From positions 108,309 through 172,308 of the forward strand of contig JAGXIU010000002.1 in the NCBI GenBank assembly GCA_024635455.1: a stretch of DNA of 64,000 nucleotides, given 5' to 3'. Each line of letters starts with the position of its first letter. The stretch's first letter is position 1. Below are positions 1-64,000 of the stretch, one piece after another. Source of the stretch: Candidatus Saccharimonadota bacterium. GTDB lineage: Bacteria; Patescibacteriota; Saccharimonadia; Saccharimonadales; SLHW01. Below the pieces are notes generated by a model that ran no database searches, was not told the origin of the DNA, and was given only the letters and a program-made list of their open reading frames with translations. A program made the translations under genes and the position numbers.

Positions 1-60
1 TGTATAATATGGTATAGTCTTATATAGTATAGAGTAAGTAAAAAAGGTTGCACGAACAAT

Positions 61-1062
61 ATGTCTGACATTGACCACAGCATAGAACAAGCTGAATCAA
101 CTCGACCCATTAGTGAGAATCCTGAGCAATTGAAGCAGGCTGAGCCCCAGCAAGACATTCCTTTTTATCGCAGAAAAGCATTTCAGGCTTTAGGTGGAGT
201 AATACTTGTTGGTGGGGCGTTTGGCTTCGGTTTAAGCCTGAATGAATCTGAAAACGAAGATGCTACGCAAACAGAAAATACGCCACAAAATACAGAACAA
301 GAACAACCATTGAGCCCTCCTGACACTGAGCCTGAAAGCGCAGAACCAGGAATTTCTTCAGATACAGAAAGCCCAGAGAGTGAGCAGCCAAATATACTAG
401 GTGAAGACTTTGATAAAAATTACTGGTTAGCTAGTTGGGCATCAGAGTCGGATGTAGTTCAAGGCCCTCCTGGTAGCCCTGAGACCCACCGAGCAATGAG
501 CAACTTGACCGCTGATCTCCTGGGGCGAATCGCATCAACGAGGCAAGCAGAAACTGAGCAAGAAATATACCTAAACTCTCGAGTTCAGACTATACAAAAC
601 GCAACATATTTTATCGAAAAAGATAATACTATATTAGAAATAAAAGACCCTATAGTGTACGGCTTTTTTTATGAAGGTGACGGCAGGATTAGCTATAGCT
701 GGCAAGCTGATGGATCTGACCGGGATAATTTTGCTGTGTTTTATAAAAACGCAGGCGAGTGGAACAGCTTTGTACTTAGTGAGCATGATGATGCTCGTTG
801 GTTTAGTGATGGGTCATCCAAATTAATTGCCGCTGCATACGCTGACGATGGCCCGATCATTAGGGAGGGTGTCATGTCACAAGCATCCCTACAGAATGAT
901 GGTCAACCAATTCTAATAGACACTGGAGGCTTTGGACCGATAAGTGTACCGAACGAACCTAATACTTACGATTCAAGGGAGCAGATTATAGACCTCATAC
1001 AATCAGACCCTGACCGCCGCCCCAACGGCTTACTCTCGATTAATAGCGATATTAAGAAATAA
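61..1062 (+). CDS. Bitopic membrane protein with acidic low-complexity linker; first gene of T4SS-like locus (a VirB8-like scaffold role is only a guess)
   Basis: 333-aa ORF. One TM (AFQALGGVILVGGAFGFGLSL) follows a ~40-aa N-terminus, then an E/P/T/Q-rich spacer and a ~200-aa C-terminal globular part. Same strand as, and tightly packed with, the downstream secretion genes. Confidence 0.5.
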   Translation: MSDIDHSIEQAESTRPISENPEQLKQAEPQQDIPFYRRKAFQALGGVILVGGAFGFGLSLNESENEDATQTENTPQNTEQEQPLSPPDTEPESAEPGISSDTESPESEQPNILGEDFDKNYWLASWASESDVVQGPPGSPETHRAMSNLTADLLGRIASTRQAETEQEIYLNSRVQTIQNATYFIEKDNTILEIKDPIVYGFFYEGDGRISYSWQADGSDRDNFAVFYKNAGEWNSFVLSEHDDARWFSDGSSKLIAAAYADDGPIIREGVMSQASLQNDGQPILIDTGGFGPISVPNEPNTYDSREQIIDLIQSDPDRRPNGLLSINSDIKK

Positions 1063-1113
1063 CTTAATCGCCTGAGTAGCTAACAAAATTATGTAAAAAA
1101 GCGTTAGCTGTAC

Positions 1114-1119
1114 TATAAT
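1114..1119 (+). promoter_or_regulatory. -10 box TATAAT, 9 nt before GTG 1129 (leaderless-type promoter)
   Basis: The sequence reads tacTATAATgccagcaacGTG. There is no purine-rich SD between the box and the start. Confidence 0.45.
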
Positions 1120-1128
1120 GCCAGCAAC

Positions 1129-3834
1129 GTGCCTCCTGTAAATATATCAACCACTAAGCGAAGCAATTTTTATTCTACAGTTACTGTGGCTGTGGTCTTA
1201 TTGTTACTGACTATTGTCGGCCAATTTCTGCTCACACCAAAGCCTACGCTTGCCCAAGAAGCCGAATGTCGCGACACCTATAATGTCGAGCGAATTGATG
1301 ATGCTTACGCATCGGACAGCGATAAACCCCACACTCTAGGCTGGACAAAAGAGTTAAGCAGAGCAGCTGGATTCCGTCCAGTTTGTGGTGATTCAATTAA
1401 TGAAGACGGTGTAAGGCTCTCCATAATCCGCTGGGACCATGATGCTAACCGTGATAGAAACTTTTATTTTGTAAATACGGATGATAGTGGTCGACATGTT
1501 TTCTCTTTTGGTATTGCTGATCTGAGTGTTTATAGCGAATCCGAGCTTCAAGAAGAAATTGAGCGTGGAAATATACTGATTTTGAACAACGATTTGACCG
1601 CAAACGCTGGAGGAGAAACGTTCTTAGTTAGTGATCCGCTTGGAGCATCAAGTGAGCTAGCGAATGCTGAAAGCCAGGATATTGGTTTACCTGATGACAT
1701 TGCTGATAGCGTCAAAGATGCTGAAGAATCAGACGAACCAGAGACTACCTGTGAAGATGGAATTGAATCACTTGGCTGGATTGTGTGTCCAGTTACCCGA
1801 GTATTGGGAAATACGCTAAATGCCGTTACGAGTGGTGTTGAAAACCTCCTAGAGGTTCCAAACGTATACTTTGAAGATAATGCAAACGGCGAAAACCCCA
1901 TAGAAGACACCTGGGCAGCAATTCGTAATATCGCGTTTATTGTACTTGTGCCTATTACTCTAGTTATGGTAGTTAGTACTGCTCTTGGCTTTGAAGTATT
2001 TAGTGCTTATACTGTCAAAAAATCACTGCCTCGCTTGGTCATCGCAACTATTTTTATCGCGCTATCTTGGGAAATAGTAGTCTTTGGAGTAGATTTTGTT
2101 AACACGCTCGGAAGAGGTGTTGCGGGTCTAATTACATCCCCCATTGGTGGATTTGAGAGTACGCACCTAACGAGTATGCTGGACTTTAACGGTGATGCCT
2201 GGCTCGGTACATTCGGGCTTATTGGGGCTGGTGGCGCAATAGCAGCTGGAGTTATCGGTGGCTTCGGGGTGGTATTTATATCACTTGCTATATTTGTGAT
2301 GTTCATACTGACAGTGTTTCTTCTTTTGTTGCTGCGAGAGATACTGATTGTCGCGCTCGCTATATTTGCACCAATTGCAATCTTAGCTTGGATATTTCCA
2401 GCCGATACCAAGCTTTGGTCACTTTGGCGCGGGTCATTTGTTAAGCTTCTTCTTTTATACCCGTTAATAATGTTCCTTATAGCAGCCGGACGAATTGTGG
2501 CATTTGTTGTCAGCGATGGCGGTAATTTTACCGGCGGAGTAAGCTTTCAGAGGACAATCCTTGTCCTTATGGCTTATATAGGTCCCTTCTTCTTCATACC
2601 AACCGCATTCAAGTATGCTGGTAGTGTCTTCGGTAACATCGCAGGCATGGTCAACAACAAAGAAAAAGGTCTGTTCGACCGAGGCAAAAAGCTTCGCGGC
2701 GGCATCATGAAGCAAAAGCTCGGTGATGCAGCGCAAGGAAAGCGCTGGAGTAACCAGAGCAGAGCAGGAAGAACGCTGAACAGAGTAAGCCAAAGTGCTG
2801 CCCAGATTCCACGTGCAGGATTAAGGCCCTCAAGATGGAGGGGCAATATTGCGTCAGGTACAGAGGTTTCCAACATGCAGCAATTGCAAGAAATTGCGAA
2901 ACACCCAGACGCACAGCCAATAATAAACGACGATGAGATGCTAGGGGTTGCAATTGATGGCGCAGCGAACGGTTGGAGCAGAAACAGAATACAGCAAGAG
3001 ATTGCAGATAAATACAGTGGTAGGTTCAAGACCGGAGCTGATCAAGCGCAGGCTGCCGCTAACATAGAGCGTTATTTGAAGCTCGGATCGCGAGATGCCG
3101 TTGGCATGGCTGCAACAGTAGCTAAAACTGGCACAAAAACTGGTTACAAATATGATCCTGAAAATAATCAGTTTGGTATTGTTGACGCAATTTCAGATAT
3201 ACAACGCTTTAGTGGCGGAGATAGCGCACTAGAGAGAAGCGCTATAGCCTCTAGTGTAGCCGGCTTCTCTGGTGCAAAGCGCTATGATCAAGCAGGAGCT
3301 GGAGTAGGTGGAGCAATAGAAGCAAGTAGTTCTATACGCAGAGGAGAAAGCAGAAGTGAAATTGGCAAAAAAGCTCTTCGAAAATCATTAACAACACAAG
3401 GACCTGGCGCAATATTAGCGGGGCCAAAAGAGGCTTCAAAGCCACTTGTCGATGAAAAACTTCGAATGCTCGAGGAGGCGCATTACAACCATAAACAAAA
3501 CCCAACCGATAAGAGGCTTGAGGAGGCATTCGTTGCTGAACTTGCTTCTGCTGATTCGCTTGTTGATATGGGTGGACAAGCGGCACCCGAAGTTCGTGAT
3601 TATGCTGCAGAGAAACTGCTGGGAGGAACCTTGGATGGAAAAGCTGTTAGCCAGATGGTGGACGAAGTATCTGCAAGCCCAGAAACAGCAGACATTTTTG
3701 GTCGGTATAAAAGAAATTACAAGAAACAGTACGGAGACGACGCCGAACGAATGCGCCGACAAGGTTTACCAACAAATCAGCCCGCCCTATTTGAGCCACC
3801 TGATTTAGGAGCCGGACCACCTACGGGTGCATAG
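1129..3834 (+). CDS. VirB6/TrbL-like polytopic T4SS membrane protein with long hydrophilic C-terminal tail
   Basis: 901 aa. It has an N-terminal signal anchor and a ~230-aa Cys-containing ectodomain. A block of >=6 hydrophobic helices (aa ~255-500, e.g. FVMFILTVFLLLLLREILIVALAIFAPIAILAWIFP) looks like the TrbL/VirB6 core. A ~390-aa soluble tail follows. Confidence 0.6.
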   Translation: MPPVNISTTKRSNFYSTVTVAVVLLLLTIVGQFLLTPKPTLAQEAECRDTYNVERIDDAYASDSDKPHTLGWTKELSRAAGFRPVCGDSINEDGVRLSIIRWDHDANRDRNFYFVNTDDSGRHVFSFGIADLSVYSESELQEEIERGNILILNNDLTANAGGETFLVSDPLGASSELANAESQDIGLPDDIADSVKDAEESDEPETTCEDGIESLGWIVCPVTRVLGNTLNAVTSGVENLLEVPNVYFEDNANGENPIEDTWAAIRNIAFIVLVPITLVMVVSTALGFEVFSAYTVKKSLPRLVIATIFIALSWEIVVFGVDFVNTLGRGVAGLITSPIGGFESTHLTSMLDFNGDAWLGTFGLIGAGGAIAAGVIGGFGVVFISLAIFVMFILTVFLLLLLREILIVALAIFAPIAILAWIFPADTKLWSLWRGSFVKLLLLYPLIMFLIAAGRIVAFVVSDGGNFTGGVSFQRTILVLMAYIGPFFFIPTAFKYAGSVFGNIAGMVNNKEKGLFDRGKKLRGGIMKQKLGDAAQGKRWSNQSRAGRTLNRVSQSAAQIPRAGLRPSRWRGNIASGTEVSNMQQLQEIAKHPDAQPIINDDEMLGVAIDGAANGWSRNRIQQEIADKYSGRFKTGADQAQAAANIERYLKLGSRDAVGMAATVAKTGTKTGYKYDPENNQFGIVDAISDIQRFSGGDSALERSAIASSVAGFSGAKRYDQAGAGVGGAIEASSSIRRGESRSEIGKKALRKSLTTQGPGAILAGPKEASKPLVDEKLRMLEEAHYNHKQNPTDKRLEEAFVAELASADSLVDMGGQAAPEVRDYAAEKLLGGTLDGKAVSQMVDEVSASPETADIFGRYKRNYKKQYGDDAERMRRQGLPTNQPALFEPPDLGAGPPTGA

Positions 3835-3842
3835 GTCATTAG

Positions 3843-3850
3843 TGTAAGAT
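3843..3850 (+). promoter_or_regulatory. TG + TAAGAT -10 box, 6 nt before ATG 3857
   Basis: The sequence reads agTGTAAGATacgtatATG, with no SD. Confidence 0.4.
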
Positions 3851-3856
3851 ACGTAT

Positions 3857-4990
3857 ATGGCTACATACACAGTAATTCAAGACATCGAGGCAGAGGACAA
3901 ACTATTTGGTCCACTTACGCTAAAGCAGTTTATTTTTGCCTGTATTGCGATTATATCTGGGTATCTATCGTTTTGGTCGATCGTTAATAACCTGGTTTTT
4001 TTACTGGTAGTATTTCTTCCGCCTGCATTATTTTTTGGCGCTTTGGCGTTTCCGTGGAGTAAAGACCAAACCACAGAAGTCTGGATGATGGCTAAGCTTC
4101 GCTTTTTCTTCAGGCCACGAAAGCGTATATGGGACCAATCCGGCATCAGGCACTTAGTTACTATTACTGCGCCGAAGCGAGAGCGCCATGAATACACAGA
4201 CGGCCTCAGCAACGCTGAAGTTAAAAGTCGCTTGCGAGCGCTTGCTGATACCATTGATAGTCGCGGCTGGGCAGTCAAAGGTGCAGATGTAAACATACAG
4301 GTACAGCCATCTTATTTGTCGGGCCAGTCAGATAGATTAGTAGCCTCTGGTGGCACACCTCAGCAAGTTGTTGGCTATGATGTTCGCTCAACTGATGACA
4401 TGCTTGATGAAAAGAATAATCCAGAAGCACAAAAGCTGGACCAGCTTATGAAAGAGTCTGACTCAAGTCATCGGACTCAGCTGATCAATAACCTTGCTTC
4501 TCAGCAGAAAGACCAACAATCTGCTGCGGGACAAAAAGAGGCTAATGATTATTGGTTTATGCGTCAAAATGACGCACCGCAGCAATCAAACCTCGCTACA
4601 TATGGTGCAAGTCCAGTTATAACGCCAGGGCAAAAAACTACGAACAACTCCACGGACAGCAAGAGCCTGACGACCGAAGAACAAGCAACCCTTGATAAAA
4701 TACACAAACAGAAAAAAAATCCTGATCCGACAATAAGTCACCTTAAAACCATTAAGCCACTCGCCGAGCAAGAAGCTGAAGATGCCGCCAGAAAAAAACA
4801 GATGCAAGCAGACCAGAAAACACAAACAAAACCGTCTGTGCCAACAGCAAAACCACCTGGTAATCAAACCGCTAAAGCTGATATACTTGGACTTGCACAG
4901 AATGACGACCTTAGCGTAGAGACAATTGCTCGACAAGCCAAAAAGCAGAGCGAACCTCCCGTTGATGAAGTTGTGGTATCCCTTCATTAG
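3857..4990 (+). CDS. PrgI/VirB3-like small T4SS membrane protein with extended Q/K/T-rich tail
   Basis: 377 aa. The N-terminus YTVIQDIEAEDKLFGPLTLKQFIF followed by two TM helices is the PrgI-family signature. It lies just upstream of the VirB4 region, as in Gram-positive-type T4SS. Confidence 0.65.
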   Translation: MATYTVIQDIEAEDKLFGPLTLKQFIFACIAIISGYLSFWSIVNNLVFLLVVFLPPALFFGALAFPWSKDQTTEVWMMAKLRFFFRPRKRIWDQSGIRHLVTITAPKRERHEYTDGLSNAEVKSRLRALADTIDSRGWAVKGADVNIQVQPSYLSGQSDRLVASGGTPQQVVGYDVRSTDDMLDEKNNPEAQKLDQLMKESDSSHRTQLINNLASQQKDQQSAAGQKEANDYWFMRQNDAPQQSNLATYGASPVITPGQKTTNNSTDSKSLTTEEQATLDKIHKQKKNPDPTISHLKTIKPLAEQEAEDAARKKQMQADQKTQTKPSVPTAKPPGNQTAKADILGLAQNDDLSVETIARQAKKQSEPPVDEVVVSLH

Positions 4991-5044
4991 GAAATTGCAC
5001 AACGCTCGTCATTTATCAGAAGTAGGTGGGTACACTAAACACAT

Positions 5045-5929
5045 ATGAATCCAAATAACACACCAAATCAGCCGAACCCTCCACAGCAACAAACGGCAGG
5101 CCAGTATGGAGCTTATGGTCCACAACCTGCTGTAGCCTCAGCTAGTGGCTATAGCTCACCGCAGGCGGGTCAACAGGCTCCGCACATACAGACGAAGTCA
5201 AACCCCAATAGCACGCAAAATACACTGCAGATTGCTGAGATTCGTGATGGTATTGTCATTATGAATGACGGTTCCTTTCGAAGTGTGGTTATGGTTAAGT
5301 CAATCAACTTCGACCTGATGAGCCCGCAAGAGCGCGAAGGAGTTGAATTTGGCTACCAGGGCTTCCTAAACTCACTGTACTTTGACATACAGATTTTTGT
5401 TCGTTCACAAAAAGTCGACATGCGGCCGTACATAGAAAAGCTCGATAAGATTCGTACTGAGCATGACAATATGCTCTTAGCGTTACTAATGGATGATTAT
5501 CTTGGTTATATCGAAAACCTTGTTATGCAAACAAACATCATGGATAAAAAATTCTATGTGATTATACCGTATTATCCAGTAGCTACCATGAAAAGCGCTG
5601 TAGCCTCTAGTAAAGGTTTTTTTGAAAACATGAAACGTAGTATTGCCGGTGATACTGAGCACCATGTAGTAGTGAATGAAGCAGACCTGAATGCAGCAAA
5701 AGATGAGTTGCGCAATCGTGTACAAGCAACGCTGGCTGGCCTGCAGGACTGTGGTGTAGCTGGGCTTCCGCTAGACACGCAAGAATTAATTGAACTGTAT
5801 TATGACACCTATAACCCTGATACCGCGACCCGTCAGCAGCTCAAAAATTTCGACGATCTCACGGCGCCTATCGTAGGTAAAGGCCAAGGTCAGGCAAGCC
5901 AGCCAAACCTTAATAAGGAGCTCCAGTAG
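5045..5929 (+). CDS. Hypothetical T4SS-associated protein (P/Q-rich N-terminus, globular C-terminal domain)
   Basis: 294 aa. TACACT lies 8 nt before the ATG. The TAG stop abuts the virB4 ATG (TAGATG at 5927-5932), so the two genes are coupled. Confidence 0.5.
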   Translation: MNPNNTPNQPNPPQQQTAGQYGAYGPQPAVASASGYSSPQAGQQAPHIQTKSNPNSTQNTLQIAEIRDGIVIMNDGSFRSVVMVKSINFDLMSPQEREGVEFGYQGFLNSLYFDIQIFVRSQKVDMRPYIEKLDKIRTEHDNMLLALLMDDYLGYIENLVMQTNIMDKKFYVIIPYYPVATMKSAVASSKGFFENMKRSIAGDTEHHVVVNEADLNAAKDELRNRVQATLAGLQDCGVAGLPLDTQELIELYYDTYNPDTATRQQLKNFDDLTAPIVGKGQGQASQPNLNKELQ

Positions 5930-7849
5930 ATGGCTTTTGGTAAAAAGAAAAAACAAACCGTTACCGACCCGGTTGCTATCGCCCAACAACAACAAGCGCA
6001 AGAACAGCAAGAAGTTGGTGCTGCTTTCCAGAAGGGTGTTACTGCACTGCGGGACTTTATTGCACCGAGCTCGATTGAGCTCGAATCAACACACTTCCAA
6101 CTCGGTACACGTTATGCGCGTACCTACTATGTGTATGGTTATCCTCGCCAGGTATACACCGGCTGGCTCAGCAGCCTAATAAACCTTGATGAGATTATGG
6201 ACATGTCGATGTTTATCTATCCGGTGGAGAGCCAGGTTGTACTAGAAAGCCTGCGCAAAAAAGTCGGTCAACTAGAAGCTGGTATCCAGATAGAGGCAGA
6301 AAAAGGTCGCGTCCGTGACCCGGGTAAACAAGCAGCTATTCAAGATGCCGAACAAATGCGAGACAAGTTGCAGGTAGGAGAGGAGCGGTTCTTCCGCTTT
6401 GGGTTGTACTTTACTATTTACGCTTCCTCTATGGACGAGATGGAGTTCGTTTCACACAAAGTTGAGTCGATGCTAGGGCAACAGTTGGTATATTCTAAGC
6501 CAGCAACCTCCCAGCAAGAACAAGGACTTAATAGCACCATACCCCAGTTTACTGATCAGCTTCAGATACGTCGTAACTTTAGCACCGGTGCACTTTCTAC
6601 AAGCTTCCCGTTCACATCTGCTGACCTTACCCAGGAGAACGGTATTCTCTACGGTGTAAATATGCACAACTCTGGGTTGGTAATATTTGACCGGTTCTCG
6701 CTAGAAAACGGCAACTCAGTGGTGTTTGCTAAATCCGGTGCTGGTAAGTCATTCACCGTAAAGCTCGAGGCACTGCGTAGCATGATGCTTGGGACTGAAA
6801 TATTTATCATCGACCCAGAGAATGAATACCAACGAATGGCAGAAGCGGTCGGAGGTGCCTACGTACAGCTGAGCCTTAACTCAAACGTGCGCATTAATCC
6901 ATTCGATCTACCAGAGGTTATCGATAGCGACGAAGCAGAAAACGCCCTTCGGAGCAACCTTATAACGCTTCATGGCTTACTGCGCTTGATGATGGGTGGT
7001 GCGCAAGCTCAAATGACTGGCGGTGGCGCAACGACTATGCCCGCACTCACACCTGCAGAAGAGGCAGACTTGGATGCAGCCCTCATAGAAACGTACTCAA
7101 AAGCAGGCATCACCAACGACCCACTCACGCACAAATCACTGCCACCAACAATCAGTGACCTATACGACACACTACTTCACATGGGTGGACTTGGCCCGCA
7201 ACTGGCACAACGACTCAGGAAGTATACGAGCGGCACGTTTGCTGGAATTTTTTCACAACAATCAAACATCAATATTAATAATCCATTAGTGGTGTTTAAT
7301 ATTCGTGATCTCGAAGATGAGCTACGACCGGTAGCGATGTATATAATCTTGAACTTTATATGGAACAAAACCAAAGCTGATAAAAAGCGTCGCATGTTGA
7401 TAGTTGATGAAGCCTGGCAACTTATGAAATATGAAGACTCAGCAAACTTCTTATTCAGTCTCGCAAAGCGTGCCCGTAAGTACAATCTTGGTATAACTAC
7501 TATCACGCAGGATGTCGAGGATTTCATGGGGTCACGTATGGGGCGGGCAATTGTTGCGAATGCTTCAATGCAGATCTTGCTGAAACAATCACCTTCAGCT
7601 GTCGATGTGCTCTCCGACGTATTTAAGCTAACGAGCGAGGAAAAGAAGCGACTCAGCCAGTTTCCGGTTGGTCAGGGGTTATTCTTTGCTGGTCAAAACC
7701 ACGTACACATACAGATTACTGCTAGCCCCACAGAAACCGGCCTTATCACCACCAACCCAGACCAGGTTAAACAGATTGAGCAAGCCGGTGAAATGCAAGG
7801 ATCGCAAGGTAGCGTTGACCTAGGCAACCGACTCACTCCTGGCGTATAA
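5930..7849 (+). CDS. virB4: VirB4/TraE/PrgJ-family T4SS ATPase
   Basis: 639 aa. Walker A is FAKSGAGKSFT and Walker B is RRMLIVDEAWQL. The N-terminal domain motif YARTYYVYGYPRQVYTGWL is typical of Gram-positive-type VirB4. Confidence 0.9.
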   Translation: MAFGKKKKQTVTDPVAIAQQQQAQEQQEVGAAFQKGVTALRDFIAPSSIELESTHFQLGTRYARTYYVYGYPRQVYTGWLSSLINLDEIMDMSMFIYPVESQVVLESLRKKVGQLEAGIQIEAEKGRVRDPGKQAAIQDAEQMRDKLQVGEERFFRFGLYFTIYASSMDEMEFVSHKVESMLGQQLVYSKPATSQQEQGLNSTIPQFTDQLQIRRNFSTGALSTSFPFTSADLTQENGILYGVNMHNSGLVIFDRFSLENGNSVVFAKSGAGKSFTVKLEALRSMMLGTEIFIIDPENEYQRMAEAVGGAYVQLSLNSNVRINPFDLPEVIDSDEAENALRSNLITLHGLLRLMMGGAQAQMTGGGATTMPALTPAEEADLDAALIETYSKAGITNDPLTHKSLPPTISDLYDTLLHMGGLGPQLAQRLRKYTSGTFAGIFSQQSNININNPLVVFNIRDLEDELRPVAMYIILNFIWNKTKADKKRRMLIVDEAWQLMKYEDSANFLFSLAKRARKYNLGITTITQDVEDFMGSRMGRAIVANASMQILLKQSPSAVDVLSDVFKLTSEEKKRLSQFPVGQGLFFAGQNHVHIQITASPTETGLITTNPDQVKQIEQAGEMQGSQGSVDLGNRLTPGV

Positions 7850-7860
7850 TGTAGTAGATT

Positions 7861-10800
7861 ATGAATAGCGACTTAAAGGAACGAGAAGTAGGTGCCGGTC
7901 AAGATAATGGTGATCCTGCCTGGTATGCAGGAAGAACTTCCTACGAAGACGACTTAGCCGCAGCCGAAAACGGCAACACGGATAAAAAAAAGGATTCTGA
8001 AGAGACACCTAAGAACACGTCGCCGCAAGACGATACCGGGTCGCACCAACAAAAAACGGAAGACGTATCGTATGTAAAAAAACTTCTCCTTCAAAAAAAG
8101 AAAGGTTTTGCCATATTGCTGCTAGGGGGGTTGGTGGGTGGTGGTTTTGGCTTTTTCACGATAATAGCTGGCCCTTTGCAGATTATGCACGCTGGTCAAC
8201 TTCTTCAAAAATTTCACTTATCAAGAGTTGATGATTTTATGGATGGCAGATCTGGAAGATTTGTAAAATACCTCGCCGCTGGAACACCCGCAAGGGGGAG
8301 GCTCGGCTATGCATCAGATAAATACGCAACGCGATGGGAAAATAGAATGCTCCGAGACACTGGCCTGAAATCGGTCTACACTCAACGCCCTAATCAGCGG
8401 TTTGTTGGCTACCAAATCGTAGACTCTGTTAAAGCGCAATCTATACTTTCTGACCTCGAAGCTGACGGAATCAACCCCAGTAGCTCAATAACAGAAGATG
8501 TAGTAGATATTGATGGTGTCAACCGTAATAGCAGCCAGGGTGATTTTATTGATTTATCCGACGAAAGACTTCGGAATAGGAGATCAGTTGTGCGTGTAGC
8601 AACTAGGGGTACGGGTGTTAATCGGCTGTCCAGCTCACTAGGATCCAGAATGTTGATTCGGCGAGGTGGCGTAGATTTTGCGCCACTGAAAAATATACGT
8701 AGAGCAGCCGGTGAGAGCACGACTGCCTATTATCGAAAAGTAAAGGATGCGCTTGCTCAAAAATATAGAACAGGCAATACCAGCCCACGTATTCGAGCCG
8801 CGCAAGTTGAAGAGCCTGATGCAGATGGAGAAACAACACGAAATACACAACCGGATAGCGCCGAACTCATTGATGATGTTAACAACATCGACCTCGACTC
8901 CAGCGAAGGGAGGTCACGTTTGCGCAATAATGTAAAACTTAATCTAATCTCCAAGGTTGGAAGTATCACCGCGGTAGTCGGTGTGGTGTGCACTGTTAAT
9001 GCAATTGGTGATCAAGCTGATGAATTGAAGCAGGAGCAAATTGCCACGCAGATGCGTATGGGTATGGACTTTGTTACAACGGCTTCTCAATTACAGGCGA
9101 TGGACAACTTAAATATCGATGAGGTCGGTGCGATGGCATCAAGGATGCATGATGGGGAAACATCATTCTTTAGCGCCAACAGCATCCAGGCCAATGATGG
9201 CAGAGAGGCCGTTGGTCCTGAGTTAGCAGACAGTGCGAAGATTGAATCCCTGGAGTCGCAACCTTTAGCGTTTGAAGTTATATCTGGCATACCAGGGGTA
9301 ACTAGTGTTTGTGCAGTAGATGAAGCGGTCGGAAATCTACCTATTATCAAACAGATTGGTGAAATTGGTGAAGCTGCAATTAACATTGGTTTAGGTGCGA
9401 TTGGCACAAGCATCGAAGATCTAATGGAGTCAGTAGTCAATGCGATTGCAGGTGAGCTAGTGAATGTAGACGCTGAAGGAGCTGAGCTTGGCGGCCTGGC
9501 TGACCAAGGTGTTGCTCTTGCATCAAATGAACAAATGCTATCTGTTGGAGGTAATCCGTTAACGGACAGCGAGCTGGCAGCCGTACAGCAGACAGTAAAC
9601 CAAACGGAGAAAGATGAATATACACAAAAAGGTTTTCTCGCTCGAACCCTTAACATATATGACATTGACTCACTGCTTGGACGACTCGCATACTCGTTTA
9701 ATTCTATATCTATGAAATCTTTTATTACCCAACCAACGAAACTATTGTCATTTGCCACCACACCGACGGTGTTTGCCGCCAGCAATTATGACTATGGTTT
9801 CGATATGTACGGCTTCAGTATTGAAGAGCAGCAAGACGAACGGTTTGCAGACCCATTTGAAAACGCAGACTGGGTTGAGACTGGCGACAGACTAAACACA
9901 CTTAATAGCGTCTACGGTGGCTGCTTCGGTATACGGATAGACCCGGGAACCGGTGCGATACTGAGCAGCGATGATGCCTTTGACTACGCCGAGCGGGCTG
10001 AGATGGATGAATGCACAAACGGAAGCAGTCAAGCGTTTGGTGAGGAGGGTTTACTGCGGTTTCGATTTTACATAGCCGACATGATGACCGATCATACGTT
10101 AGCATGTTATGAAGGTGAGGCTTTTTCGTGTCAACAAGTTGGAATGGCGGGCGGGCAAAGCCGGACTACTGGACAAGCTAACGCAAGCTCAAGTATTGTA
10201 GGCGATCCTTACACTGACGGGGTAGATATCGCCTGTGCAGACGGCACCAATGACCTTGGCACGTCCCTAGATAGCGGAATGTCGCAAGCCTATAGCTCTG
10301 GTGAGGCTTACGATATTCGGTTCTGTGAGATACCAAACATCCCGAGCATCGGCCAAGCAGATACACCTGGTGGCAGTTTTTCAACCCCCGGAGCTAGTGG
10401 GTTTGCAATTGTTAGCTCAAGAGTCTCAGGAGCCTGGTACGCATTAGCCGAAGACGCCAAAGCTGATGGAATAGACCTCCAAGCGTTTAGCTCATTTCGC
10501 TCGATGGCTCACCAGACATCAAACTATGAAAGCAGCGCGGCGTGCCCTGGCGCTAACTGTCTCATTGCGAGACCAGGATATTCCAGTCACCAAGCGGGTG
10601 TTGCTATAGATTTCGAAAATGGAATGCGTGGTGTAACGGGAGGGTCAACCTGTGAAACACGAGCTAAAGCCACGGACAGCGAGGCTTGGAGCTGGCTAAA
10701 AGACAATGCTGAGAATTATGGCTTTAAGCAGTACTCTCGAGAAGCATGGCACTGGGATGCTCTACCTTCTGATAACAGGTGTGGAACGCTACAGATATGA
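7861..10800 (+). CDS. Large bitopic protein with C-terminal VanY/M15-type peptidoglycan peptidase domain
   Basis: 979 aa. A TM lies near aa 83-105 (GFAILLLGGLVGGGFGFFTIIAGPL). The C-terminal SSHQAGVAIDF ... EAWHWD matches the zinc-ligand motifs of the D-Ala-D-Ala carboxypeptidase (VanY/M15B) fold. Confidence 0.75.
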   Translation: MNSDLKEREVGAGQDNGDPAWYAGRTSYEDDLAAAENGNTDKKKDSEETPKNTSPQDDTGSHQQKTEDVSYVKKLLLQKKKGFAILLLGGLVGGGFGFFTIIAGPLQIMHAGQLLQKFHLSRVDDFMDGRSGRFVKYLAAGTPARGRLGYASDKYATRWENRMLRDTGLKSVYTQRPNQRFVGYQIVDSVKAQSILSDLEADGINPSSSITEDVVDIDGVNRNSSQGDFIDLSDERLRNRRSVVRVATRGTGVNRLSSSLGSRMLIRRGGVDFAPLKNIRRAAGESTTAYYRKVKDALAQKYRTGNTSPRIRAAQVEEPDADGETTRNTQPDSAELIDDVNNIDLDSSEGRSRLRNNVKLNLISKVGSITAVVGVVCTVNAIGDQADELKQEQIATQMRMGMDFVTTASQLQAMDNLNIDEVGAMASRMHDGETSFFSANSIQANDGREAVGPELADSAKIESLESQPLAFEVISGIPGVTSVCAVDEAVGNLPIIKQIGEIGEAAINIGLGAIGTSIEDLMESVVNAIAGELVNVDAEGAELGGLADQGVALASNEQMLSVGGNPLTDSELAAVQQTVNQTEKDEYTQKGFLARTLNIYDIDSLLGRLAYSFNSISMKSFITQPTKLLSFATTPTVFAASNYDYGFDMYGFSIEEQQDERFADPFENADWVETGDRLNTLNSVYGGCFGIRIDPGTGAILSSDDAFDYAERAEMDECTNGSSQAFGEEGLLRFRFYIADMMTDHTLACYEGEAFSCQQVGMAGGQSRTTGQANASSSIVGDPYTDGVDIACADGTNDLGTSLDSGMSQAYSSGEAYDIRFCEIPNIPSIGQADTPGGSFSTPGASGFAIVSSRVSGAWYALAEDAKADGIDLQAFSSFRSMAHQTSNYESSAACPGANCLIARPGYSSHQAGVAIDFENGMRGVTGGSTCETRAKATDSEAWSWLKDNAENYGFKQYSREAWHWDALPSDNRCGTLQI

Positions 10801-11978
10801 TAAAAAATAGATTCAAGAATCTTAGTATATTATTTTTTGTAGTTATATTTTCAGTGTTTATGGCTATACCTACAATGGATGCCATAGCACTATCACCAAA
10901 ACAACGTCGCATCATTGATTCAGGAGCCTACTATTATAATTCTGAATCCGACAACACTTTTGGCGTCACGCCAGGCAGCGGTAGTGGCTGCTATACATTA
11001 AATGCAATTACAGTAAACGATATCCAAGGACTCACTCAAGCAATTGATAAATATTTTAATGATAATGCACCTGCTAGCTCGCCCTTAAGGGGGTTGGGAA
11101 GTTCCGTGGTAAGTGGATCGGTGCGTGCTGATATAAACCCGTTTTTTATTGTAACTATTGCCCAAAAAGAATCCGCCTTCGGAACAGCTGGAGTTGCGAC
11201 AAATGGCTCAAACAACTCCTTCGGCAGAACTGCGACCGATTCGCAACCCCACGTAGAAACAAATCGTAAGTGGTACAAATATGACTCGTTTCAGGAAAGC
11301 CTAAATAGAAGCAGTGCCGACAAAGACGACCAACCTGAATACATGAAGCGTAAGTTTCTAAATGAACTCGAAGCTTCTTCAATTGAAGATGTTATGAATG
11401 TATACGCACCGCCTTCAGAAAACGATACTGAACTCTATATCGATCAAATGCGCGGCAGAATTGACGAGTTAATTGAGCTAGCTGGAGATAGTATAAGTTG
11501 CGGAACAGGTTCGGGTTGGATGTGGCCACATGGAAGTAACGCCGGTCGAATAACAAGCTGTTTCGGTAGCAGGGACGCACCACTTGCGAGGGCATCAACA
11601 AACCACCGTGGCGTAGATATTGCTGATGGTACTGGGACACCTATATACGCTGCGGCTGCAGGAGAAGTCACCTATAGTGGAAACCTCGGTAACGCTGGCC
11701 TATTAGTGAAAATACGCCATGCAGATGCGGAAGGTGAAACACTAGACACGCGGTATCTGCACAATAGCGCTTCACATGTGCGTGTCGGCGATAGGGTTGA
11801 GGCGGGTCAACACATTGCAGATGAAGGTGCCAGCGGAAATGTGACTGGTGCACACCTGCACTTTGAAATCATCAAGAGCGATACGAAACTTAATCCACTC
11901 AACGAACTAACAATTCCAGAGGGCATCACGATCACAGGCTCAAACTGTAATTCATCCAATACTGGAGGACAATCATGA
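10797..11978 (+). CDS. Secreted/anchored M23 (LytM) peptidoglycan endopeptidase with possible lysozyme-like N-domain
   Basis: I moved the start to ATG 10797, which forms an ATGA overlap with the upstream stop; the track start 10779 is GTG. M23 motifs are HRGVDIA, GTPIYAAAAGEV and GAHLHFEI. The weak E-S motif IVTIAQKESAFGT sits in the N-terminal half. Confidence 0.85.
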   Translation: MIKNRFKNLSILFFVVIFSVFMAIPTMDAIALSPKQRRIIDSGAYYYNSESDNTFGVTPGSGSGCYTLNAITVNDIQGLTQAIDKYFNDNAPASSPLRGLGSSVVSGSVRADINPFFIVTIAQKESAFGTAGVATNGSNNSFGRTATDSQPHVETNRKWYKYDSFQESLNRSSADKDDQPEYMKRKFLNELEASSIEDVMNVYAPPSENDTELYIDQMRGRIDELIELAGDSISCGTGSGWMWPHGSNAGRITSCFGSRDAPLARASTNHRGVDIADGTGTPIYAAAAGEVTYSGNLGNAGLLVKIRHADAEGETLDTRYLHNSASHVRVGDRVEAGQHIADEGASGNVTGAHLHFEIIKSDTKLNPLNELTIPEGITITGSNCNSSNTGGQS

Positions 11979-12934
11979 GAACAAAGCTCATTCTCGTGCT
12001 TTTGCTTATTATATTGGTTTCTATAGGCGGGTATTTTCTATTTAGAAATCCGACTCTTTCGAAAATACACAATGGTAATACGCGCTACCATCAATATATT
12101 GGGGATGAACTTATACTGCTCGTTGATACAAACTGGAACGTTAAGCAAATTGATACAGAAGGCACAGATATAAACGATTTTGGTAGTATCGAGAAGGGGA
12201 GCTATAACTATATGTTTAGCCCTACTGGTGATTACGTAAGTTATGTTTATGAAGATGAGGTATACATAAAAAGCCTCAAGGAAGCTGATGTACAGAAAAC
12301 CACTATACCGGCGCAAACTTATACTTGGCAGTCAGATAACGTAATAACTTTTATTAATATATCGAACCAACGAGTCGATAGTACTTTTTATAACCAGGGG
12401 GTATTATCAACATTTGATGTTATTACTAAAGAACAAAAAACAATCGGAAAAGAAACAATCGCAGCGACGAGCCTACACCCACTAGACGATACAACTGGAA
12501 TACTGACAATTGCTTATGGGGAGGGTGGCGAGAACAGTACCGCTATAGCTAGTTATAGCCTCGTGGATGGATCAACCGAACTATTAAATACTGAGGTTGC
12601 ACTGGACTCAACCTACTACTCTTATGGTTACTTTTCATATAAAAATAGTTCCACGAGTCAGATAACTTATTTTGACAATACAAGCCAGCAACAAGAAGTA
12701 GCAACTCCAGAGAACTACACCGACATATACGCACTTTTTGACAATGAATACATCATTGCTGAAGCACAAAACTCAAACCGTGAAATCGTTTTAAGAGATG
12801 TTTCTGAGCAAACAGAAAAAACGCTCTTCACGATAAATAAAATTGGTGGCATTCAATCAATTACTTACAACGACAATTGGCTAATCGTACAAACGACTGA
12901 TGCTTTATATAGCGGAAAGGTTGGTAGCCTATGA
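11975..12934 (+). CDS. Bitopic hypothetical protein, beta-rich ectodomain (PD40/TolB-like repeat hint)
   Basis: 319 aa. The start shows ATGA coupling and GGAGG lies 6 nt upstream. It has an N-terminal TM. FSPTGDYVSYVYEDEVYI resembles a PD40 repeat. Confidence 0.5.
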   Translation: MRTKLILVLLLIILVSIGGYFLFRNPTLSKIHNGNTRYHQYIGDELILLVDTNWNVKQIDTEGTDINDFGSIEKGSYNYMFSPTGDYVSYVYEDEVYIKSLKEADVQKTTIPAQTYTWQSDNVITFINISNQRVDSTFYNQGVLSTFDVITKEQKTIGKETIAATSLHPLDDTTGILTIAYGEGGENSTAIASYSLVDGSTELLNTEVALDSTYYSYGYFSYKNSSTSQITYFDNTSQQQEVATPENYTDIYALFDNEYIIAEAQNSNREIVLRDVSEQTEKTLFTINKIGGIQSITYNDNWLIVQTTDALYSGKVGSL

Positions 12935-13581
12935 ATAAAAATAAAGTTGTAATCCTGTTACTGGCGGTGTCTGCAATATCATTGCTTATGTTTTTATTTA
13001 TCCAAACAAACAGCCGTTCGTTTACAATAACCGATTCTGCACCTAGTCAAGATGAAAGCAATGTGGCAATAGATAGTACTATAGAGATTTACTTTTCTAA
13101 AAATATTGAACGAGTAGGATTGTCATCAATAAATGACCCAAGTGTTGACTATAGTGAATACGAGATGAGAATAGAAACACGCCCGACCATAGTTGCTGAT
13201 GTTTCTATTGACGGCGGAACGCTTCGTATTAATCCAAGGCACACATTACTGGAGAACCAAGAATATGACATATTCCTATCAAATATTACGAGCGATGATG
13301 AGGAGATGGTAGATCAATATGGCTTGTCCTTTACGACAGGCCAGGATGAATCAGCCCGGGCTCAATTTATACGGTCGCTTCCACTTTACCAGACCAACTA
13401 TAACGTAACCTATTCATCTACAAGAAATGCATTTACGGTACAGGTAACTGGAGGGGATGTAGAGAGCGTCACGGAAAGTGCTTATGAATTATTGCGCGAA
13501 AACGCTATAGATGTAGATAATGAAACAATTATTATTGAGACTTTGCGCACCGAACAAGGTGGTGGATCACCAGCCGGCTAA
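12931..13581 (+). CDS. Bitopic hypothetical protein with SbsA/Big_5-like Ig domain
   Basis: 216 aa with ATGA coupling and an N-terminal TM. ITDSAPSQDESNVAIDSTIEIYFSKNIE resembles the start of bacterial Ig-like (SbsA-type) domains. Confidence 0.5.
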   Translation: MNKNKVVILLLAVSAISLLMFLFIQTNSRSFTITDSAPSQDESNVAIDSTIEIYFSKNIERVGLSSINDPSVDYSEYEMRIETRPTIVADVSIDGGTLRINPRHTLLENQEYDIFLSNITSDDEEMVDQYGLSFTTGQDESARAQFIRSLPLYQTNYNVTYSSTRNAFTVQVTGGDVESVTESAYELLRENAIDVDNETIIIETLRTEQGGGSPAG

Positions 13582-13585
13582 TAAC

Positions 13586-14641
13586 TCAGTGGCTTAGCGG
13601 AATAATGTTGCAGTTTTGCATGAAGTGTTGCACGACGATATCGGCGTCGGTCGTAGTGATAAACGCCTGATAATTTTGCAGAAAATCCGTTAAATGTCGT
13701 CGACGAGAACCATCGAGCTCGCTAAACACGTCATCGAGCAAAAGTACTGGCTTTTTATTATAGGCTTTCTCAAGTAGCTTAGCTTCCTGGATTTTCAGCG
13801 CCAGAATAGCTGTACGCGCCTCACCACGCGACGCAACCTCGCGAGCAGGGTAGTCATCAAACCGAACCTCAATATCGTCTCTGTGTGGCCCTATACTGGT
13901 AAAGCCTCGTTCTACATCATTATGGAAGCTTGCCTTGAGCTTACGTAACATATCGTTGCTGTAGCTTTCTAGCTGGCACGGTGTTTTGTATGAAAGCGTC
14001 AACACAACTGAAGAATCAGCTATATCTGTGTAAGCAGCTTGTGTATCGTCTGCCAGGGACGATAATAGTTTTTGCCGAGCTTCGGCTATATATCCACCGA
14101 GTTCGCTTAAGCGTACATCCCAAACAAAGACGTTATCGACGGTTGCATTTCCGCTCTTCAGTAGCGCGTTTCGTTGCGCTAAAGTTCGCCTATAATGACG
14201 CCGATGTTGCAGAAAGTTCGGCTGTATCTTCTCTAGCAAAGTATCAAAGTACTCACGACGCCCCTCTGGACTCCCATGCAACATAGCTAGATTGTTTGGC
14301 TCAAATATAACCACTGGTAAAAACCGCTGCCGGGACAGTCGCGTTAAGGTGGTGTCATCTATGACGAATTGTTTGGTGGTTTTGTTGTTTTCCCGCCTGA
14401 GCTTGAGTGTTCGCTTACTGTCATCAAGTTGTATATCAACTCGACCCCACTCAGATTGGTGTCGTATTAAATCCTCGTCACTGTTTCGGTAGGACTTTCC
14501 TTGAGCGCTGACTAATATAGACTCTATTAAGTTTGTCTTACCACTCGCATTCGGTCCGACCACAATATTGACAGCTGGGTCCAGCTCAAAGCTATCATCC
14601 TGGTAAGACCGATAGTGCTGCAAACGAATTGAATTAATCAA
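13586..14641 (-). CDS. recF: DNA replication and repair protein RecF
   Basis: 351 aa with a TTG start. Walker A is GPNASGKTNLIESI and the Walker B-like motif is VLLLDDVFSELD. The gene order dnaA-dnaN-recF is conserved. Confidence 0.9.
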   Translation of the reverse strand: MINSIRLQHYRSYQDDSFELDPAVNIVVGPNASGKTNLIESILVSAQGKSYRNSDEDLIRHQSEWGRVDIQLDDSKRTLKLRRENNKTTKQFVIDDTTLTRLSRQRFLPVVIFEPNNLAMLHGSPEGRREYFDTLLEKIQPNFLQHRRHYRRTLAQRNALLKSGNATVDNVFVWDVRLSELGGYIAEARQKLLSSLADDTQAAYTDIADSSVVLTLSYKTPCQLESYSNDMLRKLKASFHNDVERGFTSIGPHRDDIEVRFDDYPAREVASRGEARTAILALKIQEAKLLEKAYNKKPVLLLDDVFSELDGSRRRHLTDFLQNYQAFITTTDADIVVQHFMQNCNIIPLSH

Positions 14642-14733
14642 AGTTTTGTCCTCTGCCTACTTATCACTGTTCTCCAGCTACTCATTGAACCCCTTGGCTC
14701 AACATCATCAAAGCTTTTTATGCGCATAGTCTT

Positions 14734-14739
14734 ATTCTA
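14734..14739 (-). promoter_or_regulatory. TAGAAT -10 box upstream of recF, 6 nt before a 29-codon ORF
   Basis: On the minus strand the sequence reads tgTAGAATaagactATG (ATG at 14727). Confidence 0.35.
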
Positions 14740-14788
14740 CAGAAGCAAGTCGACAGATGACAGACAACTAAAGAGTTGGATAGAGGAG

Positions 14789-15880
14789 TTAGCTTTTTAG
14801 AGGCATGATTACATGCAGATAATCATCTTGTTTTGGGTCACGTATGAGTGATGGTTCTAGTTTGCCATTAAAGCAGAATTCTACATCGCTACCATTAAGT
14901 ACTGATAGTACGTCTATGAGGTAACGTGAGTTAAGTGTTATCTCGCCCTCACCAGTTACGTCAGCGTCTGCTTTTGAGGTATTTTCACCAAGTTGTGAGG
15001 CAACAGAACGCACTTGCAATGCTTTGTCTGATTCATCAGCTGACACTACGACACTGCCGGCACTTTCGCGAGCGAATAAGCTTGCGACCTTGGTAATGCT
15101 GGCAAATTCCTGCTTCTTCAGTTTCGCTGTGGTATTAAAGCTTTTTGGTATAAGTTTGCGATAATCTGGGTAATTACCCTCAATAAGACGAGTAACTAAC
15201 TCCACCTCACCAACCGTAAACATCACCTGCTGGTCATCGTGTAGTATCTCTACATCATCGTTACTATCAGACACTATTCGCAGGAGATCCTGCATAGCAT
15301 TAGCTGGCACAAGCAATGAAACGTCTTGTTTAGCTTCACCAAGTTTCTTTTCTGCTAAACGGTAACTATCGGTTGCCACCATAAACAGTTGCCCTTGGTA
15401 GCTGTGAATGTATACACCGGTCAAAACCGGACGTGCTTCATCACTAGAGGCAGCAGTTACTACCTGCTGGAGCGCTTCCTTGACCATTTTAGCTGGTAGC
15501 TTCCAGGCAGTTTTATCACTAATTGCTGGCATAACAGGGAAGTCCTCTGCACTAATTCCATTTATTGAAGAGCTGTAAGAACCAGATTTCATGCGCAACT
15601 TAAATTCATCTAACTTGAGATCTATAACACCGCTTGGTAGTGAACCTACAAAGTCTTGTACTAAACGAGCTGGCACAGTGATTGCACCTTGTTCACTTAT
15701 TTTTGATCCAATGTATCGGGTTATAGCAATGTCGAGGTTAGTAGCTGATATTGCAACCCGGTTGTCTATGGTTTTAATTAGTACGTTTGCGAGTACCGGT
15801 AGCGTGCCTCTATTAGTCGCTACTCGACCTACTGTACTAAGTGCTTTTGATAAGTTTTCTTGGGTTACTTGTAATTTCAT
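14789..15880 (-). CDS. dnaN: DNA polymerase III beta sliding clamp
   Basis: 363 aa, consistent with a three-domain clamp. AAGGAG lies 7 nt upstream (15888-15893). The gene lies between dnaA and recF. Confidence 0.95.
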   Translation of the reverse strand: MKLQVTQENLSKALSTVGRVATNRGTLPVLANVLIKTIDNRVAISATNLDIAITRYIGSKISEQGAITVPARLVQDFVGSLPSGVIDLKLDEFKLRMKSGSYSSSINGISAEDFPVMPAISDKTAWKLPAKMVKEALQQVVTAASSDEARPVLTGVYIHSYQGQLFMVATDSYRLAEKKLGEAKQDVSLLVPANAMQDLLRIVSDSNDDVEILHDDQQVMFTVGEVELVTRLIEGNYPDYRKLIPKSFNTTAKLKKQEFASITKVASLFARESAGSVVVSADESDKALQVRSVASQLGENTSKADADVTGEGEITLNSRYLIDVLSVLNGSDVEFCFNGKLEPSLIRDPKQDDYLHVIMPLKS

Positions 15881-16144
15881 TGTGAAGCTCCTTTATATAT
15901 AGAAATAAATTTATTTAAAATTAGTTTTTGTTTATATAAGCTGTGTGGAAGATGTGTATAAGAGAGATTATAAGAAGTTATTTTTATAAATAAGCAGCGG
16001 ATAAGTCGAGTACAAGACTTGTACAAGACGCGGATAAGTCGCTGACTTATACCCAAGGATTTACCAACCGCTGCAACCATGTTGATAAGTCGCTGACTTA
16101 TACCCATTCGTGTGCACAGGTTGTGTGTAAGGTATGCACAGGTT
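15881..16144. promoter_or_regulatory. oriC part 1 (dnaA-dnaN spacer): AT-rich unwinding candidate plus DnaA-box-like repeats
   Basis: Positions 15892-15939 are 45/48 A/T. Box-like sites are TGTGGAAGA (15944), three GGATAA/TGATAA-type sites (15997-16008, 16031-16040, 16082-16090), and TGTGCACAG/TATGCACAG (16111, 16132). Confidence 0.6.
16033..16106. repeat. Two identical 23-bp repeats GATAAGTCGCTGACTTATACCCA (16033-16055, 16084-16106)
   Basis: The two copies match exactly and start 51 bp apart. Each contains the inverted repeat ATAAGTC-gct-GACTTAT. Confidence 0.95.
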
Positions 16145-17509
16145 CTACGCATATAACCGCTCCTTAATCGTATCGATTACGTCCTTTATTGACGGGTCAA
16201 AGGATATCTCACGCTCGATTTTTTCTACCGAGTGGATGGCGGTGGTGTGATCTTTTCTACCAAGTTCACGAGCAATCTTCGGAAAACTTAAATGCAGCTC
16301 GCTACGGAGCATGTACATCGCAATTTGCCTCGGAACCACAATGTCCCGGTCGCGTTTCGGTCCCAATATATCCTCAATCGCTAAGTCAAAATACTTTGCA
16401 GTACGCTCCACGACTTGTTTTGCACTGATGTGTTTTGGTCGTGAGTTGGTGGCACCGAGTAACGACTTAGCTATCGGTACATCTGGCGTTAATCCACGCA
16501 TTTCACAAAAGGCGAGTAGCTGATTTAAGACACCCTCTAGCTCACGAATATTGGTCTGCACTAATTCAGCTAAGTAGCCAACAACTTCTTGACTCAACTC
16601 AGCACCACTATCGTGCGCTTTCGTCTGAATAATGGCGCAACGTGTTTCATAGTCTGGGTTTTGCATATCTATAGACATACCCCAGGCAAAGCGACTCTTC
16701 AGTCGATCTTCAAGCGTTGGTATATCGCGTGGCGGCTTATCGCTACTTATAATAATCTGCTTATTTGCTTGATGGAGCGCATTGAAGGTGTGAAAGAATT
16801 CTTCCTGTGTCTTATCTTTGCCAGCAATAAACTGCATATCATCAATAATCAGTACGTCGGCATTGCGGTAGTAGCTGGCAAAGTCAGTGTTTTTCTTAAA
16901 ACGCACCGCATCGATAAATTCTTGTACAAATTGTTCAGTCGACACATAGACAATATGAGCATCTTTGTTGTTGCGGATGACCGCGTTACCCACAGCCTGT
17001 ATAAGGTGGGTTTTACCAATACCAACGCCACCATACAGGAAGAGTGGATTGTACTTTTGCCCAGGGTTTTGCGCAATGGCCTGGCAAGCCGCATAAGCTA
17101 ACTCGTTCCCTGAGCCGACAATAAAGTTTTCAAAGGTATAGCGTTCATTTAGTCCTTGGCGATACTTATGCGCCAGTGACGAAGTGGCCGATGAGGTGGT
17201 GTGAGACTCCGGAGTTTCTATATGTAGTACCGGTTGGTCATTGAGTTCTTGCTTCTTTGGTACAAAGCCGGAGTGGATCTTATACTCTATTTCATTGGGT
17301 GCTAGGCCGTTTTTTTCGAGCGTAGTCTTTATAAGGTCATTAAACTTTTTCTCGAGTTGCTGTTTTATGAACACGTTTGGCACACCAATGACGACGCGCT
17401 CATTATCTTGCTGAAGTAGGCGAGTGTTCTTAAACCACGTCACATAGCTCGCTCGAGTAACAGATAACTCTATTTCTCCCAGCACTGCTTGCCATAGGTG
17501 GTCCTGCAT
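16145..17509 (-). CDS. dnaA: Chromosomal replication initiator DnaA
   Basis: 454 aa. AAA+ Walker A is GGVGIGKTHL and Walker B is LIIDDMQF. The C-terminal DNA-binding domain contains ...KDHTTAIHSVEKI. Confidence 0.97.
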   Translation of the reverse strand: MQDHLWQAVLGEIELSVTRASYVTWFKNTRLLQQDNERVVIGVPNVFIKQQLEKKFNDLIKTTLEKNGLAPNEIEYKIHSGFVPKKQELNDQPVLHIETPESHTTSSATSSLAHKYRQGLNERYTFENFIVGSGNELAYAACQAIAQNPGQKYNPLFLYGGVGIGKTHLIQAVGNAVIRNNKDAHIVYVSTEQFVQEFIDAVRFKKNTDFASYYRNADVLIIDDMQFIAGKDKTQEEFFHTFNALHQANKQIIISSDKPPRDIPTLEDRLKSRFAWGMSIDMQNPDYETRCAIIQTKAHDSGAELSQEVVGYLAELVQTNIRELEGVLNQLLAFCEMRGLTPDVPIAKSLLGATNSRPKHISAKQVVERTAKYFDLAIEDILGPKRDRDIVVPRQIAMYMLRSELHLSFPKIARELGRKDHTTAIHSVEKIEREISFDPSIKDVIDTIKERLYA

Positions 17510-17576
17510 ATAATCCCTATTTCCTTACCCTCAAATTAACACTTGGTTAGCTACTACTATAGCAAAAGATTGGAAG

Positions 17577-17681
17577 TTTTCCACAACTACTGGATACGGA
17601 ATTTTTTTGTCGTGTGCAGAATAAGAAAACAGGGGCAAAGTTATGCACAGGTTTCAAGAACACCTTAGAAACTGTGGATAT
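17577..17681. promoter_or_regulatory. oriC part 2 / dnaA promoter region: DnaA-box cluster
   Basis: The sites are TTTTCCACA (17577-17585), TGTGCAGAA (17613-17621), TTATGCACA (17641-17649) and TGTGGATAT (17673-17681). Each has 1-2 mismatches to TTATCCACA or its complement. Confidence 0.6.
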
Positions 17682-17779
17682 ATCTTGAATAAATGGGTAT
17701 AAGTTGCTAGTATTAGTGGGAAACTATTGTTAATTTAACGATTTAATAAACTTCGGCTTGCTCAATATGAGCCAAGCCG

Positions 17780-17787
17780 TGTAGGAT
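17780..17787 (+). promoter_or_regulatory. TG + TAGGAT -10 box, 8 nt before rpmH ATG
   Basis: The sequence reads cgTGTAGGATagaagactATG. Confidence 0.4.
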
Positions 17788-17795
17788 AGAAGACT

Positions 17796-17933
17796 ATGCC
17801 AAAGCGAACATTCCAACCAAAGACTCGAAAGCGCGCCCGCGTACACGGTTTTATGAAGCGTATGTCGACCAAGAACGGTCGACGCATTCTCAAGCGACGT
17901 GCTCTTAAGGGTCGCAAGAATACCTCAGCCTAA
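17796..17933 (+). CDS. rpmH: 50S ribosomal protein L34
   Basis: This 45-aa ORF is below the ORF-track cutoff: [45 protein letters not shown]. The sequence is hallmark L34, and the gene precedes rnpA. Confidence 0.95.
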
Positions 17934-18005
17934 TCCGTACATAATATATATGTACAGGTTTGATGTACCCGTGACGCAATCGGGCTCAACTGGTAGGCTT
18001 ACTAT

Positions 18006-18401
18006 ATGATAAAAAAGCAGCATCGTTTCCACGGTTATAACAGCCTCCAGTCTGTTTATCGGCGTGGCAAGACGGTTCGTGGCCCACTTACGTCACTTAA
18101 GTACCTACTTAATAACCGTCGTCAGAACTATCGTTTAGCAGTGGTAGTAAGTAAGAAGGTACACAAATCAGCCGTCAAGCGTAACCGTATCCGCCGCAGA
18201 CTATACGAAGCAGTTCGCTTACTCGAACCACGTATTACGGATCCGTATGATCTTGTTTTGACGGTTTTTCATGAAAACGTAGCCACCATATCAGCAGAGG
18301 AGGTGAGTAAGCTTGTGTTCACGCAGCTCAAACAAGCTGGTGTTATCAACCAGTCAACAAGCAAGCCTACAGCCACCAAGAAGCCGACTACAGATACTTA
18401 A
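18006..18401 (+). CDS. rnpA: RNase P protein component
   Basis: 131 aa and basic. It carries the RNR-type motif KSAVKRNRIRRRLYEAVR and sits in the rpmH-rnpA-yidC order. TGGTAGGCT lies 6 nt before the ATG. Confidence 0.9.
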   Translation: MIKKQHRFHGYNSLQSVYRRGKTVRGPLTSLKYLLNNRRQNYRLAVVVSKKVHKSAVKRNRIRRRLYEAVRLLEPRITDPYDLVLTVFHENVATISAEEVSKLVFTQLKQAGVINQSTSKPTATKKPTTDT

Positions 18402-18415
18402 CGTGTTAAGTATCT
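18392..18415 (+). other. Perfect 10-bp hairpin overlapping the rnpA stop codon
   Basis: AGATACTTAA-cgtg-TTAAGTATCT. No U-tract follows. Confidence 0.5.
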
Positions 18416-18491
18416 TGGCGGGTGACTGATTGAACTTGGCAAATATGTTATGATAGTACGAGTAAATATATAGAAAAAAGTAGGTATTTCT

Positions 18492-19454
18492 GTGTTTGAG
18501 TCGCTTATTGTTCAGCCAATCTTTAACTTGCTCGTGTTCATATACGCCTTAGTACCAGGTGGCAACTTCGGTATAAGCGTTATTATTTTCACCATTCTGG
18601 TGCGTTTTTTGATGTTGCCACTGGTGCGCAAGCAATTGCACCAAACACGGGCTATGCGCAAGCTCCAGCCAGAGATAAAGAAGATAAAGAAGTCCGCCAA
18701 AGGTAATCGTCAGCTCGAGTCAACCATGCTCATGGAGCTGTACAAAGAACGTGGTATTAACCCTTTCTCCTCTATCGGTACATTGATTATTCAGCTGGTA
18801 ATATTTATCGGATTGTACACCGGGCTTGTTCGTATTATTAATGATCATGCAGAGATAGTGAACTTCGCCTACGGTTGGCTGCAAGGTCTTCCAGCTCTAC
18901 AGGCAATTTCAGATAACCCAAGCTCGTTTGACTTCACATTATTTGGTCTTGTTGATCTGTCTCGTGCTGCTATTGGTTCAGCCGGCTTTTATATACCCGC
19001 CTTTATTCTGGTGGTCGGTAGTGCAGTTACGCAGTTTTTCCAGAGTAGTCAGCTAATGCCAAAAGACGAGAACGCTCGTGGCCTAAAGCAAATCCTCAAA
19101 GATGCCCAAGCCGGCAAGCAGGCTGATGCCTCAGAGACAAACGCAGCAGTCGGACAGAGTATGAAGTACTTTATACCGTTCATGATCTTCTTTGTGACAA
19201 TTGGTCTCGCATCTGCACTCAGCTTGTACTGGTTCACAAGTGGTTTGGTGGCGTACTGGCAACAGTCACGTATCTTGAAGGAAGACGAGACCGAGATGGA
19301 GGCTATTGGCGCTGAGCAAAAAAGCGATATTATTGAAGGGGAAGTTGTTAAAAACCCAAGCAGCCAAACAGCCGCCAAGCAGTCGAACAAAAAATCCAGC
19401 ACCTACAAAAAGAAAAAGAGCTCCAGCAAGTCAAATAAGCGGAGGAAAAAATGA
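18492..19454 (+). CDS. yidC: Membrane protein insertase YidC (short Gram-positive/Oxa1 type)
   Basis: 320 aa with a GTG start and five hydrophobic helices. The lysine-rich tail is KKSSTYKKKKSSSKSNKRRKK. The position after rnpA is conserved. Confidence 0.9.
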   Translation: MFESLIVQPIFNLLVFIYALVPGGNFGISVIIFTILVRFLMLPLVRKQLHQTRAMRKLQPEIKKIKKSAKGNRQLESTMLMELYKERGINPFSSIGTLIIQLVIFIGLYTGLVRIINDHAEIVNFAYGWLQGLPALQAISDNPSSFDFTLFGLVDLSRAAIGSAGFYIPAFILVVGSAVTQFFQSSQLMPKDENARGLKQILKDAQAGKQADASETNAAVGQSMKYFIPFMIFFVTIGLASALSLYWFTSGLVAYWQQSRILKEDETEMEAIGAEQKSDIIEGEVVKNPSSQTAAKQSNKKSSTYKKKKSSSKSNKRRKK

Positions 19455-20017
19455 GTGAATCAACCGAGCAGAACCAATCAGTTGAGGAAGCAATCCAGTT
19501 CGCCAAGAAGTACCTAGAGGACCTGTTATCTTTTTTTGGGCTGAATACTGACGTATACGCAACTACAGAAGACGGTGAAGTTATTGAGCTACACGTACCT
19601 AGCACTAACCTCAACGGCTTCCTGATAGGACAACGAGGCGACACATTGCGCGCCATCCAATCTATAGTCAGTACGGCGCTCAAAAACGGTAATTATGCTC
19701 ATAACCGTGTCAGCGTTGACATTGCCGAGTACAAAAAAGCTCGCGCAGACCGCTTAGCAGAAAAAGCCCAATCTTGGGTAGACAAAGTTAAAGAATCAGG
19801 TGAGGAAATGGCCCTCAAACCTATGAATGCTGCCGACAGGCGCACAGTGCACAAGCTCGCTATTGATGAAGGACTGGAAACAGAGTCAGTTGGTGAGGGG
19901 AAAGATCGGCATGTAGTGCTCAAGCCAACTGGTGAGCCGCAACCACCCAAGGTTGAAGAAGAGGGTGAAGAGGTCACAGAAGACAAAGAAGACAAAGAAG
20001 ACAAAGAAGACAAATAG
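19451..20017 (+). CDS. jag: Jag/KhpB-like RNA-binding protein (KH + R3H)
   Basis: 188 aa with ATGA coupling to yidC and GGAGG upstream. The GxxG KH-like motif is FLIGQRGDTLRAIQ and the R3H motif is MNAADRRTVHKLA. Confidence 0.8.
   Translation: MSESTEQNQSVEEAIQFAKKYLEDLLSFFGLNTDVYATTEDGEVIELHVPSTNLNGFLIGQRGDTLRAIQSIVSTALKNGNYAHNRVSVDIAEYKKARADRLAEKAQSWVDKVKESGEEMALKPMNAADRRTVHKLAIDEGLETESVGEGKDRHVVLKPTGEPQPPKVEEEGEEVTEDKEDKEDKEDK
19979..20014 (+). repeat. Tandem repeat (GAAGACAAA)x4 encoding the EDK repeat tail of Jag
   Basis: Four perfect 9-bp units lie directly before the TAG stop. Confidence 0.95.
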
Positions 20018-20032
20018 CCGGTACTCGTCTAG

Positions 20033-22546
20033 TTAGCGGTCTTCTTTAAACAAAGGGTGTGCATCCAGTAATTTGTACAGCTTCTCTGGTAGCATAACTT
20101 CAGCAACGGCGCGCCGGTCTGTCAGGTCAGCCTTTCGCAAACACGGCAGCAATCGGCGCATACTTCCGTCCTCGGGTTTATTATTTTTTGTATTGCTTCT
20201 GTCACGTTTATTTTTGTGCGGTGCCTGCGGCGGTCCGGTGCTATTTTTGCAGGATACGATCGCATCAATACTCTCATTTAATGCATCCTCTTCATCGTCG
20301 TCTGGATCCGGCATTGCTAGGTAGGCTTCGTCTTCAGCAATGAAAATTGTTTTATGAATTGAGACTGGCTGATCAACCACATCGTTGCCCAGTATCTTCA
20401 AAGAGTGATAGCCTGGCTCTATGGTGTCGGGTACAGTTACTTCTGTATTAATACGACCGTTTTCATCAGTTATTGTTGTTGCCAAGAATACTGGCTCAGA
20501 GTGTAACCACACCTCGTACGGTGTGTTTGGCTGCAGTGTATAGTCTTTAGTATTTGTGGTTATCTGCAGCACATCACTATGGTAGCTAGTGTCGCTAGTT
20601 ATGTTGCTATCGTGGTGCGTGGTTCGCAGCAAACGGTCTTCGTAACCATACGGGCTGGTGTCATAGAGATTTTGCACAGTCGCAGCATCCTCAAACCAGC
20701 GGTTTGGGTTTGGCTCGGGCATCTGAACGGAGAAGTTTTCGGTCTGTTCAATGATCTTTGACTGAAGCAAGAAGTTACCAAATTCCGTCGGGTGAAAGCT
20801 CTCGTTGCCAATCGGTCCACGCAATAGCTCAAATATATCGTTGCCCGCCGTGAGTCCGTTGACCGCTGGACTGGCAGTGTCCTCGCAAAGCTTGTGTCCC
20901 ACAAATGCATCGGCAACATCGACGTAATATATGCCCGCGCGGTCAGCAGCAATTTCTACTGCCTGGTTTAAATAGGCAATCAAGTGCGTCGTAAAGGCAA
21001 CTTCATCGCTATTGAGTCGCACGTTCGTGCCGCAATTTCCTTCGGGCGCTGCGACCTGCGGATAGCCGACGGCATAGACTCGTGCATCAAGTGCGGCATT
21101 CCGGCGTAGGTTATTGTAGGCTTCCTCGAGGCGCGGTATCTGCCGTTGTATTTCTTGGCTCAGCTCGACTCGGTCTTCTGTCGAGCCGTAACAGGTGCCG
21201 GCCATAACGCATTTCTGCACGATGCCGTTAAAATCGATGTCATTACCGCTGGCAGAGACGGTGATGTTCTGTGGTCGGTAGTGCTGCACGAAGGTTGACT
21301 GATTGATGTAGCCAGGGCTGAAACTATCCAGGATAGAATTAATTTCTTCTTCTGAACGTTCGCGCTGAATCTTCTTGTCGACCTGTCCTTGATAAGAGCT
21401 AAGAGGGCTGAAACTAATATCATCAATTTCAGCTCCAGAGCAGGCAATAGAATCATAGCTACCCATCTCGAGCGAGCTGCCTAGCAAAAATGGATAAGAG
21501 TGTGTTGAGACATGGCAGATGTTGTCGCGGGTGTCAGTACCAGATTTATAAGCAAATGCTCCTTCGCCCGATGCATAAGAATCACCTAACGCCAAATATT
21601 CCATGCCCGCTTCAGCTGAACCATCTGCGTTTATGACCATGAGCTTGTCACGCCGCAATGAATTATCCAGTAACACTCGCGAAATTATTTGAGCATACAA
21701 CGCATCATTATTTTGAAAGCGCAGTAACTCTACCATCTCCATTGTCGAGAAGCCCTGGCTGCGCAAGAGGTTGTCTAGGTCAATTTCCGCGCAGGTGTGA
21801 TGGTGTTCCCGTTCTAGTGTCGGTATGCAATCAGTCAGGTTATACAGGCGCAGAACACGAGAGCTGCCTACGGCAACATAGTTTCCATCAGGAGATATAG
21901 CAATTTTTGCCTCATCACTAAACGATTCGCCGAAGTAAAAGCCTTCACCGCTGGAGGTATCAATCCTGACAAATCCATGTCGTTCTGCATCCGTCACCAT
22001 CCATGCCCCACTAGCAGAAAACGCACTGGTATATAGTGATGTGCGCGCGCCAAGCTCGTCGACATCAGTAAGCAAAAGCTCACCGCCGGAGTCATCAAAC
22101 TGGTGATAGGTTGTCGCAAACTCGGTCGATGTTTCAATCTTGCTGTTCATGTCTCGGTGCAAGTACAGTCGATAACCTGTATACGAATTGCCATAACGGG
22201 CAAATAGATTGTTTGAGTGTGGAATAGGGGTAAAGGAGCTCATTCCACGTATCTCGCCAACCTCGGCTGTGCCGTTGCGTGCTAGATAGTTTGTTCCAAT
22301 GACTCGTCCGTACCCTGTCTGTACATGACAACCTGCTGGCTGATCGCTTAGCAAGGGCGAACCATAACTGTCGCAATCCCAGTTGTTTGGATAATGAGCC
22401 GGGGTTTTACCGCTGATGAGTTGTGCCGGTGCATGAACGTCATAGCCTGTAGTGTCGCTACCCCATTCGGCAAAAGCGGTTTCGCTCACCAATGTGAGGC
22501 TCGCGAGAATGCTAATAGTTAGAATAAACACAGAATAAAACTTCAC
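20033..22546 (-). CDS. Large secreted SGNH/GDSL-family hydrolase
   Basis: 837 aa. The signal peptide is MKFYSVFILTISILASLTLVSETAFA. The SGNH blocks are YLALGDSYASGEG, ACSGAEI, SASGNDI and ESFHPTEFG. Confidence 0.7.
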   Translation of the reverse strand: MKFYSVFILTISILASLTLVSETAFAEWGSDTTGYDVHAPAQLISGKTPAHYPNNWDCDSYGSPLLSDQPAGCHVQTGYGRVIGTNYLARNGTAEVGEIRGMSSFTPIPHSNNLFARYGNSYTGYRLYLHRDMNSKIETSTEFATTYHQFDDSGGELLLTDVDELGARTSLYTSAFSASGAWMVTDAERHGFVRIDTSSGEGFYFGESFSDEAKIAISPDGNYVAVGSSRVLRLYNLTDCIPTLEREHHHTCAEIDLDNLLRSQGFSTMEMVELLRFQNNDALYAQIISRVLLDNSLRRDKLMVINADGSAEAGMEYLALGDSYASGEGAFAYKSGTDTRDNICHVSTHSYPFLLGSSLEMGSYDSIACSGAEIDDISFSPLSSYQGQVDKKIQRERSEEEINSILDSFSPGYINQSTFVQHYRPQNITVSASGNDIDFNGIVQKCVMAGTCYGSTEDRVELSQEIQRQIPRLEEAYNNLRRNAALDARVYAVGYPQVAAPEGNCGTNVRLNSDEVAFTTHLIAYLNQAVEIAADRAGIYYVDVADAFVGHKLCEDTASPAVNGLTAGNDIFELLRGPIGNESFHPTEFGNFLLQSKIIEQTENFSVQMPEPNPNRWFEDAATVQNLYDTSPYGYEDRLLRTTHHDSNITSDTSYHSDVLQITTNTKDYTLQPNTPYEVWLHSEPVFLATTITDENGRINTEVTVPDTIEPGYHSLKILGNDVVDQPVSIHKTIFIAEDEAYLAMPDPDDDEEDALNESIDAIVSCKNSTGPPQAPHKNKRDRSNTKNNKPEDGSMRRLLPCLRKADLTDRRAVAEVMLPEKLYKLLDAHPLFKEDR

Positions 22547-22605
22547 AATAACACCAAACGTTTGTACCCCATAGTGACATATATTCTACAAATTGCAAAA
22601 AACGG

Positions 22606-23205
22606 CTAATCTGTTAACGAAAAATGCTCTGTCATTGCAGGTTTGGTGCAAGAGAGGGTGGTATGAAAACTGCTATCACTGGTCCTACCAAAGGAATAGT
22701 CCACAGAGCATAATATGTCGCCGCTATCACCTATGTCTTGGTAGGCATACAAGCTATCATTTTCGCCGCTAACATAGTCTGATTCTGAAAAAACACCGCC
22801 AGTTTCTGTGCGTAAATTACTATTGAACTGATCGGTGATAGTTTCTAGAATTTTATTCGCTCCCAGTGGTTCATTAATGTCAACTTCTGCGCTTATTAAT
22901 ACTGTGCAAGTAAGGTCTCCTTCTGCGCTCTTTCTGCTGGAATACCGGCAGAATCGGTCGCGTTCAACCGAGTCAGGTTGCATGACCGTGGCGATCTTTT
23001 CCTCATACACTTGCTCGAGCTTGGCTTCAGCGTCAATGAACTCTTGACGCTCGACCTCCTGTTGGTACGGGATAAACACAAAGATGTAGCTGAGTGTGAT
23101 GGCTAGTACCGCGATGGCGGCATATACCAAGACAGCGGTGCGGTTATGTAGCACGTGGTTTTTGCTCGTTTTTGTATTGGTTGGTTTTTGCTTCTGTTTT
23201 ACCAT
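22606..23205 (-). CDS. Bitopic hypothetical protein
   Basis: 199 aa. A basic N-terminus is followed by one TM (VLVYAAIAVLAITLSYIFVFI) and a small ectodomain with Cys residues. Confidence 0.5.
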   Translation of the reverse strand: MVKQKQKPTNTKTSKNHVLHNRTAVLVYAAIAVLAITLSYIFVFIPYQQEVERQEFIDAEAKLEQVYEEKIATVMQPDSVERDRFCRYSSRKSAEGDLTCTVLISAEVDINEPLGANKILETITDQFNSNLRTETGGVFSESDYVSGENDSLYAYQDIGDSGDILCSVDYSFGRTSDSSFHTTLSCTKPAMTEHFSLTD

Positions 23206-23227
23206 GATTTTATTGTAACGTATCTGT

Positions 23228-24334
23228 CTATTTCTCTAGAACTTCCTGGTAGATGCCTAGGGTTTCTTGGCTCATGCGTTTCCAAGAGAATTTTTTGGCT
23301 TGGTTTTTGCCAGCCGCGATAAGTTTTGTGCGTAGCTTTTTATCAGTCATGACGTTCTCGATAGCTTCCGCCATTTCGTGTGTGTCATTCGGGTCAAAGT
23401 ATACTGCCGCGTCACCATATACTTCTGGTAGACAGGTAGCATCACTGCTTGCTACCGGACAGCCATGCACCATAGCCTCTAATCCCGGCAAACCAAAGCC
23501 TTCGCTAAACGATGGAAAGACGTAGACTTCGGCGTTTTCATACAGCCACTTCAGCTCCTCGTCGCTCACAAAGCCGGTGAAGGTAATCCTGTCTCGTGCA
23601 GGAGAGTTTTTTAGACTTTCCTCAAGCCATTTAGAGTGCTTTTCGCGTTTGCCAGTCAGAACTAGCGTGAGGTCGCTGTGCTTTTCAGCCAGCCCTTCAA
23701 ACGCAGCCACTAAGCCCTCTAGGTTTTTGTGTGGGAAGGCACTACCCACATACAGCAAGAAAGGCTTGCTTACGCCATGTAGTTCTTTAGCTTCTGCTTT
23801 GAGCGGTGGTTCACTAGCCTCATAGGTTCGGGTAATCTTGCCCATAGTAAATTTGTGGAATGAGCCAACGTCTTCTGCTACAAAATTGGTCGGTACAATA
23901 ATGCGCTCGGCCTTGCGGTGCGCGCTCCACATCAGCAGTCGGTAGCCCAGCATACGTAACCAGTGCAGCGGTAGCGGCAGCTTGCCCTTGCGCACGTAGC
24001 GATACATGGTCAGATCATGCGTCATGGTAATTTGTTTGCCAAAGTAACACAGCGGTTGTTGACCCGTCATCGTGAAGTGCACTAAGTCTGGCTTGAGCTT
24101 ACGTAAAAATCGAGCAAAAGATATTTGCCGCAGTGGGTTAAACGAGAATATCGGATAGGGGCAGGACAGCGGTGTAAAGTTGTCTTGCTGTGGCTGCCAT
24201 GGGTCATCTTGCTCTACAAGCACAGTGTAGCGGTTTTCTTGATCCATGGTTTGTAGGTGCTCTAAGAGACGCGCAACCGGACGGCCAGTGCTGGCGCGAC
24301 GGATGCGGGCATCTATAACTATGTGTTTGTTCAT
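23228..24334 (-). CDS. Glycosyltransferase family 4 (GT-B)
   Basis: 368 aa. It carries the E-x7-E region motif EGFGLPGLEAMVHGCPVASSDATCLPEVYGDAAVYFDP. Confidence 0.85.
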   Translation of the reverse strand: MNKHIVIDARIRRASTGRPVARLLEHLQTMDQENRYTVLVEQDDPWQPQQDNFTPLSCPYPIFSFNPLRQISFARFLRKLKPDLVHFTMTGQQPLCYFGKQITMTHDLTMYRYVRKGKLPLPLHWLRMLGYRLLMWSAHRKAERIIVPTNFVAEDVGSFHKFTMGKITRTYEASEPPLKAEAKELHGVSKPFLLYVGSAFPHKNLEGLVAAFEGLAEKHSDLTLVLTGKREKHSKWLEESLKNSPARDRITFTGFVSDEELKWLYENAEVYVFPSFSEGFGLPGLEAMVHGCPVASSDATCLPEVYGDAAVYFDPNDTHEMAEAIENVMTDKKLRTKLIAAGKNQAKKFSWKRMSQETLGIYQEVLEK

Positions 24335-24342
24335 TGGGGTTT

Positions 24343-24348
24343 AGTATA
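24343..24348 (-). promoter_or_regulatory. TATACT -10 box, 8 nt before ATG 24334
   Basis: On the minus strand the sequence reads gcTATACTaaaccccaATG. Confidence 0.4.
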
Positions 24349-24606
24349 GCAATTCTGCGTAGTTCCATTTTTGAATCGTCAAAAACGGAACAAAAAAAGC
24401 GACAGGCAGAAAAATTAGCACAATGTTCACTCACTTGTTCGTATCAGGATTTTGTGGAACTCACCTCGCTTCGCCCGCCTCAGACATCCTCGAATCACTG
24501 AATACTTACTGCGCTCGTTCACTTGGTAATTTTGAGCCTGTAGGGGCACATAAAGGTACAGAGGACTGGCGACTGATAACAAGAGACTGTTTTTAGCGCG
24601 GTAGCG

Positions 24607-24636
24607 CTGAATACGCAAGTTGAGTTGCGTATTCAG
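24607..24636. other. Perfect 12-bp inverted repeat (hairpin) in a 370-bp non-coding gap
   Basis: CTGAATACGCAA-gttgag-TTGCGTATTCAG. It lies ~70 nt downstream of the stop of the 24705-25688 gene. No U-tract follows on either strand. Confidence 0.6.
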
Positions 24637-24704
24637 ATTGGGTGGTATCAGTTTTATCGAGACCGATAAAATTTGGACCTCTTGGTAGTGTTGATTACCT
24701 TTTG

Positions 24705-25688
24705 TCAGTCATTCAAGCTAGCATAGCCTATGACAGGATAGTGTGCATTATGCTCGTCGTCTTCGGTTCGTTCCACTAGGGTCACTTCACTATCTAGGTA
24801 TCCGTTTTTTTGCATAGCTGTCTCTTCGTTTTTAGAGCCGTGCATAACAAACGATTTCATCACTAAGCTGTGTGTGGCGCCTACTAGTACTACCCTAACG
24901 CCGTTTTTTGTGAGTTCTTGAACATCAGGACTTTTATGAAACTCCTCAATCATATCTTCTAGGTCTTCGGCTATCATTTCTGATGAGCGTGTTTCTAGTC
25001 TCTCAGACTCCGCCTTTATTAGGGGGTGATTTTTTATAAAATATGTTTTGGCGTCACCCTCAAAACCTTCTTTCTCAGCTTGTTCATGCGCAAGACGCAG
25101 TAAAGAATCGAAGGGAGGTTCATCTGCTTCTTCGGTGAAGTTGTAACCAGCTTCACGTAATCTCTCGTCAGTCGATAGTTCGTAGTCAACAGCAAGACCA
25201 TCATTGGAGTCTGCCACAGACAATAGTCCGTCACGAAAGGCAGCTGCTGTACTCATAGTTCGGTTCCCAAATTTATGTGGAATATTGCTTGTGACGTATT
25301 CTTCGTTTATCCATTGTGTCGGGCTAGAGATTATTTTTACATAAGTAGGTACTTGATCTTCTAATAGCTTGTTAGCAAATGACTCGCCTACTTGATAAGT
25401 CTTTCGTAGACCTTCTTCTGTGCTCATCCCAGGAATATGAAGTGCTCTATCCACCGCTTTTTCATCGGCTGGGCCATAGTATCCATCAGACTTTGTTTCT
25501 CCCATGTGAACTGGTGCGTCACCAAGAATAGCGCCTGTCGAGGTATCGATTAGCTGAGGGTGCTTTTGTTTATCAAAAGAACTATGACGTAAAAAGCCAA
25601 CTACCAGTGCCCCCTCACCAGGAAGATGCACCTCAGGGTTAGATAGTAATTCTTGGTTTTTGAACGTTTTTGGTTCTACTTCTTTCAT
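24705..25688 (-). CDS. Hypothetical cytoplasmic protein (weak histidine-phosphatase-like features)
   Basis: 327 aa. It has FLRHSSF near the N-terminus and GATHSLV near the C-terminus. There is no TM or signal peptide. Confidence 0.45.
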   Translation of the reverse strand: MKEVEPKTFKNQELLSNPEVHLPGEGALVVGFLRHSSFDKQKHPQLIDTSTGAILGDAPVHMGETKSDGYYGPADEKAVDRALHIPGMSTEEGLRKTYQVGESFANKLLEDQVPTYVKIISSPTQWINEEYVTSNIPHKFGNRTMSTAAAFRDGLLSVADSNDGLAVDYELSTDERLREAGYNFTEEADEPPFDSLLRLAHEQAEKEGFEGDAKTYFIKNHPLIKAESERLETRSSEMIAEDLEDMIEEFHKSPDVQELTKNGVRVVLVGATHSLVMKSFVMHGSKNEETAMQKNGYLDSEVTLVERTEDDEHNAHYPVIGYASLND

Positions 25689-25846
25689 TTAAAATAGTTT
25701 AACACATTAAAATAAAAAAAGCAATAGCTATACAATCTAAAAGATCCTTTATATATAAAACATAGCGTTAGGCTTTTCTTTATACACTTTGACCAGGTAG
25801 CCACGTTCTTAAATGCTGATTGTCGGGTGACAAACGACAAAGGACT

Positions 25847-25867
25847 GTTCGCGCTGATTGCGCGAAC
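25847..25867. other. GC-rich 8-bp hairpin just upstream of the -10 box of the ligase-like gene
   Basis: GTTCGCGC-tgatt-GCGCGAAC. TAGAAT follows at 25874-25879, which is 7 nt before ATG 25887. Confidence 0.5.
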
Positions 25868-25886
25868 CTAGTGTAGAATTAGAGCA

Positions 25887-27260
25887 ATGAAAGAGGCTTT
25901 ACGCTCAGCTCAACCTGACACGTGGCCAGCCAGGGCGGCGCGCTATATATTCTTTGGCTTGTTGGGTTATATGCCACTGCACATCTTTCTATCTACTTGG
26001 ATAGGTACCAGCTTAGGTGTATTGGATTTTGCCAAGGTTGCTAAAGATATCGTTATGCTGTTTGGCTTTGGTCTGGCGCTCGGTGTCAGCGTGAAGAAGC
26101 CGTGGTTCAAGCATGTAGTGCAGGATAGGCTTGTATGGTTGATGGTTGCCTTTGGTGGTATTCATGTAGGGCTGATGCTCGCGCTAAACAATGATTTAGA
26201 TGCCGAACTTCTTGCACTGGCTTACAACACACGTTATCTGGTGTTCTTTCTCTATGCTGGCTTGTTAGCCAATTTGTATGATAGAGCGCATCTTGTTAAA
26301 CGTTCGGTGCAGATTGTGCTTGCCAGTGCATCTTTGGTGCTTATCTTCGGTGTTATGCAATACAACGTTTTGCCCCATAACATTATGGAACGCTTTGGAT
26401 ATTCGCGCGAGAACGGTGTATTATCAGCATTCTTTATTGACGATAAGGTAGATTTCCCGCGTGTTATGTCTACGGTGCGCGATCCAAACTCTTATGGATC
26501 TTACTTGCTCATTATTGTTGCGCTCGCCGCAACCTATTTACGAGCGGCTAAGCGCGTTGGTTCCCGCTACTTATTAATCGGCGTCTTGGGTCTGAGTGTT
26601 GTTAATCTGCTCCTGACGTTTTCTCGAAGCGCTTGGCTCGGCTTTGGGTTCGTATCCATCCTGCTGCTCGTATTTTGGGTTAAGGACGATCAGCGTCGCA
26701 AGAAGCTCTCGCGTGATGCCAAGGTAGTGGTATCAGCGGCGCTAATTGCACTACTCGTCATATCCGCCGGTAGCTTGTATGCAATCCGTGATAGTTATTC
26801 ATTTCAGAACATCGTCTTTCATGCTGATGAGAGCACCGTACTTGAGACGCCAAACCAGAAGCGTCTGCGCTTCTGGCGCGAATCAGTCAACAGTACCGTC
26901 GCAAAACCGGTTGGTCACGGTCCAGGGACTGCTGGTTTGCCGTCTATTCGCAATCAGGAGCAGGGCACAACCCTGAACGAAAACTACTACCTACAAATAG
27001 CTTATGAGGTTGGCGTGGTAGGCATCGCACTATTTATTAGTATTCTGACTATCGTTGCGCTCCGCCTGTGGCGCTCCGCCAAGCGCAACACTATTGCCGT
27101 TGCCTTGTTGGCGAGCTTTGTTGGGCTGGCTATAACCAACTTCTTGGTGCACATCTGGGCCAACGAAGCTGTTGCCTACACCTGGTGGGGTATAGCCGGC
27201 CTAGTTGTCGTCGTGGGTACCAAGCCAGTCATACAAACCAAGAAAAAGCCCATCAAATAA
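25887..27260 (+). CDS. O-antigen ligase/polymerase-like (Wzy_C family) polytopic membrane protein
   Basis: 457 aa with ~10-12 TM. The LLTFSRSAWLGF segment and large external loop are typical of the family. Confidence 0.7.
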   Translation: MKEALRSAQPDTWPARAARYIFFGLLGYMPLHIFLSTWIGTSLGVLDFAKVAKDIVMLFGFGLALGVSVKKPWFKHVVQDRLVWLMVAFGGIHVGLMLALNNDLDAELLALAYNTRYLVFFLYAGLLANLYDRAHLVKRSVQIVLASASLVLIFGVMQYNVLPHNIMERFGYSRENGVLSAFFIDDKVDFPRVMSTVRDPNSYGSYLLIIVALAATYLRAAKRVGSRYLLIGVLGLSVVNLLLTFSRSAWLGFGFVSILLLVFWVKDDQRRKKLSRDAKVVVSAALIALLVISAGSLYAIRDSYSFQNIVFHADESTVLETPNQKRLRFWRESVNSTVAKPVGHGPGTAGLPSIRNQEQGTTLNENYYLQIAYEVGVVGIALFISILTIVALRLWRSAKRNTIAVALLASFVGLAITNFLVHIWANEAVAYTWWGIAGLVVVVGTKPVIQTKKKPIK

Positions 27261-27401
27261 ATAATTTAAATCGAGGGCCATTCAAGGTGTTATAATTTAG
27301 GTATGATTTTTTAATCATAGCCACATAAAATTTTGTACCACACAAGATTTTTAATAGAGTTTAAATAATTTGTTATTCAACGAGGGAAAGGTTATTACAG
27401 T

Positions 27402-28436
27402 ATGAAGTCAGCATTAATAACAGGTATTACAGGACAGGACGGCGGCCATCTTGCTAAATTGCTTCATGAGAAGGGCTATGATGTTTACGGTATCATAAGA
27501 GGCCAACATAATCCCAAGCGTCTTATTACTGAAGTAGAGTTTCCATACGTTAAGTTAATCGAGGCTGATTTAACCGATCAATCTTCACTAATTAGGGCTA
27601 TGAATACAGCTAAGCCAGACGAGGTCTACAATCTCGCTGCTGTGAGCCACGTTGGCTATTCTTTCAAAAATCCTCAGCTTACCTCAGATGTAACTGGTAA
27701 GGGCGTACTTAATATACTAGAGGCCATTCGCTTAAGTGGAGGTGAAAAGACAGTCCGATTTTATCAAGCCTCTACATCAGAAATGTATGGTGGCCTGGAG
27801 TACAATAGGCCAGAAAATGGCTATACTGAAGACGCAGTATTCCATCCACGAAGTCCTTACGGTGTTGCTAAACTATATGCTCACTGGATAGCACTAAACT
27901 ATCGTGAAAGTTACGATATGCATATAAGTTGTGGAATCCTTTTTAACCACGAAGGCCCACGAAGGGGAATCGAGTTCGTGACCAGAAAAGTGAGCAATGC
28001 CGTTGCACGTATTGAGCTGGGTAAGCAAGAAGTTCTAGAGCTGGGAAATATGGACGCAAAACGGGACTGGGGATATGCCGGAGACTACGTCGAAGGTATG
28101 TGGCGAATGCTACAACAAGATAAACCCGGTGATTACGTACTCGCTACCGGAGAGACTCACTCTGTTCGGGAGTTTGTAGAGCTCGCCTTCAAAGAGATTG
28201 ACATCACAATAGAATGGCGCGGTGAAGCAGAAAGAGAAGAAGGGGTTGATGCTGATAGCGGAAAAGTCCTTGTTAAAATAAACCCAGAGTTTTATCGTCC
28301 AGCAGAGGTAGATCTTTTGCTCGGTAACCCATCTAAAGCAGAAAAAAAGCTAGGCTGGAGTCGTAAAGTGGACTTTTCAGATCTTGTAAAAATGATGGTG
28401 CAGCACGACTTAGAGCTGGAAAAATCCAAACTTTAG
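27402..28436 (+). CDS. gmd: GDP-mannose 4,6-dehydratase
   Basis: 344 aa. The motifs are near-invariant Gmd motifs: ALITGITGQDGGHLAKLL, STSEMYG, SPYGVAKLYAHW and ILFNHEGPRRG. Confidence 0.95.
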   Translation: MKSALITGITGQDGGHLAKLLHEKGYDVYGIIRGQHNPKRLITEVEFPYVKLIEADLTDQSSLIRAMNTAKPDEVYNLAAVSHVGYSFKNPQLTSDVTGKGVLNILEAIRLSGGEKTVRFYQASTSEMYGGLEYNRPENGYTEDAVFHPRSPYGVAKLYAHWIALNYRESYDMHISCGILFNHEGPRRGIEFVTRKVSNAVARIELGKQEVLELGNMDAKRDWGYAGDYVEGMWRMLQQDKPGDYVLATGETHSVREFVELAFKEIDITIEWRGEAEREEGVDADSGKVLVKINPEFYRPAEVDLLLGNPSKAEKKLGWSRKVDFSDLVKMMVQHDLELEKSKL

Positions 28437-28438
28437 AA

Positions 28439-29365
28439 TTAAGCTGATTGCGCAAAATCTGCTACGGTTTGCTTGAGCGATATAGATGGCTCCCATTTTG
28501 TCTCTTGTTTTATCCTGCTATTATCACCGTACAAAATGGGTGAGTCTGATGGGCGAAAAAGCTTTTCATCTTGGACAGCTTCTGTATCGCTTCTGCCAAG
28601 CACGTCTTTTAATGTATCAAAAATAGTTTCTCCTGACACTGGCCTGCCTGTACATACGTTGTATATGTTGTTCTTAAGCTTAGGTTCGGTGGCAACTGCA
28701 ACGTAGGCTTTTGCTACGTCTCTCACGTCAGTATAATCTCGCTGGGTTGTAATATTACCGACAGCAATACTTGTCTTTCTGTCGGGCAAAGCTTTAATTT
28801 TTGCGAATAAGTCTGGAAGCAGGAAACCTTGATTCTGGCCAGGGCCAATGTGATTGAACGGTCGAACTACAATGCACTCCACTCCTTTTTTCGTGTAATT
28901 TTGAGCTGATTCTTCCATGGCGATTTTACTTTTTGCATATGGAGATGAATCAGGGTCCAAGGTAGACGACTCAGTTAACGGAAGGTCTTGCTGTGAAGAA
29001 TATACCGCTCCGCTGCTGACGGCGATAATGCGAATGTTTTTACGTTGGCTGGCTATGATGTGATCGGCTAGATTAGTCAAAACTTCGACATTTACTTTCA
29101 TATATAAGTCAGGGTTGTCGAAAGACGGCCCTACCGCTGCGAGACCAGCTAGATTAATTACCGCACGAACACCTTCAAGAGGAATTTTACTGACCGAGCC
29201 CTCGTCAGAAAGATCGCAGTGCATATACGGGTATTGTTTATTTTCTGGGACCGGCTCATCTTCTCGACTTAGTCCAACCGGTGACCATCCCTGAGCAGCT
29301 AATTCATACATCAAGTGTTTACCAACAAAGCCGTTCGATCCAGTAACAAGTATTTTCTTATTCAT
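28439..29365 (-). CDS. rmd: SDR epimerase/reductase, best fit GDP-4-keto-6-deoxy-D-mannose reductase (Rmd)
   Basis: 308 aa. It has ILVTGSNGFVGKHL, the catalytic YAKSK (Y-x3-K) and RPFNHIGPGQ. It converges on gmd with a 2-nt gap. Confidence 0.6.
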   Translation of the reverse strand: MNKKILVTGSNGFVGKHLMYELAAQGWSPVGLSREDEPVPENKQYPYMHCDLSDEGSVSKIPLEGVRAVINLAGLAAVGPSFDNPDLYMKVNVEVLTNLADHIIASQRKNIRIIAVSSGAVYSSQQDLPLTESSTLDPDSSPYAKSKIAMEESAQNYTKKGVECIVVRPFNHIGPGQNQGFLLPDLFAKIKALPDRKTSIAVGNITTQRDYTDVRDVAKAYVAVATEPKLKNNIYNVCTGRPVSGETIFDTLKDVLGRSDTEAVQDEKLFRPSDSPILYGDNSRIKQETKWEPSISLKQTVADFAQSA

Positions 29366-29446
29366 ACTAATTAGACTACATCACCTCTGTCCAAAACAGA
29401 AGTCTTCCTTGTGGCAACTGATATAAAAGAGTAAAATACCAAACTA

Positions 29447-30259
29447 GTGGAAAATTTGAAATCATTAAGACAGCGCTACAGCTACTCTATAATTTTACTA
29501 AAGCAGCTTGTAAAAACTGACTTTAAGCTGCGATATCAAGGCTCGGCTTTGGGCTATGTTTGGACACTGCTCAGGCCTCTAGCGCTATTCACCACACTGT
29601 TTATCGTTTTTGATAAATTTTTGAAAATTGGCGCGGCTATACCAGGTTATTCAGTTTATCTTTTGCTTGGTATCTTGCTCTGGAACTACTTCACTGAGGT
29701 CACCAATAATGGTATTTCGTCTGTGGTCGAAAAGGGTGAACTAATTCGCAAAATAAATTTTCCGAAATACGTCATTGTGTTGGCTGGTTCTTTCTCGGCA
29801 CTAATCAACTTATGTATTAATTTCATAGTACTCAGCATATTTATTTTGATAGTTGGGGTAGATATATCAGCTTACATTATCCTTTTGCCTCTGATATTGC
29901 TTCAGTTGTTTGTGTTTTCGCTCGCACTCAGCTTTTTATTTAGCGCTCTCTATGTAAAGTTTCGAGACGTCTCCTATATCTGGGAGGTGCTATTACAGGC
30001 AGCTTTCTACGCCACGCCAATTCTCTATCCACTTGCACTTGTGCCTGATATTGCGGCAAAGTTTTTGATGCTAAATCCAATGGCCCAAATTATTCAAGAT
30101 GCTCGGTATTTGTTGGTTACACAAGAGACAACTACTATAGATCAGCTGTATGGAACACACATGATTAGGCTAGTTCCGTACGGCATCGTACTAGCGTTCT
30201 GTTTATATTCTGTATATTACTTTAGAAAACAATCTGAGTTTTTCGCGGAGGAAGTATAG
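29447..30259 (+). CDS. wzm: ABC-2 type polysaccharide export permease
   Basis: 270 aa with a GTG start and six TM helices. It lies directly upstream of the ATPase. TAAAAT lies 9 nt before the start. Confidence 0.8.
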   Translation: MENLKSLRQRYSYSIILLKQLVKTDFKLRYQGSALGYVWTLLRPLALFTTLFIVFDKFLKIGAAIPGYSVYLLLGILLWNYFTEVTNNGISSVVEKGELIRKINFPKYVIVLAGSFSALINLCINFIVLSIFILIVGVDISAYIILLPLILLQLFVFSLALSFLFSALYVKFRDVSYIWEVLLQAAFYATPILYPLALVPDIAAKFLMLNPMAQIIQDARYLLVTQETTTIDQLYGTHMIRLVPYGIVLAFCLYSVYYFRKQSEFFAEEV

Positions 30260-30261
30260 GT

Positions 30262-31455
30262 ATGGCTAAAAACGAAAGCGCAATAGTAGTAAAAAACGTT
30301 TACAAACAGTTTAGGTTGCCCCACGAACAACAGAGCACCATTAAAGAGAAGTTCATCAATGGCGTAAGGCGTAAGAATAAAAAATATACAACTCAAAAGG
30401 CCATAAAGGGAGTCAGTTTCGATATAAAAAAAGGTGAATTTTTTGGCATAGTTGGGCGAAACGGTAGTGGTAAAAGCACGCTGCTTAAAATTTTAGCCGG
30501 CATTTATCAGCCGACACGCGGTAGCGTGTCTGTTCATGGAAGGCTGGTTCCTTTTATTGAGCTCGGTGTCGGATTTAATCCAGAGCTTACGGGGCGCGAG
30601 AATGTTTACTTAAATGGTGCGTTGCTTAACTTTAGCGTTCAAGAGATAGATTCATTTTATGATGAAGTAGTGAGGTTTGCAGAGCTTGAAGACTTTATGG
30701 ATCAAAAACTAAAAAATTATAGTTCGGGTATGCAAGTACGCTTGGCATTTTCTATGGCTATCCAAGCCAAGGCAGACATTCTTTTGGTTGACGAGGTTTT
30801 GGCGGTAGGGGATGCTGATTTTCAACAAAAGTGTTTTGGGTATTTCAGAAAACTAAAAAAACAAAAAACTACAGTTGTTTTTGTGAGCCATGACATGAGC
30901 AGTGTTAGGGAGTATTGTGACAGGGCTTTACTCGTCGAAGAGGGACGTGTCGCCAAAACCGGAACGCCTAATAATATCGCAGATGAGTATACTAAGCTCT
31001 TCATTGAGAGTCGTGTAGGTAAGTCCGATGGGAATCAGGGAGAATCTGCTCATCTAGGGACTGGCCAGGCTAAGATTAAAAACATAAAATCACAAAAAAC
31101 GATTACTAAAAAGAGTCAAAATTTAGAAATTGAGTTTGAGGTCCTGGCTAAAGTTAGATTAGAGGATATAGTGGTCGGATTTCGATGCAAGGATTCAGCT
31201 GATGCTGCAATAATGGGCACTAACACAAAACTAGAACAAATTAACAGCATATCTCTAGATGGCGGTGAAAAAGTAAGAATTAATTTTTCAATTCCTAACG
31301 TACTCAATAATGGAGAGTACGTTGTTGACCTAATGGTAGTGAGCTCGGACGGAATAGTATATGACTGGATTATTAATGCGGTAAAACTTAGCGTTAAAAC
31401 GGAAAAGAAAACGGGCTATTTGCTAGAGCCAACATACAGGGTTAAGGTTACATAA
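30262..31455 (+). CDS. wzt: Polysaccharide ABC exporter ATPase with C-terminal carbohydrate-binding-like extension
   Basis: 397 aa. Walker A is GRNGSGKSTL, the ABC signature is YSSGMQVRL and Walker B is ILLVDEVLAVGD. A ~140-aa beta-rich tail follows the NBD. Confidence 0.9.
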   Translation: MAKNESAIVVKNVYKQFRLPHEQQSTIKEKFINGVRRKNKKYTTQKAIKGVSFDIKKGEFFGIVGRNGSGKSTLLKILAGIYQPTRGSVSVHGRLVPFIELGVGFNPELTGRENVYLNGALLNFSVQEIDSFYDEVVRFAELEDFMDQKLKNYSSGMQVRLAFSMAIQAKADILLVDEVLAVGDADFQQKCFGYFRKLKKQKTTVVFVSHDMSSVREYCDRALLVEEGRVAKTGTPNNIADEYTKLFIESRVGKSDGNQGESAHLGTGQAKIKNIKSQKTITKKSQNLEIEFEVLAKVRLEDIVVGFRCKDSADAAIMGTNTKLEQINSISLDGGEKVRINFSIPNVLNNGEYVVDLMVVSSDGIVYDWIINAVKLSVKTEKKTGYLLEPTYRVKVT

Positions 31456-32562
31456 ATGTCTAGGGCTAAACTAGTTACACACTCCCAAAACCGTGAAGAC
31501 ATTATTTTGAGTGGATTCTTTAAGAACGTAAATCGTGGATTTTACGCGGACATAGGAGCCAACCATCCCACAGAAGACTCAGTGACTAGGCTATTTTATG
31601 ACGCGGGCTGGAGAGGTATAAATGTAGAGCCTAACACTAGGCTTTTTAAAAGCTTAGAAAAAAATAGACCCAGAGACATCAACGTAAATGTGGGCATTTC
31701 AGATAAACCAGGAGAACTAGAGATACGTGAATATGAAGGGTGGTACGCTGGACTTTCAACTTTCTCTAAAGAAATGCAGGCGCAGAACGATCCATCTATA
31801 AAATTTAGAGACGTTAAAGTCAAAACAATAACCTTGAAACAGCTTTTTGAAGAAAATAAAGTAAAAGATATTAATTTTATGAAAGTTGATGTTGAGGGAT
31901 ATGAGTATAATGTTTTAAAAAGTAATGACTGGGTTAAATACAGGCCTCAAATATTATGCATAGAAGCAAACCATAATTTTAAAGATTGGAGCACTATTCT
32001 TTCCGAGAATAGGTACATTAAAGTTTTCTTTGATGGTCTTAACGAATACTATGTAGCAGAAGAGCATAAGAATCTTGCAGAGAGATTCTCCTACGTTGAT
32101 AGCGTTATTGGGCCTGTAGTCATTGACGCTGAGACAAACGATAATATCCACAGTCTAGAGCATCGGAATGAACAGCTAACATCAGAACTAAACTCTTATA
32201 AGAGTGAAAATCTACAATTAAAAAGAGATATAATCGAGTTAAAAAAAGTTATTCCCTTACTAAAGCAGTTGTTCAAATCACTTGATGGTTCTTTCAGAAG
32301 AAGGATCGAGAAGCTTAATGAAAGAAAGAAAAAGAAGCAGCCAGACGAAGTGAACTTTGACGATACCCCTATGGATAAAGTGAGCGCAACTTCTTTGCTA
32401 AAAAAGATCCAGCTATACGACATGAGTAATTTTTATTCTAATAATTATGAAAAGGACAGGATTACGTACCGAGTAGTATCATCAACTTATAATTTTATAT
32501 CCAACTCCATGTTTAGTTTAGGAAAAGCGCTTCTTGGGCTGATAAGAAAGGTAAAAAGATAA
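31456..32562 (+). CDS. FkbM-family SAM methyltransferase with C-terminal coiled coil
   Basis: 368 aa. The ATG abuts the wzt stop (TAAATG). Motifs are YADIGANHP and INFMKVDVEGYEYNVL. A heptad-like segment is SLEHRNEQLTSELNSYKSENLQLKRDIIELKK. Confidence 0.8.
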   Translation: MSRAKLVTHSQNREDIILSGFFKNVNRGFYADIGANHPTEDSVTRLFYDAGWRGINVEPNTRLFKSLEKNRPRDINVNVGISDKPGELEIREYEGWYAGLSTFSKEMQAQNDPSIKFRDVKVKTITLKQLFEENKVKDINFMKVDVEGYEYNVLKSNDWVKYRPQILCIEANHNFKDWSTILSENRYIKVFFDGLNEYYVAEEHKNLAERFSYVDSVIGPVVIDAETNDNIHSLEHRNEQLTSELNSYKSENLQLKRDIIELKKVIPLLKQLFKSLDGSFRRRIEKLNERKKKKQPDEVNFDDTPMDKVSATSLLKKIQLYDMSNFYSNNYEKDRITYRVVSSTYNFISNSMFSLGKALLGLIRKVKR

Positions 32563-32563
32563 T

Positions 32564-34957
32564 ATGGTGTCCGAGAGAAAAATTGTATTTGATGGTCAGG
32601 TTTTTCAAAGTACAGCTTGGGACAGAGGAATGGGCAAGTACTCCTTAAATTTACTAAACGCCTTAAACCGTGACGAAAAATTCAACTACAAAGAAAAGTA
32701 TATAGTTTTTGCAGAAGGTACTGAACTTAATAAAGAAGCAAAAGAAGCTATAAAATCTGCTTGCCCCGGGGTAAAATTCGTATATTTAAAGTTGAAGCTT
32801 CCTAAAATAGTGCCCGGTGAGGACATAGTTCCCATAATTAAACATAATAAAAAAGTTTGTAGTGAGTTTACTTCAAGTATTTCTAATGATGGGAATGTTG
32901 ATTTCATGATACTTTCATTGCTGATAGACCAGTTCGTCGCTGCGTTCCCAGATGATTGCAGGAAAATGCTATTGTTTTATGACCTCATCCCACTTCAATT
33001 CTCCGACCGCTACGGAAAAATGTGGTCTTACCCTAACTATTTGAATAGATTTAAGGTTATTTTTGAGGCGGACGTAATATTTACCATCTCAGAAACAGTT
33101 TCCGATGACATTATTCTATACACTGGTATCGATAAAGAAAAGGTTCACAGTATTGTTGGTGGGGCCATTGATAGGTCTGATATTAAGTCCAAAAAACCGA
33201 ATATAGAAATACCTAATAAATACTTCCTAATGCCTTCTGGAGACGACTTAAGGAAGAACAACTTCAGGGCGGTTGAAGCTTTTGAGGAATTCAGAATGGC
33301 TACAGGTAAGGATAGCTTTAAGTTAATAATAACATCACACTTTCACGATAAAACCAAGCAACAACTAAGAGCTATTTCTGATGCTATAATATTTACAAAC
33401 AACGTTTCCGAACAAGAGCTAAAGTGGCTATATGAAAAAGCAGAAGCACTGCTCTTTGTGTCGGAGTACGAAGGGCTAGGTCTACCAATCCTAGAAGCCG
33501 CAGAATTCGATAAACCAATTGTTTGTTCAAATATAAGGGTATTCAACGAAATGTCTGAGACGGCGTTCTATTATGTAGATCAAAAAAATCCGTCCAATAT
33601 TTCTACTGGACTAGAACAAGCAGTAAAACGGAGTGGCTTTGAAAAGAAAAGAAAAGAATACGCTAAAATACTCGATCGTTATACATGGAGCAACACTGCT
33701 AAACAAGCTATTGAAATACTCAACCATAAACAAGCACCAAGCCAATCAAAAAAGCCAAAACTAGCTGTTTTTACACCCAATCCAGAAGGCTATTCTGCTA
33801 TCGGCAAGGTGGTAATGTTATCCCATGCATCATTAGCTGAGCACTTTAATATTGACTATTATGTAGAAAACGGAAGGTCGGGAAATAGCTTTAGTAGAAC
33901 AAGCTTTTTGAGTAGTATAGCCGAGGTCTATGACGCAAATAACTTTAACGCGAAAGATTATACAAAATATGACGCAATTCTATATCATATCGGGAACAGT
34001 GAATACCATATAAATGCAATAAAGAATGCATTGCACCTACCAGGCTATCTAATTATTCATGACACTAACTTAAAAGAAGCGTTTGAGGATGTCCTTGTTA
34101 GGTATGCGTATATTAGTCAGCCAAGAGTAAACCTTGAAAATGAACTTGAGAATTTACTAGGCGCTAAAAATGTTACATATCTATCGAGCCTTATCAACAA
34201 CTCATTAGGGGTAGTGGTACACTCTGAATATGCAAAAGAGGCCGTAAAATCAACCTTGGTAAATAATCCAGAAATAGAAAAGCTCAATTTACCAATCGGG
34301 GTGCCAAATAGAAAGCCTAGGAAGCTTCGTTCAAATAGATTTAACCTTGGGTTTGCAGGGATAATCCACAAAGCAAAGGGCTTAACCTTAGTTGAAGACA
34401 TTGCGAATAGCGCTGATTTTCAAGACATAGATATATTCATATTCGGTGTTCCTCTCGTGGAGCCTGGTGTTATAGAGAGCTTAGAAAAATTACCTAACGT
34501 CCATATTCAAAAAAATCTTACTGATTTTGAGTTCGAAACTAAGCTTTCGGAAATGGATGCTATCGTTAGCTACCGCCCAAACTATAATGGCGAGACATCA
34601 CTAACAGTTATGGAGGCTTTAAGGCACGGGGCAGTACCGATTGTAAGAAAAATAGGCTGGTTTGATGAGCTGCCAAACGAAGCAGTTATGAAGGTAAGAG
34701 ATGAAAAGGATGTACTAACTGCGCTAAAGGCCCTCACAGATGACAAGAGGCTATTAAATTCGAAAAAACGTGCCGCGAAGAAATACGCAGAAGAGAACCA
34801 TAGTTATCTGGGATATGCAGAAGGCTTACACCAGCTAATTACGAAAAAGATAAGCGTACATAAGGAGGGCACAACAAGTTACAGCATCTCTACTGCCCTC
34901 AAAAACAAAAAGACAAAACGAGAAATAATAAAGCTGATACTAAATAGCCAGACCTAA
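32564..34957 (+). CDS. Dual-domain GT4-type glycosyltransferase (WbdA/WbpX-like polymerising enzyme candidate)
   Basis: 797 aa. Two GT-B signatures are present: EYEGLGLPILEAAEFDKPIVCSN and NGETSLTVMEALRHGAVPIV. Confidence 0.8.
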   Translation: MVSERKIVFDGQVFQSTAWDRGMGKYSLNLLNALNRDEKFNYKEKYIVFAEGTELNKEAKEAIKSACPGVKFVYLKLKLPKIVPGEDIVPIIKHNKKVCSEFTSSISNDGNVDFMILSLLIDQFVAAFPDDCRKMLLFYDLIPLQFSDRYGKMWSYPNYLNRFKVIFEADVIFTISETVSDDIILYTGIDKEKVHSIVGGAIDRSDIKSKKPNIEIPNKYFLMPSGDDLRKNNFRAVEAFEEFRMATGKDSFKLIITSHFHDKTKQQLRAISDAIIFTNNVSEQELKWLYEKAEALLFVSEYEGLGLPILEAAEFDKPIVCSNIRVFNEMSETAFYYVDQKNPSNISTGLEQAVKRSGFEKKRKEYAKILDRYTWSNTAKQAIEILNHKQAPSQSKKPKLAVFTPNPEGYSAIGKVVMLSHASLAEHFNIDYYVENGRSGNSFSRTSFLSSIAEVYDANNFNAKDYTKYDAILYHIGNSEYHINAIKNALHLPGYLIIHDTNLKEAFEDVLVRYAYISQPRVNLENELENLLGAKNVTYLSSLINNSLGVVVHSEYAKEAVKSTLVNNPEIEKLNLPIGVPNRKPRKLRSNRFNLGFAGIIHKAKGLTLVEDIANSADFQDIDIFIFGVPLVEPGVIESLEKLPNVHIQKNLTDFEFETKLSEMDAIVSYRPNYNGETSLTVMEALRHGAVPIVRKIGWFDELPNEAVMKVRDEKDVLTALKALTDDKRLLNSKKRAAKKYAEENHSYLGYAEGLHQLITKKISVHKEGTTSYSISTALKNKKTKREIIKLILNSQT

Positions 34958-34959
34958 CG

Positions 34960-37900
34960 TTAAGGAACAGTTACGTATAGCCAGACGAGTTGCTGGCCCA
35001 TGCTCCAAGGTGAACCGCCTTCAACAATTGGGCGGAACACTTCTTTATAGATACCTGGCTCAGCGTTGACAGGAACCGAGAAGGTAAATGTAAACTCGCC
35101 AATTTGTCCCGGCTTCACAACGTGCTGGTTACTTGCAAGCGTAACGCCATCATCTTCATATACTGCCGAAAACCTGACAGCAGGGCGGTTAGAGGTGACA
35201 AAACTAGCGTTCAACAAGCTAATCCGATTAATCGGGCTAGCTGTAGCCAGTGTGACGTGCTTTAACCCGGGAGGTTTTGAAACGGTGTCGTACCAAGGAG
35301 AGTTGCCTTCGTTTCTAAACCTGAAGTAGGATTGTGCAGATGACCCTTGTGGTATAGTCGGAAAACTTGACTGCCCAGTGAAGACTGCCGAATAATGGGC
35401 TTCGATTACAACTATATCCATCCACACCTTTTGTTCCAGGCTCCACGAAGAACCGCCCTCCAGGATTGGCTGGAACCACTCTCGGTGTTTACCGGATTTT
35501 AAATTCTGGGGAGCATTAAGTGTAAATGTAAACTCGCCAATTTGTCCCGGCTTCACAACGTGCTGGTTACTTGCAAGCGTAACGCCATCATCTTCATATA
35601 CTGCCGAAAACCTGACAGCAGGGCGATTGCTTCTGTCGAATCTGGCATTGAAATTGCTGTTACGGTTAATGGGGCTCGTGCTCGCTAAAACCACAGGTTT
35701 AATTCCATTCACTTGGGCGGATACTAGGTCATGCCATGCAATGTCACCAGTATTTTCGAATCGGAAATATACACTCCGGTTGCTATTTTGTCGCATAAAG
35801 GGGTAAGCGGACTGACTATGAAAAGTTGCTTTATGGGTGGGCTTGGGTGTAATGATTGAAGCTTTCTGAGCGATCAGGCCAATATCCACTTCATCGATGC
35901 TGGGACTTAGGGTGTGTGAGCGGGTACCTTCAGTCTGTGGGGCATTATATACAACAGTAAAAGACCCTATGTCACCCGGATCAACAGTAGATTCATTTAG
36001 CTGGGATACTCGACTACTACTCAGCCAGCTATCATCCTGTAACCGCGAAACATTACCATCTAAAGCATCAAGAAAAGTTGTAGCTTGCGACCATGTAGTA
36101 GACCCAGTATTTCTAAAGCTATAAGTAACCGAATCAGACGTCAGAGCATTAATAGTTGTTCGGCGATTTGTGGTCAGGGCTTTTGCGCTAGGTGAATCAG
36201 CGGTTGTCACATTCAGCCAAACATTTGTATTGGTGGTTATAACTCCGTAGCCACCATCATTCACCGGTACAAAATACTCACTCAAAGTACCCGGCGTATG
36301 ATTGTCTGGTACGATGAAGTTGAATGCAAACTTTGCCGACTCCCCAGGTTTTACTCTGTGGGGGTTGGTGTCGTATGCGGTACCATCTGTTTTGTAAACT
36401 GTATGGAATGTTCCTGCGGGCCTGTTTCGGCCACTACCCCATGAGCTGTCGCCGAAAACGCTGGCACGGTTTATTGGGCTAGTGGTGGCTAGACGTGTAG
36501 GTTTTGTGCCTTTAGGGGCTTTGCTTAGCCCTGCGTTATCAAACCAGTTAACGTTGCCAGTATTTTTGTAAGTTATGAAAGCAGGTTTTGACTCACCACC
36601 TCTGAGCGTTGGGTAAGCTGATTGAGTTACATAGTCTGCAGCGTAAAATTTTTGCACCTTAATATCAATCCACGGTGTAATATATGTAGGCATAACCCCA
36701 AAGCTGCTGCCCTCGACAATTAGACCGAAATGCTCGCGATAGTTACCAGCCTCTTTGTCTGATGGTACTGTTATATCAAAAGCAAACTTTGCCGACTCCC
36801 CAGGTTTTACGATATGAGGGTTAGTATCATAGGCGGTACCATCCATCCTGTATACGATATCGAATACTCCTGTGGGCCTATTACTTCCTGACCCCCAGGA
36901 AGAGTTGCCAAAATCACTCCACCGATTAACCGGGCTTAATGTCGAAAGGCGCACAGGTCTTGCGTTGTTTTGTGATGCAGTAGTGTTGTCATACCAGGCC
37001 CAATTTCCTGAATTCCTGAAAGTTATATGTACAGTAATGGTCTGACCAGGCGAGACGGTTGGATGTGAGGACTGACCAGCGTGCATGGCATGGTAGTTGT
37101 AGCCGAGTGTTGTACCAAACCAATCATTGAACATACGCCAGAAGTTACGATTGCCGTACGAACTGCAGCCATTTCCGGTACCATATAGATTATCCAGTGC
37201 GGCCTGGTTAGGGCGGTAAGGCGTATAAATGTATAACGCTGCCGTGGCCTGGTTTTGTATAAAGACATTTGATGTACCACAATTTATGTCGGGGTGCCAT
37301 AGAATCGTGTTATTCCGATTCGCGCGGTAATTGTACCCATCTGCGTTTATCTCATATATTTTGAACCTTTCGGCGCTATAGTACATCTGTTTAAAGAACC
37401 CAAGGTAGTCAGGATCGCAATTATACGGTGACCAAGAGGAAGGGTAGCTGTCCGGGCATGAGACGCCGGTAGCTTTCTTGTATTGAAGCTCCCATGGCCA
37501 GTCGTCAGTTACTAAGGATTGTTCTTTTTGTAGGAGTACTAACATGACCTGTGGGTTAATGCCGCAGCTTTGCGCAATCTTGTGTAAGATTTGCGCGATT
37601 GTTTCGTTACTCTCGCCAGAGTAACCTCCGCACAGTCCACTTACAGGATTGATATCGTTTGTGTTCATAGTATATTCATTCAGGCAGGTGTAGGGTGCTC
37701 TAGAGCCACGCCAATCGCCATCACGCTGGTACACGCGTTCTCCATAGGTTGCTCGAGAAGTTGTCACCCATGTGTCACGGGAATCGTTTAGTCTGAGAGG
37801 ACTAGCACGGTAGTAGTACGAGTAACTTTTACTGCCGTTTGTGTCACAGTTCGGCTGTTTACTATCCAAAAAATTTTGAATCTGGTTTATTGACATAGCG

Positions 37901-38070
37901 TCTTTGTTATAGAAAACAGAATCGTCAATTATCCTGCCGGCATCAAAATCCGATCCACTTAATGCACTTGTGGTTTGTGTCGAAGTAGAGGCAATAGCTA
38001 TAACTGCAAACAATATGATTGTGCTGAATATCCCCGAAAACCGAACTAGTTTTAAAAGTGGTTCTATCAT
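34960..38070 (-). CDS. Secreted 1036-aa protein: lysozyme-like N-domain plus five Ig-like (NBR1-type, tentative) repeats
   Basis: It has a signal anchor. The N-domain contains INPQVMLVLLQKEQSLV and many Cys residues. Five repeats have N-x-G-x3-W cores (FRNSGNWAW, YKNTGNVNW, FRNTGSTTW, FENTGDIAW, FRNEGNSPW). Confidence 0.6.
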   Translation of the reverse strand: MIEPLLKLVRFSGIFSTIILFAVIAIASTSTQTTSALSGSDFDAGRIIDDSVFYNKDAMSINQIQNFLDSKQPNCDTNGSKSYSYYYRASPLRLNDSRDTWVTTSRATYGERVYQRDGDWRGSRAPYTCLNEYTMNTNDINPVSGLCGGYSGESNETIAQILHKIAQSCGINPQVMLVLLQKEQSLVTDDWPWELQYKKATGVSCPDSYPSSWSPYNCDPDYLGFFKQMYYSAERFKIYEINADGYNYRANRNNTILWHPDINCGTSNVFIQNQATAALYIYTPYRPNQAALDNLYGTGNGCSSYGNRNFWRMFNDWFGTTLGYNYHAMHAGQSSHPTVSPGQTITVHITFRNSGNWAWYDNTTASQNNARPVRLSTLSPVNRWSDFGNSSWGSGSNRPTGVFDIVYRMDGTAYDTNPHIVKPGESAKFAFDITVPSDKEAGNYREHFGLIVEGSSFGVMPTYITPWIDIKVQKFYAADYVTQSAYPTLRGGESKPAFITYKNTGNVNWFDNAGLSKAPKGTKPTRLATTSPINRASVFGDSSWGSGRNRPAGTFHTVYKTDGTAYDTNPHRVKPGESAKFAFNFIVPDNHTPGTLSEYFVPVNDGGYGVITTNTNVWLNVTTADSPSAKALTTNRRTTINALTSDSVTYSFRNTGSTTWSQATTFLDALDGNVSRLQDDSWLSSSRVSQLNESTVDPGDIGSFTVVYNAPQTEGTRSHTLSPSIDEVDIGLIAQKASIITPKPTHKATFHSQSAYPFMRQNSNRSVYFRFENTGDIAWHDLVSAQVNGIKPVVLASTSPINRNSNFNARFDRSNRPAVRFSAVYEDDGVTLASNQHVVKPGQIGEFTFTLNAPQNLKSGKHREWFQPILEGGSSWSLEQKVWMDIVVIEAHYSAVFTGQSSFPTIPQGSSAQSYFRFRNEGNSPWYDTVSKPPGLKHVTLATASPINRISLLNASFVTSNRPAVRFSAVYEDDGVTLASNQHVVKPGQIGEFTFTFSVPVNAEPGIYKEVFRPIVEGGSPWSMGQQLVWLYVTVP
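35084..35625. repeat. 104-bp perfect direct repeat inside the 1036-aa gene (35084-35187 and 35522-35625)
   Basis: I compared the two copies base by base and found them identical. The offset is 438 bp (146 codons). A second 29-bp identical pair lies at 36326-36354 and 36782-36810, offset by 456 bp. Confidence 0.95.
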
Positions 38071-38074
38071 GTCG

Positions 38075-38686
38075 TTATTTAATTGTTAGCGCCCTTGAAT
38101 CTGACTTTCCTTTAGCGTTATCTGATTCGTAAGTTACAACCAGTCTCCACTCGCCAGCATTTGGGAAGTCGGACACGGGAGTAGATAGGTTTCTACAGTT
38201 AGTCGTTCTAGCGTCTGTATAAGCTTCTGTTTCTTTGGTAAAAACAAGCTCGTTTTGAGTGAAGGTGAATGTACACGTACCCTTCTGGAAATAGTCTGAA
38301 ATAAATGCACGAGCCTCTACGACATCATTGTACTGATTCGCATCTACTATTATAACACTAGCGGGTTGCTTATCTTTGCTTTCGCTGTTATTTGCGGCAG
38401 ATGAGCTGTCTTCGTTATTCTGAGCTTTGCTGTCGTTATCTTCAGAAATACGAGCTTTTTGCTTATCACCCGCTTGTCTTTCTTCTTCCGACGGGGGGTC
38501 GTAGTTGATACCGCCATTCTCTTGATGTTCTGTATCGATGCCCCTTATAGATATATATGCATATACGCCTAATCCGATAAGGATCAAAACTATGATAATA
38601 GCCAAAACATTTTTTTTGTTGTTATTCTGGGCGTTATTTTTACTATATTTCATTATTTTTATTTTAAATCTTTTGTCATTTGTCAT
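38075..38686 (-). CDS. Bitopic hypothetical protein (start uncertain)
   Basis: 203 aa. An N-terminal TM is followed by an acidic Ser/Asn-rich linker and a small Cys-containing domain. The stop lies 4 nt before the start of the 1036-aa gene. Confidence 0.5.
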   Translation of the reverse strand: MTNDKRFKIKIMKYSKNNAQNNNKKNVLAIIIVLILIGLGVYAYISIRGIDTEHQENGGINYDPPSEEERQAGDKQKARISEDNDSKAQNNEDSSSAANNSESKDKQPASVIIVDANQYNDVVEARAFISDYFQKGTCTFTFTQNELVFTKETEAYTDARTTNCRNLSTPVSDFPNAGEWRLVVTYESDNAKGKSDSRALTIK

Positions 38687-38783
38687 TGAATACTACCATA
38701 AAATGCTAATAAAATCAATACCCACGCGCTAAACCATACTGGTTTTGTGGCACAGCCCGTATTACTTGAGCTCTACTGTTTTG

Positions 38784-38792
38784 TGGTATAGT
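38784..38792 (+). promoter_or_regulatory. Extended -10 TGGTATAGT, 8 nt before ATG 38801
   Basis: The sequence reads tgTGGTATAGTttcatgaaATG, with no SD. Confidence 0.45.
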
Positions 38793-38800
38793 TTCATGAA

Positions 38801-40291
38801 ATGGCAAAACAGAGTTTTCGTTCCAGTGCAACTGAGATCACAAAACGATTGATATCAATTTTATCCAGCAACTATTTTTTTTATGGTGTGCTTGTATTGT
38901 GTGTACTACAGGCCCTTTGGTATGCACTAAGCTTTACGCCATCCCTCTTTGATGAACCCAAACACCTTGGGCGGATTGATGTGTACACACAACAGCTGTC
39001 TCCATTTTTTAACAACCAAAAGGCAGCATGGGATCAATTTGGTCAAATGACCAGAGATTCTTTTTATTTCTTCTACTATATAATGAGTTGGCCATTGAGA
39101 TTCATAAGGCTATTGACAGACAACCAGAGCATTCACATTATATTTTTGCGGTTATTGAATATTGGTGCTTTCACTTTGGGGCTGTTTTATTTTAGGAAAG
39201 CTTTTATGCAAATACGGCAAATGCCCAGCTCTATAATTAATATCAGTCTTCTATTATTGGTACTGACGCCTACTATTGCTATATTACCGGGTGCAGTAAA
39301 CTACGATAATTTTGTTTTCTTATTATTTGGCATTCTGTTATATTTTGGCCTTCGTATTGTAGATAAAAACAAACCAACTATAAGCGACACACTAAAATTC
39401 TTTGCAGTTGGCTTACTAATGGTTATGGTGAAGTGGACCTCCACAGCTCTTTTTGTTCCTGCTGCACTTTATATAGGTTGGAGCGTTTATGGCAAATACG
39501 ACAAAAGTATAAGAAAACTCTTTAAACACAATAAGCAAGTATTTAAAAAAACTGGAACAATCGCATTAATTTGCATAATGTTACTTCTGTCTGCTCTTAT
39601 AATTGAGCGCCCTTTGCTTAACCAAATTAAATATGGAAAGGCAAAGCCAGGGTGTGAACAGATTATTAGCTACGAACGCTGCCTCGACTTCCATGATTTT
39701 GCAATTTACGACGGCGTTAGGGCTGGTATACCTACAGACTTCAGTCCTGTGGGCGTTGCAGAATATACTACAATCTTTTGGTATCCAAGAATGATCAACA
39801 CTCTGACTACCGTTTTACCCTGGAATGCAGTACGGCTAACTCGCGCTCTCCCAGTCATAACAGAACTATTCTTTGCGTCGGCTATTGTGGTAATAGTATT
39901 GATTAGCTCTAATCTTAGAAGAATATTTAGGCACAGTACGTTACGTATGTTGTTGTTCGTTGCTGTTACTTTTATTTTTATATTGATCATAAAACTTTAT
40001 GGTTCATATGTAAGAAATGCCGTTCCAGCAGCTATCCATGGTAGATATCTGCTGCCTATACTGCCCATACTATTGAGTTTTACCGGTTTATCCATCGTGC
40101 GTCATCTAGGTAAATTCAAAAAAACATTACTACTGTCGGGCTTTGTGCTTCTGTTGTTCTTTAGCCAAGGAGGAGGTATAGTCACTCACTCTATAACCGC
40201 ACACGACCGACTTTACTGGAATAATGAAGAGGTAAAAAAGATTAATACAGAGTTACGCGACATACTAAAAACATATGTAAAAGAAGGTTAA
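38801..40291 (+). CDS. Polytopic membrane protein, possible GT-C-type glycosyltransferase
   Basis: 496 aa with >=10 TM helices. The topology and glycan-cluster context resemble ArnT/DUF2142-type enzymes. I recognised no diagnostic motif. Confidence 0.35.
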   Translation: MAKQSFRSSATEITKRLISILSSNYFFYGVLVLCVLQALWYALSFTPSLFDEPKHLGRIDVYTQQLSPFFNNQKAAWDQFGQMTRDSFYFFYYIMSWPLRFIRLLTDNQSIHIIFLRLLNIGAFTLGLFYFRKAFMQIRQMPSSIINISLLLLVLTPTIAILPGAVNYDNFVFLLFGILLYFGLRIVDKNKPTISDTLKFFAVGLLMVMVKWTSTALFVPAALYIGWSVYGKYDKSIRKLFKHNKQVFKKTGTIALICIMLLLSALIIERPLLNQIKYGKAKPGCEQIISYERCLDFHDFAIYDGVRAGIPTDFSPVGVAEYTTIFWYPRMINTLTTVLPWNAVRLTRALPVITELFFASAIVVIVLISSNLRRIFRHSTLRMLLFVAVTFIFILIIKLYGSYVRNAVPAAIHGRYLLPILPILLSFTGLSIVRHLGKFKKTLLLSGFVLLLFFSQGGGIVTHSITAHDRLYWNNEEVKKINTELRDILKTYVKEG

Positions 40292-40496
40292 TTCTCTAGG
40301 ATGCTTGGGGTCATTGAGATTCAGCAACGGGCAGAATAATGATATTCAATTAGTTAGATATTATTGCTTTGTTGTATCTGAAGAAACTCTCTTCCGTAGG
40401 TTGTAGATCGAAACTAACAGCTACGCGCAGGGCATACTAACATTGTTCGTTGGCAACAATGTAAATAAGGGTAGCGTAGTGTTATCCTTTATAACA

Positions 40497-41603
40497 ATGG
40501 ACAACAAGATAAGAAAAATAGCTCTAGTTGGTCCCGTTGCTCCGTGGCGAGGCGGGATATCTCAATATTCGTCGCAACTTAAAGCTGCCCTAAAAAAACA
40601 TAGTAGCTTAACGACTGTTTCATTTAAAACATTATATCCAGCCTGGCTTTATCCTGGCGACAGCGACAAAGAGCCCGAGGGAGAATACTTAAAGGACGTT
40701 GCATACACAATAAGTATTTACTCACCTTTAAGTCTGCATCGAGCCATAAAGCTTATCGTGAAAGAAGGGTGTGAGGTAGCGTACATTAATTGGTGGACCA
40801 TCCTTTGGCAGCCAGGAATGGCTTTTCTGGCTTGGCGCTTGGGGCGTAAAGGGATTAAGACGGTATATCTCTGCCACAACTTGTTTGACCATGATGCAGG
40901 GTTTGTCGTGAAAAGTATAAGTCAATTTTTGATACGGCGGGCTGACGGCTATGTAGTCCATTCGGCTGACCAGGCGGAGGCGCTCAAGGAGATAAACCCT
41001 CAGGCCAAAATACTTAATACGATTCTACCGATATTCAGCAAAAGCTCAGTGCCAAAGAAAGCCCTACCTCCGCGAGGCAGGTTAGAAATTATGTTTTTTG
41101 GTTTTATACGTCCATACAAAGGACTCGAGGTATTACTTGAAGCAGTCTCATCGTTAAATGACCAGGAAGTTTTCCTTACTGTCGTTGGTGAACCATGGGG
41201 GAACAGAGAACAATTACTGCAAGATATAAAGAAATACTCTATTCCAAACGTTGAACTGCATCTGAGGTACGTGGACGATGCAGAAGCAGCTAGCTACTTT
41301 AATAGAGCGGACATCATAGCGTTACCATACCTATCGGCTACCGGAAGTGCTGTGGCGGCTTTAGCATACGGTTATTCAAAGCCAGTAATTGCAACGAGAG
41401 TCGGTGGCTTAAAAGACGCAGTGGTTGAAGGTGAGACCGGCTGGCTGGTGCAGCCTAATAACTCTCAAGAAATTACAGATGTTATCCGCTCGACAACCAG
41501 ACAAGAGGCTAAAAAAATGAAAAAAAACGTAAAAAAGTTTTGCGAAAATAATAGTTGGGACAACATGTCTCGTGAGATGATTACGCTGTTTGAGCCTAAA
41601 TAA
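40497..41603 (+). CDS. Glycosyltransferase family 4
   Basis: I moved the start to ATG 40497; the track start 40443 is TTG. The GT-B signature is SATGSAVAALAYGYSKPVIATRVGGLKDAVVEGETGWLV. Confidence 0.85.
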   Translation: MDNKIRKIALVGPVAPWRGGISQYSSQLKAALKKHSSLTTVSFKTLYPAWLYPGDSDKEPEGEYLKDVAYTISIYSPLSLHRAIKLIVKEGCEVAYINWWTILWQPGMAFLAWRLGRKGIKTVYLCHNLFDHDAGFVVKSISQFLIRRADGYVVHSADQAEALKEINPQAKILNTILPIFSKSSVPKKALPPRGRLEIMFFGFIRPYKGLEVLLEAVSSLNDQEVFLTVVGEPWGNREQLLQDIKKYSIPNVELHLRYVDDAEAASYFNRADIIALPYLSATGSAVAALAYGYSKPVIATRVGGLKDAVVEGETGWLVQPNNSQEITDVIRSTTRQEAKKMKKNVKKFCENNSWDNMSREMITLFEPK

Positions 41604-41638
41604 GGCACGCATAAAGGGAATACTCGTTGTCTAGTTGT

Positions 41639-42568
41639 CTACTTCGTCCTGTCAGTCCAGTCTTTCCAGGGAGTTTTATCACCTATAAGCTTTTCAAGCT
41701 TCTCAATATCACTGGCGTAAAATGCGGCAAGTTTCTCATAAACTGGATCGTCTTTTCGCAGGTTTGTTGTACCGGACTTGATATTCCACAGGTTTATAGA
41801 ATATTCTACGCGCTTACGAATCACGTACGGTATGTAGCTTTTCCAGACTTTTTCTAGAAAAGGGATCTTGAATAAGAAGCCAGGCGTTAGTAACTTGAGC
41901 TTTGGCTTTGAGCCGCCCTTGCGAAACTCCTTGCCGAGTGTTTCTGGCTTATAAGTTGTATTGATGCCAAGGAAGCCAAAATAATTTTCTAATACAGAAC
42001 TAGGGTCTCGCTTTAGGTCGTCAGTAAACAGTACAAGTATCTGCTCTCTAGAGAATTTTTTATAATAGTATGAGAGTATGCGGCCATACTCACTACCAAG
42101 TAGGAAGGCATTAGAGTCTTCTATTGGGTTAAGCCCAGTCCTGTAGTCATCAAGCGAACTATCATTGAGTAGGTCTTCAACCGTCACACTAAAGCCTTTT
42201 TTAAAATGACCTCGCTGCGAGAGCATCTGATAGTGTGAATAGGCGCGCTCTACAGGGTGACGAAGAATTGCTACTATTTTAATATCCGGGAAGTCCTGCT
42301 TAATTCGTTCGGCAACCTTATCCGGGTTGTTCGCACCCTCTCCAAGCATATATTGCGGTGTCATTGATCCACATTTTCTTTCGTCATTGTACCGGAAATA
42401 AGTACTTAGATACCAGCTGATGCCTTTTTTATATAAATATTCATCGCTGAAAAAAGGAATCTCCTTTTCGCGTGGCATAAAAATCTCTGGATGTTTTTTC
42501 GAGAGTTCAAAAAGTGTAGTGGTGCCTGATTTTGCCGCCCCTATTACTATAAAATCTAATTTCTTCAT
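41639..42568 (-). CDS. PAPS-dependent sulfotransferase
   Basis: 309 aa. It has the canonical 5'-PSB loop VIGAAKSGTTTLFE and the 3'-PB motif ILRHPVERAYSHY. Confidence 0.85.
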   Translation of the reverse strand: MKKLDFIVIGAAKSGTTTLFELSKKHPEIFMPREKEIPFFSDEYLYKKGISWYLSTYFRYNDERKCGSMTPQYMLGEGANNPDKVAERIKQDFPDIKIVAILRHPVERAYSHYQMLSQRGHFKKGFSVTVEDLLNDSSLDDYRTGLNPIEDSNAFLLGSEYGRILSYYYKKFSREQILVLFTDDLKRDPSSVLENYFGFLGINTTYKPETLGKEFRKGGSKPKLKLLTPGFLFKIPFLEKVWKSYIPYVIRKRVEYSINLWNIKSGTTNLRKDDPVYEKLAAFYASDIEKLEKLIGDKTPWKDWTDRTK

Positions 42569-42675
42569 TTTAAACTCACATTTATTAAAAACAGCGACCT
42601 TACTAATTCATTCTTGTTCTTATACCACGCGCTATTATATAATAGTAACAAACCAGAGGATATAATAATAAAATA

Positions 42676-43449
42676 ATGATCATTAATGATAAGTATAAAT
42701 ATAATGATAAGTATAAATATTTATTTATTGAGACACCGCACACAGGCTCTACTGCAATCAGCAAAGAGCTTACAGAAAACTACAGCGGAAAGACTATTCT
42801 ACATAAGCATGCCAATTATCATGAATTTTTGCGCATAGCTACGCCAGAGCAAAAGAAATATTTCGTATTTGCAGGAGTTAGAAACCCCTTGGATGAAGCG
42901 GTGAGCTTATATTTTAAATTTCTTAACGACCATAAATCTAATTACACTGATCCAAGCAGACTACTTAAAAACGGTGGATGGGTGACCGAGCGCAAGGTGG
43001 AGATCTATAAACTTGTGCAAACCGAAAAAGATTTCAACAAATTTTTGAAAGCGTTTTACAAAACGGTTTATACAAGCAACATCAATGTCAACAAGAAAGA
43101 CTGTGACTACATCATGAGGTTTGAGGGTCTCAATAAAGAGTTCTCAGAAGCGCTGAAAGAGATTGGAATAAAGCAAAAGCGTGACCTGCCTATTACAAAC
43201 AAGACAGACAAAAGGGGCAATTTTGAAGCCTACTATACTCAAGACGTGGTTCCTCACGCCGTAAAAATATTCGGTCCGTTTATGCAGGAGTGGGGTTATA
43301 GGTTTCCTGAGCCATGGGGTGGAGCAAAAGTGGACCCTAACCGAACAGCTATCTACAATGTCGCCAAGCTAGGCAGAATTGTTTATTCTAAGGGGATTAA
43401 GGCGGGTCCCCTTAGGAGGCTTAAAAAGCTGAGGAATGCCTTGGAGTAG
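42676..43449 (+). CDS. Second sulfotransferase-family protein
   Basis: 257 aa. FIETPHTGSTAISKEL is 5'-PSB-like and GVRNPLDEAVSLYF is 3'-PB-like. TATAAT lies 9 nt before the ATG. Confidence 0.6.
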   Translation: MIINDKYKYNDKYKYLFIETPHTGSTAISKELTENYSGKTILHKHANYHEFLRIATPEQKKYFVFAGVRNPLDEAVSLYFKFLNDHKSNYTDPSRLLKNGGWVTERKVEIYKLVQTEKDFNKFLKAFYKTVYTSNINVNKKDCDYIMRFEGLNKEFSEALKEIGIKQKRDLPITNKTDKRGNFEAYYTQDVVPHAVKIFGPFMQEWGYRFPEPWGGAKVDPNRTAIYNVAKLGRIVYSKGIKAGPLRRLKKLRNALE

Positions 43450-43455
43450 GGCAAG

Positions 43456-44433
43456 TTAGTTGCGGAGCGACTTTAAGTTCCTGATAGTTGTGTTGAGCAG
43501 TTTGGGTGCGTAGTAGGATGAAAGAGTACTAATAGTTAAGAATGTAAGCACTCGCAGTAATATGGCCGCTGTTAAGGTCGCTGGGATAGATACGCCCGCC
43601 AGGTTGGCCGCGAATACCATTAGGCCCTCACGGATACCTATGCCAGCAGGCGTAATTGAGAAAATTATAGTCCAACCAGCAATTGAAGTAATAAACAATG
43701 TCGCGACTAAGTCCACATCAAATCCTAGCACGCGGTATAATAACCAAAGGGTAATGCTGGATACAAAGAGTAGAGTTAACATCCACCACAGCGTACGCAC
43801 CAGTATTCCAGGATGGGACCGAACTTTGTCATATTGTGTCACGGCTTCCGACAACCTTTCTAAGACTTTGGCTTTCTTTCCACGAAGCTTTGCCGACTTG
43901 CCTGCAATTAAGCTAGCAATATTTCCTACTGGCATATATAAAGCGGTGAAAAAAGCAAAAAGGGCAAATATAATGACTAATATTGGCTGGAAATTAGCAA
44001 AAGACTGTATGTATAAGAAAAAGATAGTCAAAACGAGGAGCCCAGATATCAGGAATTGCAAAACGTTGCTTAAGGCAAAGCTAGAGGTGAACTTAGCATA
44101 CGAAACATCATAATTCTTCTTTAAGTAGGTCGCTCTAATGGCAGCGCCAAGATAGCTCGGAGATATATGGTTGGCAAAACGTGTCAGCGCAGAAAGGCCA
44201 AATATTTCATTCTTGCTCAGCTTTACGCCATGCGGTTCTATAGCTAGCTCCAGAACCGCACCAACACAGTAAATATTGGCGAATATTAGTATGAGTGTGG
44301 GCAGCAACAGGAGCGGGTTAACAAGATCAATTCCCTGGAATTGCGCCCAGTTATTATTGAGATACCAGGTCAGAATAACCGTAAAAGATAATAAGGTAAC
44401 TGCGCTAATTAATCGAGGATACTTTTTACGCAT
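43456..44433 (-). CDS. Flippase-like membrane protein (UPF0104 / LPG-synthase TM-domain family)
   Basis: 325 aa with ~8 TM. It carries the family motif TPAGIGIREG. Confidence 0.6.
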   Translation of the reverse strand: MRKKYPRLISAVTLLSFTVILTWYLNNNWAQFQGIDLVNPLLLLPTLILIFANIYCVGAVLELAIEPHGVKLSKNEIFGLSALTRFANHISPSYLGAAIRATYLKKNYDVSYAKFTSSFALSNVLQFLISGLLVLTIFFLYIQSFANFQPILVIIFALFAFFTALYMPVGNIASLIAGKSAKLRGKKAKVLERLSEAVTQYDKVRSHPGILVRTLWWMLTLLFVSSITLWLLYRVLGFDVDLVATLFITSIAGWTIIFSITPAGIGIREGLMVFAANLAGVSIPATLTAAILLRVLTFLTISTLSSYYAPKLLNTTIRNLKSLRN

Positions 44434-44695
44434 AATAGTGCAATGATATGATGCCCATTGATAACCCTCTAACTCTAGACCTTGAGTTTGTCTAGAACAT
44501 TCAAAAGGCAGGCGCAGTCTGTGTAGATGACAGCGATTGTGCGTATGTCTGTATCCATGCCTGCTTGTTTAATCATGTGATAATCCCTTTGTATCTCAGG
44601 TTCTGTTTCTTATACAATAACGTATCCAAGTATAGCAAACTAAAACGTTTTTGCTGGTATACTGACTAGTAGTTAATTATATTCTGGAGGAAGAA

Positions 44696-46426
44696 GTGTC
44701 TAAACATGAAGCGCACGGCGGTAGCCTAATTAATCTGGTTGCCTCTGAAAAAAAACAGAAAGAACTAAAAAACGAAGCAACAACAATTGAAGGTATTACC
44801 CTTACTCAGCGACAAGAGTGTGATCTAGAGCTACTTATGAACGGTGGTTTCTCCCCTCTGAACGGATTCCTGAACAAGGCTGACTATGAATCAGTGCTAG
44901 ATAATCTGCGCCTTACCTCTGGAGAGGTGTGGCCGATACCGGTTACGCTTGATGTAACACGTGACCTCGCAAAGAGGTTGAAAAGTGGAGATAAGGTTGC
45001 GCTTCGGACAGAAGAAGGTGTAACTCTTGCCATTTTGACGGTTGGAGATATATGGAAGCCAAATAAATCCGAAGAAGCCGAGAAGGTTTATGGTGCCGAT
45101 GATGAGGCTCACCCGGCTGTACAGTACCTACACCGCCAAGCTCATGAGTATTATATAGGGGGCGAAATAGAAGGACTTGAGCTGCCACATCACTATGACT
45201 TTCAGGAATATCGTAAAACACCCCAAGAATTACGAGATGAATTTAAGGAAAATGGCTGGGATAAGGTCGTTGCATTTCAAACTCGTAATCCGATGCACCG
45301 AGCTCATGTAGAGCTTGCTATGCGTGCCTCGAACGAAACGGGTGCAAAGCTGCTTATTCACCCAGCAGTTGGTATGACAAAGCCAGGAGACGTCGATCAC
45401 TATACCCGTGTTCGTGTATACAAAGAAGTGATAAAAAAGTTCCCAGAAAACTCAGCAATGATATCACTCTTACCGCTCGCAATGCGTATGGGTGGTCCGC
45501 GTGAGGCGCTTTGGCACACAATAATACGTAAAAATTACGGCGCAACGCACTTCATCATTGGGCGGGATCACGCAGGCCCGGGCAAGAACTCTGATGGTGA
45601 AGATTTCTATGGCCCATATGAGGCGCAAGAACTTGTCGAGGAGTACGCAGACGAACTTGATATGACGATTGTACCGTTCCGGATGATGGTCTATGTGCCA
45701 AAAAAGGACGAGTATCATGCGATAGATGACCTGAACGAAGATGAAGAGCACTGGAGTATTTCTGGCACTGAGTTACGCGGTAAGTTGGCGTCTGGCGAGA
45801 AGCTGCCAGAATGGTTCACCTACCCAGAGGTCGAAAAAGAGCTACGCAAGACTCATAAGGCCAAGCATCAGCAAGGTTTTACAGTATTCTTCACGGGCTT
45901 GTCAGGATCAGGCAAGAGTACGCTCGCAAATGCCCTCATGGTGCGCTTGAATGAACTTGGAGGTCGTCACGTTACGTTACTAGATGGTGATATCGTGCGG
46001 ACGCATTTGTCGTCTGAGCTTGGATTTTCAAAAGAGCACAGAGATATAAACGTGAAGCGCATCGGCTTTGTGGCTGCTGAAATTGCAAAAAATGGCGGCA
46101 TAGCATTGTGTGCGCCAATTGCACCGTACGATAACGTGCGGAAAGAAGTGCGCGATATGGTCTATAAAGGTGGCGGTGACTTTCTGCTTGTTCATGTGGC
46201 CACACCACTTGAGGAGTGCGAGAGGCGAGACCGTAAAGGTCTATATGCTCAAGCGCGCGCAGGTAAGATAAAGAACTTTACCGGTATAGATGACCCATAT
46301 GAAGCACCCAAAGATGCAGAGTTATCGATTGATACGACAGGCAAGCACCCATCTGAAGCTGTTGATGAAATCTTAAACTATATCCAAGAAAAAGGCTTCT
46401 ATACACCCGTCGGCACTGAGAAGTAG
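44696..46426 (+). CDS. sat/cysC: Bifunctional sulfate adenylyltransferase / adenylylsulfate kinase (PAPS synthase)
   Basis: 576 aa with a GTG start. GGAGG lies 5 nt upstream and TGGTATACT lies at 44655-44663. The ATP sulfurylase motifs are FQTRNPMHRAH and IIGRDHAGPG. The APS kinase P-loop is FFTGLSGSGKSTLA. Confidence 0.93.
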   Translation: MSKHEAHGGSLINLVASEKKQKELKNEATTIEGITLTQRQECDLELLMNGGFSPLNGFLNKADYESVLDNLRLTSGEVWPIPVTLDVTRDLAKRLKSGDKVALRTEEGVTLAILTVGDIWKPNKSEEAEKVYGADDEAHPAVQYLHRQAHEYYIGGEIEGLELPHHYDFQEYRKTPQELRDEFKENGWDKVVAFQTRNPMHRAHVELAMRASNETGAKLLIHPAVGMTKPGDVDHYTRVRVYKEVIKKFPENSAMISLLPLAMRMGGPREALWHTIIRKNYGATHFIIGRDHAGPGKNSDGEDFYGPYEAQELVEEYADELDMTIVPFRMMVYVPKKDEYHAIDDLNEDEEHWSISGTELRGKLASGEKLPEWFTYPEVEKELRKTHKAKHQQGFTVFFTGLSGSGKSTLANALMVRLNELGGRHVTLLDGDIVRTHLSSELGFSKEHRDINVKRIGFVAAEIAKNGGIALCAPIAPYDNVRKEVRDMVYKGGGDFLLVHVATPLEECERRDRKGLYAQARAGKIKNFTGIDDPYEAPKDAELSIDTTGKHPSEAVDEILNYIQEKGFYTPVGTEK

Positions 46427-46431
46427 AAGGG

Positions 46432-47193
46432 TTAATCTTTTAAGCTTGTGCAGATGAAATATGGATTTTTGAGCTGATCCGTAGAGTACGTTAATGGCGC
46501 ATTAGTTTCGTAATTGTAAACTCGTGCTCCGGCTGCGCGTACTATTGCATCCGCTGCTGCTGTATCCCATATCATAGTTGGAGCGAGTCGAGGATAGAGG
46601 TGGGCTGACCCTTCGGCTACTAAGCAGAACTTAAGCGAAGACCCGGCTGAAACGGATTCTGTAATACCTCTATCATCGAGAAGTTTTTGCGTGGTTTCGT
46701 CCATGTGTGAGCGGCTAACGACCGCTTTTGCTGTAGTTGGTTCTTTGTCTACGGTTATTTGCTTTGCTTGCTCTGCTTCGTCTGTGCGGAGAGCATTGCC
46801 TTGTTCATCAGTCCAATATAGCTTGTTTAGGGCGGGCGCATACACGACGCCAAATACTGGTTTTTTATTTTCTATCAAAGCAATATTTACTGTGAATTCA
46901 TCGTTTTGTTTGATAAATTCTTTTGTTCCATCAAGTGGGTCTATCAACCAAAAAGAGTCTTCATCCGCGTGGTGCGAATCTTCATCTTCCTCGGTGACTA
47001 TCGGCAGATCGAAGTGCTTTCGCAGGCCCTCTACGATCACACTATTTGCGGCTGTATCTGCCTTTGTCAGGGGACTGTCGTCAGACTTAATGGCGACACC
47101 AAAATCATCAGAATTGTATATTTCTAATATCTTTTCACCGGCTTTAAGTGCGATGTTTAAAACAGTATCGATGTCATTTTTCGTTAATTTCAC
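46432..47193 (-). CDS. cysQ: 3'(2'),5'-bisphosphate nucleotidase (PAP phosphatase)
   Basis: 253 aa with a GTG start. The inositol-monophosphatase-family motifs are WLIDPLDGTKEF and IWDTAAADAIV. Confidence 0.85.
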   Translation of the reverse strand: MKLTKNDIDTVLNIALKAGEKILEIYNSDDFGVAIKSDDSPLTKADTAANSVIVEGLRKHFDLPIVTEEDEDSHHADEDSFWLIDPLDGTKEFIKQNDEFTVNIALIENKKPVFGVVYAPALNKLYWTDEQGNALRTDEAEQAKQITVDKEPTTAKAVVSRSHMDETTQKLLDDRGITESVSAGSSLKFCLVAEGSAHLYPRLAPTMIWDTAAADAIVRAAGARVYNYETNAPLTYSTDQLKNPYFICTSLKD

Positions 47194-48947
47194 AAGAAAA
47201 ATACTCCTACAATTGTTACTAAGCTTATTGTTGTGATTATGTTCAGAATAATACCGAGCCGAAAGAAATCACTAAACTTATATCCTCCGGCACTATACAC
47301 CATCGTATTGGTTTGATATCCAAGTGGACTTATGAATGAGAGTGAGGCTGCGATGGCGATTGCCATAGCGAACACTCGTGGGTCTGCTCCTGCAGAAACA
47401 GCAGTGCTTATTGCAATCGGAAAAACAAGTAGAGCAGCAGCGTTGTTAGTAACAAGCTCGGTAAGGATGCTCGTCGCAAGAATCACGCCAAATAGTAACC
47501 CAATAACTCCAAACACTCCAAAATATTCGATAATAAGCGTACTGGCGCTTGCGGCAAGACCAGACATATCTACCGCTCGAGCAACTCCGATGGCAGCAGC
47601 AATCATGATCAATAGTTCAAAATCGATTGCGTTCTTTGCTTGGGAGGTTGTATTTATTTTTAGAATTATAGTCATAAGTGCACCGAGCATGATGATGATT
47701 GCGAGCGGTACTTGGAATACCGCTAGCAATAACATCGACAGGAGTACAAAGTAAAAATTCGTGTTAGAAATGCCAGACCCCATTGAATCTGATCCAATTT
47801 GCCGTAAAAACAAAAAGTCACTTCTGTCTTGCCATCGCCCCTCAAACCCTTCATCGGTGACAAGTAATAAGCTATCACCTGGCTTTAGCTCGACATTACC
47901 TAGCGAGCCTTTTATCTTTTCGCCGGAGCGAAAGATTGCCAACACAGCCGCCTGGTACTTTGAACGAAAGCTAATTTCAGCGAGAGTCTTACCTGCAATA
48001 GATTTGTTATGACCGACAACACTCTCTATATATATATTTCGACGGTTGTTCAGCTTAGCAATGTGCTTATCCTCAATAGGTTTTAGATTTTGCCTTTTTG
48101 CCAGTTTTGCCAGCGATTCGGCATTGCCGGAAAATCGCAAGGTGTCACCTTTTTTAATCTGTGTTTCAGGGGAAACGGGCGCGATAACATCGCCATTTGC
48201 CCGGGTTATTTCGGCCAAGAATACGTCCTTAAGGTGTCTTAGGCCGGCATCGTTGACCGTCTTGCTCAGTATCGTTTTTTGTGGAGACACATCTATAGTG
48301 AAACCTTTCTCTATTTCTGCCTCATCCAAGTCTGCCAACTTCCGCTCGGGAATTAACTTCGGCCCCAATATTACTATGGTGGTGAGTCCTATTACTGCCA
48401 AGGGTAGCCCTATTTTGGTTAGCTCAAAGAAAGAAAACGGTTCATAACCGTAGTCTGATAATAGTCCTGACACAACTAAGTTCGTCGATGTACCTATAAG
48501 GGTGAGAGCTCCGCCGAATATCGCTGCATAAGACAGAGGTATCAAAAATCGAGAAGCTGATACATTACGCTCTTTTGACCAGTTAATAATAGGATTAATA
48601 AGCATTGCTACGACTGGAGTGTTATTCACGAAAGCAGAGCTGGCGCTTACTGGTACCATAATCCTAAGAAGAGACTTCCTCCTACTATTGGGCTCACCAA
48701 ACATTTTTTTTGAAATAGCAGCTATATTGACGGTGCTCTGCAGGGCTCGTGCTAGCACAAACAGTGACCCGATAATTACGAGATTCTGGTTGCTGAACCC
48801 AACAAAGGCTTCATCAACTGAAATAATTCCTGAAGCGACGAGCACAGCGAGACCAATTAAAAACGAAACAGAAGGAGATAGCACATCCTTCAAAAGAGAG
48901 AAGAATATGAAAATAAGAACAAAAAGAGTAAAGACTTGCTCAACCAT
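47190..48947 (-). CDS. SLC13/DASS-type anion permease with two TrkA-C domains (putative sulfate transporter)
   Basis: 585 aa. Two hydrophobic halves flank soluble repeats (GDTLRFSGN, GDSLLLVTD). The stop overlaps the cysQ start (GTGA). Confidence 0.7.
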   Translation of the reverse strand: MVEQVFTLFVLIFIFFSLLKDVLSPSVSFLIGLAVLVASGIISVDEAFVGFSNQNLVIIGSLFVLARALQSTVNIAAISKKMFGEPNSRRKSLLRIMVPVSASSAFVNNTPVVAMLINPIINWSKERNVSASRFLIPLSYAAIFGGALTLIGTSTNLVVSGLLSDYGYEPFSFFELTKIGLPLAVIGLTTIVILGPKLIPERKLADLDEAEIEKGFTIDVSPQKTILSKTVNDAGLRHLKDVFLAEITRANGDVIAPVSPETQIKKGDTLRFSGNAESLAKLAKRQNLKPIEDKHIAKLNNRRNIYIESVVGHNKSIAGKTLAEISFRSKYQAAVLAIFRSGEKIKGSLGNVELKPGDSLLLVTDEGFEGRWQDRSDFLFLRQIGSDSMGSGISNTNFYFVLLSMLLLAVFQVPLAIIIMLGALMTIILKINTTSQAKNAIDFELLIMIAAAIGVARAVDMSGLAASASTLIIEYFGVFGVIGLLFGVILATSILTELVTNNAAALLVFPIAISTAVSAGADPRVFAMAIAIAASLSFISPLGYQTNTMVYSAGGYKFSDFFRLGIILNIITTISLVTIVGVFFL

Positions 48948-49051
48948 TATACAAACTATGTTTCATTTTGATTGGCTCAGCACGCAGATTAAATAAAGCG
49001 TTGCTTAAGTCCGCTTTGTATACAGGTTTAGTCGAAAAATTGGCAGTTAAG

Positions 49052-50017
49052 CTAATCGTTGGCATGAAACTGTATTCGCTTTGTTCGTTCGAGATTGTCC
49101 TCAATAAGTGTGCGATTCGTCCGAATAAGATCGGCGATAACTGACAGGGCAAAGGCGATGATAGCTGCGAACATCAGCACAGATCCGAGTACCAGTGATT
49201 GGATGTGGTCGCCGCGATCATTGAACGCGAAGTAGAGAATAACATAGCGTACAAATGGCACCAGGCCGAGCGCAAAGAGTACTGTGCCAAGGGTGTTAAA
49301 TATTAGGTGTGGGCGGTACATGATATAGCTGCGAAAGATTGCTGCACCAGACTTATACATATGCTGCCACATGTTTTTGAACAGGCGAGACTCGCGGGTC
49401 TTTTTATTGGTCGTCACCTTAACGCTCTCAATAGGGATGTTTTTGTTACCAGCCTGTATGATTGTTTCCATGCAGTAGCTGAACTTGGTGATGATATTTA
49501 TGCGCAGTAGCGATTCTTTTGAGTAGGCGCGGAAGCCACTTGCGGCATCGGGCAAATCTGTGCCCGCAGCCTTATTAACAATCCAGCTGCCAAAACGTTG
49601 TAATAGTTTTTTTAGCGGTGAAAAATGGGCGATTTTGCCTGTCTGCCTATCAGCAATAACAATTTCTGCCCGTCCATTGAGTATTGGCTGCACAAGGTCG
49701 CCAATACGCTCTTGTGGGTATTGGTTATCACCGTCTGTATTAACAACGATGTCGGCGCCATGGGCCAGGGCATAGTCGATGCCGTCATGAAACGAGCGGG
49801 CAAGCCCCATGTTCTTTTTATGTAGAACGAAGTGTTCAACGCCGTGTTTTTTGGCTACCTCAATGGTTTTGTCCGATGAGCCATCATCGATTATGAGCAC
49901 TTCAACGCTATCCACGCCTTTAATTTTCTTTGGAATAGTCTTAAGGACCAAGGGTAGTGTCTTCTCTTCGTTTAAGCATGGTATTTGTACGATGACTTTA
50001 ACTTTATTGTGCTTCAT
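49052..50017 (-). CDS. GT2 polyprenyl-phosphate sugar synthase-like glycosyltransferase (GtrB/DPM1-like) with C-terminal TM helices
   Basis: I moved the start to ATG 50017 (MKHNKVKV). Motifs are IPCLNEEKTL, LIIDDGSSDKT and DGDNQY. Two to four C-terminal TM helices are present. The gene overlaps the end of ugd by 14 nt. Confidence 0.85.
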   Translation of the reverse strand: MKHNKVKVIVQIPCLNEEKTLPLVLKTIPKKIKGVDSVEVLIIDDGSSDKTIEVAKKHGVEHFVLHKKNMGLARSFHDGIDYALAHGADIVVNTDGDNQYPQERIGDLVQPILNGRAEIVIADRQTGKIAHFSPLKKLLQRFGSWIVNKAAGTDLPDAASGFRAYSKESLLRINIITKFSYCMETIIQAGNKNIPIESVKVTTNKKTRESRLFKNMWQHMYKSGAAIFRSYIMYRPHLIFNTLGTVLFALGLVPFVRYVILYFAFNDRGDHIQSLVLGSVLMFAAIIAFALSVIADLIRTNRTLIEDNLERTKRIQFHAND

Positions 50018-51380
50018 GAATGTTCCTGTTTCTGCCCACACCAATATATGTTAGTCCAGCTTTCTCTATGTCCTCTAGTATAAACACATTCATGCAGTCA
50101 ACAAATAGATTGCCCTCCATGACTTTTTTTGTCTCGCCTAAATCTATTTTTTTAAGCTCAGGCCAGTCAGTGGCGACAAAGACGGCGTCAGCTCCTATTA
50201 TTGCCTCTTCGATAGATTTAGTAATGGTTACTGCACTACGTAGCTCCTCTTTGGCTTCACTGTTCGCTTGTGGGTCATAAGCAGTCACGATAGCCTCGCT
50301 CTTGGATAAAATATTGGCAAGTTTCACACCTGGTGATTTGCGCGCATCACTTGTGCCCGCCTTGAAGGCAAGGCCAAGAACAGCTACTTTCTTGCCCTTA
50401 AGAGAGCCGAGAGCAACTTGCGCTTTGTTGGCGATGTACCCGGGCATGGTCTCATTGACTTCTGCTGCAGCGTGCATGATAGATAGGTCTACGCCAAATT
50501 CATTAGCACTGCTGATGAGTCCACTAACATCTTTCGGGAAGCAGCCACCTCCGTAGCCACGGCCGGCGCTTAAGAAAGATCGGCCAATGCGCTGGTCTGC
50601 TCCGACAGCATCCATGATGTCGTTGACATCTGCATGAGCCTCATCAGCTAGTTTGGCTATAGAGTTAGCGAATGAAATCTTGAGTGCTAGAAATGCGTTG
50701 GCAGTAACCTTTATAAGCTCAGAGCTATTCAGCGTGGTCGTGATGTATTTGTTGGCGGCTTGCCGTGGACGTATCCCGGCTTTTTTTGTGATGGTGTCTC
50801 GGTGTTTCTCAACTGATTTGTAGATGTCTATGACTTGCTGGGCGGCATTTTTATTTGGGCCACCTACGACAACCCGGTCAAAGAAAAGCGAGTCAGATAG
50901 GGCAGTGCCTTCGCGCAAGAACTCTGGATTTGATACATAGTGGATAGTCTTGCCAAGTGGCTTGAATGTCTGCTCGACTTTCTCTCCGGTACCGACGGGA
51001 ACAGTGCTTTTCTGTACGTAGATAGATCCTTCGCGCATCAATAAGCTAGCTTGCTCTGCGGCAGAGAAAACATAACTAAGGTTGGAGCTACCATCTGGGT
51101 TGTCTGGTGTGCCGACGGACGAGAACACGACATCACTATTCGGAATACTTTCCTCATATGAGCTGGTTGGAATCATGGTGCCACGATCAACCACATCTTT
51201 TACGAGGGGATCGATACCTTCCTCATAAAAGAATGATTTACCAGATTTGATAGCTTTGAGCCGGTCTTGGTTTATATCCAGCGCATAGACTTTGTGCCCC
51301 GCCTGAGCAAACAGTACGGCAGTCGTAAGCCCAACGTAGCCCGTGCCAATAACCGTGATAGTCCGAGGTTTTTTATTCAT
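50004..51380 (-). CDS. ugd: UDP-glucose/GDP-mannose dehydrogenase family enzyme (UDP-glucose 6-dehydrogenase likely)
   Basis: 458 aa. The Rossmann motif is VIGTGYVGLTTAVLFA and the catalytic Cys motif is GYGGGCFPKDV. Confidence 0.88.
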   Translation of the reverse strand: MNKKPRTITVIGTGYVGLTTAVLFAQAGHKVYALDINQDRLKAIKSGKSFFYEEGIDPLVKDVVDRGTMIPTSSYEESIPNSDVVFSSVGTPDNPDGSSNLSYVFSAAEQASLLMREGSIYVQKSTVPVGTGEKVEQTFKPLGKTIHYVSNPEFLREGTALSDSLFFDRVVVGGPNKNAAQQVIDIYKSVEKHRDTITKKAGIRPRQAANKYITTTLNSSELIKVTANAFLALKISFANSIAKLADEAHADVNDIMDAVGADQRIGRSFLSAGRGYGGGCFPKDVSGLISSANEFGVDLSIMHAAAEVNETMPGYIANKAQVALGSLKGKKVAVLGLAFKAGTSDARKSPGVKLANILSKSEAIVTAYDPQANSEAKEELRSAVTITKSIEEAIIGADAVFVATDWPELKKIDLGETKKVMEGNLFVDCMNVFILEDIEKAGLTYIGVGRNRNIHEAQ

Positions 51381-51441
51381 ACTTCAGACTCTTATTTTAG
51401 AATATCTGAATGTCTTAGACCAGGATAATATTAAAACCGCA

Positions 51442-51450
51442 TGCTAAGAT
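51442..51450 (+). promoter_or_regulatory. Extended -10 TGCTAAGAT, 6 nt before ATG 51457
   Basis: The sequence reads aTGCTAAGATttatacATG. Confidence 0.45.
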
Positions 51451-51456
51451 TTATAC

Positions 51457-51975
51457 ATGAATGTTAGTGCTGTGTTTAAATATTGCCCTCGGTGCGGCAA
51501 TGGCTTAAAAGCTAGAGACATATTGTTGGAGTGCGAGAGTTGCGGTCTGCACTACTATTTGAACCCAAAGCCCGGCACAACAGCTGTACTAAAAAATGAG
51601 ACAGGTGAGTACCTACTAGTTAGGCGTGCTAGGGAGCCTAAGAAAGGCCTTTGGGACTTACCGGGAGGCTTTCTTGAGTTGAATGAAACGTACGAGGAGG
51701 GGGTTCAGAGAGAATTACAAGAAGAGTTAGGTGTACGGGCAAGTAACTTACACTATAGTGAATCTGTTATTGACGAACATGAGCATCAATCAGTTAGGTA
51801 CCCAGTTAGCGTAGCTGTATTTACGGGTTCAATATCAACAACTCTACCTATACAGGCTCGAGATGATATAGATGCGTATAAGTTCTTCAGTCTAGATGAT
51901 ATACCAATGGATGACATCGGATTTAGGTCTGTTCACCAGATATTATCTAAGTTGAAGACCTCTCAAGAGGACTAA
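51457..51975 (+). CDS. NUDIX hydrolase with N-terminal zinc ribbon
   Basis: 172 aa. The zinc ribbon is CPRCG-x14-CESCG and the Nudix box is GGFLELNETYEEGVQRELQEELG. Confidence 0.85.
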   Translation: MNVSAVFKYCPRCGNGLKARDILLECESCGLHYYLNPKPGTTAVLKNETGEYLLVRRAREPKKGLWDLPGGFLELNETYEEGVQRELQEELGVRASNLHYSESVIDEHEHQSVRYPVSVAVFTGSISTTLPIQARDDIDAYKFFSLDDIPMDDIGFRSVHQILSKLKTSQED

Positions 51976-52496
51976 CTGCTTCTACCATAGGCATCACTGA
52001 GCCGTACAATATCGGATTCGTCAGACGGAGCAGTTGGATTAGTATGCTGCCAAATCTCAGCTACAACTCCCCAATCATCTAAACCGGCTAGTCGATGCCT
52101 GACTTGTGCGTCAAACTGCACTATTTCATTATTGTTCTTTTTTTGCATTGGTCCTTCGTTGTCATCGTCACTTGTAATTACACCTACAGGACCTTGTACG
52201 ACCCTCCATAGTTCCGCTCGCCGGTAATGATATTGCCAAGAAAGTTTTTCACCCGGTACAACTACCAGTATCTTTGGGCTTATATGATCACCATACTGTT
52301 TTAATTCGTCAATAGTGTGGTCCGGGAAGAAGTTTTGCGCAAAAACATCTGTATCACTTTCTTTGACCACGAAAAAACCGCCCCATGGTCTTTTGTTGTC
52401 GATCGAATCAATACCTACGGCTAGTGATCCTAGATATTGTTCTACTTTTTCGAACGCCTGTTGTTTTGGTGTCTCCGGTGAAATAGATATTTCCAT
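51972..52496 (-). CDS. Cupin-type mannose-6-phosphate isomerase (type II PMI domain)
   Basis: 174 aa. RPWGGFFVV ... KILVVVPGEKLSWQYHYRRAELWRVVQG matches the PMI cupin of bifunctional ManC/WbpW enzymes. Confidence 0.7.
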   Translation of the reverse strand: MEISISPETPKQQAFEKVEQYLGSLAVGIDSIDNKRPWGGFFVVKESDTDVFAQNFFPDHTIDELKQYGDHISPKILVVVPGEKLSWQYHYRRAELWRVVQGPVGVITSDDDNEGPMQKKNNNEIVQFDAQVRHRLAGLDDWGVVAEIWQHTNPTAPSDESDIVRLSDAYGRSS

Positions 52497-52595
52497 ACAC
52501 TCCCCTTATCTGTTTAGGTATTTCGTGTTAAGGCTAACTTTGTAATTTATGCCACACATAGCTACATTCTGTCCAATGTTTGGTATCCTCTATGT

Positions 52596-53636
52596 ATGAT
52601 AACAGTTATTATTGCAGGTGGCTCTGGGACACGCCTATGGCCGCTCTCAACCCCAAACTATCCAAAACATTTACTAAAGGTTAATGGCAGCGACAGGTCG
52701 TTACTACAAGATACATATGATCGTGCAAGAAAAATAAGCAGCCAGACATACATAGTGACAGATGCGAGCCATGCTGATCATGTCAAAGACCAGCTTCCTG
52801 ATCTCTCAGATAATAACTTTATAATCGAGCCAGCCAGAAGAGGAACAGCCAGCTGTATAGTCGCTGCTTTGGCTCATGTGTCTGAAGAATGTGCACACGA
52901 TGAGCCAATTGCTGTATTGTCTGCAGATCACCACATACGCGATACGGAGGGCTTTATGCATAGCTTTAGTCTGGCGGAGCAATCCTCTAAAGAGAGCGGA
53001 CGTATTGTCTTAGTTGGCGTTGAACCCAACTACCCAGCAACAGGATTCGGCTATATAAAAAAAGGAAGTTTATACGACGAAGAATCATATGTTTTTAACG
53101 TACACTCCTTCAAAGAAAAGCCTGAGTATGAGCTGGCGCAAGAATATGTGAAAAGTGGCAATTATCTTTGGAACTGTGGATATTTTGTGGGCTCCGTAGA
53201 TACTTTTAAAAACAGCATGAAACAATGTGCACCAGACTTACTAAAAAACTACAATGAGTTAGTAGGCACCGCCAGTGACAGCTACAAGGATGTTTATCTA
53301 GGTTTTGAAAACAATACAATAGATTACGCGCTGATTGAAAAAGTTGAAGAGCTTTTGGTCGTTCCCGCGGCATTTGACTGGATGGATCTTGGCTCGTACG
53401 GTGACTTGCATAAGGCTGTCGGGAGTGACCAAAGAGGGAATTATCAACAAGGTGAAAATATCGAGCTTGAGGATGTCGAGAACTGCTATGTTCATAATGA
53501 TGAAGCGCGCCCACTCGCAGTGATTGGGCTTGATAACGTTGTTGTTGTGAACACGAAAGACGGAATGCTTGTTGCTAGAAAAGATTTAGCGCAAAAGATT
53601 GGTGCGGTTAGCAAGCGTATTAACAAAAGTAAGTAA
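52596..53636 (+). CDS. manC: Mannose-1-phosphate guanylyltransferase
   Basis: 346 aa. It has VIIAGGSGTRLWPLS and FGYIKKG. It is NTP-transferase only, with no fused cupin. Confidence 0.9.
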   Translation: MITVIIAGGSGTRLWPLSTPNYPKHLLKVNGSDRSLLQDTYDRARKISSQTYIVTDASHADHVKDQLPDLSDNNFIIEPARRGTASCIVAALAHVSEECAHDEPIAVLSADHHIRDTEGFMHSFSLAEQSSKESGRIVLVGVEPNYPATGFGYIKKGSLYDEESYVFNVHSFKEKPEYELAQEYVKSGNYLWNCGYFVGSVDTFKNSMKQCAPDLLKNYNELVGTASDSYKDVYLGFENNTIDYALIEKVEELLVVPAAFDWMDLGSYGDLHKAVGSDQRGNYQQGENIELEDVENCYVHNDEARPLAVIGLDNVVVVNTKDGMLVARKDLAQKIGAVSKRINKSK

Positions 53637-53651
53637 CAGGAGATAAGTGTT

Positions 53652-54407
53652 ATGCGAAAAAGTGTTATTGCCTTTGACTTAGACGGCACTCTTGCTGAAA
53701 GTAAATCGGCCCTAGAAGATAGAATGAGCGATTTGCTAGGAAAACTACTCGAAAAATATCAAGTATGCGTAATGTCCGGCGGTAAGTTTGGTCAGTTCGA
53801 AAAACAACTACTCTCCAACCTGCAGGTGGATCCTGTAAAACTGGAGTTTTTACACTTAATGCCAACGTGTGGGACCAAATACTTTAGCTACGACATAGCA
53901 AAACATTCGTGGAATCAGGTATACGCAGAAGATTTGACTAAAGACGAGAAAAGGCAAATCCAAGAAGCCCTAGAAAAAAGCATAGATGAGCTTGGCTATC
54001 GCGAGTCAAAGCCATGGGGTGATCTCATAGAGGACAGGGGTAGTCAAATTACTTTCTCTGCATTAGGACAGGAGGCCCCAGTTAAAGAGAAAGAGACCTG
54101 GGACCCGAGTAATGATAAAAAACGGAAACTGAGAGACTTAGTAGCACAGTATATTCCACAGTTTGAGGTTCGAGCTGGGGGCACTACATCTATTGATGTT
54201 ACAAAATTAGGCATTGATAAAGCCTACGGAATGCACAAGCTGTTACATATGCTGGAAGTATCGAAAGATGAAGTTTTATTTATGGGTGATGCTCTGTATG
54301 AAGGGGGTAACGATTACCCAGTTAAAACCATGGGTGTTGAATGTATCTCAGTCCGAAATTGGCAAGACACTGCTTATGCAATCGAAGGTATCGTAGGAGT
54401 TAGCTAG
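53652..54407 (+). CDS. HAD-IIB phosphatase-fold enzyme, eukaryotic-type phosphomannomutase-like
   Basis: 251 aa. Motifs are AFDLDGTLAESKS, GGTTSIDVT and MGDALYEGGNDYP. The position next to manC supports the call. Confidence 0.6.
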   Translation: MRKSVIAFDLDGTLAESKSALEDRMSDLLGKLLEKYQVCVMSGGKFGQFEKQLLSNLQVDPVKLEFLHLMPTCGTKYFSYDIAKHSWNQVYAEDLTKDEKRQIQEALEKSIDELGYRESKPWGDLIEDRGSQITFSALGQEAPVKEKETWDPSNDKKRKLRDLVAQYIPQFEVRAGGTTSIDVTKLGIDKAYGMHKLLHMLEVSKDEVLFMGDALYEGGNDYPVKTMGVECISVRNWQDTAYAIEGIVGVS

Positions 54408-54520
54408 TCGAATGCTAACTAAATAAGAGTCACCGGCCACCAGTTGTTAAACCACTGTGCCTTAATGCGCCCTTTCAGGCTTAGCAAAACTGATGCCGAT
54501 CATCAGCTGTTTGGCGAATC

Positions 54521-54542
54521 AAGACGAAAGCTTCGTCTTTTT
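54521..54542 (+). terminator. Rho-independent terminator candidate
   Basis: AAGACGAA-agc-TTCGTCTT is followed by TTT(G). It lies ~114 nt after the stop of the PMM-like gene. Confidence 0.5.
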
Positions 54543-54719
54543 GATCCTTATACAACATGAAAAAAGACCGATCGAAGGGAGTTATTTCGGCGCGCCAGAC
54601 TGGTGGTATGAGCGGCAATCATTGTTGTCGCTACTGCCTGCGGCGTTTTTGCATACTTTTGCTGCTGTTGGTAAAAATATGGTGCTATTTTGCTGCGCAA
54701 AAACAAAAGAACCTGATTT

Positions 54720-55220
54720 CTACTTTTTAACTTTCTCAATCATTTCGATTAAACCCTCCCAGCCTACATCTTCTTCTGGAATGCTATGTATTGAAAAAGA
54801 TTCTAGAGCCGCAACATCATCCTGAGCCACCGGCTTCTTGTTAGTCTTAAGTGTGACAGAAAAAAAGACTGAAACGACCGGCTCTTCTTCTCCATGCCAG
54901 TGGTAGAGTTCGTGGGTGCTGCCGATATAGTGAACATCAGTGACATCATTTTTATTTAGGCCGGTCTCTTCCTCCAACTCTCTGTAGAGTGCGTCTTCAA
55001 ATGTTTCACCGTAGTCGAGAAAGCCACCGAGCTGATCCAGTGCACCTTTTTTGGGTTCAATAGCACGGCGACCAAGAATAACCTTACCGTCTTCATCAAA
55101 AAGAAGCAGGCCAACCGCACCCTTGGGGTTACGGAACTGTGAGTGCTTACACTGGGTGCAAACAAACTTAGTATCGGATTCTTGTAGCAGCTCACCGCCA
55201 CAACGTATACAAAACTTCAT
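54720..55220 (-). CDS. NUDIX hydrolase with N-terminal zinc ribbon (paralogue of 51457-51975)
   Basis: 166 aa. The zinc ribbon is CIRCG-x13-CTQCK and the Nudix box is GGFLDYGETFEDALYRELEEETG. Confidence 0.85.
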   Translation of the reverse strand: MKFCIRCGGELLQESDTKFVCTQCKHSQFRNPKGAVGLLLFDEDGKVILGRRAIEPKKGALDQLGGFLDYGETFEDALYRELEEETGLNKNDVTDVHYIGSTHELYHWHGEEEPVVSVFFSVTLKTNKKPVAQDDVAALESFSIHSIPEEDVGWEGLIEMIEKVKK

Positions 55221-55276
55221 ATGACAATTGTACCAAACAATACTTACGACTTACTAAGTAAGTAGTCAAGGACTAT

Positions 55277-56992
55277 CTACAACACTCCACCTGGAATAAT
55301 CCACTGCAAGAATGCGAAGATAAATAGATAGGCAACTAGAGCAATCAATGCATTTGTAATGCGTTTCTTGGCTGCTGCGACAGCTTGAGGATTGCCGCTG
55401 GCAGATGAGTACTGTATACCACCGAGTACTATCATGGCGACAACAACGAGGCCAACTAAGACAGACAGTGCGTCTGTGAATACTCGAACGTAGAATATAA
55501 TTTTGCAGTTGTCTGGCGTCAAGACATCTCCATCACAGTCGGCTTCTATTTGCTGACGGTATGCTTCTGGATTAGTTACGCCGAGCACAACTGGGTCAAC
55601 AATAACCCCATTGGCCTCGCCGTCTTCATCAAGCGCTCCACCATCTGTGACACTGTAGGATACCTCAAGCGCTCGCTTACCTTTGTGCATGACGCTTTCA
55701 ATTGATGCACTCGATATATTAGTGTATTCATTTGTCTGCAAGTTGTACTTCCGTAGTACAGCGCCAGCCGGGTCGGCTTCCGTGTAGTAATGTTTGGTAA
55801 TACGAGCTGTTGAGCCAGCCTCATCACAATTGAGCGTGAAAGACATAATGCCAAAAGGGTAGATATAGGTATTATCGTCGTCTCGTGAGCTTGTATAAGT
55901 CATAAAGCCAGCCGACTCAGTGGAACAGCCAGCTACTCGCATAGATACAAAAGAGCCACTTGTGCTACTGAATACATTGGTTATATCGTCTCCTTCTGTG
56001 ACGTTGTCTATCGGCACCGCTACAGCAGAGCCACCACCACCGGTTGGATCAGCATCGTCATAATAGCCGTCTGGTAGTTGGTCGACAACTTCGAAGGAGA
56101 GAGTTTTACTCGTTCCTTCGGTTACTGGTGTCCCTGGCGGGTAGTAGCCATTAATACAGCTCAATCTGAGATAATATTGTCCGAGCTCAGAACCGACATT
56201 AAAAGTAGCCGTACCTCCACCACGGCTGGTTTCTATGAGTGATCCTGTATCGTTTGCGGTCTGTTTCTTGTACAGTGCACATTCATCAGGGGCGTCGCCT
56301 TCCCAGTGTGACCAGCTGGCGGTCAAGTCGCCACCACTCGGTATCTTGGCGCTATCGGTAATTTGTTGCCCCTCGTGACTTAGTTCAAGTGTCATACGTG
56401 GACGATTTTCCAAACCAACGTATACAGGGCTAGATGTATAGATCGGCCCTGTACCTACTTTACGTGAATTGCCTGCCGGGCCACAGTACGTTAAGTCATT
56501 CGGGTAATCACGTGCACAACGAGGATCTCGCTCGTATGTCTCGATATATGCAGAGTAGGTGTAGTAGTTCCCACGCTCAACGTTATAATCAATGTGAGTT
56601 AATGCGCTACCACGACAAGTATCGTGGACGGGAAAGTCTTTGCGGCAACTGGCAATTTCAGTGCCGTCTCGAAGCAAGGTATAGACAAAAAAAGGAGTAT
56701 CGCTTGAATCACTACCATAATAGGTTGGTGTTGCATTCGAATATGGCCAAGCTTCAGATTTAATGTAGAGATCACCTTGCTGGTCTCCTTGGGATGCTGG
56801 AAGGTATTTAGCAGGATAACCAGCAATTGAACTAATTCTATGTATACGTATATCATTATACGACTGCGCATCCGCCTTATCTGATGCTATACTCACATAC
56901 CCAAGTAGGCCGACAAGTAGCAATGCAGCGCAGAAGAAGAATATATGCTTTCTGGTAACGTGTATTTGTGTTCGATAAGTTGATAACTTCAT
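55277..56992 (-). CDS. Secreted ~570-aa surface protein ending in a VirB2/TrbC-like T4SS-pilin helical hairpin
   Basis: I moved the start to ATG 56992 (MKLSTYRT...), which gives a signal peptide ending ASDKADA. The C-terminus is LSVLVGLVVVAMIVLGGIQYSSASGNPQAVAAAKKRITNALIALVAYLFIFAFLQWIIPGGVL. That is two TM helices joined by a short polar loop. Confidence 0.65.
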   Translation of the reverse strand: MKLSTYRTQIHVTRKHIFFFCAALLLVGLLGYVSIASDKADAQSYNDIRIHRISSIAGYPAKYLPASQGDQQGDLYIKSEAWPYSNATPTYYGSDSSDTPFFVYTLLRDGTEIASCRKDFPVHDTCRGSALTHIDYNVERGNYYTYSAYIETYERDPRCARDYPNDLTYCGPAGNSRKVGTGPIYTSSPVYVGLENRPRMTLELSHEGQQITDSAKIPSGGDLTASWSHWEGDAPDECALYKKQTANDTGSLIETSRGGGTATFNVGSELGQYYLRLSCINGYYPPGTPVTEGTSKTLSFEVVDQLPDGYYDDADPTGGGGSAVAVPIDNVTEGDDITNVFSSTSGSFVSMRVAGCSTESAGFMTYTSSRDDDNTYIYPFGIMSFTLNCDEAGSTARITKHYYTEADPAGAVLRKYNLQTNEYTNISSASIESVMHKGKRALEVSYSVTDGGALDEDGEANGVIVDPVVLGVTNPEAYRQQIEADCDGDVLTPDNCKIIFYVRVFTDALSVLVGLVVVAMIVLGGIQYSSASGNPQAVAAAKKRITNALIALVAYLFIFAFLQWIIPGGVL

Positions 56993-57073
56993 GCGTATTT
57001 CCGTGTTATAACTCTTATGGTATATTAGACTATAATTAGATTGCAAATTAAAGCAGAAATGCCGTGAAATATT

Positions 57074-57775
57074 ATGGACCAAAACTCATCACCCAATAAG
57101 ACAATTAATAATCAAAAAAAAGACGATCACTCCTATGATTTCATCATGGATCAGTCACAACAAAATCAAACACCAGAGCAACCAAAAAAGAAGCGCTTGT
57201 TTGTAACCATATCAATTATTATAGTGCTGCTTTTGCTCGGTGGTCTATTGTGGCTGGTTGTAGCGAGTGATGATGCCGCCGACCAAGCAAGCGAACAAAC
57301 GCAAGGAACGACGGCCGACCAGCTTACGACACAATTGGAGTTTGAGGATCCGCTCTTTCGGATGGATGTACCAGGCATATGGTTGGTATCAGAAGATTAT
57401 GAGCCAGGTGTCACACCAGTCTTTTTTAGCGGACCAGCCACCCATGAGATAGAAGAGTTTAATGATAGCTCAGAGACAATTACCATGACAGTAAAAGAGT
57501 TTGCGAGCGAAGTATATCCTAACGAGGCAGTTGATTCATCAGACAAAGTTATCGAACAGGACGACTATGAGAATAACGGCGTAACGTATACGTACCGGGT
57601 GTTAGAAAATGCCGTTGATGGTGGCAATGAAGACGGCCCTCGTCGAGCTGTTGCTCGCAACGTCGCGAGACAAGGTGACCGTGTGCTTGTAGCTGAAGTA
57701 GCAGTGCCAGCTGAGGCGTGGAATCACTACCGTGAGCTTATCAACCAAAGCATGCGCTCGCTTGAGCCTAGATAA
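57074..57775 (+). CDS. Bitopic hypothetical protein
   Basis: 233 aa. A polar N-terminus is followed by one TM (LFVTISIIIVLLLLGGLLWLVVA) and an acidic ectodomain. Confidence 0.5.
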   Translation: MDQNSSPNKTINNQKKDDHSYDFIMDQSQQNQTPEQPKKKRLFVTISIIIVLLLLGGLLWLVVASDDAADQASEQTQGTTADQLTTQLEFEDPLFRMDVPGIWLVSEDYEPGVTPVFFSGPATHEIEEFNDSSETITMTVKEFASEVYPNEAVDSSDKVIEQDDYENNGVTYTYRVLENAVDGGNEDGPRRAVARNVARQGDRVLVAEVAVPAEAWNHYRELINQSMRSLEPR

Positions 57776-57803
57776 GTCTAGCCTGTTTAGCAACCAGTAC
57801 AAC

Positions 57804-58808
57804 TTATTTACTAAGTAAGTAGTCGCGGATATCGGCAACTGTGATGGTTTGCTCTATGAGTAAATCGTGCAAGAGTTTGACGGTCTCTATGTCTTTGAGC
57901 CCGGGCAGCTGATCGATAATGCGGAGTGTATTTACGCCTTCTACCAGTTTGTTGCCCTTATGCATCGTGTCGATGGCTTCTTGAGCGGATACGCCTTCAC
58001 CGAGCAGAATACCAAGCTGTCGGTTACGGGTTTCACCAGTGCAGCTCATCCACATATCGTTACCCCACGATTGCCGGCCCATACTGAAGGTGTCGGGGCG
58101 AGCACCAAGTTGCTCAACGCACACGTCAGCAATTGCTTGCGCGGTCTTAGATATTATGTGTGTCTCAGAACCATAGGAAAAGCCAAGGCCCTTGACGATG
58201 CCAGCCAGGATTGAAATGACGTTCTTGAGGGAGGAGGCGTACTCGACCCCAGTGAGATCAGTCGTTGTGTAAACCTGCAGGTTATCTGAAGTGAAAATAT
58301 CTGCCAATGGTTGCAATACGGCTTCTGCCGGGCTGGCGATGTCTATGCCGAGCGGTTCGTGGTGGAACAAGTCGTCGGCTATCGTGCCACCAGCGAGTTG
58401 CGCATAGACGTAGTCGAAACCGTCGAGTTCTTCTGCGGTAACCTCTGATAAGCGTTTACCGGTATCTTTATCTAGCGCCTTAGCAATGTTTACGAGGATG
58501 ACGCCTGGTTTGGCGAATTTTTTGATGGTTTGCATGACGGGCCGGGTGGCGCTTGAGGCGACAGCGACGATGACGATATCAGCGTCTTTTAATAATTCCT
58601 CTGGCGAGTTAGCAAACCGCGTCATATCAGTAATAGTTGTCTCTGTGTGATGGTGCGGGTGCGTGCGGTCAGTGCGGAGCTTATCCATAACTTCATCTAC
58701 GATGTCGTAAGCAATCAGGTCAAAGCTTTCATCATGTTTGTTATCGAGGTGTTTGAGGATAGCGTAGCCGAAAGCGCCGATACCGTAGAGGGCGATGTGT
58801 TTTTTCAT
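57804..58808 (-). CDS. gpsA: NAD(P)H-dependent glycerol-3-phosphate dehydrogenase-like
   Basis: I moved the start to ATG 58808, with TATACT 9 nt upstream at 58818-58823; the track start is TTG. The Rossmann motif is IALYGIGAFGYAI. GNDMWMSCTGETRNRQLGILLGEG matches the GpsA C-domain motif. Confidence 0.65.
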   Translation of the reverse strand: MKKHIALYGIGAFGYAILKHLDNKHDESFDLIAYDIVDEVMDKLRTDRTHPHHHTETTITDMTRFANSPEELLKDADIVIVAVASSATRPVMQTIKKFAKPGVILVNIAKALDKDTGKRLSEVTAEELDGFDYVYAQLAGGTIADDLFHHEPLGIDIASPAEAVLQPLADIFTSDNLQVYTTTDLTGVEYASSLKNVISILAGIVKGLGFSYGSETHIISKTAQAIADVCVEQLGARPDTFSMGRQSWGNDMWMSCTGETRNRQLGILLGEGVSAQEAIDTMHKGNKLVEGVNTLRIIDQLPGLKDIETVKLLHDLLIEQTITVADIRDYLLSK

Positions 58809-58931
58809 AATGGGTTTAGTATAAAGCAACTAAGGACGAGCAACTAGTGGCCAGGAATAGAAGGTGGGTATCACTAAACCCGACAGTCTATAGTGTGTCG
58901 GGTTTAGGAACGAATCGGGTAGAATGGGGGT

Positions 58932-60020
58932 ATGAATGAGAAAAGAGTCGCAATTGTGCATGATTGGCTCTATGGTGGCGGGGCAGAAAAAGTCGTGCAG
59001 GAACTCCACGCGTTGTATCCAGACGCACCGATTTATACCTCATACTGCACTGATGAATGGCGAGAAAGACTGGATAATACGGTTGTAACCGGTTATTTAC
59101 AGCGCTGGCCATTCCGTTCTTTGCGCAAGTTTTTGCCATTGTTGCGTCAATGGTGGTTCGCCTCACTGGATTTATCTGCATATGACGTCGTTATTTCGAG
59201 TTCTGGTAACGGTGAGGCAAAGTTTGTCCGCGTACGTGAAGGAGCCGAACATATTTGTTATTGCCATACACCGACACATTTTTATTGGCGACAATATGAG
59301 CAATACGCCTCGAACCCAGGTTTTCGACCATACTGGTTGGCACGACTTGGGCTGCGCTTGCTAGTGAAGCCACTGCGCCAGCGAGACTACCAGGCGGCGC
59401 AGCGAGTTGATCGATTTATTGCAAACTCGCAGCATATACAGGCAGACATTAAGCAGTTTTATAAGCGTGATTCTGTGGTAATACATCCACCAGTTGCCGT
59501 TGAGCGTTTTCAGTCGGTGGAGGCGGGTGAGCGCCGTGGGTACATAACCGTTGGTCGGCAAACACCATACAAGCGTGTTGACTTGATAATCGAGGCTTGT
59601 AACCAGCTAGGGCTTCCTTTGACAATAGTAGGTAACGGCCCAGAGCATGTACGATTGCAAAAACGAGCTGGTCCAAGCGTGACACTACGTAGCGACGTGG
59701 ATGATGATGAGCTGCCGACTTTACTCGCTCGTGCAGAAGGCTTTATATTTGCAGCTCACGAGGATTTTGGTATTGCGCCGGTGGAGGCTATGGCGGCTGG
59801 CACACCTGTTATTGCCTATCAGGCTGGTGGCGCGCTCGACTATGTCGAGCCAGGTAAGACTGGACTGTTGTTTGCCGAGCAAACGGTGGCGTCATTGGTC
59901 AGCGTGCTGGAGCATTTCCAGGACACGAGTTGGCAACATGATGAGATAGCTGCATCTGCAGATAAGTTTTCAGCAAGTGAGTTTCGTCAAGCGTTTCGTA
60001 ACAATGTTCAGGAAAACTAA
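58932..60020 (+). CDS. Glycosyltransferase family 4
   Basis: 362 aa with the motif EDFGIAPVEAMAAGTPVIAYQAGGALDYVEPGKTG. TAGAAT lies 6 nt before the ATG. Confidence 0.85.
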   Translation: MNEKRVAIVHDWLYGGGAEKVVQELHALYPDAPIYTSYCTDEWRERLDNTVVTGYLQRWPFRSLRKFLPLLRQWWFASLDLSAYDVVISSSGNGEAKFVRVREGAEHICYCHTPTHFYWRQYEQYASNPGFRPYWLARLGLRLLVKPLRQRDYQAAQRVDRFIANSQHIQADIKQFYKRDSVVIHPPVAVERFQSVEAGERRGYITVGRQTPYKRVDLIIEACNQLGLPLTIVGNGPEHVRLQKRAGPSVTLRSDVDDDELPTLLARAEGFIFAAHEDFGIAPVEAMAAGTPVIAYQAGGALDYVEPGKTGLLFAEQTVASLVSVLEHFQDTSWQHDEIAASADKFSASEFRQAFRNNVQEN

Positions 60021-60108
60021 ACCGCTTCGTATAAGAGCAGTCACAAAACATATGCACGAGCGTTGGCGTGGCGAGGGGTTAGAACCTCGCTATAGGCTGT
60101 AATCGATA

Positions 60109-60117
60109 TGCTAGGAT
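60109..60117 (+). promoter_or_regulatory. Extended -10 TGCTAGGAT, 6 nt before ATG 60124
   Basis: The sequence reads aTGCTAGGATaagtgcATG. Confidence 0.45.
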
Positions 60118-60123
60118 AAGTGC

Positions 60124-61158
60124 ATGATTATTGTGATTATTGCCGGTGGCTCGGGTACACGGCTATGGCCGCTCTCGACCAGCGACTATCCGAAGCATCT
60201 ACTAAATATAACTGGTGATACATCTCTGCTGCAGAATACTTACGACAGGGCAACGAAACTTGCTGACACGATTTACGTTATATCGGAGGCTTCACACGCT
60301 CATCATGTATGTGAACAATTGCCGGATTTGTCAGCTGATCATGTCATCGTTGAGCCAGGCCGGCGCGGGACGGCGAGCTGCGTAATTGCAGCGCTAGCAA
60401 AGATTAAAAATTCTCATGATACAGAAGAGCCAATTGTATTTATGCATGCCGATCATCACATTCGCGATACACAAGGCTTTGTCGAGAGTTTGCAGATAGC
60501 TGGCGAGGTTTCAACCAAGCATCAACGGATCGTGCTACTTGGCTTGGTCCCAACTCATCCAGCAACTGGGTTTGGCTACATTCAGCGCGGTGAGCACGCC
60601 AACGGCGGCCAGGTGTTTGATGTGGTGAGCTTCAAAGAGAAGCCAGATAAAACAACTGCTCAGCAATATCTCGATAAGGGAAATTATTTATGGAATATGG
60701 GTTATTTTGTAGCACCTCTTGCTGTTTTTGAGCAAAGTTTACACGAGCATGCACCGCGCTTATGGGAAAACTACCAACAATTAATAGCTGCCAAGCACGC
60801 CAACGAGCATGATGATTATTATCTTGGCTTCGTGAGTGAGTCGATTGACACTGCTCTTATAGAGCGTGTGCCAGATTTGCTGGTGGCGCCAGGTTCATTC
60901 GACTGGATGGATGTTGGTTCGTATAGTGATATGCACCAGGTGAATGAACAGGATGAGGTCGGCAATACAGTGCAAGGCGACGCCCTAGTAGATCAGGTAT
61001 CAAACAGTTACGTGCGAAATGATACTGACGTGCCGGTTGGTGTAATTGGGCTGGATAACGTCGCTGTGGTGGTAACCGACAAAGGTATTCTGGTGACGAA
61101 TAAAACGCATGCGCAGAATGTCGGCTCAATCGCCAAAAAAGCGCAAGGGCAAAGCTAG
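60124..61158 (+). CDS. manC: Mannose-1-phosphate guanylyltransferase, second paralogue
   Basis: 344 aa. It has VIIAGGSGTRLWPLS and FGYIQRG. It is colinear with 52596-53636, and by eye roughly half of the residues are identical. Confidence 0.9.
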   Translation: MIIVIIAGGSGTRLWPLSTSDYPKHLLNITGDTSLLQNTYDRATKLADTIYVISEASHAHHVCEQLPDLSADHVIVEPGRRGTASCVIAALAKIKNSHDTEEPIVFMHADHHIRDTQGFVESLQIAGEVSTKHQRIVLLGLVPTHPATGFGYIQRGEHANGGQVFDVVSFKEKPDKTTAQQYLDKGNYLWNMGYFVAPLAVFEQSLHEHAPRLWENYQQLIAAKHANEHDDYYLGFVSESIDTALIERVPDLLVAPGSFDWMDVGSYSDMHQVNEQDEVGNTVQGDALVDQVSNSYVRNDTDVPVGVIGLDNVAVVVTDKGILVTNKTHAQNVGSIAKKAQGQS

Positions 61159-61194
61159 ATTTATACAAACGTATAAAAGTTATATAATATAACT

Positions 61195-61587
61195 ATGCGA
61201 AAACGAGAAACAATGGAGACATTGCTGGACAATGCTCATATGGCTGTGGCCAAGCTAGCGTATCCCGAGATGCGCGTGCACGGTGATCAGAAAAAGATAT
61301 GGCTGGGCGTCGCAGCCGGCTGTTTGGCTACGGGCGCTGCGGTTGTTGGGCTGGCTGATTCTTATGCCTCTAGTGCTAGTGAGGCGATGATGGTGTCTCC
61401 TGATAGCTTCGGGCTTTGGATAGATACATCGGTCGTACCGGCTATGCCGATGGTGGAAATGTCGAACCAATCGAGGAATATATTTGAGTTTACGGCTGAT
61501 CAGATCGCGTCCGATGATGCAACCGTGTCTCCGCTGGCGCTCATGAGCGGATTGTCGCGCCTCATCTACCGACGTACTCCACGGTAA
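61195..61587 (+). CDS. Hypothetical protein
   Basis: 130-aa ORF with one hydrophobic segment. TATAAT lies 6 nt before the ATG. I recognised no motif. Confidence 0.4.
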   Translation: MRKRETMETLLDNAHMAVAKLAYPEMRVHGDQKKIWLGVAAGCLATGAAVVGLADSYASSASEAMMVSPDSFGLWIDTSVVPAMPMVEMSNQSRNIFEFTADQIASDDATVSPLALMSGLSRLIYRRTPR

Positions 61588-61657
61588 ATTTCTGCTTCAA
61601 CCCAAACATTTAGCCAATAAATACAGCTTATTGATGTTGACCGCTAACTAACGAGTT

Positions 61658-61682
61658 AACTCTTAGGTAGTGAAGAGTTTTT
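61658..61682 (+). terminator. Weak terminator candidate
   Basis: AACTCTT-aggtagtg-AAGAGTT is followed by TTT. Confidence 0.35.
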
Positions 61683-61790
61683 ACTCGAGGATTATCAACA
61701 TCGCTTTTATATCTGCGTACGACCGTAAGTTTTCTTGAGATGAGGCAGACAAATCATCAGAGGAAAGGTTAGATAGCACAGCGATAACAA

Positions 61791-62536
61791 CCACCTATGA
61801 CAAGGACAGTCCTTGTCATAGAGTGTAGAATATGAGTATGCCAAGCAAGAATACGATAAAAGAACATGTGCCTCATTCATATTTCCATATTTATAATCGC
61901 GGAGTTGAAAAAAGAAATATTTTTGTTGATGAGCAAGATTATGAAGTGTTCTTAAGCTATTTTAAAGTTGCACTATCGCCAAAAGAAATGATTGAAAAAG
62001 AACTACAGAAGAATGAGCTAGATTTGCCTGGCATTGGTAGGCTCAGAAGAAGTAATCTTTCTGAAGAGATCGAGTTACTCGCCTTTTGTTTGCTACCCAA
62101 TCACTTTCATCTATTTATTTATCAACACGCAGCTGATGCCATGCAGCGCTTGATGCGGTCTGTCATGACGGGATATGTAATGTACTTTAATCACAAATAT
62201 GATCGTGTAGGCGGGCTATTTCAGGGAAGATATAAGGCATCTCGAATTGATAACGACGCATATTTGGCGCATATTTCTCGATACATACATCTAAATGCAC
62301 TTGATGTGAACATGACACTGGATACGTTTGAGTACTCTAGCTATCCGAACTATATGGCTAGGCGAGAGGCAGTTTGGCTAAAACCCGATAAGATACTAGC
62401 TCTATTTACGGACATAAATGAATATGAAAAATTCTGCAAAGACTACACCTCACAAAAGAAACAGATCGATGCAATCAAGCATCAGCTAGCAGATCATTGA
62501 CCACCTATGACAAGGACAGTCCTTGTCATAGAGTGT
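61791..62536 (+). mobile_element. RAYT/IS200-like unit: Y1 transposase gene bracketed by identical 36-bp hairpin-containing direct repeats
   Basis: CCACCTATGACAAGGACAGTCCTTGTCATAGAGTGT occurs at 61791-61826 and 62501-62536. Each copy folds as the 12-bp stem CTATGACAAGGA-cag-TCCTTGTCATAG. Confidence 0.75.
61832..62500 (+). CDS. REP-associated tyrosine transposase / IS200-family HUH Y1 transposase
   Basis: 222 aa. The HUH motif is LPNHFHLFI and the catalytic Tyr region is SRYIHLNAL. The N-terminus is YFHIYNRGVEKRNIF. The start may be ATG 61838, which is 6 nt after TAGAAT at 61826-61831. Confidence 0.8.
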   Translation: MSMPSKNTIKEHVPHSYFHIYNRGVEKRNIFVDEQDYEVFLSYFKVALSPKEMIEKELQKNELDLPGIGRLRRSNLSEEIELLAFCLLPNHFHLFIYQHAADAMQRLMRSVMTGYVMYFNHKYDRVGGLFQGRYKASRIDNDAYLAHISRYIHLNALDVNMTLDTFEYSSYPNYMARREAVWLKPDKILALFTDINEYEKFCKDYTSQKKQIDAIKHQLADH

Positions 62537-62616
62537 CAAGGAGAGTGTTAGCTTTTTTGGGGCGTGAAGTATAAAAACGGCCCATTTCTGAGGTTATAAC
62601 TTCTGGTTTCTGGATC

Positions 62617-64000
62617 CTATTTGGCGCCGATGCCACCGATGACTGCGCGGATAGTGCGGAAGAGGATGCTGATGTCGAGCCAAAAACTCCAGTTCTGCAC
62701 ATAGTAGATATCAAGCCGTCTACGTTCCTCGAAGTCGATATCACGCCGACCAGATATCTGTGCGAGCCCAGTTATGCCAGACTTTACGCTTAGAATGGCA
62801 TGGCGCTTAGCGTAAGACTTGAGCTCGTCCGGTACGAGTGCACGTGGCCCAACAAGGCTTAAGTCGCCTTTAATGACATTAAGTAGCTGGGGTAGCTCAT
62901 CTAGACTAGTCTTACGTAAAAGTCGCCCAACGAACGTAATGCGCGGGTCATTCACTAAGAAGTCGCCGTTTTTGCGGTAGGTATTTGCAAGTTTTGGCTT
63001 GCCCATCTTGGCGAAGGCTTCCTCTGGCGAAAGACCGTTATAAGCGGCTTTCATGGTGCGGAACTTAAATACCTTAAACGAAATGTTAAACCGCGTTAGT
63101 CTCGTTTGGCGGAACAGGACTGGCCCTCGCGGGTCAGACAGCTTAATGATAAGCGCAATCAGGAGCAGGACAGGTGAGCTGATAAGTAAGATAATGATAC
63201 TAGCGAAGAAATCAAATAACCGCTTAATGATGCGCCCCCAGCCAGTCAAGGATGTTTGCGAAACAGCAACCATTGGTACACCAGAGAAAAGCTCGACGCT
63301 AATATCACCGACAAACAAGTCACTGTTGCCAGGTACAAACCTGTATGCGGTGTGGTTTTCTTGTGAGTATAGTAAAATCTCGTTGTTTTTTGCTGTACTT
63401 CCAAATAACTCGGTTTGAATAATGCTTTGGATTGGCTCCTGTAGTTTGTTGATAGCTTCTTGGAACGAATCATATCGCGGTATACCTCGTACTTTATAAC
63501 CAACGGTAGCAATAACTCGTTGGCCAGTGTGGGTTGTATTACTGAGCGCTTGGGCAATATGTTCGGTGCTCGTAGTATTACCCACCAACAAGACATTGCT
63601 CACCCCTACGTCTAATCGGAATAACGCATGACGAATAACCCGAGCGATCGAGCGGAATAATACTAAAAAGCCAAAGCCGAGCAGTGCTCCGTAGACGGGA
63701 ACAAAGCGACCAGGGAATAAGTCAATCGATAGATTAAAGAAGTCGTAACTGAGCACCGCCATGATGCCAATAACGGAGCCTATCAAGAGCCGGCCAAGCT
63801 CGGCAAAGCGACGATCATAGACGGAATGCGCATACAGCCCAATAAGCGCGTGAATGGCAATCCATATCGGCAATGTACTGATAATAGCAATAGCGTAGGT
63901 AGTACCAGCGATAGGTGAGCTCCCCTCAATCTCTAAAATACGGAAGCGCAGAATATACGATGCAATGAATGCAGCAGTTAATGCTGCGAAATCTCCGACT
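62617..64000 (-). CDS. Polyprenyl-phosphate glycosyl-1-phosphate transferase (WbaP-type initiating enzyme), 5' end outside the window
   Basis: Motifs are [35 protein letters not shown] and [22 protein letters not shown] read the frame by hand and it stays open from 63873 to the window edge. Confidence 0.85.

Follow-up and report, generated by a model that had tools for sequence, protein, structure and literature searches.

Introduction

The described systems closest to the protein analysed here are the VirB2-like pilin arrays of Patescibacteria (PF18895; Wang et al. 2023, PMC10633639; Quinonero-Coronel et al. 2025, PMC12102498). In Southlakia epibionticum, both the pilin array and the T4SS are essential (PMC10633639). 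VirB2 itself is recruited via the transmembrane segments of VirB3 and VirB6 and is extracted by VirB4 (PMC12624023). A pilus has not yet been demonstrated for any Patescibacteria T4SS (PMC12857230), so that the word "pilin", as applied below to the module of our protein, is itself an annotation. In Patescibacteria T4SS loci, a PrgB-like adhesin was looked for and not found (PMC12102498), and a census of 3,035 Patescibacteria genomes did not yield a T4SS adhesin.

Here, we analysed a 571-aa protein encoded in a 64-kb window (the whole stretch of 64,000 nucleotides under study) from a Candidatus Saccharimonadota bacterium. Its C-terminal 89 aa are a full member of the array pilins, of the gene-1 subtype, and the source genome, like the described ones, carries an array together with an MPF-FATA-like T4SS next to dnaA.

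The protein shares a design principle with modular type IV pilins and bulky minor pilins (Streptococcus sanguinis PilB/PilC, CofB/TcpB), in which a functional or adhesive domain is carried on a pilin polymerisation module and the resulting low-abundance subunit adds binding to the fibre. The pilin fold and the assembly machinery are, however, unrelated, and the extra domain is C-terminal in the modular type IV pilins but N-terminal in the 571-aa protein. An N-terminal class III prepilin-peptidase leader with a hydrophobic alpha-1 pilin helix is absent from the latter, which instead has a predicted Sec-type leader with ADA/Q and a pilin module at its C-terminus. VirB5 of diderms and PrgB of Gram-positive bacteria hold the role that we propose for the 571-aa protein, namely target-cell contact for the T4SS, but they are unrelated to it in sequence and architecture and have no pilin module.

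Results

Domain organization of the 571-aa protein

The gene runs on the minus strand from an ATG at 56992 to a stop codon at 55277-55279. The frame is open further upstream to a TTG at 57082, and the ATG-start product is identical to the database protein P0001. A promoter and terminator scan around the gene gave results at chance level. The features of the gene, and the divergent gene beside it, are as follows (window coordinates).

55277..56992 (-): complete gene, coding for 571 aa and ending in a stop codon; the product has a signal peptide, a beta-rich passenger, a choice-of-anchor U domain and, at its C-terminus, a type-1 T4SS pilin module
56864..56992 (-): predicted signal peptide (aa 1-43); likely cleaved at ADA/QS, behind a basic n-region and a hydrophobic core, as read from the sequence
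56405..56863 (-): N-terminal passenger region, aa 44-196; family-specific, with Cys pairs 116/126 and 159/170
56078..56404 (-): Ig-like beta-sandwich domain, aa 197-305; Cys 238/279
55985..56077 (-): acidic, Gly-rich linker, aa 306-336; DGYYDDADPTGGGG..., pLDDT <50
55574..55984 (-): choice-of-anchor U domain, aa 337-473; Cys 356/389, with the NF041766 profile match at aa 375-472
55280..55546 (-): aa 483-571, the type-1 T4SS pilin module; made up of a disulfide loop (C486...C496), TM helices 1 and 2 with the basic loop GNPQAVAAAKKR between them, and the invariant PGG motif at the C-terminus
57074..57775 (+): partner gene, 233 aa, divergent from the 571-aa gene; cytoplasmic N-terminal motif HSYDFIMDQ, then a basic stretch, a single TM helix and ~165 aa of extracellular domain

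The predicted Sec signal peptide was read by eye as a basic n-region, followed by the h-region FFFCAALLLVGLLGYVSIA and then by ADA/QS; similarly long leaders are also present on the array pilins. The mature protein contains 10 Cys, which fall into the consecutive pairs 116/126, 159/170, 238/279, 356/389 and 486/496, and residues 100-473 were modelled as all-beta (AlphaFold2). These features bear out the original prediction of a signal peptide followed by a Cys-containing, beta-rich domain, the Cys-paired passenger measuring ~430-440 aa, and the C-terminal sequence that it quoted is identical to the ORF translation. The choice-of-anchor U domain, the six-gene pilin array and the conserved partner gene at 57074-57775 had no place in that prediction. 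In its overall size, the protein lies outside the usual small-protein range of T4SS_pilin (~100-280 aa).

Within the passenger, the N-terminal region (aa 44-196) matched no Pfam or NCBIfam family and was modelled with low to moderate confidence (pLDDT 30-45 at aa 44-97 and 47-70 at aa 100-196; AF2); it contains residues that are invariant across four homologues. The Ig-like domain was modelled with a pLDDT of 72-87 at aa 201-280, lower toward its C-terminal edge, and gave a weak match to ChitinaseA_N, itself Ig-like (E 0.018-0.11). A fold search with the full model against the PDB and viral structures (Foldseek) returned generic Ig/FN3 and integrin-leg matches only, all at TM <0.2, and, as far as the predicted model goes, these matches point to no specific ligand. 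The linker carries a GGGG motif that is invariant in four homologues. The choice-of-anchor U domain, with a pLDDT mostly of 75-90 and a short low-confidence loop at aa 365-371, belongs to NCBIfam family NF041766 (68.1 bits against a cutoff of 32) and is placed just before the C-terminal anchoring element.

Identity of the C-terminal module

The Pfam T4SS_pilin profile (PF18895) matched aa 505-565 with an E-value of 4.9e-9 and 36.6 bits, above the gathering cutoff of 26.6, in agreement with the "T4SS pilin" hairpin named in the original prediction; the module alone scored 42 bits. The two helices of the hairpin were modelled at 493-530 and 535-565 (AlphaFold2), a module-only model agrees (mean pLDDT 76), and the loop between them, IQYSSASGNPQAVAAAKKRI, contains three basic residues (K/R) and zero acidic ones (D/E).

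The further proposal of a VirB2/TrbC layout stands with regard to the two helices and their short basic loop but is weaker with regard to family membership, as the PF04956 (TrbC/VirB2) profile gave no match to the protein at E up to 10 and the module profile gave zero matches to PDB sequences. Among the array paralogues, only one has a "faint" precomputed PF04956 match. The best Foldseek match of the module model had an E-value of 1.9, and the Aeropyrum conjugation pilus (8dfu) ranked fourth (E 2.3, TM 0.60), helical hairpins being non-discriminating in such a comparison. The protein thus resembles VirB2, TrbC and TraA in its leader, its two hydrophobic helices and its short basic loop, with VirB3-like, VirB4 and VirB6-like proteins encoded in the same genome, but differs from them in lacking a PF04956 match or a significant sequence or fold match to solved pilins, in being several times larger, in its single-membrane host, and in being only a putative polymer subunit. 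Weak similarity of the hairpin (27-33 bits) was also seen to the Mbov_0395/MMCAP2_0565 pilin-like conjugal transfer proteins of mycoplasma ICEs (NF045849); these proteins have ~80 aa, and the 571-aa protein falls outside their family, below its 40-bit cutoff.

Assignment to a pilin type was made with a type-1 HMM built from 71 T4SS-adjacent, array-linked pilins, the query being left out. The module scored 124.4 bits against this HMM, compared with 100.7-141 bits (median 124.1) for the 71 pilins and 46-53 bits for the other five pilin types of the source genome. The module retains all residues with a conservation of 90% or more among array-linked type-1 pilins (including GGIQY, the AAK..I loop, AFLQW and the terminal PGG), as well as the disulfide loop and the C-terminal FLQW-x-x-PGG of the type-1 subfamily. 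Type-1 pilins invariably end in P-G-G-[VI]-[LF], and the 571-aa protein ends PGGVL. Within the same genome, the module is 67% identical to P0013, which is array gene 1. A total of 5229 relatives of the module were found among representative proteins, with the module C-terminal in every one, and among the best 150 of these, lengths above 300 aa occur only in the 571-aa family and in one tandem-pilin fusion. Judged from its sequence, the C-terminus is a true T4SS_pilin domain, of the subfamily of Saccharibacteria array gene 1, and the hairpin differs from a generic anchor.

Homologues and sortase-type relatives

The family of the 571-aa protein comprises five members in the collections searched. 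The full-length homologues are P0002 (53% identity) and P0059 and P0003 (35-38%), and all four full-length members, including P0001, pass the PF18895 cutoff. A metagenome scan with the passenger alignment added one 1.6-kb fragment and nothing more, and no relative came up when the full protein was used to scan species-representative genomes. Between P0001 and P0059, the passengers are 36% identical and the modules 60%, which indicates that the fusion is old and maintained. P0003 carries the same passenger on the array gene-2 pilin type, with 41% identity to array gene 2 over 119 aa. The occurrence of two distinct pilin types on one passenger suggests that they were recruited as pilins and not as an arbitrary transmembrane anchor. 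A recent in-genome duplication of array gene 1 was also considered as the origin of the module and rejected, as the module is nearer to P0010, a short pilin from another organism (77% identity), than to P0013, and as the fusion is common to homologues whose passengers are only 36-53% identical.

By the naming convention of NCBIfam, choice-of-anchor domains typically stand ahead of cleaved sorting signals. In the choice-of-anchor U proteins P0004-P0009 of Saccharimonadales, the C-terminal end consists of a TDTG, VNTG or PNTG motif with a TM helix and a basic tail behind it, and this sortase-type signal occupies the exact position at which the pilin module starts in the 571-aa protein. Their alignment with the 571-aa protein stops at GVIVDPVxLG, directly ahead of the sorting signals. 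Like these NF041766 proteins, the 571-aa protein is multi-domain, beta-rich and extracellular, with a homologous domain of ~100-140 aa (35-45% identity) directly before the anchoring element; unlike them, it has different N-terminal domains and a two-helix pilin module that replaces the xxNTG motif, TM helix and basic tail. No LPXTG-like motif was found at its C-terminus, where the hairpin ending PGGVL stands instead. Related choice-of-anchor U proteins carry lectin, FN3 and NIDO domains.

Genomic context of the gene and of type-1 pilins

The T4SS genes in the window are as follows.

1129..11978 (+): T4SS operon, Pfam matches; presumed machinery acting on pilin modules
1129-3834 (+): VirB6/TrbL_3-like, Pfam match
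3857-4990 (+): PrgI (VirB3-like), Pfam match
5045-5929 (+): TraC-like, Pfam match
5930-7849 (+): VirB4, Pfam match
7861-10800 (+): VanY hydrolase, Pfam match
10779-11978 (+): M23/glucosaminidase, Pfam match

The operon has the same gene order in L005 and L007, whose pilin arrays abut it. The six-gene pilin array of the source genome was located at 1467-4054 of L008, which corresponds to window positions -2706 to -119, and begins ~120 bp outside the left edge. Measured from the 571-aa gene, the T4SS block (1129-13581) ends 41.7 kb away, virB4 lies at 47.4 kb and the array at ~55 kb; recF, dnaN and dnaA (13586-17509) stand between the T4SS block and the gene, and its neighbours are nucleotide-sugar and glycosyltransferase genes. 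The placement given by the original prediction, about 42 kb from the VirB4 locus, across the origin and within a glycan region, was therefore correct. Paralogues in the genome, a matter it had also raised, are absent from the window, where all ORFs were searched with single sequences and HMMs and a second pilin module did not come up, and present in the six-gene array just outside its left edge.

Across different species, the type-1 module adjoins a VirB6-like/PrgI/VirB4 operon in 71 of the 72 informative loci, a distribution that does not speak against the earlier pilin assignment, as a generic anchor in T4SS-less genomes would have done. In 61 loci, the gene-2 pilin type occupies the second position of the array. 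When array-linked type-1 pilins are compared between species, the hairpin is ~50% identical and the Cys-rich N-terminal extension ~18%, and the precursors measure 127-284 aa (5th-95th percentile), the longest having 337 aa. These pilins, to go by their sequences, already follow a display design: the conserved module, the hypervariable Cys-rich N-terminal ectodomain and the T4SS adjacency together point to a display-scaffold role for the first pilin of the array. The 571-aa protein differs from them in its length and in its recognisable Ig-like and choice-of-anchor U domains, and its gene differs in its place amid glycan genes, far from the array, and in having a conserved partner gene of its own.

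A conserved partner gene

The partner gene, which carries a YxFI motif, is kept beside the 571-aa family gene in each of the four homologous loci that include flanking DNA (4/4). In the DNA examined, distant motif relatives of the partner were confined to six T4SS arrays, where they stand directly upstream of the type-1 pilin. The partner protein matched no Pfam family; NCBIfam matches to FliL, MapZ and PknB were disregarded, as they span the membrane-anchor region only and lie far below their cutoffs. Its conserved position suggests that the YxFI partner probably acts in the handling or assembly of type-1 pilin modules.

Discussion

We consider the 571-aa protein, with a probability of roughly 50%, to be a bimodular minor pilin that is presented as an adhesin by the T4SS. 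Its architecture would then be that of an adhesin-like, disulfide-paired passenger grafted N-terminal to an entire type-1 pilin module. That the T4SS displays or polymerises the protein, as originally suggested, is what we infer from these sequence features. In the proposed mechanism, the protein would be exported by Sec and its leader cleaved, after which the C-terminal hairpin would enter the membrane like a VirB2-type pilin, with both termini outside and the basic loop in the cytoplasm, a topology suggested by the positive-inside rule and by the known topology of VirB2/TraA. As the module is indistinguishable from the array gene-1 pilins, the same VirB3-like (PrgI), VirB6-like and VirB4 machinery would recruit it from the membrane pool. 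The protein would enter the T4SS surface structure at low stoichiometry and likely at distal or sparse positions, since a passenger of ~440 aa cannot be packed on every subunit. The passenger may finally touch the host cell surface, as suggested by its domain types and by the lectin, FN3 and NIDO domains of the choice-of-anchor U relatives. The minor-pilin reading is further favoured by the presence of both the T4SS operon and the six-gene array in the source genome, and by the partner-gene relatives directly upstream of type-1 pilins in six arrays.

Several observations speak against a minor pilin. The pilin label of the module is an annotation; the gene lies 47 kb from virB4, among glycan genes and outside the array; in size, the passenger is roughly double the largest array-linked precursor seen, and it could block passage through the assembly site; PF04956 was unmatched, as were, at a significant level, the structures of solved conjugative pilins; and the family, very rare with five members in the collections searched, cannot be a general component. 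A simple tether would fit equally well, since a choice-of-anchor U domain normally directly precedes a wall or membrane anchor. The hairpin could in that case do no more than hold the protein in the cytoplasmic membrane, replacing in this lineage the sortase signal of a choice-of-anchor U protein, and the protein would be an ordinary, T4SS-independent surface adhesin or binding protein. We regard this explanation, the main rival, as somewhat unlikely. The sortase-type signals of P0004-P0009 do occupy the very place at which the pilin module starts, the gene stands apart from the T4SS in the midst of cell-envelope glycan genes, and VirB2-type pilins are membrane-resident before assembly (PMC12624023), so that a bulky fusion could stay there. 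However, a tether should not retain all subfamily-specific residues or score at the median of the array pilins, and it sits poorly with modules that are better conserved than their passengers between P0001 and P0059 (60% against 36%), with a passenger that occurs on two pilin types and, among the matches obtained, never on a plain TM anchor, and with partner-gene relatives that are linked to T4SS arrays.

The same module-identity evidence would also suit a T4SS-coupled protein outside the filament, whose module would dock at the PrgI/VirB6-like pilin recruitment site and which could serve as a fixed receptor-binding cap, could start or stop assembly, or could regulate pilin flux through competition. 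Such a role would be in keeping with a passenger whose size speaks against packing in a helical lattice, with the pre-assembly of diderm VirB5-type tip proteins on VirB6 (PMC12624023), and with the lack of a known VirB5 or PrgB equivalent in Patescibacteria. The single gene copy in the window argues against it, and docking of this kind appears improbable to us. Cleavage of the module as an export or processing signal, by analogy with TrbC/VirB2, which would release the passenger in soluble or wall-bound form, is highly improbable: no apparent or conserved cleavage site lies between passenger and module, short pilins likewise conserve the linker and disulfide loop within their module, and no processing enzyme was identified. 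The invariant P-G-G-[VI]-[LF] end of type-1 pilins and the usual place of choice-of-anchor domains, before a sorting signal that is cleaved, are the points in its favour.

A broader extension of the minor-pilin reading would make the type-1 module a general T4SS-dependent display scaffold, with passengers swapping between sortase anchors and pilin modules. The 571-aa protein would then be the host-recognition adhesin of the Saccharibacteria T4SS filament, a counterpart of VirB5/PrgB missed by earlier censuses, and the YxFI single-pass membrane protein would be a dedicated type-1 assembly partner. Taken as a whole, this extension is doubtful and, on balance, unlikely. The rarity of the 571-aa fusion family limits its direct importance.

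As a minor pilin, the 571-aa protein would be the first concrete candidate for an adhesin presented by a Saccharibacteria T4SS. In the one cultured Saccharibacterium tested so far, epibiotic growth requires both the T4SS and its pilin array, and an adhesin-like passenger joined to an array-type module would offer a taggable handle for asking whether the pilins ever exit the membrane, whether a fibre is built by the T4SS, and what such a fibre binds. Beyond this family, the pattern of a conserved gene-1 module with a hypervariable ectodomain applies to many genomes.

Sequence features of the 571-aa protein

The 571-aa ORF lies on the minus strand, with its ATG at 56992 and its stop codon at 55277–55279, and its product is identical to P0001, a database entry from a 373-kb contig. 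The original prediction of a signal peptide followed by a Cys-containing, beta-rich domain agreed with our analysis: a Sec-type leader up to ADA|QS can be read at the N-terminus, the mature protein contains ten Cys residues arranged as five consecutive pairs, and aa 100–473 are all-beta in an AlphaFold2 model of moderate confidence (mean pLDDT 63). The C-terminal sequence quoted there is an exact match to the translation, and the proposed pair of hydrophobic helices was modeled at aa 493–530 and 535–565, connected by a short basic loop with three basic and zero acidic residues. The placement of the gene in a glycan region away from the T4SS locus was likewise borne out by the nucleotide-sugar and glycosyltransferase genes around it. 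The earlier description is correct, and the feature it singled out is both genuine and significant. The searches uncovered five members of this rare fusion family. The closest additional member (L089, 1011–1620; 79% identical over the N-terminal part) lies on a 1.6-kb metagenome contig and appears to be frameshifted after ~69 codons, which could be a sequencing error or mark a pseudogene.

The C-terminal 89 aa, hereafter the module, matched PF18895 (T4SS_pilin) at 36.6 bits within the whole protein and at 42 bits alone, relative to a gathering cutoff of 26.6 bits. A module-only AlphaFold2 model based on a deeper alignment gave the same two helices with a mean pLDDT of 76. Of the T4SS pilin and TrbC/VirB2 profiles against which the hairpin was to be checked, PF18895 was matched, while PF04956 was not. 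Comparison with solved pilins gave no PDB sequence match to the module profile, and the fold matches were helical hairpins below significance.

A pilin array adjoins the T4SS operon

The T4SS genes and the neighboring pilin array of the same genome are arranged as follows.

Window −2706 to −119 (1467–4054 of L008, the own contig around the left edge), minus strand: six-gene PF18895 array, ~120 bp past the left edge of the window
1129–11978, plus strand: T4SS operon (TrbL_3/VirB6-like, PrgI, TraC-like, VirB4, VanY hydrolase, M23 hydrolase)
13586–17509: recF, dnaN and dnaA, downstream of the T4SS operon

The array diverges from the T4SS operon and encodes pilins of 136, 138, 152, 98, 128, and 173 aa; the window edge conceals it from a reader of the window alone. 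Array gene 1 (P0013, 173 aa) shares 67% identity over 93 aa with the module of the 571-aa protein and is its nearest in-genome paralogue, compared with 30–37% for the other five pilins. Elsewhere, the 555-aa protein P0067 carries six tandem pilin hairpin modules in one polypeptide, in effect a fused array.

Between the array and the VirB6-like gene, 61–1062 (plus strand) encodes a 333-aa protein that spans the membrane once; its N-terminal half is acidic and of low complexity, and neither Pfam nor NCBIfam places the protein in a family. In other genomes, the gene at this position is a different one or is missing. Two large cell-wall hydrolases end the operon (7861–11978, plus strand) and probably stand in for VirB1. 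The first, of 979 aa, carries a VanY domain at its C-terminus, and its leading 850 aa belong to no family; the second, of 399 aa, combines glucosaminidase and M23 peptidase domains.

The module belongs to a T4SS-linked pilin subtype

Among 1.84 billion representative proteins, 5229 relatives of the module were found; in the best 150 of these, which have a median length of 190 aa, it is always located at the extreme C-terminus. Species-representative genomes, when scanned, yielded 80 loci of the type-1 subtype, almost all of them in MAGs of Saccharibacteria or Saccharimonadales. Upstream DNA was long enough in 72 loci; in 71 of these, the type-1 pilin adjoins and diverges from a VirB6-like/PrgI/TraC-like/VirB4 operon and is also the leading gene of an array that contains additional pilin ORFs. 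In the sole unlinked locus, L033, the type-1 pilin (5924–6601) is 225 aa long, includes a Cys-rich extension, and is encoded beside HtpX, LemA, and D-Ala-D-Ala carboxypeptidase-like genes; T4SS genes are absent from the 5.8 kb upstream, and the contig ends at the pilin gene.

An HMM built solely from the 71 T4SS-linked pilins scored the 571-aa protein at 124.4 bits, compared with 100.7–141 bits (median 124.1) for the training pilins themselves, 121.5 bits for its own array gene 1, and 46–53 bits for the other five pilins of that array. In addition, all residues conserved in at least 90% of the linked pilins are retained in the 571-aa protein. These results strengthen the original interpretation as to module identity and the link to the T4SS, with display on, or polymerization by, the T4SS as a putative function. 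The type-1 C-termini (alignment A2; L009–L088) end in an invariant P-G-G-[VI]-[LF], absent from other array types, which might serve as a signal for processing or recognition.

The passenger is shared with wall-anchored surface proteins

The passenger includes a choice-of-anchor U domain at aa 375–472 (NCBIfam; 68 bits versus a cutoff of 32), mostly modeled at pLDDT 75–90, and an Ig-like domain (pLDDT 72–87 over aa 201–280). Fold searches returned only generic Ig/FN3 and integrin-leg matches, from which its ligand cannot be inferred. Beyond three full-length homologues, the passenger is common only to choice-of-anchor U proteins, one of which is annotated as Saccharimonadales bacterium. These relatives carry Laminin_G_3, FN3, NIDO, and Ig domains, a repertoire that fits surface binding proteins. 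Their choice-of-anchor U domain ends GVIVDPVGLA, and a sortase-type signal comes next: TDTG, VNTG, or PNTG, a single hydrophobic helix, and a tail of basic residues. At the same position, the 571-aa protein continues through a short linker and a Cys-x9-Cys loop into the pilin hairpin. Because the hairpin stands where relatives carry a sortase-type signal, the 571-aa protein resembles a surface protein in which a pilin module has taken the place of the wall anchor. The C-termini of P0004–P0009, six of these related proteins, show the variant sortase-type motifs LTDTG, LVNTG, APNTG, and VPNTG rather than the canonical LPXTG.

Comparison with two of the full-length homologues, P0059 and P0003, extended this picture.

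L004 943–2688: P0003, with the array gene-2 pilin type and an FLGxPxWYxYLDV motif

P0001 and P0059 are 36% identical in their passengers and 60% in their modules. The passengers of P0003 and P0059 are 39% identical, and the module of P0003 is of a different type, sharing 41% identity over 119 aa with array gene 2, a pilin type that stands second in the array in 61 loci. The passenger is therefore kept on two distinct array pilin types, and P0003 suggests that one pilin module was exchanged for another while the passenger was conserved.

A divergent partner gene recurs beside the fusions

57074–57775, plus strand: partner gene, 233 aa, divergent neighbor of the 571-aa gene
L001 9259–9936: partner copy
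L004 109–789: partner copy
L089 225–929: partner copy

The partner has a motif on the cytoplasmic side (SYDFIMDQ) and a basic stretch, then a single TM helix and an extracellular domain that Pfam does not match. It is present in all four homologous loci with flanking DNA, at 27–40% identity in the more distant pairs, and its motif follows the consensus [DN][YF]xFI[LT]xQ, then basic residues. Weak matches to a partner HMM were confined to the motif and TM helix. A motif scan identified one occurrence in the window (64 kb) and six among the 80 loci (L034, L077, L080, L081, L083, and L086); all of the latter six are directly upstream of the type-1 pilin and in the same direction. The homology is short, with modest E-values (6e-6 to 0.03); since the position is consistent across loci, it is credible that the partner provides a second connection between the unlinked 571-aa gene and the array context.

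A model for passenger display

We propose, at a probability of about 0.5, that the 571-aa protein is a bimodular minor pilin. Sequence rules suggest that it would be exported via Sec and that its hairpin would enter the membrane with the basic loop cytoplasmic. Module identity and linkage statistics further suggest that the module would be recognized by the PrgI, VirB6-like, and VirB4 machinery, and that the passenger would be shown at low stoichiometry on a T4SS surface structure. In the F-pilus and T-pilus, the two pilin termini are exposed on the outside of the fiber and the loop lines the lumen; by analogy, an N-terminal passenger would face outward. In diderms, VirB2 is recruited via VirB3 and VirB6 transmembrane segments and extracted by VirB4 (PMC12624023).

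The 571-aa protein has the PF18895 match and the subfamily features of a type-1 pilin but neither the small size nor the array location. The hairpin might instead be a plain membrane tether, a possible but less favored explanation; a simple tether does not predict the HMM score, the linkage, the module conservation, or the two pilin types. It is rather unlikely that the protein caps or regulates the T4SS by docking at the machine while staying out of a filament, and a module serving as a cleaved export signal appears very improbable.

The minor-pilin reading can be set against the array-linked type-1 pilins, whose hairpin has ~50% mean pairwise identity and whose N-terminal extension is hypervariable, usually Cys-rich, and ~18% identical. 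Their precursors span 127–284 aa (5th–95th percentile), with a maximum of 337 aa. Within this series, the 571-aa protein is the extreme case rather than something of another kind: its passenger is roughly double the size of any found in arrays and, among the type-1 proteins here, is the only one with recognizable domains. The broader pattern reached through it is that of a conserved gene-1 pilin as a putative display scaffold. The nearest design analogy is the modular type IV pilin, whose machinery is unrelated to the T4SS.

T4SS-adjacent pilin arrays and T4SS placement near dnaA were already described in Saccharibacteria, and the arrays are essential in Southlakia epibionticum (PMC10633639; PMC12102498; PMC12857230). 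A PrgB-like adhesin was not detected in a Patescibacteria census (PMC12102498). Our literature search found no mention of choice-of-anchor U, and the Patescibacteria T4SS literature examined (including PMC10633639 and PMC12102498) makes no mention of pilin-module fusions. Through the 571-aa protein, it becomes possible to test what is presented to the host by the essential Patescibacteria T4SS.
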